A stretch of 64,000 nt of DNA, taken from NCBI GenBank assembly GCA_973895155.1, contig OZ316892.1, forward strand, positions 20,771,619 to 20,835,618, read 5' to 3'. The notes below the pieces were generated by a model, which had not been told where the DNA came from, ran no database searches, and worked only from the letters and a program-made list of their open reading frames with translations. The translations under genes were made by a program, and so were the position numbers. This stretch comes from Marsupella aquatica (Eukaryota > Plantae > Marchantiophyta). Positions 1-64,000 of this stretch are shown here, piece by piece (within the stretch, counting starts at the first letter, position 1; the number at the start of each line of letters is the position of its first letter).

Positions 1-3000
1 CACTGCTTGCCTGATAAAATGGTACCTGATATCAATGTGCTTCACCCTGCTATCCATCACCTGGTTAGCAGCCAAGTGAAGAGCACTCTGACTATCACAG
101 TTTAGAGTCATTTTTCCATGCTCTAAACCCATCTCCGCGATCAACTTATCCAACCAAATTGCTTCCTTTGCTGCTTCTGCTGCTGCAACATACTCTATTT
201 CTGTAGTAGACTGAGATATGCACTTCTGCAAGGTAGATTTCCAACTGATACATCCTTCTCCAAGAGTGTAAACAAACCCAGTTGTAGATCTCCTTGTATC
301 CAGACAGCGTCCATAGTCAGAATCTACATAGCCAACTAATGATCTATCTGATCTGTTATCAATAGTAATCCATAGTCTTGTGTACCCTTGAGATACCTGA
401 GAATCCACTTCACAGCTTCCCAATGTATCTTCCTTGGATTTGACATGAATCTGCTAACCTTGCCCATCGCTAGGGCCAAGTCAGGCCTAGTACAAGTCAT
501 CAAATACATCAGACTGCCTACTGCCTTCTCATAAGGAATCTTAGCCATCAGACCTTTCTCCACAGCATCTGTAGGAGAGAAAGCCGATGATAACTTGAAA
601 TGTGAAGCTAAAGGAATACTCACTGGCTTATAGTTTTCCATGTTGAATCGTGCAAGTACTTTCCTCGCATACTGGCCTTGACTCAAGCACAACTGTCCAG
701 TCTCAGAGTTCCTAAAAATATCCATCCCTAAGATCCTCTTGGCCTTACCAAGATCCTTCATCCTGAATTCAGCACTCAATTTTGCCTTGAGACTGTCAAC
801 CTCAGATTGATCTTTAGCCACAATCAGCATGTCATCCACATAAATCACCAGAATGATGAAACCAAATACATCATTCTTGACTGATTTCGTATACACACAA
901 GGATCATACACCATCCTTGTAAAACCTTGAGCAAGCATGAAATCATCAAACCGCTTGTTCCACTGTCTGGGAGACTGCTTCAATCCATACAAGGACTTGA
1001 GCAATCTGCAAACTAAGTTCTCTTGGCCCTTCTTCATAAAGCCTAGTGGCTGTCTCATGAAGATCAACTCTTCCAAGTTGTCATAGAGAAAAGCAGTAAC
1101 AACATCCATCTGATCCATCACCAGACCAAAAAACACAACAAGCTGACACAAGATCCGTATTGTGGAATACTTCGCCACCGGTGAAAAGACCTCAATGTAA
1201 TCCACTCCTTTCTCCTGAGTGAATCCCTTGGCAACAAGCCTTGCCTTGTAGATCTTATCTCCACCCTCTGAAGGACTGTCCTTCAACTTGTAAATCCACT
1301 TGCTGTCCACCACTTGCTGACCTCTTGGAAGCTCCACCAGCTCCCATGTCTTGTTGTCACTCAAAGATTGTAACTCCCTCTGCATTGCTGCATTCCACTC
1401 ATGCTTCTGCTCTGAAGCACAAGCCTCACTATACGAAGAAGGCTCTCCTTCTTCCAAGATCAAAGTCATATCATCTTCATCAGGTGCAATGTCAATATCA
1501 TCTAGCTTAGATGAGTCTGCCCATTGACCATACCTGGTAGGAGCTCTAGTAGAACGACTGGAAGTTCTTATAGTAGATGACTCAGGCTGATCTGCTGCTG
1601 CTGCTGGTTGAATTTGAGGTACCCCAGCAACAATCTGCTCCTCTTGTTCCATCACAGGAACCAACTCCAAGCCCGGAGCTTCTCCATCTCTCCTATCATG
1701 AACTACATCATGACTAATCTCCCCCTCAACCCGGTCCGGGATGGGAGATTTCCCCTTGTCAGTATGGGAGTCCTGAGAACTCTCCCCCTCCTTTGATGAT
1801 TTGGATTCATTAAAGGACACATCTCTACTGACAATTAGTTTACAAGTTACTGGATCCCATAACCTATAACCCTTAACACCTTTCTGATAGCCAAGGAAAA
1901 TGCACTTCTTCGACTTGGACTCCAGCTTGGATCGAAGCTGGGAAGGTGTAAGCACATAAGCATCACATCCAAAAATCCTCAGATGTGAGTAATCTGCTGG
2001 ACGCCCGTACCTCATTTCAAATGGCGTCTTGAATCCAATAGAACTGGATGGAGAAAAATTTACCAAATAAGCTGCAGTGTTGACAGCTTCAGCCCAAAAC
2101 TCATGTGGTAAGCATGATTGACTCAACATACTCCTCGAGCGGTCCAATAGTGTTCGGTTGAGTCTCTCAGAAACACCATTCTGCTGAGGAGTATAACTTG
2201 TTGTGAGATGGCGGGTGATCCCCTGCTCCTTACAATACGTTCCAAATTCACCGGAACTGTATTTACCGCCGTTATCTGATCGAAGATATCTCACCTTATT
2301 ACCAGTCTGATTCTCAACTTGGGCTTTCCACTCCTTAAAAGTGGCAAAAACATCAGACTTATTGTGTAGAAAGTATATCCACACATACCTTGAGTAATCG
2401 TCTATGAACGTGACATAGTATAACCGTCCAGAATGTGAGGGAGTAGGGGCTGGACCCCACACATCACTATGTACATACTCAAGTACCTCCTTGCTGGTGT
2501 GAGTTCCAACTCCGAAGGGTTTCCTGTGCTGCTTCCCTAGCACACAGTGCTCACAAAATTCCAACTTACAAGATTGCAAATTAGAAAGTAATCCTTTCTT
2601 CTGAAGAATAACCAAACCTTTTTCACTCATGTGGCCCAAACGGAAGTGCCACAGCCGGGCCGTCTCCTCATGAGATAAGGTTACATTGGCTTCATCACAA
2701 ACTACACTGCCCTCCAAAACGTATAGATTGCTATGTCTCTTTCCCTTCAATACAACTTTAGTACCAGTTGAAACCTGAAGGATACCATTAGCAGAGCTCC
2801 ACTGATGGCCATTTGCTTCTAAAACTCCAAGTGAAATGAGATTTTTCATCATGCTGGGAATATGTCTCACATTCCTCAACTTTCTCACAGCACCATCAAA
2901 CATCTGAAATCTTACAGATCCAAGTCCAACAACTTGACATGGGATTCCATTTCCCATCAACACTGACCCGTTGGAAACCGTGTAAGAACTGAAATAATCT

Positions 3001-3961
3001 CTTCTAGAGCAAATGTGAAAAGTACATGCACTATCTAGAATCCAGTCATCACTACCTGGATTTGACACTACGTTGAGAGCATAACCTTGACATCACAATA
3101 TGTCATCATCATTGAGTAAATCTACCTCATGCGAGCTCGATGCCGCATTAGCAGAGGCAGTAGGGACCTTTACTCAACAATCCCTTTTCATGTGGCCAGG
3201 CTTGCCACAATTCCAACATGCAAGAGGCTTCCTCTCTTGCGATTTCCCTATGGATTTAGATCTCCCCCGTGATGTAGATCTAAACCTGTTCTGCCCATTC
3301 GTGCACTGCGCTGCGCTGCTCTTCCCCTGTTCACATTCAGCGCAGTGCCAGAAGAAGATGCTGTCTGTGATAGACCCAGCTTCTTCTGAGCATCATCAGA
3401 CAGTAATGAGCTCACCACCTCATTATACGAAATGGACTTCAAATCTCTGTACAAGAGCACGGTCTGTTTCAAGCTCTGATAAGACGGCGGTAAGGAGCTT
3501 AGCAAAAGCAAGGCCTTATCCTCATCTTCAACTCATTTTCCCAGGTTTGACAGATCCACCGCTAGACTGTCAAATTCATCCAGGTGATCTTGCATCTTGC
3601 TCCCTTCCTTGAGCCTAAGGCTCATCAAGAGAGACTTCTTGTACAGCCGATCTGACGCATCTTCCCGATAGTACTTCTCTCTAAGAGCCTTGAACATTGA
3701 CGCGCAATCCGCATAATCATCCAGTTGCTTGATGATATGCGGCTTGAGATATAGCATCACTGCATTGACAGCAATCACCTGTTCCTGTCTCCACTGTCTC
3801 ACAGAAATCTCCTCCTCTCCATCATACTGCTCTCGCGAAGAGAGCAGATGAGCTAAGCCCATGGCCCGTAGAACACCCTTGACTTGCTCCTCCCACAGCA
3901 AGTAATCAGTACGACCATCGTACTTCTCCACCTCAAACTTTACTCCTCCGAATCTAGCCAT
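1..3961 (-). pseudogene. copia gag-pol polyprotein, disrupted
   Basis: Gag starts MARFGGVKFEVEKYDG (ATG near 3961). Frameshifts occur near 3530 and 3250-3290. The zinc knuckle CWNCGKPGHMKRDC (~3177-3218) is followed by an in-frame TGA. The 910-aa ORF 336-3068 carries PR, GAG-pre-integrase (LWHFRLGH...CEHC), rve (HSDVWGP, LRSDNGG, QQNGVSER) and RT (YKARLVAKGF, LYGLKQSPRQW). Another frameshift near 340 precedes RNase H. Confidence 0.93.
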
Positions 3962-5903
3962 CTCCCTCTTCTTCCCTACTACCGACAGCTCTGGTAGTAA
4001 CACAGCTTCCTCCACTGCACGCCGCACCGGTGATCGTACCGGTGTCACTAGTTCTTCCTCAAACGGTAGTAGCTCCTCCTCAGACTCACCGTCTGACCGT
4101 CGCGATCCTGAAGCTCCACCGACGCCAATTCTTCCAGTATCCTCCGAGTCACTCATATGAAAGTCATGAAAAAACATCTTTTTCGAAACTTCTCATAAAA
4201 CTCAAAACTCAACACCGCCGCATAGCCCACAAAGCTAGGAGTCCAATACTGAAAGCCAAAATCAAAATCAAAATTCGACGGAAAAGTTATTCAAATTTTG
4301 GTCGGGGTGGGTAAAACCTTGGGAAACTCCCCCGTTTTGACCACCTCGGAGAATCACCAAAATACCCAGTACAACCCGTCGTCGGAATCGCGATGTGATC
4401 GGTGCGCCGCGTTGCTAACTCCAGTGGCAACGTCCTCACCGAAAAAGAACCAAAAAAGTTACCGTTCGGCGGACGGAATCTTTGTCGGACGGCCGAAAAA
4501 CAGCTCTCTGTTTTTCGGGAATATTCCCGCACAGTACAGCAGGTCTCACAGGGGGCAGTTTCCCCTGTCCAAGCGGTTAAAACGGAGGGCGGCAGGTCCC
4601 GGTACATGGGACAAACTAATGAGAGGGAAAAAAAAGGCTAAAAAGGGGCACTAAAGGGGGTGCTTAAGCCCCTTAAAGCCTAAAATACCCCGTAAAGGGC
4701 CGAGGGTACGAAGGGCGTATGGCCGGCATCGGGGCGGGACGAGGGTACAGCCGCGTACAAGCGGGGTAGAGCCGCAAAGGGCTGGGCATACGATGACAGG
4801 GCGGTGCCGCGGTAGCGACCGACACAGTATGGCGGAGGGCGTACAAGCACGCAAAAAGCGCCGGCCGGTGTTGCGCAGCTCGTCGCCGCGGCTGAAGGAT
4901 GAGGGGAAAACAAGGTGCGGGGGGGTCGGGCGTACAAGGGGAAACGATGGGGGACCAAGGGCCGGGAGGGTGTATATACACACCAAAAGTGGCCCTAACC
5001 AAAGCCAAGATTTGACTTTATAACAAAAAAGCCGTTTACACACCTTGAACGCCGCTGCTTCTTATGAGTAAAGTGAACGCCGCCGACGGGAAATGTTGCC
5101 AAATTGCACCAGCACAGTCTGCAGCTCCAGCAGAGAATTTTTATTTTTTTTCGCTGTGTCACACTTACTCCGCGTCAAGTGCCAATCCCGGACTCAAAAC
5201 GACCGCTTCGCTGCGATCAAACCGTTGAGCCGTAGCACTTTGCATTTCTTCCACCGAGTCGGACGTCACGAAGAGAAACCCGGTTCAGATGAGAACAAGC
5301 TCCATAGCTTGTGAAAAAACCTGAACGCCTCCGTCACTCGTCACGTCGCACTCGGTAACAACTCGGCAACAAATCAACTACCAAAACGATCAGCTTGCTT
5401 CAACCTTCAACTTGAGCTACAACATGCGACGCCTCCCGCACCGCACAGCTCACACTGTTGAAAACACAAACTCTGGTCTCTCCCCTGAAAAACCGTCGAA
5501 CGCGAATAAAACCGAACGATGCAAACTTCGATTCCTCCGCACCACGGATACCGATCAGCGAGTTCTAACCACCGTTAGAAAGCCCTCTCACTAACCTATC
5601 CGCACAACCACACACATTCAAGTTTCATGTGACGAAACTCTGAATGTACCATCGACAAGTTTGGTGCGTTGGAAAAAACCTGTCACGAAAAAAATCCAGA
5701 TGGATGGAAACGTGAATTCCTCCGCACCACGAACTCTGTTCAGAGATTTCTTTGCACTGTCGGAAAGCCCTTCCCCCGATCTATCCGTTGAGCCCAACAC
5801 CTCCAAGTTCCATGCGACAGAACTCCGTGAAATCCATCGACTCTAACCGCTGGAAAAACCGTCACCAACACGTCACGAAAAAACCTCGTCACCTCCCAGG
5901 CAT

Positions 5904-5915
5904 GCTCTGATACCA
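5904..5915 (-). promoter_or_regulatory. Primer-binding site complementary to the tRNA-iMet 3' end
   Basis: Plus-strand gctctgatacca reads TGGTATCAGAGC on the - strand, 2 nt from the LTR end. Confidence 0.92.
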
Positions 5916-5917
5916 CT

Positions 5918-6279
5918 TGTTGAGCATAGACGACATTCGTAACGGCAAGCCCATGAACCATCCAACGCACAAGAGTCGACACAGAGAGATACGTGGTTCA
6001 CCTCCACATGAGGCTACGTCCACGGGAACACACAAGAGCTTTACTGCACTGTAGGCCGACCGGCCATACCAAGCATCCACAGCACAAGCTCTCCCTATCT
6101 CTCAACTAGCTCCATAACAATGAGCCTTTGTTCCACCAGGGTCTGGTATCAGCCCTAGCTATATACACAACAGCACTACCGCTAACATTAGCTAAGTCCT
6201 AACCCGAGTGAGCCTAACTATAGTTAGCTCATGAGTCACAAGACTAGAGCAATATCTAACACAAAACATAAACCCAACA
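5918..6279 (-). repeat. 5' LTR of copia element 1
   Basis: Bounded by TGTTG (5918) and CAACA (6279), next to the PBS, with an internal TATATA. The partner LTR is outside the window, so the outer boundary and TSD are unverified. Confidence 0.7.
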
Positions 6280-7980
6280 ATTGATGACACAAAGTTGATT
6301 GGGCCGGAGCAGGTGACAAAATAGTAGAGTCTTGGTTTATGTTCTGCCATACTCAAGTGAGGGTGGGAAGCAAACATCGGGGACTGGGATGGGCAGTGTA
6401 CGGAGCCCCAAGAATTTCTCAATTTATTTGTGTGTCTGAACCTGATAGTTAACAAGACCGAATGCAGTGTAAGAACATAAATGGCCAGTACAATCATTGT
6501 CTCGACTTTGAACAGAGTCATATATAACACTGCCCAAGGGCAAAATACGTCGAATCGGGAGACATGATCCCAAAGGCAAAGCAAGTTCCCAATGAAGGGG
6601 AAGAAAAGAGGGGAAAGAGTCTGCAACCTGCCAACAAATTCTCCTGTATAACTGTACTTGCTGTGTGACTTTCTGACTCAAGCTTTGAAAATTATTAGTG
6701 TAATTCAAAATTACTGGGATGCAAAGGGCAAGCATCCAAGATTAAGAAAACTGAGTGGATCAGTCTATTCCCTTTTATTAAGAAGAAGGATGAACAGAAA
6801 AACTGTATGTAAGGACTCAAACTTAAAGCCCGGATGGACCTGCACGTTGTCCATGAAGCCCTCATGGATAAACCAAACCTGCATGGACTTGACTAAAACA
6901 TAAAAAATATGTTTGCATATTGTGTTTTACACTTCTGTTCAAAAAATACACTGTAAGGAACCAAATCATCATTTCTGTCCCAGTATTTTCCTTGTTAGTA
7001 AACTCTGTCACCACTTTTGTCTTAAAGAGACATTGGCAGAGGCCAAAGCACTTTAATTGAAGGTTGCGCTTCATTCTTCCAACTCTTTCCCCTCCACACA
7101 GTTATTCTAACCATTTTTTTAGAGTTTAATATAAAAGATAAAATGTAAAGCATGTTTAGGTACTTATATAAATACCTTATCTTAGCTTCATGGGAGATGA
7201 CATTTTGAGTAGCTTCACATTTTACTCATGATACCGCCTCAAGTAAATTTTCTCAATGGTAAAAACCAAATGGATCTAATTTACTCAAAAATAAATTTTT
7301 ATGTTTATAAGCCCTGCAAAAAAGGGGACAAAAGTAGCACATTAACTCATGAACTAAGGAAACAATTCCCACCAAGGAGGTTAGGGGGTCAAATCTAAAG
7401 CCCAAATAAGCTCAATTTTTCATAAATAAATTACAATTGTTCTACCTATTTCTTGAGATTTTAGGACATTGATACTTTATGGAATGACTATACGACTTCC
7501 AAAAATGTTTTTACATAATGTTGTTTTTTATAGAGCATTGCTCTTGTTACCAGGATTATAGTATTTTTTTCATTATGGGGCCAAGGAAATTCCAATTTGC
7601 ATAAGCATTGTTGTGGAATATTATTTTCAGAGATCATCTTTCTTGTTATAAATAGTGTTTCTATTAATTTATTGCTATAGAGCTACTTGAGAATTTTTTG
7701 GGGGAGAATTGTTGATGAATTCAATTTTTCAAAGAAAAATTACAAGTAATGTTTTGGAAACAAATCTACCAAAAATCATATTTTTCATACAGCGTTACTC
7801 TTGTTACAAAGAGCGCTTTGAGTACTTTGTCGTTACTGAAGATTTTAAATTGACAACTTCACTCCATCCATTTGCATTCTCAATTTGGCTTTGAGATTAG
7901 CACACAATGTTCTTAGATGATATAAATGTAAGTGAACAATTAATGAGCGAATGTATCATTCATTTGTAGTTGAATTATCT

Positions 7981-8140
7981 CATGATTAGGTGTAAAATGG
8001 TATGTCCCCTGTCATAATCCATGGGATAACCGGGCAAACATGCCAGTCCATCCAAGCTATTGTTTTGTAAGGACATGATTAGATGTACAATGGTATGTCC
8101 CAATCCATAGGGATAACCGGGGCAAACATGCCAGTCCATC
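7981..8140. repeat. Two-copy tandem duplication (~93 bp unit)
   Basis: catgattag..tggtatgtccc..aatcc..gggataaccggg(g)caaacatgccagtccatc occurs at 7981 and 8074. Confidence 0.8.
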
Positions 8141-8253
8141 TACAGTATTCAAGGGATAGACATAGAAAGGGATAAGGGAAAGAGTAGATGCTTGCCATAA
8201 ACACTCCTTCGTGTCATGGCAACTTTGTTCACCACCCCTACTCAACAAACAGT

Positions 8254-8712
8254 CAGCAGCTGGAAGGGTGGGGTTTTAGGGGCTGCCCAGGCATGGGATG
8301 GGTAGGGGCAGCGAGGGAACCCAAAAAGGTTGGCCTGAAACTGACTTGTGACACAAAAAGCAGCTGGAAGGGTGGGGTTTTAGGGGCTGCCCAGGCATGG
8401 GATGGGTAGGGGCAGCGAGGGAACCCAAAAAGGTTGGCCTGAAACTGACTTGTGACACAAAAATGAGGAGAGTCTTCAGGTGGGGTGTTGGGCAGGAAGG
8501 GTGTGATTTTAAGGGCTGCCCAGGCATAGGATGGGCACGGGCAAGGAGGGAACCCAAAAAGGCTGGCCTGAAACTGAATTGTGACACAAAAATGAGGAGG
8601 GTCTTCAGGTGGGGTGTGGGGGAGAACCGAGGCCAAAAAGGCTGGCCTGAAACTGAATTGTGACACAAAAATGAGGAGGGTCTTCAGGTGGGGTGTGAGG
8701 GAGAACCGAGGT
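8254..8712. repeat. G-rich compound tandem repeat (~80-130 bp units)
   Basis: ccaaaaag(g)(t/c)tggcctgaaactga(c/a)ttgtgacacaaaa occurs 4 times, with alternating gggctgcccaggcat and gaggagggtcttcaggtggggtgt blocks. Confidence 0.9.
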
Positions 8713-8787
8713 GCATTTAATGACAAAACAGAGACCAGTCTCCGTGAATTCTACAGTAGGCTTTTGTTTTGTAAGGACTCCACGTTT

Positions 8788-9487
8788 TGTAAGGACTCCA
8801 ACGGGAATGACAATTGCACCAATCACGATGAAATACTACGAGAGAGAAGTACTAGCAACACCTGTACGCTTTAGATCTACACGGATGAGAATCAGAAAAC
8901 TGTGCATCGCGCTCCTCCCAAACATCGTCGTACATTCTGTAACCGCGTCGGTTCTTGCCGGTCAACAACAGCTGACATCACTCAACTCATTTTATGGTTT
9001 GTCAAGACTGTTTTATGGCTTGTCAACGAAAGAAACGCAAAGTCTCGATCCGGCCTACACATCGAGATTTGAAAACACTGAAGAATCAGCCCATACATGT
9101 AACTTGTATCCACTCCGTAAGGAAAGGAATACCAACTCCGCAAACCCGAGCGAACAATCGAAAGGAGTGGAACCTGGAGCGAAACAGAGATCAAGTGCCG
9201 TTTTAAGCAGCGGCAGGATCTTGAGAACGTGTTGGAGTCGTCTTTTCTAAAATAAGGGGCACCGGACAACAAGTCTTCCACTAGAGGAGGGCTTCACCAT
9301 CGCTAGCATTGAACAATTGAGTCGATCCTCAGAGTCGATCAAACTCGGTCCGAGGCCTGGACATCAAGTAGCCAGGCCCAAAAGTTAGTGTTGCCTGTCC
9401 ATCCAAAATTTAGTGTTGCCTGTCCATCCAAAATTTAGTGTTGCCTGTCCATCCCTGACTGACACTCGTGCAAGACGTCGAGATACA
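8788..9487. mobile_element. Possible solo LTR (TGTA...TACA) containing a 25-bp triple repeat
   Basis: Starts tgtaaggactcc and ends gagataca. aaaatttagtgttgcctgtccatcc occurs 3 times at ~9380-9454. No matching 5-bp TSD was found. Confidence 0.3.
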
Positions 9488-9650
9488 ACCATGATTTAAT
9501 CATGTTAGTACTTAGCACACGTACCCGACCGAATCTGCAGACTGAATCCGATCACAATACCAAATTAATCATTTATTCAACCAGATAATGAATCAAACAA
9601 TTTTATTTCGGGCTATGAAACCTTTTTACTTGCACGGTCACATAGTTGAA

Positions 9651-12600
9651 TCACGGAGATTGCTCAATGTCTACCTCTGAGCCAGAGTCTACTTTTTTAT
9701 ATGTGAACCACCTTGCGCACATAAGATAGACTAACACGTTCAAAACACTCAATATACTTAGAAGCCAAAAGAAATAATCTAGATGACCCCTATTTAGGTT
9801 ATCAGGGATCCAACCTAATCTCCCATGACTCGTGGTGATGTTACCAACGATAGTTACCAACAATGAGCTCAGATAGTTCCCGAGAGCAACAGTGGTCAAG
9901 GACAAAGCACTACCTAAGCTGCGCATACTATCTGGTGACTGATCATAGAAAAACTCTAATTGACCTATGAAGAAGAAAACTTCTGCAGCGCCAATAAAAA
10001 AGTACTGGGGAATTTGCCAAAACACACTAAGCGGAACTTGTGCATTGGCATCATTTAATAGCCCATTCTGCTTAGCAGCCTCAAGGCGTTCCATTTCCAC
10101 AATTGCTGCAGCAACCATAGCAAGTATAGAAACAACCAACCCAATACCCATACGTTGCAGGTGAGTAAATCCTCGCACATTGCCACTAAACTGTCTAACG
10201 AATGGAACTAGGAGCCTATCATAGATTGGTACCCATATCAATACAGCAATAGTATCAAAGATTGACATTGTTGCTGCTCCAATTGTGAAATGTGGGCCCA
10301 TCCTTCTGTTCATAACTCCTCCTTGCTCCACAAACAAAGTAGACATCTGTGCATATACCGTAGAAAAGACTATGCTAGTTATCCAGATTGGCAATAGTCT
10401 TACGAGAAGCTTGACTTCTTCCACCTGTGTGACAGTAGCCAATCGCCAAGGGCTTTGACGTGGTAAATCAGAACCTGTGGGAACAGCAGCTTTATCTAAA
10501 CATCTGTACACACAACCAATAAAATAACAAATGGTTAAATCTTACATAATTATTAACCTGTCAATAGCAAAACCAGAATTGGATATTTAGATGATAATAT
10601 TGTCACCGTCTAAACCCTTTGTTTAAGATTTTCAAATTTTACAAATATGATACTACTAAGAAGAATAAAGTTTTACCTCAATCCTTGAGTGTGTCGAAGT
10701 TTTCTGTTTGCATGAGGAACCAATTCTCGAGAATCAATTTCATGTAAGGAAGAACTCTCAGCTGGAACTCTGACTCTGAAATTCCTGATTGCAGCCACAG
10801 TTACTTGGGAAATCCTTGTTAATGGACTTCCACTAGGTTTTTGGTGTCTATATATACTTGTTCCAAAGAAAAAGAAGCAAATGGCAAGTCCCATTGCTAT
10901 GGCAGGTATACCAAAACCCCAACCCCAACTAACATTATTCTGAACATACACCAACACACTAGCAGAAATCAGTGCTCCAACGTTGATGGAAAAGTAAAAC
11001 CAGTTGAAAAACGATGATTTCTTCTTGGCTTCCTTCTCATCATTCTCATCAAACTGATCAGCTCCAAATGAAGAGACACAAGGTTTGATTCCTCCTGTTC
11101 CAAGCGCCACAAGATAAAGAGCTAGGTAGAAGACGCCAATTTGAGCACCCTCCGGCTTTGGACAAAATCCATCTGAAGAACAGGGTGATGGCCTGAGCTG
11201 ATGCAAAGCAGCTGATAGTGCCAACAAAAGCATGCCCTGGAGCCACCATATGCATATTAGTTATTAATCATGTGTGAAACAATATTATGCCAAAAATACA
11301 TGCACTTCCACGACTTCAAATTCCTTGTTCTGGTAAACCTCGGAAACCAACCTTAGTGGCACAAAAAAGGCACCTTGAATGAGAGAGCTCTGTCAACAAG
11401 GGGGAAGAAACCAGCTTTGGTCCTTCGACTGGGGAATGATATGGATACATACTCAAAACACTCATACTCTCTTACCGTGTTCTCTCCAAAGCTACACTAA
11501 TTGGGCCGGTCGGAACTTCTTGAAAGGCAAATGCATAAATTGAATCCGTCCATATATCTACCTTTCCTTCGACTGGAGGTATGCATACTGGACACTCAAT
11601 CATATTCTCTGGGAATGTTCTCTCCAGAGATATGCAAACTTCATGAATTAAATCCGTCCGTCTACCTCTCGTAAAGGACCTCTCAGTTTTGCCTAACACA
11701 CGGCCAGAGCAACCATCGGGCTTGTTTTCAGTCTACTTCTCAAAGCAGGGATCTTAATTACGGACATCAGAGGACTAAAGCAGTAAGACAAGCAATCGCT
11801 TGACCTACCTCCCTTGAGTAAGCGGTTCTGCCCGTCTGCTGGGGTTTCGTGTTTCCTCTCGCTCGTGGAATAAAATGTTTCGAACGGCGGGCGTCTTCGA
11901 TTAAAATGAAAAAGTTCCGGGGAGGAAGAGAGATATCAATTTGGGCAAAACACATGATTGACAATAGGGCTTGTTTTGAAGAGGCTACTTCTTCGGGCGT
12001 TAATGGCGCAGTAAGACGAGAGGACTCAAGAAGTTGCTAAATGCTACAGTTCTTTAATAAACGACCCGCGGAGTTCGGCAACAAAATCTACTTAGAGTTT
12101 TGAAGAGTTTCTTCGTTGAAAAATGGAAAGAACCTTCCGGCCGAGGAGTACTTAAGAGAGCTTTGGGCAAAATACTGGAGCACAACCTGTCTTGAACAGT
12201 CTCCTTCTTCGGGCATGGATCTTAATGACGTAGATGAGGACTCAAGAAGTTTCAATAAAACATTGCCCGGAGTCCAGTAAATTTAATCTACTTAAGAGTT
12301 TTGAAGGGACACGACAAACTTACAACGCAGTAGGTGACGGAAAAGATGGCAATGGTCCAGTATCTGCCCAAGAAAGCATCTGCGACAAAGCCGCCAATGA
12401 GTGGAGTGATGTAACAAGTCCCCGACCAATTATTAACATTTGTGGCAGCCGTTGAGTTGGACTGATGCAGAACGCTGGTCAAGTAGACGACCAAGTTAGT
12501 GCCAATTCCGTAGTATGCGAGCCGTTCACAGCATTCATTCCCTGTAGAAACACGGACACAATGAGCTAGCGGAGAGAGTAATTATGTAAGGACTCGGACA

Positions 12601-12840
12601 AAGCCCGTGACATGGGAATCGGAAAGGATGTTCATCTTAAAGTTAGAGAAGAGAAACAGTGTGCGGGGAATCAAAATAAGTACCTAAAATGAACGGACAG
12701 GCCCTCCAACCGCCACTTTGAGATCGAATTGAACGCTCTCCTTTTAAATTCACCGATCCATCGAGGGTATAAATATTTTCTTCACCCTCACCCTGCTGCT
12801 TCTCAGAACGCCGGCGCAGGCCAGTCTTCCCTCCATTCAT
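9651..12840 (-). CDS. NRT1/PTR family (NPF) proton-coupled peptide/nitrate transporter, NPF8/PTR2-like; 4 exons (12684-12840, 12324-12541, 10677-11236, 9651-10503), 595 aa
   Basis: GT-AG introns splice in frame to give 1788 nt. Motifs: ExxER proton-coupling motif ([12 protein letters not shown]), [75 protein letters not shown]. Confidence 0.96.
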
Positions 12841-13099
12841 GATCAAAAACGACGCAGCTCCCGCAAACTTTCTCTAAACAAAGACACAACCCAATGCTCT
12901 TGGAAAGCATACCCGAAAGCAAAGGGCCCAGAAACTTTCGGAAAGCAAAGGAGTGTGCGAAGGAGTAGGAAGAGACTCGAAGGTAGGCGGTGAGGCAGGA
13001 TGAAATGAAGGATGATGATTGGCCAATGACGCCCCCCGGCAGAGGCAAACTGTACCTAGACGTACAAATGAATCTTATTGTAATAAGTGCTTACAAATA

Positions 13100-13345
13100 G
13101 AGAGGCTCCTTATCCCTCAAGCGCCACATGCCCGAGTGTCTGTAGAGGTTGCTCCGAGCCTCCAACTCAGGATCGCCCTGTTATTCTCTCAAGAGCTCCC
13201 CTGAAGTAAGGCTCCACATGCCCCACTCTGTACAGAGGTTGCTCTGGGCCTCCGAGATCGCCTCCTTAGTTCCTCCAGGGCGTTCCTGAAGTAAGGCGCC
13301 ACGTACATGCCCGAGTGTCTAGAGGTTGGTCCGGGCTTCCTTGGA
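13100..13345. repeat. Degenerate ~90-bp tandem repeat (3 copies) upstream of the NPF gene
   Basis: ccacatgccc..tgt..agaggttg(c/g)tc.g.gc.tcc recurs at ~13123, ~13214 and ~13305. Confidence 0.75.
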
Positions 13346-14593
13346 ATGCTGACCACCATAGCTTTCGTTTCTTGTGGACAGCTTAATTTGGCTAACTTAT
13401 TGAATTCACGCTCCGGAGAATCTGAACAGAGCTCCGTAGGTGGCCAGAGAGATCTGGAATAATTGCTTTCAGTCGCGGCGTCACCGGATTGGTTAATTCT
13501 GACCACCACGACTCGGATGTGACGGAGGTGCAGGGAGGAATCAGTCTCGTTGTCAATGTTTTGGGTTGGTACGGAGTGAAGTAAAAGCTCAGACGAGGTC
13601 TGAGGGATTTGCAGTACATAGCAAGTGACTGAAACTTTTGTGCAGAGGGGCAAAGTTTGGGAAGATTGTTAGAGAAAAAGTACGTAGGAGTGTGACGGAC
13701 TGAATGAATGCAACGGTGACTCTGACTGAATGTGTGCGGTGCACCACCATAGTGAGGAGTTGTTTAGGAATTTTGCAACAATCGTTATTATTATTATTCA
13801 ACTTTTGACGATGTGCCGTCCGCAGTAAGTTCTTGAAGTGCTTGTGCGGTGTCTGTACCGTAATAATAACCCGTGCGTTACATTATTTAGTTCAACGGTC
13901 AAGGGGTGTCGTGACGGAGCTTGTCGTAATCTGCGTGATGGAATTCGGAAACGAGATGATCGAGGTCACTGGTATTGGTAGTGGCCCGCATTGAGTGCAT
14001 CACGAACTATACCATGCATGGACAGCAGTTTCACACGCTCGAGCTCTTGAGACCTTGCCTACCAGCTGCGAACTTCAATAAATTACGCCCCAAGGCCCAA
14101 GAGTCAGGGTCTACACGTTTCATTGTCGATAATAGGCGCTAAAGGCTAGGCACCATGTGGCTGGGAGAGTGGGATTTCCCAAATTCCACCTCCCCAAAAA
14201 TCTTTCGCCACTTCTGCCTAAAAAATTAGCTATTATTTTTCTGTCTCGTTAGTCAGTGTGCCACTTAATTTCAGGCCCCATTAGCCAGAATCTAATGGTC
14301 AGCCTTAAATCTAGGGAGATCGGACTGTAGTAAAATAATTTAATAATAAATCTTTTGATCATCTTCTCCTTCACACACTCTACATTCACCAACTCGATCC
14401 ACATTCACCACTGACTCTGGCCAAAAAGTAAATCCTTAAAAAATAGCTGGGAGTCACCACTGCAAATGTGTTTGAGACTGTTTGTTATAGCAGCCTTAGC
14501 AGTTAACCTTTCCAATGACCGAGGGGTGCAGTTTTTCCAAGAAGTGAGGGGTGTATAGAATATTTTAGCCTGTCAGTACTAATCACACATCAA

Positions 14594-14837
14594 TGTAAGG
14601 TGTGCACTCATTCATTTAAGGAATATAATGAGGTCTATCATGGTATGAAGTGATTTCATAGTTACACCCCCTAGATGTCATGTCAATGTCAAGTTTTGAT
14701 GCAGAGTCCCTACTAAAATATGGGTCAGAGTTATATATTGCACAGCAAAATATAACATTTGGGGTGTAGTACATCACTCCACACCATGATCAAACTCACC
14801 AACAAGAAGCCTTAAAGGATGAGTAACAAGCCTTAGG
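14594..14837. mobile_element. MITE-like imperfect fold-back
   Basis: atcatggtatgaagtgat..tacacccc (14636-14670) pairs with ggggtgtagtacatcactccacaccatgat (14761-14790). Outer arms actcattcatttaagg and ccttaaaggatgagt also pair. Confidence 0.5.
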
Positions 14838-15109
14838 AACTCTTGCCAAATAATCAGAAAAGCAGTGAAAAACAAAGAAAAAGTGCCAAAATTGAATGAA
14901 CAAAATATGACATAAACTGACTATGTTTTCACAGCCTCAAAAATCACCAAAATGAACTGAAGTTACATTCCACCAATAAATGACCTCAAAATATGACCTT
15001 AAATCACACAGAACTCCCTGCCCCCGGTCCATGGACCTAATGCTTAATCTGGACAATAAACCTTAAGACTAGCTTTTGCTCACTATTATAATTATGGTAA
15101 GATGGTAAG

Positions 15110-15720
15110 ACTAGCCCGATATCCATGCATTGCACACAAGATGTTGAGGCAAGGCAAACAAATTGAGTCAAGTTTAGATGTCAAGGCAGGATGTTGGGGT
15201 GAGACAAAGATGTTGGTTGCCCAGGGTTACTCGCAGGGTTGAGTTGGGTGGGGGCAAACATTTCAAGGAGGCAAAGATCTATATAGCTGCTGCAAGGCAA
15301 CGACATGCATGGGAGGCAAGGACGGGGAGGCAAAAAAATGCATGCAAGACAAAGAAATAGAGGCAAGGCAGCATGATAAAGAGATTATTGAGACATGTCA
15401 TGTACATTGTTGCTACAGCTATGTGGATGTTGGAGAGTGACCATGATGTTGTTGCAGCTATGTAGTCATTGCGGCCATTTGGCCATTTGTGAAGTGATGC
15501 TAAGTAGGTTACAAAAATGTCATCATATTGGTTGAGTGGTTCTTGCTGCCAAAATATTGTCATTCTGGTTGATGTTGTTGCTAAAATTAAGGTGATGTTG
15601 GCAGGGGAGGATGAACACATGGGAGGGGGAGATCGAGAAGCGCAAGATGGGCATTAGTGGTGGAGTATCATGGCGTCAAGGGGCAGGTCCATGCCAAGTC
15701 TTGAAGTGTTACATGGGACC
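15110..15720 (-). mobile_element. Non-autonomous Helitron-like copy (3' end at 15110)
   Basis: The - strand ends ...tgtgcaatgcatggatatcgggCTAGt, a decayed hairpin plus CTAG, preceded by ACATC-motif repeats. The 5' boundary is uncertain. Confidence 0.45.
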
Positions 15721-17879
15721 TTGACTGATAACAGTGTGGAATGGCAAATAAGAGTTATGAAGTAAAACTGGTACAATTTAAAACTTTTTGTCACTACTTG
15801 AGAGTTTTTGGAAGCATCTGATCACCACTTAACCTATTTTGAATCTCAAAAGGAAGTTTTGGAAAGAAGTGAAGAAGTTGGGATTTCAGACTGAAAATTT
15901 GCTTCTTGCTAAATCCAAAATAAATCGCTTTTAGCTAAATCCGGAGAAAATCGCTTTTAGTGGGATTTCAGTTTGAGGATTCTGCACCAACTTTGCCGGA
16001 TGATTGTGGATCAGCCCCATGTCAATGTGAGGAGCTTTTGGTCTCGTTGGAAAGCTTTTTGCAAGGGCTACATGAAGAATTTCTTAAATCATGAAAAGCA
16101 TAAACTTAAAAATGTCCTAAACTGATTCTCCGGGCTATCTTGGCATGTGTTGCTTAAACTGTTTTGCATCTCTTTCTCACCTCTTGAGCCTTTCCATGAG
16201 TTAGATAGAGTAGGATATAGAGGGACATAGTTTAATGTACCTTTAGGAATTAGATTTATAGAGTCTTAGTCTTACCTTATCTTTTAGGACCTTAAGTTTA
16301 GATGAGAAAAGGTTTTTAGGCTTTTAAACCTTTTGGCATCTCTACCTTTTGAGGGAGCCTTACAAGTGGAATCCCAAGACCATGATTCATTGTCTTTTCT
16401 TCAACATTGATTTTTGACCAAGTGTGGGTCTTTTTCTCATGCCAAATTGGGCTTAGGAGAGAGAATCTAATGGAGAAGACTTGTACCACACACATCAACT
16501 GAATTTCAAACATTTCATGGATCAAACCTAAGTATTCAAGTTTTGATGTTTGAATTAGTTGTAGGAAATAGAATTGAATGGATAACTAAGGTGTGCCTTT
16601 GAAATCTAGCTGAAATGGGAATTGTACCAACCTTCATGACGTAAAACCGATCACTACTAAGTTTATAAGTTAGAAGGAAGAGAAAACCTTTCAATCTATC
16701 GAGAAGAAGCCGAACCTAAGGAAGTTCATTTCAGCATTTGTGACATAATAATCGTTTCAGGATTATATAAGGAGAAACAACAAGGAAATCGCTTGAAGAT
16801 TTTGAACACCACAAAACCTTAGTAAATCGCTTTGTTTATTCTTTACGGGACCGAATCTTGGTATTTAAGGATAAAAGTACATACATTTGTATCGTTCCAC
16901 TTACCACAAACAGTCATGTTTTGAGGTCTCGGGCATGAGCACCATGTTGACCTAATCATAACGGGCTAAAGCACGTTGGCTATATATGGATGTCTAACTA
17001 GGAAGTTATGGGCCTATTTAAGTAACAAGTTGGCTTTGTGTCTAATCGATACCGACGCAAGAAACCTGAATGCACGGGATCCGGTGGTGCGGATCCACAA
17101 GCCACGCCATAGGCCCAAGGTAACTACGTGGAGAGGCAAAGCACAACTGGGAGACCAACCCCAGGTGGTGGTTACACAATAGGAAATCATTAAGAAACCC
17201 AAAGTCATAATTATGCAAGTCGATTGCTTGATTGTTTGACTGGCAGCGGCCTATTCATTTTTGCTTGTCCAAGAAGAAGCTACAATAAAGGCTTAGGGCT
17301 AGGTTCATGGGCCAGGGCAGGGAGTAAGACCAGTCCCTCTCCCTTGGGCCCAAGTATGCTATATGCCAAGGTATATACAAGATTCTAAATTAATATATGA
17401 GTTTTGACTTAGGAGCCAATGAGAATGCCCTGTATTGTTACTATACAGGATACATACCCATGGAGTTTAATTAAGAGGGAGTATGAGGGAAAATCATAAT
17501 CCCTACTACACTATTTGTACACCACTGCGGGTACCCCTGAGTACCTAGAAAGCTGCAAATGAATGTATTTGCTTAAACATTTTGACACATATCTGTACTC
17601 CTCACTCCCAACACCAGGGATCTTGACCCTTAGTGGCCAGGGACCTAACCCTTAATGTGACTCATAACTGAGTGAGCCAGCCACTGGGCGGTCATTTTAT
17701 TTTTGTTTGCCTCGAAACAACCAAATGAATTTCATTCATAATTAAAGCCAACATACAAAAAGGGGGCCCAAAAAGGGGACACCAACCCACAGGACCAAGG
17801 TCGATATGTTGAGACCGGGGAGACCGGCACCAGGGAAGAGACTAAGCCTCTAAAGAAGGCAACTAAACAAGTAATTTAA

Positions 17880-18300
17880 AAACTACAGTGGGAGCAGCAC
17901 ACTCCTAAAGACCGGCCAGTGAACAGGTTTGTGGGACATTTCCAGATGGGCTTTCCCGAAGGTGTGCTTTCCAGCACGAATCCTGGTGTTGTGTCGGGCC
18001 CAATTGCGGCATAGGTAAATTCCAAGGCCAGGATTTCCGGATAACCCCAGTGGATTTGGGTGAGTGAACTCAAAGAAATGTGTATTCTGATCTTTCCAGA
18101 GATTCCAAAAAACAATATCCTTGAGAGTATGCCACAATTTTGCAGGTATGTGCCACTCCTCAGGTATTGAGGCCCCTACAAAGATGTGAGCGAGTTGTAG
18201 CTGGATGTGGTTGCCCCGGGAGAATGCACATAACAGAAAACTGTGATGAACCCATCATTCTCCAGATGAATTGTGAACTAGTACAACCCCAGATGCAATG
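17880..18300 (-). mobile_element. LINE (L1-like) ORF2 C-terminal remnant
   Basis: WHTLKDIVFWNLWKDQN resembles the WxxWKxRN motif downstream of zf-RVT. Heavily degraded. Confidence 0.4.
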
Positions 18301-20097
18301 GACTATATCTTCTTGCTGATTTTGCTCACAGCTAGTGCACCCCCTGGGTCCTCACTCCATGTAAAAGAAGTGGACCCCCGTGCGATCGGGCCCTTTTCAT
18401 GTTTACCCCTTGTTATTTCCATTTGACCGTTAAAAGTCCTCTTATTACTGATAATAATTATAATTATTAGTTCAAAATGAATAAAAACCATCATTCGAGC
18501 GTTTGCACGTCCTCCATGTATTAGTTAAGACTGAGGGCCCAGGGAGTGCACCCGGTGGTAGGGTAGGTGGGTGGGGACCTTTAGAAGTTGCCAAAGAAAG
18601 CAATTCTCATTGGCTGCCTGGAACTATAACCAGACATCGGCCCACATCGAGCTGTGATTGGAATTCCACTGCAGCCTAGTTGCCCACTTATTCACTACCT
18701 TGTGAAAGGTACTTGGAAGTGGCCCCCCTTGGGAATCACTTAGGCTAAAAAGACTAATACCCTTTGAACACTTACATGTTACATACCCCTTATAAGTTTT
18801 CATATGGTGAGTTTAAAAGACACTTGAAAAATATATAATAAAGAATTTTCCATATATTAAAAAAACCCTTGAGTAATTTATAAGTACTTTTGAGACTCAT
18901 TAAAAATCTTGTTTCTTTGTAAAATACTGCAAGCTTGTAAAGTACTAAGGCATGATCAAATGCAAACTAATGTATAGTGTTTGCACTTGTGATTCGCGGA
19001 ACTCGACTACCTTAACACTTAGCTCCGGCGTCGTTGACTTTGACGCCAAGCTCCCTTATGGTCCAAGCCCGGAACAGCCATCCGGGGAGGACTTAACATG
19101 AGGATACTTGTGGGCAATGGGGCATGGCACTGGCAAAGGCAAGACACCCCTGGGCCCCCACTCCTTTCTAATATAGGGAGGATGTGAGAACCATTCAAGG
19201 GTCATTTTTATCCCTTCGGCGGTAATTTTTATAATTCGCTTACAATTTCGCAACCTCCGCATATATACCAAAACCACTTCGTAATTTCGGAAGATCCCTT
19301 GAAATGACATCCTTCTTACTTTTGCAAAAGGGTAAATCAATAGGTAGCAACACGCAACATCATATTGTTGGTACACATGTCAAATTATAATTGGGACACG
19401 TGTATTATCCTTACAGTATCCATATCTCCTTCATAGATTAAAATGTTAATATTGGCAGCTATGCTAAGCCAGAAAAGTTTTGAAGGGAGGATTGGGGGCG
19501 ATCCCGGGGGCGATGGGTGATGGACTGGGTGTGTGGAGTGAAATTGTAATATATGAAGGATAATTATTATTGTCCAAAACTCCCTTTTGTAATACATTGA
19601 AGATACTTTAATAAGAGGAAATTTTTGGTTTTATAAAAAACAAGGATAATCTCTATAGGAGAAAAATTAATAAGAAGGGGTACCTGTGTAGGGGAGGCTC
19701 ACAGGTATGATTGTATCATATACAAAGAGTGAGGGCCCAGGGCAAGACACTAAGCTGGTGACATACACTAAGGACTTAGACTAGCTGAGGGCTGGTCGAG
19801 TCAAGGAGGAAAGGGCCGGGCTCAAGGTCGACCATCTGGACCCCCAGACGGACTTTGAGTTTTGAGGGCTTGAGTGAGAGCTCCTCTTGGGCCCAAGGCC
19901 AATCATGGAGTTTACTCAAAGGACAACGAATGCTTGGGGCACGAGTTACGGCCCAATCCGGGTTTGGCCAATTGGGGGTTTTGGGCAACGATGGGATCTG
20001 AAGGCCTAGGCACGAGTATTGGGTTGGCCCAATCACAACGGGCTAAGGCACTCCGCCTACGAACACCTAACTAGAAAGTTACGGGCATTACCAGTTG

Positions 20098-20412
20098 GTG
20101 GCACGCCCTCGGGGGTTTCACTATATGAGAACCTTCCCAATCACCTATGACGTTTTTGGGCCTTGGACCCCTAAAATGTAAGAAAAACTTTGTAGGGGTT
20201 AAATTTTTAACCCCTACAAAGTTGGAATATTCCAAAAATTAGAATAGAAAGACCATAATGTTCTTATAAGTCTCAAAATTGAATTTAAAAGACACTATTG
20301 TTCTTCTACAAAAATTCTCAAGTCTTCCCTTAGAACCAGGAAAATGACCGTATCCTTCGTCGCACGTGATATGCCATTTTTATGGAAGTGAAACCCCTGA
20401 GAGCGCGCCCAA
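20098..20412. repeat. Imperfect inverted repeat enclosing a perfect 18-bp-stem hairpin
   Basis: ggcacgccctcgggggtttcact (~20100-20122) pairs with agtgaaacccctgagagcgcgccc (~20387-20410). aactttgtaggggttaaa-tt-tttaacccctacaaagtt lies at 20186-20223. Confidence 0.7.
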
Positions 20413-22877
20413 GCATGCGGGTTAGGGTCCAGGTTGGGGACCAATTTGGAGAGAAAAGTTGGTCCGGGGGTGGCAGGTCTTCAAAAGCATATATATGAGG
20501 GGAGTGCAGTCTCCCTAGGGACTAAGGGCAAACCAAAGTCGTGAGCCGCGACCGTCGTAGCACTAAGGGAAAACACCAAACGGAAACGACAATAACTTTA
20601 CGTTGTTTGAGGTAGTTGTGGGTGCGTTGGAAAGCTCTCGAGGAAGGCTAAATCCTCTTGAGCTCAGCTGGGTCTAGGGATGCCATAGGTTCTTGGGGTT
20701 TGCGGGGGCTATCTCGCCCGTTTGCCAAATCCTGCCAAAACAACAGCCTAGCCTCGTTCAATCTTTCAAGGGAGCTTGCGTTGGGGGGGCAAGACCAAGT
20801 AGGCATGGAGGTTGAGTTCCAAGGGCACTTGGCCCCTAGATCATCAATGGGGCGAGAACCGGGAGTTGGTTGCTAGAGTCAGGGTCATTCTGGTTCTAAC
20901 GTGTTGGGACAAGCTTGGGACAAGCTTTAAGAGAAGCTAAGCTATTTGGGCCATGAGCATGTCCTTGGGGTAGGACAGTCAGTTGGTGATGGATAGGTAC
21001 GTCAACCTTGGAGGAAACCAAGCTGCACCCAAGGAAGGAACTATTCTGGACAAACAATAGGTGTCGGTTCTGGTTCCGGCTTATGACATCGGGAGGACCT
21101 ATCACTGACCTACTTACCAATGTCTGTTGGGCTTGAGTTAGGACGCCTGACTTGGGAAATCTAGATCTTGAGGGGTTACTTACCGAGACGCTTGGTTGCT
21201 TGTGCAAACAGTGAGGACCGTTGAGTAGTAGTCGTGTTGAAGAGCAAGTGCGGCTTCGTATAGGAGGGGCCACAGGCAGTGCAAGGGGCACCAGGTTGCT
21301 TGCTCAAAGTATTCCGTGAAGGTGTTTGGGCACGAGGGGCACTTAGGCGTGGGTGTTGGGATTGGTGAGAGCGTTGGGTGGCTAGGTCCACCACTTTGTG
21401 GCTATGGAGTATCCATTTGATGTACCCCATAACTTGACAATGGATGTTGCCTTTGTGTCCTCCTAGTAATCTGGCCCCCATCCCATGCTCAGTCTTGACT
21501 ATGGCTGAGTGAGGGTTTACTTGAATCATAACCCCTCCCCAATATAAAACCCCCATCCTTCCCATCCAAACCTCATAGTTTACTCTAGAGGTTACAATTG
21601 TAAAAAAATTTAAAGTTTTCATATATTTATAATACTTAAGAGAATGGCACATGGCCCAATGAGTGCATGACATGTGGCACATAAGTGTGCAATAATACCC
21701 TTGCATAAAATAAGAAATAACAACGTACCCACACTAGATACTATAAACCCTTTGTCCTATTATAAGCAAAAACTCATCCTTGTATTATGGCCTTCATCCA
21801 TAGTATGTGTTTGTAATTATTAGTTGAACTCGATTTAATATACCCTTCATTTTTTTGATGACTGAGTGATTCCCCAAGGAGTGGCATCTGAATTTCACTC
21901 AGATGGGCAGTATTGGTTTCCAGAAATGGACGGCCATCCTTCCATTTGTACTGTGCAGCAGTGGAGCAAGAATGCCCACAGGTCTGACTCCCAACACGTT
22001 GTTTGTAATCCGCATCAGTGTGATGCATTCGCACAATAGGGGGTCTCAAATACCGGGTCGCTTTATGTTTTCCCGGACGAACTGTTTTTCCCGTAAGTCA
22101 GCCTGCGGACAAGTTGTACAGCGGTCCAGATTTAAGATTTTATATTTTCTTTACGTACCGGGGAACGTCAGCCACGGGAATCAGTGATGCCGCGGGACAG
22201 GGGGTTTGGAATTTTGAGAGGCCCTGCACATTGTTTTGAAATGCTCGGTACATATCGCGCCATTTAGGAAAGAAGATACATTTTGAAAGTGTTTTGAAAT
22301 CAGCGCAGAGGGGGAAGATTGGAAGAGTGACCCAAAAACATGGAGAACGTCGAGCAGGTCGCGCATTTAGAGGAGCCGATGGATCTGCAGGCTCTGGGTT
22401 CTGGAATGGATTGCAGGTCGAGTGGTGTAGCTCAACGCGCCTTCATCCCTCCACACGCTGTGCTCCCCGTGTGCGCGAACTTACACCTTTTGGTGCATTG
22501 CAAGATTGAGGACTACCAAAGGAGGCAAAAAGTCTCCAGTCCTTTTAATTAATCCAAGGACTGCCAACGGCCAAGATTAGCACATCTTAGGTAAAAAAGG
22601 CTTCATGACACACTTCCACAAATGTTGGGCACACTTCCAAGAGGTAAGGACTTTCAAAAAGTGTGGACACACTTCCAAAAGACTTGGCATGCAAGATCTA
22701 ACCTTTCAATCTCAACTACTTAATCCTAGCCATCAAGGGATATATGGCACATTCAATGCAAAATGGCAAGGACTTGAATCCTTTTTGTGGAGAAAAAAGG
22801 AGAAAAATGGTAGTCCTCAATCATGCAATGCACCTTTTGCAACACGTCCTTGCCAACCAGTACCTGCACGTCCTGCA

Positions 22878-24315
22878 ATGCCGAGTACACAAGGAAATTG
22901 TCGAAGTGTAGGTGGTACCCAATCCTCATCAGGGAAGTTGACAAGGAATGACTATGCGTTGATCATAGACTGGTTAGAAGTTCATGACAATTACAATGCC
23001 ATTTTTGGAGCAGGTAGAAAGACCAAGCCAGGAAATCGTTATCAGTCCAAGAAATTTTTGTCTTTACTTCCATGGCAGCAGTGTTAGCAGACTACGACTT
23101 CCCTAAGATGGATGGAGCAAATTTGGCAAAGAGATTTGGAAGGTACCAGGATATGTACAAGAAAGCCTTGATGCTGAAGAATTCCTTAGGTGGTGGCCTG
23201 ACCGAGGAGGAGTTACAATGTGGACTCACACTAGAACAAAAATTGGACAAAATGTGCCCTTTGTTTAGCAGGATGCATGCAATCTGTGGAGAACGAGCCA
23301 ACGTCCAACCCCCAGGCTTAGTCAGCCATGGCTTTGCAGGATGTAGTATCACTGAAGCCCCAGACGAAACTGAAGAACAGGGTGAAGAAATTGAAAATAA
23401 CAATGATGTGGTGGATCTTGATGAGCATCCAACATCTCCTACTTGGCTGATGGCAGGTATTGTGACAAGGCCAGTTGTTTTTGCAGACTTTTAGAGTGGA
23501 CTCTTAATTTTAATTTCATTCTCACTCTCTGAGTTGCGCAAGCAACTCGTCTTAGTACTATTTTATTCGCCAGGCTTACACACAGAAAATATTGAAATCT
23601 TTGCTTGTAGCTAGATTCTCCACCAGAGATAGACGAAGATTCTGTTCATCCTCTTGGTGATGAACAAATTCCGGCTCTAGGGCCAGGTGAAACCGAACCA
23701 TGTCCTACTACTGGGACCGAGGAGCTCAGAACGCCAAAGATGAGAGCTCAATTTACACCATCGAATTCTCCTCCAACAAGACATCCATCCAGGCCCAACC
23801 AAAGTGGAGGACAAGTAGCCCATGTAGCTGGTGCACCTGGTCAAATTGGGTCCACATCAAGAGGGAACGGGAATGAAAACCCATTAGCAAGTAAGAAGAA
23901 GCCCAACTTTGAAGGGACTGCCACTTCAAAAGGCAGTCTAGCAGCTATGTATGCAGAGCAACAGAAGGAGAAGACAGGCTTTCGGAAGGAGTTGATCCAA
24001 AGCAAAGTCCAGTGGAAGAAGGATGAGATTGACGATAGGCAGAAAGCAAGAGTCGATCTTGCCAAGAAGGACAAGTTGGACAGGGGCCACAAGATGAAGC
24101 TAGAGATTTTTGCAGCATCACAAGCTGAGAAGCGCATCAGGATGGATCAGCGTCGCCAGTTCTTTATGGCTCAGATGAACACAAAGGCACAACTAATGAC
24201 AGAATTGTTTAAGAGCAACAAATCCGAAACAGAAATTGGCAGACTCATGAACATGGTAGAATGCACCTTCAGTAGTGCAGATTCAATTCCACCTGTTGAT
24301 GGAGAAAATGAGTAG
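22878..24315 (+). pseudogene. Harbinger accessory (Myb/SANT-like) DNA-binding protein, frameshifted
   Basis: IIDWLEVHDNY...RFGRYQDMYKKA...GGGLTEEE...KLDKMCPLFSRMHAICGERANV, then an acidic linker and C-terminal coiled coil. Frameshift at ~23050-23070. Intron 23457-23614 (GT..AG) restores frame with the 23740-24315 ORF. Confidence 0.75.
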
Positions 24316-24517
24316 TAGTATGTGCGGGACAATGTCTTCAGTGATGACATGTTCACCTTAGTTACATGTAGGGGTGGAAATATTAGTGCATGGAGGCAGG
24401 AAATGTTTAGATTTGTGTTCATTCCTAAGGTGGATGGTTAGTTTCCAAATTTTTGCAAATTCTAAATAAAAGCCCTTCTTGACAGAGTCCTGCATTCTTA
24501 TTTCATTGACAAGTCCA

Positions 24518-24700
24518 CTAGTTCTTTGTTGCCTGGTTTGTTGTGAATCGGTCCATGAAGCACAAGCACGTACAAGACAGGTTTGCGCATGACAATTTGG
24601 GACATTCGGGCCTGTGCATTGTGCACTTACACATAGGGCACATTTTAGGGTCACTTAAGTACCATTCACCCTTACTTCTTTGTATTCTGCGCTTTGCCAT
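24518..24700 (-). CDS. Hypothetical 60-aa Cys-rich peptide inside the Harbinger element
   Basis: ATG-initiated ORF with a basic N-terminus followed by CPMCKCTMHRPECPKLSCANLSCTCLC. Short, so it could be a chance ORF. Confidence 0.3.
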   Translation of the reverse strand: MAKRRIQRSKGEWYLSDPKMCPMCKCTMHRPECPKLSCANLSCTCLCFMDRFTTNQATKN

Positions 24701-24826
24701 CTTCTATTAGTGGGCCATTTGTCTATTCAGAAAGCATAGTTTGCAAGGAGGTGTTCCCAAATCCCTAAGTTTCATATTCGTCTCACCTGAAATAGGCAAT
24801 CCGTTTTCCTTCCGCTTTGATCAATC

Positions 24827-25274
24827 ATGCCATCTCCCTCACATGACATAATGCCTACAAGTAAGCGATTGTGGGTCGTGTCGGGCCATCCATTTGACAA
24901 GACGGCCTTCATAGGCATTCGTGACTACCATACATGGAGCGAAGGCGCAAAAATTAGATTCAGGAGAATCTTTGCACTTGTATGTACACTCAACTTCTCA
25001 TCTTCCAAACGGAGTCAACATACTTGAAGTTGAGAGCTGGAGAGCTTTCATGTTTACGGAGGAGGATATCATGGGCGTGATCGAGCCTGCTAGTGAATGT
25101 CGTGCTGAACCATGTACTGAATCTGGTCCCCCTGATGTGTGTACATTCTACTATGACCAATTAAATGCCTGGAGCGCCGAGTGCAGAATGTCACAGGAAG
25201 AAGAAGCCAGGGCGATGGAGATTGCAAGGGCAAAGATCGTGAATGCAAAGTCACTGCCAACAGCTTCAAAGTAA
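24827..25274 (+). pseudogene. Hypothetical extra ORF inside the Harbinger element (two overlapping frames)
   Basis: ORFs 24827-25027 and 24921-25274 overlap and read like one frameshifted or spliced protein. No recognisable domain. Confidence 0.3.
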
Positions 25275-25596
25275 AATGTGCAATGATGACATGTTCATGC
25301 AATCATAAGTACGTGAATAGGTTGTCTTAGCAGTAGCACTGGATGAATTTTGTGAGTCCACTCACAATTTGGGAGAAGTAGCTAGACATGTAAGAAATGT
25401 CTTAGCAGTAGCACTGGACGAATTTGCATCCAACTCGCAAAGATAGAGTGTGCATGAAACTTCATAGTGGACTCTAGGTCACATGTAAGCCGACGTTTAT
25501 AAAGGTGAAATCTGTTTTTTTACATAACAATGTGTGCAATGTAATCTTGCATTAACCCTAATCGGACTTTGTACTTCTATGTCATTGCGCTACACT

Positions 25597-26969
25597 CTAA
25601 TCAACCCAAAGGCATCCACCAGGCTGTCGATTGAAGTTCAGTGTACGAGCCATGACCCCAGCTTGTAAAATTCTACCAGCAGCTCTGGCAGCCCTGTTAT
25701 GAGCAAAGTCTTGAGGCCCATTGCTGTGTATTCCCGTATTCTCATCCTCAGCAGGGCCAGGGGGCCAATCACACATATCTTGCTCAGTCCACTCATCACA
25801 TTGTCCCAAGACATAGTTGTGCAACAGAGCACATACTCTAATCCAACGGCACATCCAAACATTGTCCTTCTTCTCATTCAGCTGAGTTTGGATCTCTTTT
25901 AATGAAAACCAACGTGATTTAAAAACCCCAATGCAATGTTCATTCACGTACCTAGTCTTGGCAATGCAGGTGTTGAAGTCCTCTTTATCCTTGTGACCAA
26001 AAGTGTTCTTGTATGATGCAACCATATGGGGAGCATTCACATATCCTGAATCCCCAATAACATACTGTCCTTCATCAAAAGCTGAGTTGCCATGTATCTT
26101 ATCCCAAAGAATGCATCTCTTTAGGCAGGTGAGATCGGAACATGAGCCGGGCGATCCTATATAAAAACGCGGTCATAAATCAGGACATTGTTGGGCATGT
26201 TTTGTTGTTACATGGAGATGAGATAATACATATTAGACAAGTGACAAAATATAAAGTAACACTACTCACCAGCATTTACAAAAATAATCTGCCTCCTATG
26301 GTCGCATACAACCTGGGCGTTGATGGAATAGCGGGACTTTCATTTGAAGTAACATTCCCCATGGTTCTTGGGACGCTGTGTCAATGGAATTGTGGTCCCA
26401 TCGATCAATCCTATGCAGCCATCAAAGCCACGCTTGGCAAATTCCTGAGAAATCCCCATTCTCTCCTCTCTGTTTGGCCATGCCACTAAATCACCAATAA
26501 CAGATTCTAGGGCAGTGACACATCTTGTGGTGTAATTCACACATGATCCGACGCTCACACCCCCCAGCAACAGAGTTCATTTCAAACAAACTCCATTCCC
26601 TGTGTGGCCCAACCTGTCTAAGCAAGTTGCTAATTGAAGAGAGAGAGGGGCCTGTTCATGACATGAATTGTTCAAAAATATAGGATGCAATTCAATGAGG
26701 TGAAGCAAGGCAAAGAATGCTTCTTTTTCCATCCTGCAAATTTGCCTAAAGTCGCCAGGAGGCAAAATAGTCCTAAAAAAGGTGTCTGCAAATTCTTTAG
26801 CTCGAGTTGTTCTTGTTCTATTCTCATAATACCTTTGACTGTCCAAACAAGCATACAAGTGAAACCACATTGCCGGATTTGCATGGACATCACTAGGATC
26901 ATCAACAAATCCAGACTCTGAATCAGATGATGACCCACACTCAGAATCACTATCAATATTTGTCGACAT
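25597..26969 (-). pseudogene. PIF/Harbinger DDE transposase (DDE_Tnp_4/HARBI1-like) with two in-frame stops
   Basis: FRQICRMEKEAF, CIGLIDGTTIPL, YSINAQVVCD, intron 26157-26269, GSPGSCSD, VIGDSGY, FNTCIAKTRYVNEHCIGVFKSRW, CALLHN. TGA stops at 26577-26579 and 26340-26342. Confidence 0.92.
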
Positions 26970-28247
26970 GAACTGTCACCTGCTTATCAAATGATTTACA
27001 CGACCAATACGTATTTACTCCTACTAAAATCGTTTGTTATCGTATGACGGGAACGTGGAGGGACGCTATTAGGATTCTATTGCACGTAGGATGAGTATGT
27101 TTATTTCTGCTCCCGGAAATGTAATTTTTGATCAAGTCTACCGACTAGCCGCTCTGCTTTTGATCAAGTCCCATGGACTACGCCACACACACACTCCTAC
27201 TGGTCGTCGGTGGAGTGCTGTCACCACCCCTCCCTACTCACATGGTTGACCAAACCGTGCAAGGATTCCTTAGACGTTTCTTGGGGAAAGAACACAACCG
27301 TGAACCAGAAAAGGTAACACCACACCAAAACTTGAGGAATCAAACCAAATCCATATCTTTTGGCAAAACGTCGTAACACATTGCAAGGACAACCCGGCCT
27401 CCTGCCGTCTGCCCAACTACTGCCTCACTGGGGCAAGTGCTACACCTCTACCTCACTACTTTGGCTTGAGTCCCTTTTCTGGCTATGAGCTAACTTCCCT
27501 AAGCAAACACTAGACTGAGTTCCCCCCCACTACTCCGGGGCTCTCCCCCTAAATACTGAAAAAACACACCAAAGCACCCCTCACGGGATCACCATGATGG
27601 CGGCCACCCTAGCGGCGCCGCTAAACCCTTTACTAAGAAACCCCTAAACTAAAACCATGCGGCACACACATGCTTCTAAAACCCTAAACCCTAAAACTAA
27701 CAATGGGGCCGACGGTGCCTTCGACGACCCCCCAACATTACTCCGTGAACCGTGAAATTGCAAGGAACCCCACAATGGCCGAAACTAGGCGCCCCTCCAC
27801 TTGCACTTCTGAGTTCACCCCTGGATAGCTCTCCTCCTCCTGAACATGAAGCACTCAACCGCTCTTGAAACGAACATCGGACGACCAAGTTATGGCCGTT
27901 TCCGTATCCCGTAAACACAACTTCGTCGGGCCATAACCTGCTCATCCTGGCTCCGTTTGAGGAGCGCCGCCCCTTGTTGGAATCAGCTCCGTGAGCTCTT
28001 TCCAACAAGCCCATGAGTGACCCCTCACAAAAAAGTTGGAAAGTCAAGGGGCCGTACAACCACGTTAGTACGACCACTCTAATCCTCCTCCTCTTCACTC
28101 ACAGTGCCCTGGCTTGAGCCCCGTGAGTGGGCCTCCTCATCACTCTCCACTGGAGTGAGTGCCACTTCACTCCTCTTCTTCTTTACCGGGGTACTCCTTG
28201 TGCTAGTGCTCCCCTGCTTTCTCAAATTGGCCAAGGCCTGCCACGCC

Positions 28248-29957
28248 TTAAGTAATGTACCCTTCACCAATGGTGTCCTTCCATAAGGCCGCCTCTTCAC
28301 CGGACCGCAACTCCAACGGTAAAACCTGCCCGGTGGCCATGGGAATCCCAGGGGTGATAGATCGGGGTGGCATCCCCGGGGTCCCCGTGTTGACCTGAGC
28401 TTCTCGTAAAGATTTACGTACCTCCCTGAGCTTCTTCTCTAAGCTCTTGCTCTTCTCTTGACTCTTCTTGGCTGCATCCAACAGGGGTCCATACTCCCCA
28501 CTGACTTCCTTCACCACCATCTCAATGGCCTTGGAGATCAAATCCGGGGAAAGTGTGGAGCTAGATGTGCAGGGGCTCTTCCGTTTCCCCAGACTCAAGG
28601 CCTCACTCCTCTTAGCCCTTGTCTCAAAAATCACCATTTGACTCCGTAGTGCCCCCACCTGGGCTCTTAACTCCACCACTTCTCCAGAATTCTGCTTCTC
28701 TTTGGCCAATGCCTGTTTCAATACTCCAACCTCTTCCGCTTCCTTGGCCTTGGTGGACAAGGCTCCCTTCAAGTTGGAGATCTCTACGTGAGCTGCTTGG
28801 AGAAGCTTAACCTTCTCATGAATGGCCTCCTCCTTGGCCTTGATCACCTCCTTCATAGACAGGGCACTCTGCTCCAAAGTCTCTACTCTGGCGGTGGCCT
28901 GCTTGAGAGAATCTCTCAATGCGTGGACTAGCTTGAGTCCCTCATGGACTCCCTCCCGGAAATCCCGTAACTCCACCAAGTAGACATCAGGAATGTCGTA
29001 GACCAGGGGCTCCTCCGAATTTCCCACAAGTGATTCAAGCCACTCCAATGTGGAGTCCTCATCCTGGTTTTCTTCCTCTCTATTATCATCCCCAACCGCC
29101 GACGATGATCCCTCCGTTAGTTTCCCCAAGATGGTAGTGGCAATACTCCTGATTTCCGTGGTAAGGGATGATCCAGTGTCTTCCTGTCCCGGGGAAACAA
29201 TCCACCCTTCTGCTCTGGCTAGCAAAAATGACCCCATCAAATGTACAGCCCCACCTAGTTTCACACTCCCGGGATCGGCGTCCAATAGCTTCTTCAACCC
29301 GTAGTACCACCATCCGTACACATGGGCTGGATAGTTCTTGATGTCCATAGCTACTACGAAATGCTCTCCATTCACCACCCCAGATTGCACGTTACCAAGG
29401 ACCCGTTGATGAACCTTGGCCAGAAATCCCTTGTGCTCAGCATCCTTGACAGCGGAAAGAGGAATGGAAGTAGTGGAGGTGGGATTAATCACCCAACCGG
29501 CCACCATTGTCAACGTGAGCTCTCCCCTTATGTTCCGAGGTGTGAATGAGAATTGTTGGTTCTCCAGGAACAGAAGCTTAGCTAACTTCACATGGGGCAC
29601 TACCCATTGGAGACATTCAAAGTAGATTCCTTCCGTACTTAACTCCATCCCAGCCTCAATGTTCCAACTCTTGTCCGAAGGGATTCTAATCTCTACTCTC
29701 ATGAAGTCGGTGAGCCCGGTGGCCTGGAACATAGCTTTGCAATCTTCCATCACCTTGGCAGAGGTCTTGGGGTAAATTCGACGGAAAACCTTCCTCATAA
29801 CCGATGCGGGACTTGTTGCGGGTCCAGTGCTCATTGTAGCTTCTCTCTCTTCTCTCTCTCTTGCAATCAATGTCTCAACGTAGTCATGGTAAGCAGCCTT
29901 GTATCTCCGAATGCGTGCCGCACTAAACTCCGGTTGATCCAGCATCCATGCCTCCAA
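28248..29957 (-). CDS. Intronless 569-aa hypothetical protein with acidic linker and long coiled coil; probably a TE accessory ORF
   Basis: Open for 1.7 kb. Globular N-terminal half, acidic DDNREEENQDED linker, heptad-rich C-terminal half. Flanked by GC-rich non-coding DNA and AAACCCT motifs. No catalytic motif recognised. Confidence 0.6.
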   Translation of the reverse strand: MEAWMLDQPEFSAARIRRYKAAYHDYVETLIAREREEREATMSTGPATSPASVMRKVFRRIYPKTSAKVMEDCKAMFQATGLTDFMRVEIRIPSDKSWNIEAGMELSTEGIYFECLQWVVPHVKLAKLLFLENQQFSFTPRNIRGELTLTMVAGWVINPTSTTSIPLSAVKDAEHKGFLAKVHQRVLGNVQSGVVNGEHFVVAMDIKNYPAHVYGWWYYGLKKLLDADPGSVKLGGAVHLMGSFLLARAEGWIVSPGQEDTGSSLTTEIRSIATTILGKLTEGSSSAVGDDNREEENQDEDSTLEWLESLVGNSEEPLVYDIPDVYLVELRDFREGVHEGLKLVHALRDSLKQATARVETLEQSALSMKEVIKAKEEAIHEKVKLLQAAHVEISNLKGALSTKAKEAEEVGVLKQALAKEKQNSGEVVELRAQVGALRSQMVIFETRAKRSEALSLGKRKSPCTSSSTLSPDLISKAIEMVVKEVSGEYGPLLDAAKKSQEKSKSLEKKLREVRKSLREAQVNTGTPGMPPRSITPGIPMATGQVLPLELRSGEEAALWKDTIGEGYIT

Positions 29958-31793
29958 AAATCAAATCCTCAATCACCAAATCCCGTCACCCGTAGCAATG
30001 TCAATTCCCTGGCCCGAAACGGCCCCCGTATCCCGATCAATCAATTACTCTCAATTCCCTCAGAAGCCACTCCGTGCTGCTGCCGCTAATGCTCGGAAGA
30101 ATCACGCCACCAAGCCCCACCAATCTACCATGAGAGAGAGAGCTTCAAAAATAATTAGAATGTGGAGAGAGCTTGGCAATGAGAGGACTTGCTTTCGGCA
30201 GAGTAAGAAGTCGCAAAGAGAAGGGAGGGAGAGAAAAAAATGAATACAAAGGAAAGGGAAGTAAACCCCTTTCTTCACCCTCCTCATCAAGTTTTTCTCC
30301 CGGCTCCCCTCACGCCATGCGCCCCGGCTCGCGGCCCTATAAAGGGCTCGCGTATGCCGACACGCGGCCCTCCTTACCAATCGTCCCCGCACCTCGCTGC
30401 AGGCGCCCAGTCCTCCAAGGCCGGGGGAATTTAATCCCCCCCTCCCCACTCGCAGCCCCTCATGCGGGCCCTTCCCACGGGAGCTTAATTGCTCCCCCCC
30501 ACTCCGCAATCTTCTCCTCCCAGCGCTGGCTGTGCCCCGGCTCGCCTCTCGCCCTAGCTCACCCCTCGCCCCGGCTTGACTCACCTGGGCTCGCCCACTC
30601 GTGGGCTCCTCCTGGCTCCGGCACCCCGCCCGGTTCCTCCCGACTCCCCACAAGCCATGCGCCCCGCGCCCTCTGGCTCGTGGTGCTGCTGGTGGGCTCG
30701 CGGCCCTCTCCTTCGTTCACTTGCGGGGTCCCTTTTAAGAGGGCTCTTTTTTTTGGGGGGGGGGGGGGGGTTTAACCCCTCCCCGTTTTTCCCTTTTTTA
30801 ACCCCCTTTTTGCGCGCTGCCCTACGCCTCCCTTTGCGCTCCCCGGCAGTCTCCCTGGCAGTCTCACTGGCCACGGTGCTCGCGCCTTGCCAGGCCCAGC
30901 ATGCCTCCCTATGCAAGGGGGCTTGCCACCCTTTGCGCCCCCCGACTACCTGCTTGCCCCGGCTGCCGTTTTGCCTCGCCCCGGCTACGTCCTTATGGCC
31001 TCCCTCAACTTATGCTCCCGGTCTTAGCTTGGGAGAATCCAAGTGGCATCATTTAGGGCTGCTCCTTATGCCCCCCCAAACCTTGTTATTTACCAGGGGT
31101 TTCCCTCTCTTGGTTTGTTTTAAACCTCTCAACTCTAAAAATTAGCACTCTTCCACCTAGACCTGGCTATTGGGGTCTCAAGAAAATACAAGGAAATAAT
31201 GGCCTAAGGGAAATGGGGTGTCCAATTAGACCGGCCCTAGTTTAAAGGTCCCAACATGCTTGCTTGGCGGGGAGCCTTAGGCATCCGATAATGATGGACC
31301 TAACTAAAAAAACAAGAAAAAGGCTTATTTACAATGGTTATTTACATGACACAACCTAGTGAACAATTATTGAGGATTTTCAGTGACGGGGACCCTGTCA
31401 CATGAACCCACTGCTCTGAGAGGACTGATCTGAAGAGCCACTCATGCCATCATCATCACTTGAGGTTTCCATCAGAACACTCAAAAATACAGATGCTCAC
31501 GAACCCATTTCAAGCATTGTTGGAAATTGGAGACCTTTGGCATAATTTAGAATGGCTCCTTCACCCTGTCACACAACAACACATACATGGGAAATGGATT
31601 CAAGCAAACGACAACATCCTGGCCAGCAATGTGCAAAATGCCAAGGCAGGCTTTCAATTTATAGTAGGCATATGAATTACACAATGAATCCAACAGGGCG
31701 ATACACAGTACATTTAAAGCCCTAATTGCCCACCTTTGAAAGGTTTGGGCTACATAACAAGCCATAAACCCTACCTCCCTGCCCTCATTAAAA

Positions 31794-32723
31794 TCACTCA
31801 CTGTCACTTAAATCAGTGCTCCTAATGGCCCTACAAAGATCTTCAAATAGTTTCTTGGGACTCCCCTGTTTCTCGCCCTGTTTATGTGTGCTAGATCTGG
31901 CTGGTGTGTGGTAAGGTGTAGATTTATGTGGAGTACACATAGATCTGCCTGGTGTGGGGTATAAACTGCTACTACCGACAGCTTCAGGAGTCCGGCAAGC
32001 CCTTCTGGCTATAGGTAGAGGGATGTGTGGGTTGTCCAACAATGTTAATTTATGAACTATCACGTCCTGATCTGTTGTTCTGAGGACGACCTCTGCTCGT
32101 GGAGTGCCCTCCATCAGCGCTTGCATATACCCGATTTGCTGAATTTTGGTCCATGCACTAAATTCCTCAGCTGAGCATCAAAGTAGTACAGAAGCCATGT
32201 CCCACAAATTGACATGGAGAGGATGCGTTTCTCCGTGAATAGCATCAAAAATAATGACCCTAAATCGAAACTTCCACACAGGAGCTTCGTCATGTTTGGG
32301 ACATGGGCCAAACTCAAGTGACTTAGAACAAATTCGACCACTAGGTAGTCTCTCAGAGCAGGCTTGATAGACAAATTTTTGAGGATAGGGATTAGGCGCA
32401 ATGTAGTTGGCTATCCACACTAATGCTGCTCGAAATGTCATCATGATGCCTCTGCCCCTACTATCGTCCACTTCAGATAGGATGTCCACTGTGCCATCTC
32501 TTCCTGTGGCAAAGAAAAATATATACTCAGGCACAGAATATTTTCATGCTTGGTACTTCAAGAGTGGACAACAGAGCATGCATGTCACGAGTCAAGCAAA
32601 CTTACTCACGACTGTTGATTGAAGCTTGCGTCTCGTTGGCGTCCCGTCAATGATAAGCTCGCGCGCATTGGCGTCCCGTCTGAATGCTGTTGAAGCTAAA
32701 CTCTCCGTCGACATTCCAACCAT
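31794..32723 (-). pseudogene. RPA1 C-terminal-like OB-fold/zinc-finger gene (Helitron-type) with one premature stop
   Basis: YQACSE...ICSKSLEFGPCPKH...WKFRFRVIIFD...VNLWDMASVLL*CSAEEF. ORFs 32178-32534 and 31794-32126 are in the same frame, separated by one TGA. An upstream exon MVGMSTES... can join via a GTAAGT...CACAG intron. Confidence 0.6.
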
Positions 32724-32739
32724 TACACACCCGTGATCC

Positions 32740-33115
32740 CCCCTGCATGCTTGGCACTGAGAAAACACCCAAGTGAAGTCCTCCACACCCCACTTCTGTT
32801 GTGAGAGCTGCTTGATCTCATGTTGGAGGGGGTGATCCCCTTTGGCCAATGCTCAAAGAATGAAATTCCCAGCCAATGCCCTGAATTGGGCAGCAAGTGA
32901 GATTAGCCCAAGCCCCCCAAACTTCTTGGGTCTTGTTGTAAAATCCACCAGGGATCTAGCCTTCGTGTTCTGCCCTACCCACAAAAAAGAGGTGATTTTC
33001 TTTTGGAGGGCGTCCAAAGTGCTCTGCTGTCCAGCCCACAAAGTTAACATGATCCACTATGTGCTCATGATCAAGTGGTTATATAGCAATCGTGACCCCT
33101 GCAATAAGCGAACCA
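32740..33115 (-). mobile_element. LINE (L1-like) ORF2 fragment
   Basis: LQKKITSFLWVGQ...RPKKFGGLGLISL matches the FLW...PKxxGGLG region downstream of the plant L1 RT domain. Confidence 0.75.
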
Positions 33116-33260
33116 GAGCTCTTGCGGACACTGTCTAACCGGGACTCAAGCTTCTCAGAACGGGATACTACCATTTGTTTTTCTGAGATGCACTGAGCAA
33201 TCGGGATGCCCAGGAGTTTTCATCTTCCCAATTCCAATCTTCCCAATTCCAAGGCAGACG

Positions 33261-33760
33261 ACTGAACTCAATTGGCCTGGGCGGTCATTTTGAAAGGATT
33301 TAAAATGAGGACTTTCGGTTCTTTCCCAAAAATGGACGGTCATTGTAAAAGGATTTAAACTCAGGACTGTCGGTTCTTTCCCAAAAATGGACAAGGTGCG
33401 ACTGGTGGGCAAGGAGTTTTCTCCCAACAGTAGTTTGGGTGCTCATAATCGGGCTCATAATCATCTGGCGTTAGCACGTCTGGTGTCGAGCTTCAGTCAT
33501 CCCCCAGCGCTCATCTTGAAGACATTCGCCTCGTGTAATGCCTGGATCGTTTTGATTTTTGCTACGACGCACTTGACTATGGTTTCTGCTCCAGGCAACT
33601 TCAGCGCGCCAAGCTCATCAAACAACTGTTGATCGAATGTGATTTGCCTGGGCAGCAGAGATCGCATACTACTATGAGCCCGTCCGAGTGTTTGATCTAT
33701 CTATTCGACAGTCAGCGTCGTTCAACACCAGCTTCACAGTAGACAAAGTCCAAGGATTCA
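33261..33760 (+). repeat. Partial duplicate of the 5' end of the lectin receptor kinase pseudogene
   Basis: Aligns with ~34335-34830 (gggcggtcattttgaa..ccaaaatggacaag..ctccaggcaacttcagc..ctatgagcc..gacagtcagcgtc), with an internal deletion. Confidence 0.85.
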
Positions 33761-34449
33761 AAGCGTCAATCATGTAGCACATACGTTTCTCAATCTTCTA
33801 GCATATACGTTGCTCGATCCTATAGCATAATTATACGTTGCTTGAAAATGCCCAAATTGTTTGAAATGCATGGATGGCTGGGGCTCATTTTGGCTTTCAA
33901 AACCATCGATATAAAACCCTGTTTCCACCCGAACTACAGCCATCGTGGCAGTACAGCACAAAAACAACGGAGTCAGATTAGATTTTGCATCTCAACGGGG
34001 TGGCCAGCCGGTGAGTTCCTCGCAGATCAGGACTGGACGTAAAAGTACCATCGGGTGCACCTCGATGCGCAGCGGGTGAGTTACTCGCAGGGACTAGACA
34101 CAATGGTACGCGCGCGTCAAGCTTTCCAAGGTACGGAATTTCTGGAAGATTAATTTGAGTAAACATTAAGGCATTTTCATGGTGGGATGATGTCCGAGTC
34201 CGCCCCCGGAAAGAATTGACCCGGCGAAATTAAAGTTTCAATCGCTTGATTGTTTGACTCGCGCCTATGGCTATTCCATTTCTGGGCTTGTCCACGGAGA
34301 AGCTACAATGAAGGCTTAGTAAGACTCATGACCGAGCTGGACACTGGGCGGTCATTTTGAAAGATTTGAGAAGTCTGTCGGTTTCCCAAAATGGACAAGA
34401 TGCGACTGGTGGGCAAAGAATTTTCTCTCTACAGTAGTTTGGGTGCTCA

Positions 34450-36475
34450 TAATGCATCCAACGGTCGCACGTCAGAATTACAAGCTTCACTAATCTTAAA
34501 TTTCTCATCTTGAAGACATGCGCCTCGGATAATGCTTGGATCGTTTTGATTTTTGCTACAATGCACTTGACTACGGTTTCTGCTCCAGGCAACTTCAGCG
34601 TGCCAAGCTCATCATATATACAACTGTTCAATGGATGTGATCTGCCTGGGCCAAACTTACGTATACCCCGAGGATAATTATTGATAGAGCGCGCATGGAA
34701 GGTTGTCTCGTACACAGGAAGCATTACCTGGGCAGCAGGGATCTCATACTGCTATGAGCCAGTCCGATTGTTTAATCCTTCTACTGGACAGTCAGCGTCT
34801 TTCAGAACCAGCTCCACAGTAGACAAAATACAAGGAAACAACTCCGCCGGAGTTACTACGACTGTTGATGGGATGACCTTCCTGATCAGTGCTAATAACA
34901 CGAAGCGTGGCGACCCGGGAGAATTCTTGGGGCTGTCCTAATGTTCCAGGCACCACGCCTTACAAATCCATCGCTTTCGAATTTGATACTTCCCGCAATG
35001 AGGACACCAATGTACATGACTTTAGTGACAACCATGTGAGCTTGGACTTTGCCAGCATTTCCTTTGCGGCTGCTGCAAATGCTTCTGACGTACAGGTAAA
35101 TATATTGGGGAGATCTGTTGATGTAAACATCGATCTGGGTTTGTTTCTCGAGTTCATGTGGACTTGCTTCCAGGAAGTTCTACATCGGAAGTTGGACCTT
35201 TGAATCTTACGGATTCAACTTCCAGCAACCTCGCTTGCAACAGGAGGGGGGTCGATCGGTAGGGTCGATCTAAATCAAGTGGAAGTCACTGGGCCTCATT
35301 GTGGCTGTCACTGTTGGAATACCTAGTTTTCTCCTCGTTTCTATTGTCCTTGCTCTCTTTGCATACCGGCGATGGACTCGAGGTAGACAATACCAGCGAG
35401 GGACTTGATCCAATACTAGGAATTCAGTCATGATGCAAATAGAGGGCGTGCCTGAAATATGCAGCTACAAGCAGTTCAGTGTTGCCACCAACAATTTCAG
35501 CGAGGAGTCAAAATTAGGGCAAGGAGGGTGTGGGCGTGTGTATTATGGGGTGTTGCAGTACTCTGGGATTTGAGCGGCAGTGAAGCAAATCAAGGCCGAC
35601 TCCTCCAGGGGCGAGAAGGAGTTCATGGCAAAGGTGTCTATAATTAGTCAACTAAGGCATAGGAGTCTGATCCAGCTCATAGCTTGGTGTAAATGCATGC
35701 GTCGAGAGGCAAATAGTTGCTTGTGTATGACCTTATGCCAAATGGAAGTTTGGATAAGGTGTTGTTTGATTCAGCTGCCAATCACTCGGTTTGCTTGTCT
35801 TGGGAGCAACGTTTCAACATAGTGGCCGGCACTGCTGCTGCTTTAAACTACTTACACTGCACCAAGGATGGAAGAGAAAGGTGATCCACAGAGACGTCTC
35901 AATCTAATGTGAGAAACGGATCAGATTTAATGGTAACATCTCGATCGGCAAAAAGATGAGTGTAAGGGCAGCAGACACAACTTTGGTTGCTGGAACCTAT
36001 GGTTCCATGGCTCCAGAAGTAGCCGCTTCTGCAAAATTTACAGACAAATCCGATGTGTTTGCTTTTGGTGCTGAGGGTTTAGAGGTAGCATGTAAACGGA
36101 GAGCTTTGGCTGCAGACCCCCAGAAGATGAAGCGATACTGGTGGATTGGGTATGGCTAAAACTTAGGGAGTGTGGCCTCACGAGTACAGTTGATAAACGA
36201 CTCGAAAACTATGATCCTGAATGGATGGAAGTGAATGATGTTGATTATTGGGCTACTCTGTTCTCATCCTAATACTTTGGAACGATCATCTATGGGGCCG
36301 ATTGTCCAGGTGTTAGCTGGGAATGTTCCTGTCCGGTCAATCCCACTCTTTAAGCCAAAATAATAGCTTTCGTTGTAGGAACAGACCGTGAGAGGGGCTT
36401 ACTAGAAGACATATTAAATGGTTCAAAGTCTGGGAGCATCTCTAAATCTAGTCATATCTACATCAACATCTAGAC
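34450..36475 (+). pseudogene. L-type (legume) lectin receptor-like kinase pseudogene
   Basis: Lectin motifs YEPVRLFN..SASF, DGMTF, IAFEFDT..D.SDNHV. TM segment GLIVAVTVGIPSFLLVSIVLAL. Kinase motifs ATNNFSEESKLGQGG, KEFMAKVSIISQLRH, VIHRDV, AGTYGSMAPE, TDKSDVFAFG, GLLCSHP. Many stops and frameshifts; the DFG region is deleted. Confidence 0.9.
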
Positions 36476-39233
36476 TGACATCTTGGAACCCCTCCGACGC
36501 ATATATCCGATGGGACCTTACAGTTGTTTCAAAGCGACTTCTTCCAGTTCTGACATCACATGTTGAGAGCACACTTGCTCATTGATTTGCTAGAGGTTTG
36601 AAGTCTGCAATTGGTCAGCAACTCGGATGCTGATTCGTCACTGGAGTTGGAGTTGGAGTTGAACATATTCTTCTCAGGTGTGACAGTTTTGTTCAACCGG
36701 TGCAGTAGGAAGGGAGGAGTGCAACTTCCTTGATGTCAAAAGCCCTCAAAGGACGAGCTGCTCCAGATAGTTATACAGAGCATCGCCATCATCGAGAGTA
36801 AACGTGCGATCTCTCACATTACTGAGTGATCCCAGGAGGTCGGCTGAAGTATAGTTACATTGTGCTTGGATCTCGGTTTGGGCTAAGTCAGAAAGCATCA
36901 TCTTCACAGGAAGACTAGACGAGCATCTCTGTAAAATGCATGATTTGTTGTACCATTTGTACGTGTGAATATTTTTAAAAATCAATCTAGATGTGAGGGT
37001 CACTAGAGAAATACTGTGATTCACTCAATCGTTCTAGGACCTAGCAGGAATTATTCCAAATAAATGTATATGAGATAAATAAATCATGTGGGTTTTCTTT
37101 TGCTGGATCATTTGTGTGGACAGTCATGGCCGTTTGATGACAGACTCTTTCTACTCACGGCCCTCGGCTACCCTAACCCTCGTGAATTTGTTCGTTTGTA
37201 TGTCTATACATGGGGCAAAAAAGAGTATATCTATACATGAGGCATTCCCCTGCTGCTGCTGCACCACCTCCCCCCCCCAACTCCCCGCCCCCAAGGCACT
37301 GAACCCGTGTGCCAGCCTGGTTTGGGGATGCTGAAATTTGAGTGAGAAGTGACAAACACATTGACCGGAGTATATGAAAAGAATATCTCAAAAAGCACAT
37401 TGACTGGAGCATATGAAAAGAGTATGTCAAAATGCACGCTTTACACTCAGTAACTCGTCCCCACTTGGAGATGATGGACTGGAACCCTCACGCTCAGCCC
37501 CGTTTGGGATTACATCCCATTAATTATTACACCCTCTTGAGGATGGGCTACCCTACAACTTCACCCCCACGCGGCCACGCACCATCGTGTGGGCTACGCA
37601 AACCCTATGGCTGTGTTTCGTCCTGTCCCCCCCCCCCACCCCGCCCTTTTGTGGCTTACCCCCCTTTCGTGACCCATTCCAGTTTTGGTGGAGCGAATCG
37701 TGGGTGGCCGTTTGGGGTTTTGGGGTCACCCTCGAACAGCCACAACGGAATCTGGCTCCCACTTCCACCCGCTTTTGACTGGTTGGGCGGTGGAGAGAGA
37801 ATACCACCTGCACTAGACGGTGGAGAGAGAATCTCACCTGCACTAGACGTTGCACTCCTTGTGCTGCTGTTGTGTCCAATGTCCCATTCTTCTCCTTCGC
37901 GTCATCTCGTGCCCATGAGTTATTTTCTCATATTGCACCCATGAAGTGTGTAGCTTCGTGTTTTGCCCGTGTTTTGCCAATAATTGCTATTGTCGAAGTC
38001 ATTGCGTTGGTATGCTTCTTATGCTTTCTCTCTAGCTGCTCTGATTCATTTTCCACTGACTGCTCTAATGTCCCGATTGACCAGGAGGTAGATCTTTTCG
38101 ATGTCTCGTGTAAAAGTTACCTCAATTCGTCTGCTTTCACTATGGTGATCATTTCTGCGTCTACAGTAGCACTCGGGGAAAGTTTGGTTGCCGAGAATGT
38201 CAACATGGCTAGAGGGTTGCAGATCTTTCTCAGCTGCCATCCTCCACAAAGTATTACACCGCGAATTTACAAGACATAACTCCTATTCAATAGGTGGGCT
38301 CCAAAAATGCAACAAGCCTGGTCTCGTGGGGAAATCAACTCTGTCTGGAATTGAGTCTAGTGTTTAGTGGCAGCTAGAGGCCACGTTGCAAAGAGGAAAG
38401 CAAGATTGTAATTAGTTGCTAAACAGCAGCAGCGAATCCCTCTGACATTTCCACTGGAGTATATCAATGTATAATTATGCCACCTGATTCAGGGATTCAC
38501 TCCACTTTCATTTGCTTCGTCTTTTCATGTTTGACTATCTCATTCATCACATTTAAACGATTCTCTCTGTCCCTCTACCCACGTTCCCCGGTCACCTCAA
38601 GCGATTCTGGAAAGATAATTCCCTTTGGGGTTATGCCTGACTGAGATCTCTCTGTGTGTACCCTCCTGCGTCTCCGTAAAGCACTTAAATTACAGAGTGA
38701 AAAATCACGAAGGGCATTAAGTACTCATTGGCTATTTCCATTTACAATAACCCATTTTGTGTTTACAGGTACTGTTGTTGGTGACTGACTACACAGAACC
38801 CTCCCGTGTTACGCCAATCGACGGGCCTTGTAACTCCACGAAGGAGCCACATAATTTCTGAAGTATATTTGCCGAAAAAAGATTGCATTCACTCGATCAT
38901 CTCTCACCCTCCATTTCCATGACTAGGAACTTGCCGCCAATAAACACTTATACAACAACCGGGTGACAGCGACATCCAGCCTTAGTGATAAACAAGGTGG
39001 CCTTAGTGATCAACAAGGTGTTGAATGCAGTGAACTGTTTTATTTACCCCTTGAACTCTCGGACAGAATAGTTATATGACATGAGAGGAAAGATCGAAAC
39101 CTCGTCAAAATTGAGTTCAATAGATTTGTATAAACAGAGATAAAACTTCTCTGATCATCAATCCACGTACATCCTCGTGTCGTTAAATTGCAGAGAACTG
39201 ACAAGAGTGTATGCGTCAAAGTGCATGCCCATT

Positions 39234-39369
39234 TGTGACTAAAGCATACGCGCTCAAACATAGGAAAAATACAAATGCACAATGCAGTGAATAGAATGAG
39301 AGGAGACCCTCAAGTAGAGGCGCTCCATCTGAGAAAAAACAAAAGGCGCAGTAGCAGCCCAAGCGATCA
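39234..39369. repeat. Dispersed ~136-bp repeat, copy 1 (copy 2 at 55665-55820)
   Basis: tgtgactaaagcatacgcgc...gcagcccaagcgatca is essentially identical in both copies. Copy 2 has a 20-bp internal duplication. Confidence 0.92.
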
Positions 39370-39504
39370 GCACAAACAGGTGGCTAGCACAAACAGGTGG
39401 CGCGGCTGCCAGTACACAAAGGGCTGGCCGCGTCCCGCTTGTCACAGTCAAGACGTTAGGCGCTGCAGGTAGATTTAATTCAAATCCTTAAACTAGATCA
39501 TCGC

Positions 39505-42500
39505 TGTTTGATGCTGATTGAATTTAAATTTGACTAGTCTGAGTCTGAGGCTAATATTCTATCTGACATGTAAAGCTAGTCCTAATATTAAGATCTTACT
39601 GTCACTAGTCTGAATGTCGGGAATCAGTATGAGTCATTCACAGTGAGACACCCCCGGATTCTCGATCATTTGGGCTGGCAGGTAACAGCTTGAGACCAAG
39701 AAGATCAACAAAATGTCGAAAGTTGATCCCAACAAGAGGCTTAATAAGACCATCGGCTGGCATGTCCTGTGTGGAAAGATATTGAATAATACCAATTCCT
39801 GACTGAACTTGCTCACGAACAAAATGATACGGAACATCAATGTGTTTGGTCCTGAAGTGATGAGCAGGATTGAACGTAAGTGAAATGGCAGGCTTGTTGT
39901 CACCATAGATGACAACCCTGTGAGAATCTGGAGCATTGTAATGAAGCTCATGAAGTAGTCGGCGAAGCCAGATGGCCTCCTTCGTGGCAATAGAGTAAGC
40001 AATATATTCAGTACTCTCAGTAGACGAAGTGGCAGTAATGGGTTGCTTGCGTGATTTCCATGAAATGGGACCATTCACAAACTTGAAAAGATATCCACTA
40101 GTGGATTTGCAGTCGGGAGTGTCAGCATAAGATGAGTCAGAATAGCCAACAAGACCAAGAGAATGAATTTCAAGTCCATCATAGTTTGATGGTTGAAATC
40201 TGATGCCCAGATGCGTGGTGCCACAAAGATAGATGTACACTCGACGTAGACAACTCTCATGTTCCGGGGATGGATTATGTGCAAACTGGCCAAGCCGACT
40301 ACAACATTCTGATAGATCTGGTCTGGTCCAGACTGCTGCAGACATTATGGACCCAAGCATGGCCTGGTAGAGCTGGCGTTGATCATGTGTGGCGACGTCC
40401 GAGTTTGGAAGAAGTTGATCTCTATCAGCAGCAGGTGATGGAGCTGGGCAAGAATCCTGCAAGTGAAACTTCTATAGAATCTTTAGAATGTAGCGATGCT
40501 GAGTGATGTAGAGAGTCCGCTCCAAACGATTCCTGGTGATTGACATTCCTAGGTACTCCTCAAGGTCACCTCGATCACGGACTTCATATTCACTGGAGAT
40601 TATAGCTTTGATGCGCTGGATTCCACAAAGATCTTTAGAGACAATAATAATATCATCCACCCAAAGGATGAGAAGTTCACCCTCATCATTTTGGAGTACA
40701 CATGGATCCGATGGTAGTGGGAGGAAGCCATGTTGAATGAGATATTTCGTGGTTCATAGTATGATACCAAAGATGATTGGCTTGTTTCAGACCATACAAG
40801 GCTCGCAAAAGTAGCCAGACAAGGAGTTGGCCAAGTGCATCGTAAGTCTCATATCCAGGAGGAGGGCGGATGTAGATTGCTGACGATAGATCCATGAGAC
40901 TATTCAGAAAAGCTGTAACTATGTCAACTGAGTGAGCTTCAAGACCTTTGGCCGCTATTAGTGCCATGATTGTACGAAAGGTTTCTGGCTGGACAACTGT
41001 GGCAAAGGTATCCTGATAGTCAATGCCAGGGCGTTGCTTGTCTCCTCGGGCAACAAGTCGTGCTTTGTAGATCCCATCACGTTTGATATTATACACCCAT
41101 TTTGAAGGTAGTAATCGAGCACCAACTGGAAGTGGTACAAGTCGGGCAACATTGAGCTTGCGAAGTTGGTGGAGCTCCAGCATCTCCGCTTCCTTCCATT
41201 TGGAAGAGTCAGGTCGCTGCATGGCTTCTTTGTGATGACGTGGTGGATCTGTCAACGTGAGTGAGAAGAGAGCCGCCGAGTAGTTGTAGAGAAGCGTTGG
41301 TGGTAGAGAAGTGAGGACCTGATTGATGCCATCATCCAATTGAGAAGGTGGAACTCCTTTGTTGAGACGTGATGATCTTCGGAGTGGAGTGGGAATGACA
41401 GCTGCAATGTCAGCTTGAATTTCTCCTTCAGTGTGATATCCCAAGGGGGGAGGGATCACTGGCGCATTAGCAGGGCAAGCGACTGCATCAACTGATGACG
41501 TCAAATCATCAGTGGAGGTGGTCATCGTGGTGTCATCATGTTGACTGCCAGTACAAATTGTGGTGGATGTTTGCTCAGCATCCACACGGAACAATCAGAG
41601 GGGATAGTCGATAGCTGTGGGACTGGTGCTGAGAAGATAGCCACTACATCATCGGTGCTAGACGTAGCAGTGCGAGACAACGTGTCGCTGCTATTGATGG
41701 CAGAGGTTCGTGGAGTCTCATCAAACTGTACATATGCAGAGTGAACAATCTCATTAGTAGTTGGAAACCAGATTTTGTAGTTGAGACCATCAGCATATCC
41801 AACAAGGAAGCCCTTCCTAGCACGTGCCATAAATTTATCTCCACGAGCACGTTTCTCAGGTGGAATGTGGACATAGGCAGTTGCACCATAGGACTGGAGA
41901 CGAGTAATGTTGGTCTGCTGTGGTCGTCCTATTGCCTGGTGGAGACGTGCTTGAGGTGTGGAGCTCGCTGGATTAACAGCAGTCGGTGATCTATTGGCAA
42001 TGTAGACAGCAGTTGTAATTGCCTCAGGCCAAAGATGTTTTGGAAGGTGAGCATCAATAATCATTGCACAAGCTTTCTGAGTGATGACACCAATAGATCG
42101 TTCAGCAATTCCATTCTGCTCATGATGATAGGGAGCCGAAGGTACATGTTTGCATCCTTGGGATGCCAAGAAGTCAGTAAGTCGTCGACCTCCAAATTCA
42201 GTACCATTGTCAATGTGGAGTTCAGAGATGGTGGAGTGATACTGATTGACAATGGAGAAAAAGAAATGTTGGATGGCAGTGAATGCTTGACTTTTAGTTG
42301 AAAGGCAAACAACCCAACGATAGCGGGAGAAATCGTAAGATAAGGAAGTAATGCTTGTTTCCTATGCCAGACGTAGAGAGTGGTCCACATGTATCAAGAT
42401 GAATAATCTGAAATGGACTAAGAGCTCGTGAGTGAGGAATGCGACAAATGATTTTACTGGACTTGGCAAGAGAGCATGCTTCACATGGCGTAAAAAGAGA

Positions 42501-44077
42501 CGAAGATGATAGCGAGAGCCCTTCTTGTTTGAGTAGTTGTCGAATGCCATCAACATGAAGATGTGCAAGTCGTCTGTGGAGAATGTTGAGATCAAGAATA
42601 GCTGATGGTACCACCACTGCATAATGCTCGGCTAGGGCCGGTATGCGGACATTGAGTAGTTTCAATCCATTTTGCTTAGTGACCACAGCAAACTCAGTGC
42701 TAGTCGGAAGATGAATGAACTGCTGCAATTCACTGCGCCAACTGATGTTGTGTTGTTCCAGAACATCTTCAGAGATGGTGTTGAGGAAGCTCGTTGGTGT
42801 GGATCGAACACTAGCCAGCAACACCACCAGAGCGTTGGATTAGAAGATGAATAGACCCTTTCCCAGGGGAAGTAACCGAGCCATTCCCAGTATTGATTGG
42901 TAGGGGATCATCAATGTAGTCAGCAAAGAGACTTCGGTTGTTGCAGAAATGATGACTAGCACCCGAGTCAACAATCCATAGATTGGCAGAGGACTTGTTC
43001 TGCATATGATTGGTCGCATCATGACCAAATTGAGCATAATAGCTTGAAAAAATGTCACAATCAATCTCCTTGGTGGATGTCGAGGCTACTTGCGCCTGTA
43101 CATGATTGAGATGTTGAGCAGGAGTACTGCTTCGATCTTGTATTCTCTACAAGACTGCAGGATTCGGCTGCCAATGGTCAGGACGTAAATTGACATGCTC
43201 GTAGAAGCAGCGGTCTGCACCATGACTAGGAAGTTGACAAGTGGTGCAGACATCTAGTCTGCCCGGCTTGAGACGCTTGTTCCTAGGAGTCACAGCAGGA
43301 ACTCGATTGGTGAGGACTTGAAGCGCAGCACGTTCACATCTCCTACGGGATTCATCAACCACTTCGTTAATGGGAGCACTGAGAGTGGGAAGATTCTTAG
43401 GATCACGTCTCATCTGGTCACGTTTATTTGCCGTCCAGTGCTCAAAGTGAGTGTCAAGAATGGTGACGAAGTGAAGAACTTGAATCTTTTCTTGAGTGAC
43501 AATCCCGCCAGCAGTGCATTTATCAACAGCAGCACAAAATGTGGCACAAAACTCTTCAATCTCTTCGCCTTCATATTTGCAGTGGACAAAATTAGCCCAG
43601 ATATCCTGCAAATGAATCAATCCGTCAGCCTCATACGTAGCAATTAGCTTTTCCCAGCAATCCTTGGCTAAGGAAATGTCAGCAAGTGTTTGTTGAATGT
43701 GAGGTCTACAGGATGAAAGAATAATATTGCGAGCTTGTGCAGCTCGGGAGTGAAAAACTTCTGAACGCTCAGCAAATTGATAGTCCTTTTCAGTAGGATC
43801 TCTAGTCGGTTGAGTCGCAGTCCCATCGACAAACTTCCAGGCACTGGAGGCTTTGAGTGTGGAAGTACACAGTAGCTTCCATGCGGGAAAATTGAGACTA
43901 CCTTCTAGCATAGGTATGAGATGGTTGTTGTAGCCTACGGAGGTACTCATCGAGAAGTTGGAAAAATATGTCAACAACAAAGCGAGAATACGAGTCAATG
44001 TATCGATGCAAGTAAAGCAAATGTACGTGAGAACACTATGGTAGAGCATGATGAGTAAAATGTTTTCGGCCCATAAC
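39505..44077 (-). mobile_element. Ty1/copia retrotransposon 2, degenerate, with half-tRNA-type PBS; 5' LTR missing
   Basis: Gag (ATG 43950; LEGSLNFPAWK; CTTCQLPSHGADRC), PR (WIVDSGASHHF), IN (LHRRLAH..CEAC; EQNGIAER), RT (YKARLVARG, LYGLKQA, WVDDII), RH (YSDSSYA, RTKHID; ends 39638). A PPT-like GAGAATCCGGGGG precedes a putative LTR TGTCTC...AAACA (39650-39505). Several stops and frameshifts. Confidence 0.9.
44068..44077 (-). promoter_or_regulatory. Putative PBS complementary to the tRNA-iMet anticodon arm (GTTATGGGCC)
   Basis: Plus-strand ggcccataac lies ~120 nt upstream of the gag ATG. It matches the hemivirus-type copia PBS GGTTATGGGCCC with mismatched ends. Confidence 0.6.
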
Positions 44078-45399
44078 ACAGGGCAACTTTTGTGGTTTAC
44101 ACCCAAGTTCTCAAAAAAATGCACTCAAAGGTGTCATTCAGAGGTGTTAAAAAGATTATGCACTTCACAATGTTCTGGCGATCAACTTTACACCTAACTC
44201 TTTCCTGGTTTATCCCCAATGAACTTGAAAAAATGCACCATAAGCCACCGACTGGAGGTCTAGAGATAAATGCACTTGTAGATGGTGTGAAAATTGAATT
44301 TATACTGAAATCAAAGTGCAATTATCACTCGTAGATATTGTGCAATGTAACCAGCTTTTGTCCTCCACATTCAAAGTGCAAATTGCTCGACAGAGATAGA
44401 TCTAGTGCATACTTATCATTGACCACATTCTATGTACTGTGCGTATGTAACAGAAGAATAAAGTAAGGCAAAACAACAGAGATTTTACTTCACTCGATCG
44501 ATCTGTATCAAAGTAGTGATAGGTTGAAATCTAACGAGAGATCTATGTACAAGATATGGAGCAGATTGACCAGCATAGTTCAAGTTTGAAATTCTATCAC
44601 GCTTTCGACAGAATCAAACTGTCATGTGGAATCTGAAAATTCTTATACGCAAATATCGAAGGTTTCGCAAGCAATATAAGCGAAAAGAAATTGGCATAAG
44701 TTTACAAGAAATTGAACCCGAGTCAGGCTGATTGCCACCCGCTTGACGCTATCAATCGAAACCATTGCACTGAAGTAGCAGCAGCCGAAGACTGGTCGCA
44801 GATTGAGCAATGAAGATTTCCGCAGCGATGGGTGACCATGAGCTGCTGCGGCACTCATCGAAGCCAATCAGATTTAAATTCTAAACAAATTAATTCATTT
44901 CTGTTATTGAAAACAATTCAAGACATTCAGTTGAGATCTCTCCAAGCATTCTCTTGCGAGAGTAATTGACATACCTCTCTGTTTTCTTCTTCTGCGAAAT
45001 CTGTTTTGGCAGACAACAGCGTCCCTCCTCCCTCTCGCAGTCGTCTTCGTCTTCACTGATAAACAAGACTTGTCGTAAGTTATGGCGTGCAGAGCAGCAG
45101 TAGTACCCCAACTCATAAGCCCGATCACCTCTGTATAGATTACGAGGTCCATAGTTTGATCCATAGTTATTGTGCTGGTTCTAACACCCTTAGCTCCTCC
45201 CGCTCTCTGCATCCCCGGTGACTCGTTAGATTTTGTGCCCTCGTTTTACCTAGCCTGACTGGTCTCCTGAGTCGATTGAAGGAGCGCATGAGCTGAGTGA
45301 CACAGAAATTTCTAGAGAGGCACGGATGAGGAGAGTGGGATTTTTTTGCCTCCCGCCCAATCTTTCCCATCACATGAAATCAAATTTTGGATTGACAAG

Positions 45400-48300
45400 T
45401 ACAGAGAGCGATGTCCTACCGCCAAACCTTTTCAAACTGCTACCATGGGTTTTTCCCTCCTCCCAAGGGGAATGCTTGATGGGACCCCTGGCTAGCTGGA
45501 AAATCTGGCCTGATGGGTCTTCTTAGAGGTTAGAGATGTGAGAATTGTCGTACTCCAATGTAGAACTGGGACCCAGTACATTTTAAACTATGACCAAATG
45601 TCAATGTGGTGAAGATGAACCACACACTTTTGCTAACCAGACGATCAACCGCTGAAAGTGTAGGGTCAGCCAACATTTCAATCTGTAGTAAATTCAAGCA
45701 CAAAGTGAAGACAAATATAGTAAATGGCTTTCCAAAGAAATAGTCACGTGCTACACGAGAAAAGACTCGATCAAAATTTGTCATGAGGTCTTACACGCTA
45801 TGTGGTGGGTTAGATGAGTCTGGCCATCTGGTGTGAACCTGTTGTGAATTAAGCACTTCAGGTAGCTTACCACAACAACTTAGGCTAGCAATTCTATTTC
45901 TGCAAAGTTCCAATTGTGCAATGCCATTATACCAACAAAATTTAGAAACTGTGTAATCTTCATGAGCAAGGTGTAGCAAACAGCCATTTTTTGTTATTTT
46001 TAAAAATTGCCGAGGTGACAACTAGCTCTGGAAGGAGGGCAGGTACTTCATGATCTGAAAGGCATTTAGCATAGTTATTCACTATGGATAGGTAGTTGTA
46101 AAGTACTTTATGGTAACCCCTTGAGTTGCCCACAATGGATGCAATGGTGGCGAGTGGCAGGGATGTTTTGCATATTAAGCCCAAGCATCATTTGCCAGCC
46201 CAATCTTAATTAAGGTAGGTTCTTGGCAAATATTTGCCCACAAAAAGTCATGGGACTAGCAATGCTACAGACCAGACAAATATTTGCATGCACCTGTATT
46301 ACATATGTACCTGCCAATTGTTTTGCTAGTTTGGTCCACCAGTTCATCTCACTAAGTTGGTAAGTGTCAAGTGAAGACAGCCTTGATGTTGTCTTCCAAA
46401 AGGAATTTACCTTGCCCAAACAGGTTCTTTGATCATAAAGTCTAAGAGCCCCAAAATTGTGCTAAGTGGACCACATGCAAGCAACATCCATGTTGTCTTC
46501 CAGAAAATAAGGCTTTTGGCCATTTACCCCTACCTCCACTTTTGCCTCTACCTCATAAATGCTCACTCTCTGCCTCGTCCACCGTCTGCCTCCACCGAAA
46601 TTAACCCACAAAAACTAGGAAGTCTGGATATACTTGTTTACATCATTCAGTTTCCATACTTGTAACTTGCCGGGCCTTAACATTCAAAAACCAATTAAAT
46701 AAAGGCATATTTAATTTGTTGGGTGTGCAACAGTCTTAATAATTTGTACATTCTATATGTATAAGATTGCAGGACTTGAACAAAACAAAACAAAATAAAA
46801 CAAAACAAATTAACAAACAACAAACATACAAACCTACAAACTCTTTATCCTTGTTTCTTACTCCAAATTCTTTGATTCCCCCTATGCTCTATAAGACACA
46901 GGTTAGCAGCCAGCATCCGAGCCCATTCTGTTCTCGGGTAGTCCAGAGCCTTTATAAACCACTAGGTCAACAAAGCGTCAGAATGGCTTTTAAAGTCTCT
47001 AAACCCCAGCCCACCGTCAACCTTTGGTCTAGCCATCTTTTCCCAAGCAACCAAAGGAATTCTTTTCCCACCAGCCGGGTTAAATCCCCACAGAAAATCT
47101 TGACAGAGTGCAATCAGTTTCTTCGCTAGCCCATCCAATGCTTTCATGTACATAACATGATAGATAGGTATTGCCATTAGCACATGTTTCACCAGTAAAG
47201 TCCGGCCAGTGAAAGACAACAATTTATTGGACCAGGATGATAGGCGAGCAGCAATCTTATCCAGGCAGAAACCGTGCAAAATTTCAACTGTCAGCCCAAC
47301 CCCAAATGGAGCCCCCAAATATTTCTGCACTTCCCCTGGCTTACTAATTTTGCATCCAGTAGTAATTTTGCATCGCGTGAAAACTGTTATTGACTATTCT
47401 TTATCCGGTGACTAAGTTTATTGGACCAACATCCAAGAACCTTTGACTTTGCGTAGGTACAACAAGTTTAGGGTGTCCATTAGGCTCTCTGAGATGCCAC
47501 CTTGCACAGGTATGAAGCCTGAACCCATGTCAGAGAGGGTCTCCAAGATGCCATCTTGCGCAGGTATGAAGCTTGAACCCATGTTAGAGAGGGTCTCTGA
47601 GATGTCATCTTGCGCAAGTATTCAGAAGCCTGAACCCATGTCAGAGAGGGTCTCTGAGATGCCATCTTGCGCAGGTATGACACCTTCACCCATGTCAGAG
47701 AGGCTCTCCGAGATGCCCTCTTCCTTGAAAGGGGTGTTTTTATAAAATAATATAAGCCGCAAAAACCCCACGGCAAGGGGAAGTAAGCAAAAAATGTACA
47801 CATAAAGACCAAAAAAATAGAAGCAGCCAGACAGGGCACAGCCACCCTCCTACACACTTTGCAAAATCCAATGGTCCCTAAACAACCTACATCAATCCTA
47901 TCCTCGGTGCTAGCAAGGGCAGCGTGCCCCAAGAATTAGTTATGCATTGAGAAGCAACCACCTGTGGGCCAGCACAAAGAACCGCAGTATAAGTGTAAGT
48001 CCCTGATCATTAGTCTAAATCGGGTCCCTAGATTGCTGACAGTGAACAATCCTAAGATCCCGTCTATGATTTAATCTCAACCATTTTGCATTCAACCAGT
48101 TCCTGGCTCTTTGTAGTCTTCTATACTTCCTACCCTGAGGGAAACGCCTGCTAATAGCAAATCGGTTTGACACAATTTCTGAGAGCACCAGTTTAAAATC
48201 AAAGGCGCGCTTGTTCAGTTTGTTAGAAACTTGTTCATTTTGTGATAATCATAAAGCCCATAGAAACTGGTATGTGAGGAATAGTCTAGCAGTGTGGGTG

Positions 48301-48750
48301 TGCTCCCGTCCAACAGAGGCCTCTAGTAATTCCAGAAGACCATGTCCAAAACTAAACAAGAAACCCTGACCAACTTTGAGCCCAAAGCGTCAGCATGTGG
48401 ATGCAAAAGGGTATTGAAAAAATAGATGGGGGATTGTCTCCAGATGCTCCAAGCAAAAAGAGCAGATCCTCAGGTCCGCACCAATGGTAAGAGCCCGGGA
48501 GCCCATGAAAAGGCCTCCCACAATAATTCTCTAGATGAAAGTTTTAGCCCTTGTAGAGAGATCAGATCGCCATAGATTTGCCCAGCATTTCAACCACTGT
48601 GTCTCTGTGTATTCAGATCTCTAGATCCTATTCCATCTCTAATATTAAGACCCTTTTGGCCTCAACATCTGGTAAATGCAATGATCCCAATTTGAAGCAA
48701 GGATCTCATGCATTGACCCTTATGGTATTACCTGACCTTATGCTTGAGTC
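45400..48750 (-). mobile_element. Cluster of LINE (L1-like) ORF2 fragments
   Basis: 46900-47410 reads KYLGAPFG...LSFTGRTLLVKHVLMAIPIY...FLWG...VAWEKMARPKVDGGLGFRD. ~48000-48700 holds a zf-RVT-like remnant (WANLWRSDLSTRAKTF; CSFCLEHLETIPHLFF). Intervening pieces are weak. Confidence 0.75.
47482..47725. repeat. ~60-bp tandem repeat, 4 copies
   Basis: gagggtctctgagatgccatcttgcgcaggtatgaagcctgaacccatgtcaga repeated. Confidence 0.92.
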
Positions 48751-49194
48751 TCCTCGGCCTCACGGTGCTTAAGTTGTGGTTGCCGTTGACGTGGTTGACA
48801 CTTAGAAACAAATTGGATTTTGTTTTTGGAAAAAATAGTCTTCCCTGGCCGTTTTGGACCGCCTTCCCTAGCTACTTAGGGTTGCAAACCCTAAATACTT
48901 TGCTAACACCAAAAGTCTTTCTTACTATTCCTTATTCAAAAAGCAAAAAATGATAAGTTTTTTACATAAACCTATATCGAGCCATTCCACATAGCCCCCT
49001 ACTTAAGTGTGCAGCATCCCTGCAAACACACTCATTCCTGATTATAATATTGCTTCAATCGATCATGGTGCACTCTAGTAGGGAACACCTCTCCTTCAAG
49101 AGTAGCAAGGTGATTTGACCCATTAGCATAGACCTGGTGAACAACATAAGGACCCAACCATTGAGTGTGCAACTTGCCTGGAAAATGAGCATAC

Positions 49195-49930
49195 TGTTAT
49201 GACATGTAGATTACACTGTAAGTGACCATTACATTAGACCCTAATGTAATACTTAGAGATTAAGGTAGTTACCTAACCGCCTCATCATGTAACACATAAA
49301 AACTTTCACTCCTAATAGAAGTGGCATTGATGTTGGTGTAATCTATGGAGTAGAACACGTTATCAGCACGAGCTGGTGGAGGGCATTAATTTTTTGTTAG
49401 GAGAGATGGTAGTGAACCCAATTAACCTTGGATTGATCAAATCCAACATGATTTGTTTTCTTGCAGCCGAACCAATGATTTGCAATCGATTGTGTTACAA
49501 GGGATTCATTAAATTGGATCGACCAAATCAAGGAAGAAGAAAAGTTTCCCATAGTGGGGCAGTTACTTCAATCAAGAGCAGCCCCATCCAAGGGAAATTT
49601 GATTTTGCAGATTCCAGCTTCAAAACGATAGCAATATATTTGATAAAGCACGTGCAACAAGGCAAGGGATTCCATCACCCTTACATGCATTTTCAATCGC
49701 AAACAAATTACAAATCCATCATACTTATTATTTGTATCACTTCCCGACAGAAACTGAAAGGATACAGCCAACCCTTCATAAAGCACAAACAAAATTTCAT
49801 CCAATGAATTCCATGGAGAAATTGCATTTCCAGGCACTGTCAATAGATGGACTTAATTATCTATCTTGGTTGTTGGACATTGAGGCACATCTCGCGTCCA
49901 AAGATCTACAAGACACCATATTGACAAAGT
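49195..49930 (+). mobile_element. Truncated Bianca-like copia: short 5' LTR (49195-49357), PBS and gag start
   Basis: TGTT...AACA is followed directly by CGTTATCAGCACG, the Bianca-type PBS. Gag N-terminus EKLHFQALSIDGLNYLSWLLDIEAHLASKDLQDTI lies at ~49804-49925. Confidence 0.75.
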
Positions 49931-52344
49931 CAAAGTCAAATTCTAAGCTCCACGACGACCCAATGAGTCAAGGGAGCTGTGGCAAAAAAGCCAAATACAA
50001 AGAATCCTTGTTTCTGATCTGCATGATCTATTTAGGTTGCCACCAAAGCAACTTGGATTGTATATCATGGCAGTGGATAGGAAACGATGTGATAGCATTA
50101 CACATTAGTGACTCTTAAGGTCCTTAGTTTGTTATTAGTGAGGATGTAGAGATCCTCACATGAGCATTTGACTCATTTATTTGTGATTTGCCCCATCAGT
50201 AGTAGTAAGTTTTGGGCCCCCTCTCTTGGGTCCCCATGACCATTCAATTGGAGATTATGTATTTTCCTCCTCTTGGCAAGGTGGGTGGGGGGGGGATCGG
50301 GGATTCACTCTAATTCAAGTCTCATGCTGTGTACTATGTTTTGGGTCTAAGATAACCCCCTAAGGCAAAAGCAGAAACTTCTCCTATGTGTAAACCTTTT
50401 CTAACATTTTAGAGAGGTGAGAGTTGTCAGTGTTAGGTATTCTTGTTATGGTGGTTTCAAATGGAACCTTATTGAATTTGGTTTGAGCAAAGGGGCAACA
50501 AATGTTCAAACCAAAGTTTTAGAAGTATCTTGCCTCATGAAATTGATGTCAGAATTGTATTTAAAAATAAAAATAAAACTTGTTGATCACAATAATAGTT
50601 ACTAAAAGCATCCCCTAAATTCTTCACAGTGTTATGACACCATAGTTAAGTCCCAACCTAGCTAACCATGGTTGGAAACCTTGTACCCCTTCATACCATA
50701 TATATACATCCAAGGGAGAAGTTGAGATTCAGTTGGAGATTCAAGTTGCCTCTTACTCCAAAAATATTTTCATTTCCCCTATGCTTTTCAACTTTTAATT
50801 TGCCTCATCAGTACTAATGAATTTTTGGCCTCCTTGGTCCCGTGACCCTTCAATTATTTATGAGCACCCCATTGTTAAAAACTCACAATATTGCTCTTCT
50901 ACAGGCCTGGATGCCACTGTGGATATATGCCACTGCAAATTAAATCTTCTCCCTGCTTTCTGCCCACAAAGCATCTCCCTCCAGTTGGAGATTATCTCTT
51001 ATTCATGTCTCATATCACGTACAATGTTCCGGGTTATAAATAACCCCCTTGCTAGCTTTGTACTACATCAATCATATGATGACATGAAACATAATTATTC
51101 TAATTAAAAAAACCCTTTCTTTGTGCTACTTACCTGAGACATCTTCCTTTAAATCAATTAAAACCCTTTTCTTTGTACGCAATGGGTTAAGAGAATAAGT
51201 GACCCCCCAGTTTGCTCCAAGAACAGTGTGACTAAGGTACCTCATGACACTCAGGCACAGACTTCCTTACATTGTATATTTGCTATTGGGCTTGATGGTG
51301 CAAATTGGACATTGATACCCAAACTTTTGTCTTGGACATGGCAAGGTCATTTCCCACAAGGGAATGAATCCATGCCAGGACCATACTTAGCTTCATGAAG
51401 GAACCTCCTCAAACCAATGCAAGCCAGGTATGTTACCACTCAAACCATTTTGTTTGCCGTTGTTGTTCAGATTCACCTATTTGGTTCAATATGTAAAAGT
51501 CCCTATATTGATTAGAATAAATCAGGTGCCAAATGTCTGAAAGGTAGTTACAGAAGAGTTAACTGGCTGTCTTTTGCATCAAAGTTCTCATGAGGTCATC
51601 AGGAGTGCACCAGTAATCAAAGTGGCCACAAAATGACCTATGCCCTAACCATTTGAGCTGTTATTGGTTGTTTAATTCATCACTACTATAGTATGAAGTC
51701 ACTACTAAAGAAAAAAGCCATGAATTGATTGGCAATAGGATGCATGCTTGAACTACTTACTGAGTCAATTAAGCAAATGGTTACTAACTTTGCTAAATGT
51801 TTACCGGACTAAGAAATTGCAAAGTGTCTAGTTAGTAGCAATAATTAAATCTTTGCGTAATGGCGCCTAATCGAATTGTTTGGAATTCTGAAATCACACA
51901 CTGGAACATTTCCAATCTCATCTAAAAATGGGTTTGACTTGTTTTTGGCTTTCTATTACTTGGCAAAATACAAAGTGATGGATGCGAAGTGTCCAAAGGA
52001 TGGAGGATGTATCATTTTCAATTACAAGTTTCACTTTTCAAATTTGTCCTAGGCATCATTGTCTCAAATATGATGTATATCATATTTCATGCTCGGTAAG
52101 TTCCACCTAAGTAATATTGTTGTATAAGTATAAGGATGTCTTTATTAAGCTAAGTATGATGCACTTAATTTGATTTCAACCGTTATAAGTATGTTCCAGA
52201 GTAAGCTTTTTAATCATAGAAAATCAACTATTTCAGTTGTGCAATTATAAGACCCCAAAGCCCAACTTGACTCTCCAAACATATATACAAGAAACAAGTT
52301 GGGCATCATGTAGCCCCGCATGTAGCTTTTCTGAGCAAAGATTG

Positions 52345-52932
52345 GTACTAGTAATGGCAGCCATCTTTTGCGCAACATCTTTTGAGCAACACATATTTTT
52401 TACTTAACGACATTTTTTATTTAACAACACTGTAAAATAATGCAACGATGTATTTATCCAACAACATCTTTTGTGCAACGGAGACTTGATAACATATATC
52501 ACTCACGACATCACTTTACTTATGAACCATTTTGTACTTAACAACATATATCACTCAAGACATCACTTTACTTATGAATCATTTTGTACTTAGCAACATA
52601 TATCACTCACAACATCACTTTACTTATGAACCATCTTGTACTTAACAACATATATCACTCACGACATTACTTTACTTATGAACCATTTTGTACTTAACAA
52701 CAACTTTATACCGTCTTAACAACATCTTTTTTCTTAATGATATCTTGGGCGTTGTGACATCTTTTGTCTCAACATCTTTTTTCTTAACGACATCTTGGGT
52801 GACACGACATCTTTTCTCTTAACAACATCTTGAGCATCACGACATCTTTTCTCTAACTTGACGACATCTTGGGCGTCACGACATTTTTTTCTTCACGACA
52901 TCTTTTGTGCAGCGCACGGGTATTGAGCTCGT
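52345..52932 (+). mobile_element. Non-autonomous Helitron-like element with internal minisatellites
   Basis: About 4 copies of a ~52-bp unit (acatatatcactcacgacatcactttacttatgaaccattttgtactta) and many (g/a)acatcttt motifs. It ends gtgcagcgcacgggtattgagctcg, a hairpin plus CTAG-like end homologous to the end at 15110. Confidence 0.55.
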
Positions 52933-53649
52933 TGATAAATCAAATGAGGCAAGTGAGTGGTTTAAAACTTGAATCTGCTACACTTTTGCATCGATCATTC
53001 TCTTATTCACTCCCCTTGCCATCAATTAGAAATGGCCAAAATTAGAATGGTGCCCAGATACAACTTTTGGTATTTTAAATTTTATAAATCTACTACTTTG
53101 CGTTCTTTCTATGACAAGATTTCCATGTTTTATTTCAGAAGCACTAGTGCCTTCCACCAAACAAAGCCTTGGCTTTGTATACAAAAATGCAAAAGATTAG
53201 CCTTCATAACCAAACAGCTTTGAAGCCTAGTAAATGCCCACTTTATTCCAAGGTCAGTCTTAGTGCTTAAGATAGGGTTTTGAGTTTGGAAATAAGCTTT
53301 GTGATTGATTGGGTTGATTTTGTAGCATAAGTTAAAGAGACTTTTAATCTAGATATAGGAATGGAGGTATGGCTCATCTTGGTATTGTTTTTTTCAATCT
53401 AATTGACTTAGGCCCCCTGTAGAGGCCCTTCCCTGGAAAAAACAGAATTTGACCCCTTTAATAATTCTTTTAGGTCTCGCCATGCAATAAACTGGTGACA
53501 GTATTCATGCCCCTTGTGCCTCCCAACCTCCCCCCCCCCTCCCCCCCTAAAAAAAATTTTGAAAAATAAAACTGGTCTATCTTGAGAGCCACAACTTCAA
53601 AATTTGAAAGTTTTGGGAGGGAAATGCGTGGGGTTTAGGGTTTTGCCAC

Positions 53650-55100
53650 ATTGAGTGTTTTGCGGCCAATGGTGCCACCATTTAGGGTTTTGCCGTCCCT
53701 GTACCACCGTCGCTGGGATTTGCTCTTAGGCCCAGAATAGGCCTCGACAACTTGTGCTGACTTAGCGAGAGCACCCGATCTGAGCAGTTGCACATACTTT
53801 GAATGTCTTCAATCGATCGGATGTCTCTTTATTCTTGCAAATGCATGCTCTGCTTGCGCGCCAGACTTAGGTTTGAGCTTTGGAGTGCAGAAACTACACT
53901 TCCTTGAACAAATGCATTGAATTGCAGAGAATGTGCATCGAAATTGCAGTTCTGTTCATTTTCTCTGCAATTCAGGGTTTGGAGACCTGGCTGGGGGGCC
54001 TGCTATTTATGATTTGCTCTCAAGGACTCGAATCCTGTGGTACGCTTGTCTCTGTATTCCATCAAATGTAAAGCAGCTAGCCTAGTTTTCCCTATGGGTC
54101 ATATAATACGTGCTCATTAGTTTCTGTCTTCTCTGGTGTTGCAGGCAAAGTGTGCTCATTGTGGCCGCTGCTGTCATGTTTTCTACATCATCTCTCGAAG
54201 GGACTCATTCTAGCTATTCTTTCCGGGGGTCCCTGTCCTCTTTTGTCTGCTGCAAGTGAATCTGCGTTTGACTTCTTTCTGTTTTGATTCTAATCTTGTT
54301 GAACATTTGTCTGTGTACGTATTCCAATGTTACAGCAGCCTAGTTTCTCTGTTTGTCATATTGTGCTCATTAGTTTTTGTCTTGTTTTCTATTGCAGGCG
54401 AATTGTGGTCATTGTCGCCTCTGCTGTAATGTATTCTACACCATCTCTTTAACGGACCATAAAGTTTTGCGGCCTATGGGGCCACCGCTTTGGGTTTTGC
54501 AATCTTTGTATCACTGTTGATGGGATTTGCTCTGAGGCCCAGAACAGGCCATGGCGAGGGTTTTGCAGGTCAATAAGTCAAACTTGTGCTGACCTATCGA
54601 GAGTTCTCCGGTCTGAGTAGTTGAAACTCTAATGTCTACGATCGATCGGAAGGGTCATTATTTTTGCAAACGCGTACTCTGCTTGCCAGACCAAGGAAAT
54701 TTGAATTTTTGAGTGCAGAAATGACAGTTCCCTTAACAAATGCATGGAATTGCAGAGAATGTGCATCGAATTTGCGTTTGGTGACCGGACCGGAGGGACT
54801 TCTATTTACGATTTGCTCTCAAGGACTCCAATCAGTTGTACGCTTGTCTATGTATTCAAATGTTAAATGGGTCTCTTTGTACGCGCACATTAATTTCTGT
54901 CTTGTCTTGTGTTGCAGGCGAATTGTGCTCATGTTGGCTGCTGCTGTAATGTTTTCTACATCATCTCTCGAAGGGACTCATTTGGGCTGTTAAGCTTTCC
55001 GGGGGTCTCTGTCTTCTTGTGTCTGCTGCAAAGGAATCTGCGTTTGTCTTCTTTCTGTTTGGACTGTTTGGACTCTAATCCTGTTGAACGTTGCATGAAA
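53650..55100. repeat. Diverged ~810-bp tandem duplication with internal sub-repeats
   Basis: gttttgcggcc.atgg.gccacc..tt.gggttttgc at ~53657 and ~54464. tttgctctcaaggactc and gcaggc.aa.tgtg.tcat..gctgctgt.atgttttctacatcatctctcgaagggactcatt recur. Confidence 0.85.
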
Positions 55101-55664
55101 GTCTCTTTTCTAGGCTCTTTCTTCCTGCCTGGAAAGCTACAGTACATTAATAATATGTTCTCGATTGCTCTGTTCAGCTTTGTCCTTGAAAGCTACCCGT
55201 GCCGTGCTACATCTCAATCTTTGATAATTTTACATGCTGCTTACATTGCAATGATATCCACGCAATATCCACGTAACAGATCCGCGTGGATATTCCAATG
55301 ATTTTACATTTCACTGATGCTATACCACAGCCATTTTCAACCATTGATGTACAAACAGCTGTATGCATCGTAAGGATTATTGCATCGACATCTAGTCTCG
55401 CAACTCAAGTGTAATGTAGACTTTGCACTGTATTCATTCAGTGACGGTGCATTCTATTTTTCACTCAGAACTGAAGGTGCATTCTGGGACCGGGCATTTT
55501 ATACTTTATATTTTTGCACTCGTGAACTCTGCCGTTTGGCTTGACTTCGCACTCATTTCCAGTGCAATGGTCCACGCTGCGCATTTGCACCTTAGAGGCA
55601 ATTCTCTGTGTTAAATACGCGCTTTTGCACCTACTGCGAAAGCAAAAAGTTCTCCTGTGTAACC

Positions 55665-55820
55665 TGTGACTAAAGCATACGCGCTCAAACATAGGAAAAA
55701 TACAAATGCACAATGCAGTGAATAGAATGAGGAGACCGTGAATAGAATGAGAGGAGACCCTCAAGTAGAGGCGCTCCATCTGAGAAAAAACAAAAGGCGC
55801 AGTAGCAGCCCAAGCGATCA
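55665..55820. repeat. Dispersed ~136-bp repeat, copy 2
   Basis: Matches 39234-39369 apart from a duplicated gtgaatagaatgaggagacc. Confidence 0.92.
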
Positions 55821-56874
55821 TAGTTTGAGGCAGACCTTCAATGGACCAGAGAAATATATTTGAGCACCGTGCTCAAGGTATACATCTGAGACATTACGTG
55901 TCTGACGTCCGAATGTCTTGCTGTGGAGTTTATAACCTGAGATGTTTTGCGGTGACATCCTGAAAGACTGCAATATTGGCCCTGCTTCCTTTGATTCGCA
56001 GTGATGATACTTCAGGAAAGTTTTGTTCTTTAATTGCTTCAGCACGTTGTCTTTCGATATTATTCGGTACCTTTCGTAAGATCTTGGTATAATGCTGGGT
56101 TCATACCAAAGTGGTAGAATCGGGAGTTGAACGTAGAATCAGCGCTTGAGTATTGAGTGTTTGCATGTTCAAGTCCTTGGAAGCTTCTAATATTTGATGT
56201 TTCGAGTTGTATGGACATGAGACTCATCACCATCGCGAAATACTTGCACAAAGTAGCCATCCAGAAGCACGACGCAGATAATCCCATGGGTCTAACCTAG
56301 TTCGGACATATTGGAAAATTGGGTATCTGGATTTTAGCTCAAAGTCTGACCTGGAAAGCATTTGTGGCATATATACATGCGAGGGCGGTCGAATTCGAAC
56401 AGTTAGAAACAGGCCATGCAATAAATTGGCAAATGTTGTCTTATCGCATATTTGGATGATCGTTGTGATCAGAGTTTTCTCTAGGATGCGGTAGGAGTTA
56501 ATACTCAGATGTGTACGTAGTTTCTTACATACAAATTAATATCTTGGGCTTATCTCAGTGAATTACCGATTATAGTATTGTCTCCAAGATACTCGACCTC
56601 CAGCTAGTGTTGGCGGGTTTAGTATGGATCGAGGTCATTAAGGTGGGTATCTAGGTCAGATCATAAGCCCCCGGCTACTGATTCTTGTAAAACCCTACTT
56701 ATTCCTATAGATGCTCAGAAACAACACAATCTTTCGATGGCGCTTCGGCACATAATTAATATGTGCGAATTTTGCGGTATTTTACAAAAACTCGGAGTAC
56801 TACGTACAGAGCAGTGGGGCTTCAGGACAGCAGAAACCGAGCTGCATTGTACACAAGACTTCGTAGGCGCAGCT

Positions 56875-58839
56875 TTAGATGTCAAGAATGTCCCTGTGGC
56901 CCATCGCTCCGTCATCGAAAGTCAGCTCCGCAAGCAAGTCGAAAGCACTTAGTAAGTAGGGCACCTCCACCGGCCACAACGTGACGGTTCCTACGAAATA
57001 ATTTTGCATGGTCCAGACCAATGGTCCGAACTCTGGCTCGTCGTACATCATGGCGCTCAGAACTCTGTAGGCAGCGGCGTCTAACCAGTAGCCAATTCGC
57101 GATGCGCACTTATCACAGCAAGCGTCAGTGCTTGCCCACATGTACCCCCGACGGATACCAGCTGCTAGTCCAGCCCCTCGGCATGCTCTTGTTACGATCT
57201 CCGGGAGGCCCGGCGTTGCATGAATTTCTTCCTCCGTGTTTCTCGTCATGAGTTCCTCAAATGCAGGACCGCATTTTGAGCACAACTCTGGCTTCGTGAC
57301 GCCGGGTGAGTCCAAGAGCTCGTGTGCTCTGGACGGAATCATGTATTTCTGTGTTACACGAGGTACCAGGGCGGAGGCGTCTGAATTCAAAGCTCTGGCC
57401 CACTCTTCACCGATCTCGATATCCAAGTCACAATCTTTCAACACCAGGTCCTTACGTGCCGTCTCCAGGATTTCTTTGGCTTCGCTTGATTTAGACCGGC
57501 TAAGTTGACGAGTGTATTTCACAACACGCTCAAATATCCTATACCGGGTGTTGAAGGGGCTCCACGGTCCAGCGACCATGCATGCAGAGTACCCATACAG
57601 AGGTGGACCTTCGCCTTCCGCAAGGAATGTGTCAAGTATGCTTTTGCCGATTGCATCGTAAAAGCCTATTGAGAACCCGGTGTGCATTCCGGACTTGCCT
57701 ACTCCTGCTGCTTCGGCAAACATGGCAGTCGTTATCCGGTTGGAGCATCCTGCGTCGAACAAGAGGTCGTGACATTGGAGCTGCATCAATCCGGCAACAA
57801 TGCCTGCTCTGCTCCTGTTGACGACCTGCTCACTCTCGAAGGCAAAAGGAACGAGTGCAGCGCTGTCGGAGACCTGAATGGCTGCCCACTCCTCCGGGGA
57901 CGCATCGTCGAGCCCCATATTGTAAGCTCCATTGTTCTTCTCAGTCGCCCATTTGTTCTGAATTGAGCGCACGAAATTCTGGAAGTCATAACTGATCATT
58001 CCAGTCAGGGCTGCGCCCTGAAGCTTTGTTCCTTCTGCAACCGCATGTTTGGCTCCCATCAGGAACCCGTTTTGAAACCCCATCTTGCTCTCCTCTCCAT
58101 GGTCAAGGTCGTAGTCGATGGTGTTCAACAGCTGCAACCTCATAGCGTCTGGCGAGTCCTTTTTCGGGATCACCTTGATCTGGATGGCAATCCAGCCGTA
58201 CGCCACACAGGGACTAAACCCTTTCGAATAGCCCGAATCTTTCCACTCGGGCCGCTTCAGGACCTCAGCATACTCAGCGCTGGACTTCCACGCATGACCC
58301 CCAATCGACTTCGGACCAGTGATGTAGATCGAGTCGTAGGTCACATTCGGCCCAATTTCCATTCTGATATCCTCCATCATGGGCCGGCGCCTGTCACCCT
58401 TCCTGAGGCGAGCATAGACGGCTGCGCCGAGGTTGATGTCGTGGACAATGCGGGGATGCAGTCCCAGATTGGGAGCAGCTCGCACGAAGCAGTTCCAGCC
58501 GGCAAGCCAGCTTCCGGTGATGCACACATCGCGTATCAGCGCTGCGAAACGCACGTTCTGCTCGCGGACCGACAGAGAATTCACATCGAGGCGCTGGCCC
58601 GTGTGCTCCTCGAAAGCATCAGCGATGGTCTGAGGCTTGGCGAACTCGACGTCGGACTCATAAATGGCCTTCGTCACAATGCCGAGCCCTTTCGCATACG
58701 ATCCGATGTCATAGAGCGCGAAGTCTCCAGATTCCAGTCGTCCAGTGGTGGTGTGTTCCTTGGCGACATAGCTCAGCTTGCCCGACCAGTAGCCCACCGG
58801 TCTTCTCGACAGTTGAGTGGTCTCCACAATCGAAGACAT
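56875..58839 (-). CDS. Intronless 654-aa uncharacterised protein; candidate class I terpenoid-synthase-like fold with Cys-rich C-terminal region
   Basis: Uninterrupted ATG-to-stop ORF, GC-richer than its flanks, with a long antisense shadow ORF (coding-type bias) and an upstream TATA. Motifs: D242YDLDHGEE, H357DLLFDAGCSNR, W426SPFNTRYR, C520xxC523, C574CxxC578. Being a real gene is well supported; the function is inference. Confidence 0.85.
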   Translation of the reverse strand: MSSIVETTQLSRRPVGYWSGKLSYVAKEHTTTGRLESGDFALYDIGSYAKGLGIVTKAIYESDVEFAKPQTIADAFEEHTGQRLDVNSLSVREQNVRFAALIRDVCITGSWLAGWNCFVRAAPNLGLHPRIVHDINLGAAVYARLRKGDRRRPMMEDIRMEIGPNVTYDSIYITGPKSIGGHAWKSSAEYAEVLKRPEWKDSGYSKGFSPCVAYGWIAIQIKVIPKKDSPDAMRLQLLNTIDYDLDHGEESKMGFQNGFLMGAKHAVAEGTKLQGAALTGMISYDFQNFVRSIQNKWATEKNNGAYNMGLDDASPEEWAAIQVSDSAALVPFAFESEQVVNRSRAGIVAGLMQLQCHDLLFDAGCSNRITTAMFAEAAGVGKSGMHTGFSIGFYDAIGKSILDTFLAEGEGPPLYGYSACMVAGPWSPFNTRYRIFERVVKYTRQLSRSKSSEAKEILETARKDLVLKDCDLDIEIGEEWARALNSDASALVPRVTQKYMIPSRAHELLDSPGVTKPELCSKCGPAFEELMTRNTEEEIHATPGLPEIVTRACRGAGLAAGIRRGYMWASTDACCDKCASRIGYWLDAAAYRVLSAMMYDEPEFGPLVWTMQNYFVGTVTLWPVEVPYLLSAFDLLAELTFDDGAMGHRDILDI

Positions 58840-59060
58840 TGTGCTGGTGTGTGCTGGTCAGAGAGTCGATTCTCTACTCAGGAATCAGATGAAGCGAATC
58901 GAACAGAACTGAATCAATTTTCAGACCTCGATGTCACGAATGGGAGCTCAATCATGATAAGCTAGTGCTTCACTCCAGTTTCTTCGAGCTCAACAGCATG
59001 TGACTGACTGTTCAATTGACTGAACTGAGCTGAGCTGAATTGAGCTCCGTCTGTCGCCTC

Positions 59061-59068
59061 CTTTATAG
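59061..59068 (-). promoter_or_regulatory. TATA box of the 654-aa gene
   Basis: CTATAAAG on the - strand, ~220 nt upstream of the ATG at 58839. Confidence 0.6.
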
Positions 59069-59169
59069 TGTCGTTCCCGTGGCTCTATTAATTGATCCGC
59101 CCAGATATTCGAATGCTATTATTTTGCTTTGATTCCATTAATATTGATTGACATGGATGCTCCCCTTTA

Positions 59170-59340
59170 TTCATTTGTGTTATTCGCCTGCAATCCCACA
59201 TCAAAATGAGATAGGTTCATTTGTGTTATTTGCAATCGCACATCAAAATGAGATAGGTTCATTTGTGTTATTTGCAATCGCACATCAAAATGAGATAGGT
59301 TCATTTGTGTTATTTGCAATCGCACATCAAAATGAGATAG
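59170..59340. repeat. 42-bp tandem repeat, 4 copies
   Basis: ttcatttgtgttatttgcaatcgcacatcaaaatgagatagg repeated head to tail with no spacers. Confidence 0.95.
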
Positions 59341-59704
59341 ATATAGGGTGTAATCACAATTCAAAATGTGATAATATAAGGAGTGCGCACTCACTAATTT
59401 CAAGAAAATAACCAATATTTATCATGATATGGAGTGGTGTTATACACCCATAAATGTCAACGTGTGTGATTCTGTGATAATATAAAATATAGGGTGTGTA
59501 CTCGCAGATTCAAAGAAAATAACCAAGGTTTATTTGATAACCCCCAAAATGTGATATTGTACACCATGCATATCATATTTTAATGTCAATACTGCTATGT
59601 GTGTTATTATGTGATAATATAAGATACTAGCCCGGCACAAGATTATATTATGTGATAATATAATCTTATTATCTTAATTATCATAATATATGATACTAGC
59701 CCGG

Positions 59705-60108
59705 CACCCTATATTATCATCTTACTATTATAATACCCTATTTTGCGAGAGAAAATGATGTTGCGGAGTGCAAAAGAAGTTGAGGCAACGAAAGATATGG
59801 AGAGGAGAAAAATGTCAAGCTGAGAAATAGATGTCAAGCTAGCTGATTAAAAGATGTGAAGGCAAGAAAACAATGCACGAGGTTAGGAAAACATGTCGAG
59901 GAGATAAAATATATTTTAATGAGAAAAAGATGTGGAGCTGAGAAAAAGATATCAAAGCAAGTCAAGAAAATATAGATTTTGCAATACAATTATTGACACA
60001 TGTTATGTGTGATCCATTGAGGCCCGTGATTCATAGAAACTATATGGACCTCAGTGAATGTCATTGGCAAAATAGGGTATTATAATAGTAAGATGATAAT
60101 ATAGGGTG
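59705..60108. repeat. Perfect 42-bp inverted repeat enclosing ~320 bp
   Basis: caccctatattatcatcttactattataataccctattttgc (59705-59746) and its exact reverse complement (60067-60108). Confidence 0.92.
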
Positions 60109-60380
60109 TGTATTGATTTCATTGATTTAAAATAATAATAACCAAAGTTTATCATGATATGGAGTGGTGTTGTATGCCATACATGTCATATTTTAATGTG
60201 CAATAGGGGGTGGGTGTTATTCCTGTGGCGACAAGAAATGGGAGACATCAACAAATTCTTTTGGCTTTCTTAGGTGACAAGGTTGCAAGGGCCTTGGTTT
60301 TGGGATCCAATCCAAAAGCTGGAAGACATTTGTTTGTAGTGTTCATGTTGTGCGAAGCAGTGTCTTCTTTAATTAAGGGG

Positions 60381-60522
60381 AAATATATTACACTAGATAC
60401 GCCTCATATCTGTGTGTCCTATATGGAAAATATATTATACTAGATAAGCCTCATATCTGTGTGTCCTATGTGGAAAATATATTATACTAGATAAGCCTCT
60501 TATCTCTGTGTCTTATGTGGAG
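60381..60522. repeat. 47-bp tandem repeat, 3 copies
   Basis: aaatatatta(c/t)actagata.gcctc(a/t)tatct.tgtgtc.tat.tgga repeated. Confidence 0.9.
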
Positions 60523-63178
60523 ATACTTATGTATACTAAAAACTGTTAATTTGAGTCTATGTAGTGGAAAAGATGTCCAGGTGGGCAAGGGATGCTTACG
60601 TGTACTAAAAACAGTTTACATTTGAGTCTTGAGGTATATATTGAATCTGAATGGTAGTGGTCAATGAATGATACCAAGAATCTTGACTAATTAATTAGTT
60701 TTAAACAAATGCAAAAACCAAAGACACAAAAGACAAAGGGGAGAAGACAAAGTACAAAAGAAGGAATTAAAGAGAACAGAACGAAAACGACATACGCAAA
60801 AGAAGAAAAAAAAAGAACTTAGGTGACGTATAGAATAGGGGACAATATCCACATGTATGGCTTTTATGTCCAATCAGGATGAAAAGAAAAATATTTTAAA
60901 TCGAATGGTTAGGGTTGAATCCTGCCAGTTATGCTTTTGAAAGCAGACAAGGCAAGATCTTTTATTATATTCTCTGAATATAATGATCACACCTTGCACT
61001 CTCACTTTCCGTTATGCTCGCACTTCGAGTCACTTTTTAGATGCTTCATTCTAGACCATAGCCCAAGGAGTAGCTTTTATTGCGTAATAGGAATTAAATT
61101 TATTGGTATATTTAGATATATAAAGAATAATTGGTAATATAATATCGCAATAAGAATTTTTACATATCATATATATTTATTGTTCAAGGAAGCATAATTA
61201 ATTATATACATATATATATTATGTTATATTTAATTATTTTTTGGGGGGGGGGGGGGGGGGGGGGAGAGAGGGGGCAAAGCTCACCCTAGAGGAGCATATT
61301 CAAAACCTGCTACCACTGTTCCACATTGTCAAGAAGTGACAATGATCGCAAAGGCAAGAGACCCTAACACATTGAAAAACACAAGAGAAAAGCCATAAAA
61401 AACTTTAGAAATATCTCAGGATTTTACACAAAAACATTTTACAGGTCAATGGTTGTTCTTAATTGATGTTTTCAAGTCATTCCACTAGTATGGAGATGAA
61501 GTAAATAAATGATTAAATTTTAAATGCAAGTGGATGGAACTTGTGAAAATCAAAAATTAAATAATCTAAAGGGGCTGTTTGCTACTAATTTCAGAGGGAA
61601 GAGCAAGTCCTCTTAAATTGAAATAATAAAATTTTAATTTTATTGAAATAAAAATTGAATCATCATTGAAGACATTGGGCATTCTGAGCAGTTCAGATTG
61701 CTACCCCCATACATAGTAATTATGTTAAAAAATGCGGCTGTGCATAATAAACCTACAAAGCTTTTTAAACCAATAGTAAGTTACTTTGTACATATTGTCT
61801 TCTTATTGGACTCAATTTCATATGTGAACGTTGTTTTACAATTTATGGTCTTCAAGGATGTCACCCTGTAACGGGGTGCCTTGTCATCCGAAAGATTTAC
61901 GTAGCCCGGCATTATGTAATGTTTATGCGGGTGTTTATGTTGTACCTTACAAGGTAACTTTAGGTTGTACAAGATGACGTAGAATCCTAATACCCCATCT
62001 AGAATGAAGAACAAAATTCATTTTGGATGTCTCAATTTAAGGTTCCCATGAGGTTGCAACACTGACATACGTTGTATTGTAGATTGTAATTAGTGTCTTA
62101 TTACACATTTTCAACTAACCATGCTAGTGATGTCAAAAATGACACAACTCCCAGTCCTTAAATCTCAGAGAGAAAACCGATATTCACACATTCTACATTT
62201 TCAAAGAAGGTATGCTCTATTTGCACAATAGCTAACATGTTTCAGGGAGTTTGTGCCATTTTTCGGAAGTAGTGATGGGAAGGTGGATAATTAGAATTTT
62301 TGACCAGTGAGTGTGTCCATACCACTAGTATTGTAGCGATTGATTGGGACACGGTGAACAGTTACTTTGATTGCCTGGATGGATTTTCTCCTAGCATATT
62401 AGTTTCAGCACAGTGACACTTTAACACGGGACTGGATATTGTAAAGAACACCTCAAGTCATCAGATGTTCTGCAAAATGCAACGTTTGCCACAATTTAGA
62501 AGTTCCAAGAGTAGTACTTTACCATGGCCCATAAGATGTTTCCACCCAGTTTACTACATTTCTGACAACTTTAAAATTGATACAAAAGCATCCAACAACT
62601 TAGCTTATGTCTTGTGGTCAATAGTATTTCTCCACTTGCAGTTTGACTATAAACCTGGCATTTCTTGGTTTTTAGTTGACCCTCCTTGATTGGGTCTTTT
62701 GCCTGAGGGATCATGTCTCCCGGTTGGACACCCTTTGAAAAAATAGAGTGCAACTATATTGTAAAGTATGTCTAACAACCATGCTTGGAAAATAACTGCC
62801 CCTTATAAGATGCTCAATAACGTCTTATTAATTGGCGCCATTAATAATATCCCTTTATTTATGGCGTGTTAGATTAGATGACGTACACACACACACAACG
62901 TAAAACTGATCCTGAAACGAAGTTAAAAGCTGGAAAACATAGTTGAAACTGTTATATGGTGAATCCATCTTTCAGATTTTGTCTTATTCAGAGTTTTCAT
63001 GTCATATATTTTTATTTCAATATGCCTTATCAAGGGGCAGCCTGTGTATCATATACATTTTTAATTAATTTATGGACCCCTCTAATTTTTAGTATCTAAA
63101 GTATTTTGAACTTATTTTGGCAGCCCCCTTATCAATTTTAATGTTTGTGATTTATTAGGGATGAAATGAAAGGCTCCC

Positions 63179-63597
63179 CCACTTGAACATTCTCATGAAT
63201 GACAACCACTTGAACATTCTCATGAATGACAAAAATGATTCTGATTGTGTGTTTAAGTTCCTCTCATGTCTTTCTTTCCTAAGTTTATGATTTTTATTGA
63301 AATGAGTCTCATTCATGAGGACATTGAATTAAGTGCACACATTGTAGTATCCTTGATTGTACTTTTCATTGGTCACTGTGCACCAATCATTTTAGTTATG
63401 TTTTCATATTTTATTTACTTTCAAATCACTACAAGACAAAAACTCAAACATGTTCCGAGATGAGCATGCTATATTGTGAGACTATCAAGAGTGAGATGCT
63501 GAAGATATTATTTTTAGATTCAATATTAGATAACATAGTTGTGGGACTATCAGGAGTGAGATGCTGAAGATATTATTTTTAGATTCAATATTAGATT
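63179..63597. repeat. Two short tandem duplications (27 bp and ~66 bp)
   Basis: ccacttgaacattctcatgaatgacaa x2 at ~63179-63232. actatca.gagtgagatgctgaagatattatttttagattcaatattagat x2 at ~63481-63597. Confidence 0.85.
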
Positions 63598-64000
63598 GTG
63601 CGATGCTAATGGACTACATATCTCCTTATTTTAAATATACCGTACGTTAGTTGAAAAAGTAGGGTTATTTTGAGTGTTTTTATAAAATATATTTTCTGCT
63701 GTAATTGTGTTGGTAAGTTGCCAAACATAAGGACATGCTACTATGCTAGTGTGAGATGAATGTTGTACTGTAGTGTCATGCAAATATTTATGGGATTCAG
63801 CAACTAATGTCAACTGTTTGGGAAACTGCTTACCGTAGTACGAACAACTTTGTGATACTGTGCCAATCATTTGAGAGTACGGAATATCCTAGTGATGCAA
63901 TAGGCTAAGGACGGATTTAGTTAATTTACTCATGAATATTAGCATTCTCATCACAACCCTCGAAGGGGTATTGGTGTAAACTTAAAGCACCTCGTCATTT

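What the first reader, a model, noticed from the sequence alone, without database searches (positions are those of the whole stretch)
56875..58839. Intact intronless 654-aa gene: candidate new, microbially derived terpene-synthase-like enzyme family in a plant
Seen: a long, clean, intron-free, GC-richer ORF in AT-rich decayed DNA, with its own TATA box. It has an Asp-rich segment (D242YDLDHGEE), a motif resembling the NSE/DTE metal triad (H357DLLFDAGCSN), and an exact WxxxxxRY (W426SPFNTRY) ~75 aa downstream, plus CxxC and CCxxC in an extra C-terminal region. Established: WxxxxxRY about 80 aa after NSE/DTE is a hallmark of bacterial and fungal class I terpene synthases, and non-seed plants carry horizontally acquired microbial terpene synthase-like (MTPSL) genes. 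Inference: it is much longer than typical MTPSLs, lacks a canonical DDxxD and the sensor Arg, and matches no plant family I recognise. It may be a divergent isoprenoid-synthase-fold enzyme with a Zn site, acquired from fungi.
Basis: partly seen in the sequence, partly recalled or inferred. Interest (0 to 1): 0.85.

Follow-up and report, generated by a model that had tools for sequence, protein, structure and literature searches.

The report
Fungus-derived terpene synthase family in liverworts
This intact, intron-free plant gene, whose closest relatives are in a leafy liverwort, was likely taken up from a fungus and belongs to an unnamed fungal protein family that is predicted to fold like a terpene synthase and often sits beside or fused to a P450 gene, so it likely makes an as yet unknown terpene that standard motif searches would miss.

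Summary
The ORF is real: 654 aa, minus strand, all quoted motifs at the stated positions. It is a host nuclear gene. It sits at flank-like depth between host repeats, and is intact with 23 synonymous to 9 non-synonymous changes in a second organism label. Its best relatives are 7 Calypogeia fissa (liverwort) paralogues at 78-80% identity, on the same 66.6-Mb contig as the best-identity match of the window's NPF gene (81%). All other named relatives are fungi, and the liverwort clade nests among ascomycete sequences, so fungus-to-liverwort transfer is well supported. No Pfam, NCBIfam or PDB sequence hit was found. AlphaFold models match only isoprenoid-synthase folds (VIA Z 8.0-11.1, 50 of 50 rows; Foldseek not significant). 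The family conserves DxDxD, DxxxD, WxxxxxRY and two CxxC, but not DDxxD or NSE/DTE. Fungal members lie beside P450 genes or are fused to one. Best reading: an unrecognised family of non-canonical class I terpene cyclases, resembling ABA3 and VigB in layout, not a classical MTPSL. Activity, product, pocket geometry and expression are untested, and kinship to VigB could not be checked.

The parts
56875..58839 (-). Single-exon CDS, 654 aa; member of an unnamed fungal family, predicted non-canonical class I terpene synthase
59062..59067 (-). TATAAA box candidate, 228 nt upstream of the ATG
   Evidence: sequence only, function untested
58273..58752 (-). N-terminal helical domain (aa ~30-189), includes near-invariant GPK177xxGG; fold not searched separately
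57520..58272 (-). Central alpha-helical domain (aa ~190-440) matching the class I isoprenoid-synthase fold
58102..58116 (-). D242-Y-D244-L-D246 (DxDxD), likely stand-in for DDxxD; D244 45/45, D246 46/46, D242 38/45 (E 4)
   Evidence: role inferred
57958..57987 (-). D285-x-Q287-xxx-R291-xx-Q294, family-invariant polar helix; R291 a candidate diphosphate-binding Arg
   Evidence: D285 47/47, Q287 47/47, R291 46/47; role inferred
57865..57900 (-). SPEEWAAIQVSD325, likely helix G1 and kink; Q322 at the inferred sensor-Arg position is not Arg in the common states
   Evidence: alignment not significant
57739..57771 (-). H357-D358-xxx-D362-xxx-S366-N367: DxxxD at the place of the NSE/DTE motif; D358 and D362 invariant, H357 variable
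57514..57564 (-). W426xxxxxR432Y433R434-x-x-E437R438-xx-K441Y442, RY pair and basic patch
   Evidence: W 44/44, R 43/43, Y 43/43
57271..57282 (-). C520xxC523, first half of a likely Cys4 Zn site
   Evidence: 23/23, 22/23
57106..57120 (-). C574-C575xxC578, second half of a likely Cys4 Zn site
   Evidence: C575 23/23, C578 23/23
59170..59340 (.). 42-bp tandem repeat x4 upstream of the promoter region, followed by high-copy host repeats
9651..11233 (-). Context, not part of the system: plant NPF/PTR transporter exons; best identity to C. fissa (81%), on the contig that carries the 7 paralogues

Best explanation
The gene is an intact nuclear plant gene, likely of a leafy liverwort and likely acquired from an ascomycete fungus, and it encodes a protein predicted to be a non-canonical class I terpene cyclase that would use Mg2+ to cleave the diphosphate from a prenyl diphosphate (more likely FPP than GGPP) and cyclise it. 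Shown: intact ORF, host context, excess of synonymous changes, nesting among fungal sequences, conserved residues, and P450 neighbours and fusions in fungi. Predicted: isoprenoid-synthase fold for aa ~190-440. Inferred: D242/D244/D246 and D358/D362 bind Mg2+; R432/Y433 with R291, R438, K441 or K177 hold the diphosphate in place of the missing sensor Arg; C520/C523/C575/C578 bind a structural Zn2+; the N- and C-terminal domains complete or cap the pocket as in ABA3 and VigB. In fungi the linked P450 would oxidise the hydrocarbon; no P450 was seen near the liverwort copy, so host P450s or a volatile end product are implied. A defensive or symbiosis-related role is a guess.
For: Fold: whole model pLDDT 86, pTM 0.89. 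VIA top 50 of 50 rows are isoprenoid-synthase superfamily for the whole model (Z 8.4-10.4) and for the core alone (Z 8.0-11.1, rmsd 4.0-5.7 A, 203-243 aligned; ranks 1-15 all terpene synthases). Foldseek: 37 of 38 listed rows are the same superfamily (CotB2 prob 0.97, TM 0.47). Motif order and spacing fit the class I layout, and the acidic and RY residues are the most conserved columns. WxxxxxRY is in 62 of 64 proteins of 560 aa or more. P450 link: divergent P450 at L001-L003 (one 90% cluster type), a different convergent P450 at L004, and N-terminal P450 fusions in P0160 (Aspergillus insuetus), P0070 (Hymenoscyphus albidus) and P0164/P0090; in P0045 the P450 tail and synthase share one called ORF. 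Precedent: ABA3 (class I core, RY, Cys4 Zn extension, P450 cluster; PMC11695735) and VigB (589 aa, central core with required N- and C-domains, P450 partner; PMC12703729). Transfer: liverwort clade 100/100, sister to an unnamed clade with the L001 type (99/98), inside a 100/100 clade with Mollisia and Peltigera; ascomycete-only clade rejected (p-AU 1.4e-4). Selection: pN/pS 0.12, p 5e-9. C. fissa forms ericoid mycorrhiza with Hyaloscypha hepaticicola (10.1101/2025.04.01.646537), a plausible route.
Against: No Foldseek match reaches E 0.001 (best 0.17). VIA Z stays under the ~13 that the tool asks for with helical bundles, with rmsd 4-5.7 A and 4-11% identity. Profile-profile comparison with 80 bacterial synthases is not significant (probability 0.13%, P 0.44; reversed control P 0.54); against a 10-sequence subset it aligned in a wrong register. 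Neither DDxxD (6 of 64, anywhere in the protein) nor NSE/DTE (0 of 64) is present. The same fold serves non-cyclases at near-equal Z (DabA 9.9, FlvF 9.9). Two of 6 metagenome loci (L005, L006) show no P450 in the short DNA held. In a published structure-guided screen 3 of 6 candidate types showed no activity (PMC11234867). The window protein has F374 where 45 of 46 rows have Y. The tree is unrooted (midpoint), and the nearest sister sequences are mostly unnamed.
Confidence: 0.66

Rival explanations
1. Same fold and metal chemistry, but the allylic cation is captured by a second substrate: a prenyltransferase of the DabA or FlvF kind (N-, O- or C-prenylation of an amino acid, amine or aromatic), later oxidised by the P450.
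For: DabA and FlvF score Z 9.9, about 1 below the best cyclases; DabA gave the longest alignment to the whole model (256 residues, 183-577, rmsd 7.8). Extra invariant polar residues (D285, Q287, R291, Q294, K177) and two extra domains could bind a second substrate. DxxxD resembles the second Asp-rich motif of prenyltransferases (recalled).
Against: Ranks 1-15 for the core are terpene synthases; chain-elongating prenyltransferases come at ranks 40-49 (Z 8.1-8.8). WxxxxxRY is typical of cyclases (62 of 80 bacterial loci). A synthase-plus-P450 pair is the usual minimal terpene cluster (PMC12703729).
Confidence: 0.17
2. A divergent branch of an already described non-canonical family (VigB/VniA vinigrol cyclases, or classes ID/IE), so a new member rather than a new family.
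For: VigB has a similar size (589 aa), a central core at a similar position (D260, R339, N369, Y436 against D242, D325, D358, Y433 here) and a C-terminal helix in the barrel; many VIA alignments here also reach aa 620-650. Class ID/IE homologues are reported in fungi and plants.
Against: 0 of 183 family proteins carry DYGT or NDxxDxxx[DE]. VigB keeps an Arg at the kink; this family has D325 (45 of 47). Class ID motifs (D(N/D), ND, RxxKD) do not match. No prokaryotic relative was found by a two-pattern scan.
Confidence: 0.1
3. The helical similarity is convergent or vestigial and the protein does something else, for example a phosphatase, a hydrolase, or a non-catalytic partner of the P450.
For: Fold scores are moderate and no sequence-level link is significant. 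Atlas feature hits were glycosyl hydrolase fragments at 0.75-0.80, which is chance level.
Against: All 50 listed rows in each of three VIA searches are one superfamily; Asp clusters and RY are invariant and in the expected order; the liverwort copy is kept under selection with no P450 found nearby.
Confidence: 0.06
4. The segment is fungal contaminant DNA or a chimeric join in a plant assembly.
For: GC3 (0.635) matches the fungal copies (0.62-0.68); no single Logan contig spans the whole 5.4-kb stretch.
Against: One X1 contig covers 55791-59226 without a difference, at depth 6.9 against 4.9-5.9 for unique flanks; the flanking repeats are high-copy in all 4 runs laid; gene and flanks recur in organism B across 3 studies. 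C. fissa has 7 copies on a 66.6-Mb contig that also holds the NPF match, with equal divergence (80% and 81%).
Confidence: 0.01

Closest known systems
ABA3 family (BcABA3, RuABA3, SkABA3; PDB 8ZAC, 8ZAF; PMC11695735)
   Same: Class I-like helical core, RY pair, C-terminal extension with a Cys4 Zn site (CxxC...CxxC), P450 genes in the fungal cluster, no canonical motifs. Lowest rmsd among core matches (4.0 and 4.2 A, Z 10.3 and 9.9).
   Different: ABA3 binds Mg through one Glu and has no ligand set at the NSE site; this family has DxDxD and DxxxD. It is about 200 aa longer, with an N-terminal domain. No sequence match to PDB chains at E up to 10.
VigB / vinigrol diterpene cyclase (PMC12703729)
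   Same: About 600 aa, central class I core between N- and C-terminal domains, non-canonical acidic motifs, RY pair, P450 partner, fungal.
   Different: Motifs differ (DYGT, R339-G340, NDIQDYERD; DYGT and the NSE-like motif in 0 of 183); its cluster has a GGPP synthase, and none was seen in the 6 short loci. Direct sequence comparison was not possible.
AsR6/EupE/Lpg1 humulene-synthase family (class IC; PMC8457177, PMC13213483)
   Same: Fungal, non-canonical class I fold, RY pair, Zn site away from the active site, selinadiene synthase as a top structural match.
   Different: Uses a Lys in place of the third Mg and an N-terminal Cys3His Zn site; single domain. No sequence match.
MTPSL (microbial terpene synthase-like) genes of non-seed plants
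   Same: Liverwort host, microbial origin, alpha-type core, WxxxxxRY.
   Different: MTPSLs are mostly about 350-450 aa, alpha-domain only, found by PF03936/PF06330, and mostly keep NSE/DTE (PMC10215318 passages). This gene has none of these and is a separate transfer.
Class IB synthases (BalTS; motifs as quoted in PMC11234867)
   Same: Second motif DY(F,L,W)ID has the same DxxxD spacing as D358-D362.
   Different: Bacterial; lacks the reported xxED continuation here; no sequence match.
DabA and FlvF (terpene-cyclase-fold transferases)
   Same: Same fold at Z 9.9.
   Different: No sequence match; there is no evidence here for a second substrate.

Membership tests
Canonical class I terpene synthase / MTPSL | All-helical class I (isoprenoid synthase) fold | tested here: met
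   Predicted core aa ~190-440: VIA Z up to 11.1, 50 of 50 rows one superfamily; Foldseek not significant. Moderate strength.
Canonical class I terpene synthase / MTPSL | DDxxD/E motif | tested here: not met
   DxDxD instead (58 of 64); DDxx[DE] anywhere in only 6 of 64.
Canonical class I terpene synthase / MTPSL | NSE/DTE motif (N/D)D(L/I/V)x(S/T)xxxE | tested here: not met
   0 of 64; invariant D358xxxD362 in its place.
Canonical class I terpene synthase / MTPSL | WxxxxxRY / RY pair after the second metal motif | tested here: met
   62 of 64; W426, R432, Y433 invariant where present.
Canonical class I terpene synthase / MTPSL | Sensor Arg of the effector triad | tested here: inconclusive
   The inferred position (Q322) is mostly M/L/Q/T; the register rests on a non-significant alignment. 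R291 may substitute.
Canonical class I terpene synthase / MTPSL | Match to terpene synthase Pfam models | tested here: not met
   0 families at E up to 10 for the window protein; no terpene synthase family among 21 members at E up to 1.
Canonical class I terpene synthase / MTPSL | Single alpha domain of about 350-450 aa | tested here: not met
   Full-length members are about 580-680 aa with extra N- and C-terminal domains.
Class I terpene synthase (any subclass) | Mg2+-dependent ionisation of a prenyl diphosphate | not testable with these tools
   Needs an assay.
Class I terpene synthase (any subclass) | Acidic motifs and RY line one cavity | not testable with these tools
   Model coordinates and residue-level structural alignments were not returned.
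ABA3 | Single Glu as Mg ligand, no ligand set at the NSE site | tested here: not met
   Two Asp clusters are conserved instead; mapping inferred.
ABA3 | C-terminal Cys4 Zn site | tested here: inconclusive
   Four Cys conserved in 22-23 of 23; Zn binding and homology to the ABA3 site not shown.
ABA3 | Sequence homology to ABA3 | tested here: not met
   No ABA3 chain among PDB hits at E up to 10 with profiles A1 and A3.
AsR6 (class IC) | Lys replacing the third Mg; N-terminal Cys3His Zn site; sequence homology | tested here: not met
   DxxxD at that position, Cys sites C-terminal, no PDB sequence hit.
VigB/VniA | Motifs DYGT, RG at the kink, NDxxDxxxD | tested here: not met
   DYGT and NDxxDxxx[DE] in 0 of 183 proteins; D325 at the kink in 45 of 47.
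VigB/VniA | Remote homology or shared permuted topology | not testable with these tools
   Sequence and model not available; supplement too large to read.
Horizontally transferred fungal gene | Plant sequences nested within donor diversity | tested here: met
   unrooted tree, nearest sisters mostly unnamed.
Horizontally transferred fungal gene | Physical residence in the host genome | tested here: met
Horizontally transferred fungal gene | Absent from other plant lineages | tested here: inconclusive
   Only C. fissa among named hits; names were looked up for 30 proteins in all, covering a minority of the 122 clusters.

The most novel reading that the evidence does not exclude
An undescribed subclass of class I terpene cyclases (DxDxD + DxxxD + RY + Cys4 Zn, about 600-650 aa), spread across Ascomycota, Agaricales and Basidiobolus, that includes natural P450-cyclase fusion enzymes. 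It was captured once by leafy liverworts from a symbiotic ascomycete, amplified to 7 copies in Calypogeia, and makes a carbon skeleton not yet assigned to any enzyme: a second fungal source of liverwort terpenoid diversity, independent of MTPSLs.
Probability: 0.35. Interest if true: 0.82.

Novelty: new variant of a known kind. Interest (0 to 1): 0.63.

Why it matters
Terpene synthases are mined by DDxxD/NSE motifs and Pfam models, and this family matches none of them, so over 100 sequence clusters and their P450 partners are probably invisible to cluster-finding tools. Each earlier non-canonical family (AsR6, ABA3, VigB, classes ID-IF) gave new chemistry. Liverworts are rich in terpenoids, and a second transferred synthase family kept under purifying selection, and amplified in a laboratory model with symbiosis RNA-seq (C. 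fissa), is directly testable. The tempering facts are that fungus-to-bryophyte transfer is common (1,809 transferred families across 49 streptophytes; PMC12513842 passages) and that non-canonical synthase families are now found regularly.

Tried and rejected
No whole genome is held for this window, so copy number in the host and other neighbours could not be searched. Pfam, NCBIfam (0 of 23) and PDB sequence searches gave nothing relevant; weak zinc-finger hits at E 0.78 and 3.5 cover the Cys region. A second word-index search with A2 returned the same 20 proteins. Pattern scans found no relative in prokaryote genomes (0 of 46 stretches) or viral contigs (0 of 10); two patterns each, so weak. 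No RNA holder was listed, which is no evidence on expression. AsR6 was not among listed VIA rows, which does not exclude similarity. hhalign against bacterial synthases was not significant; those 80 loci appear mostly to be geosmin-synthase C-domains (recalled; only 8 have DDxx[DE]), a biased comparator. The N- and C-terminal domains were not folded alone, so no claim is made about their folds. 33 ORFs of 75 aa or more in 43-64 kb (of 47 listed) plus 3 ORFs from 25-30 kb were scanned with Pfam: only a copia gag and a DDE transposase, no P450. Small-share runs (air metagenomes, X8) are not used as evidence. Literature: 10 searches showed no paper naming this family; family accessions were not found in the one supplement file held for PMC12513842, whose HGT data tables were not visible. 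Three look-ups of earlier scan findings returned nothing. No complex was predicted, as no binding is claimed.
Full report
Observation. The window holds one uninterrupted 654-codon ORF at 58839..56875 on the minus strand. Flanks are 33-43% GC with tandem and dispersed repeats; a Pfam scan of 36 nearby ORFs found only a copia gag and a DDE transposase.

Host and residence. The best homologue is a Calypogeia fissa protein (80% identity, full length). Its cluster holds 7 paralogues, 95.5-99.6% identical to P0002 and 78-80% to the window protein, all on one 66,576,599-bp contig. The NPF gene 46 kb away in the window has its highest identity (81%) to a C. fissa protein on that same contig, against 70% for a lycophyte and 43-65% for flowering plants (26 hits of 406 aa or more). 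So the host is likely a leafy liverwort, and the linkage likely predates its split from C. fissa (inference). Ten runs from 5 studies hold the stretch or part of it; five runs under two organism labels in 3 studies hold 35-100% of its words. X1, which may be the window's own source, has one contig over 55791-59226 with no difference, depth 6.9 against 4.9-5.9 for unique flanks, bounded by repeats that are high-copy in all 4 runs laid. X4 (organism B) holds the whole CDS in one contig with 32 substitutions and no indel: 23 synonymous, 9 non-synonymous, pN/pS 0.12, p 5e-9; none hits a motif residue non-synonymously. Contamination is rejected and the gene is under purifying selection.

Family. 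A profile search of 1.84 billion representatives gave 122 clusters at E up to 0.001, 61 at 1e-30. I looked up 30 proteins. Apart from C. fissa, every species name was fungal: Mollisia scopiformis (2), Cudoniella acicularis (2), Oculimacula yallundae, Hymenoscyphus albidus, Peltigera leucophlebia, Aspergillus versicolor, A. insuetus, A. carlsbadensis, Stachybotrys elegans, Gymnopus androsaceus, three Mycena species and Basidiobolus ranarum. No Pfam, NCBIfam or PDB sequence family matches.

Origin. A quick mixture-model tree of 47 rows and a careful LG+G4 tree of 23 rows (most fragments and near-copies left out, P450 parts cut off) agree. The liverwort sequences form one clade (100/100), sister to unnamed proteins of 62-66% identity (99/98), inside a 100/100 clade with Mollisia and Peltigera. 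One of those sisters (the P0005 type) lies head to head with an intron-containing P450 in L001-L003, which marks it as likely fungal. Holding 8 named ascomycete rows together against liverworts and basal fungi is rejected (p-AU 1.4e-4), and also without the A. insuetus row (p-AU 1e-135; that group was chosen after seeing the tree). The trees are unrooted. Direction is inferred from the far deeper fungal diversity (29-41% identity to the window for distant members) and the lack of other named plants. The L001 and L002 copies are also intronless with GC3 0.62 and 0.68, so both traits were probably inherited from the donor. C. fissa hosts Hyaloscypha hepaticicola intracellularly (10.1101/2025.04.01.646537, passages), a plausible but unproven route.

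Fold. The full model has pLDDT 86 and pTM 0.89. Foldseek found nothing at E up to 0.001, though 37 of 38 listed rows for the core model were isoprenoid-synthase folds (best E 0.17; CotB2 prob 0.97). VIA-align against 48,161 chains listed only that superfamily in its top 50, for the whole model (Z 8.4-10.4, core at about 190-440) and for the core alone (Z 8.0-11.1; Cop4 11.1, rmsd 5.0, 229 aligned; SkABA3 10.3, rmsd 4.0, 224 aligned). These scores are below the level the tool asks for with helical bundles; the support comes from the uniformity of the list together with motif order. Profile comparison with 80 bacterial synthases was not significant (P 0.44, reversed control 0.54), although the best alignment put D358 on the NSE Asp and WxxxxxRY on WxxxxxRY; with a 10-sequence subset the register was wrong.

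Conserved residues (47 rows): D244 45/45, D246 46/46, D242 38/45, D285 and Q287 47/47, R291 46/47, D325 45/47, D358 and D362 47/47, W426 44/44, R432 and Y433 43/43, R438 42/43, K441 41/42, K177 42/42. Among 64 proteins of 560 aa or more (near-copies included), DxDxD occurs in 58, WxxxxxRY in 62, canonical NSE in 0 and DDxx[DE] anywhere in 6. C520, C575 and C578 are invariant and C523 is in 22 of 23. I could not measure whether these residues line one pocket.

Genomic partners in fungi. Four of 6 metagenome loci have a P450 next door, of two different kinds (L001-L003 are near-copies; L004 differs); L005 and L006 show none in under 6 kb. P450-synthase fusions appear in A. insuetus (955 aa), H. 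albidus (775 aa, partial) and an unnamed Logan cluster, and P0045 runs from the P450 tail into the synthase without a stop. These are gene models; the fused mRNA is not shown.

Mechanism. Most likely Mg2+-assisted loss of diphosphate and cyclisation as in class I synthases, with two Asp clusters as metal ligands, RY plus family-specific basic residues holding PPi, and a structural Zn site (all inferred). FPP is favoured slightly because no GGPP synthase was seen in the six short loci and the disordered N-terminus is only about 27 residues, short for a plastid transit peptide (recalled; not tested). A transferase role like DabA or FlvF remains the main rival.

Comparison. It works like ABA3 and VigB in layout, but fails the defining motifs of canonical synthases, MTPSLs, AsR6, ABA3 and VigB. 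I therefore file it as a new variant of class I synthase, not as a member of those families; remote kinship to VigB is open. Papers seen: PMC8457177 main text (parts 1-2 of 3); PMC13213483 part 1 of 4; PMC11695735 parts 1-3 of 6; PMC12703729 parts 1-4 of 5, supplement unreadable and possibly decisive (its homologue table); PMC11234867 parts 1-2 of 3 plus a six-term supplement search; PMC12513842, PMC10215318 and the C. fissa preprint as passages (preprint supplements closed; HGT tables of PMC12513842 not held and could list this family); PMC10563020 a term search with nothing useful; all others as search listings only. The labels WxxxxxRY, helix letters and sensor Arg are recalled, except where those papers state them.

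Verdict. Real, selected, likely fungus-derived gene of an unannotated family; terpene cyclase 0.66; new variant of a known kind; interest 0.63.

Noticed in passing
P0160, P0045, P0070, P0164/P0090: Cytochrome P450 fused N-terminally to the synthase-like domain in Aspergillus insuetus, Hymenoscyphus albidus and an unnamed cluster: candidate natural P450-cyclase fusion enzymes.
   Followed up: partly
L001:632-2558, L003:7307-9233 and L003:2215-2934 (-): Intron-containing P450 divergently paired with the closest fungal-type homologue; an alpha/beta hydrolase gene lies further upstream in L003.
   Followed up: partly
window 57718-57720 (codon 374): F374 in the window protein where 45 of 46 relatives, C. 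fissa included, have Tyr; may alter activity.
   Followed up: no
window 57337-58171, run X3: Depth over the middle of the gene (128) is about 2-3 times that of other unique pieces (40-72), with alternative short contigs, hinting at extra copies in organism B.
   Followed up: no
window 56951-57880, run X8 (organism C): Short contigs about 83-85% identical to the 3' half of the gene; possibly a more distant liverwort copy, one with two close single-base indels.
   Followed up: no
window 28248-29945 (-): 565-aa ORF with no Pfam match and a likely coiled-coil C-terminal half, in a GC-richer block; perhaps transposon-borne.
   Followed up: partly
window 336-4177, 39634-44124 (-), 25597-26969 (-): Two Ty1/copia elements in pieces and a PIF/Harbinger-like DDE_Tnp_4 remnant.
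   Followed up: partly
window 58045-58965 (+): 306-aa antisense ORF overlapping the gene; no Pfam match, likely a by-product of GC-rich codon use.
   Followed up: partly
P0052, P0102: Family fragments joined in gene models to other domains (ankyrin-like text in P0052, a beta-lactamase-like N-terminus in P0102, by eye); probably mis-merged or decayed genes.
   Followed up: no
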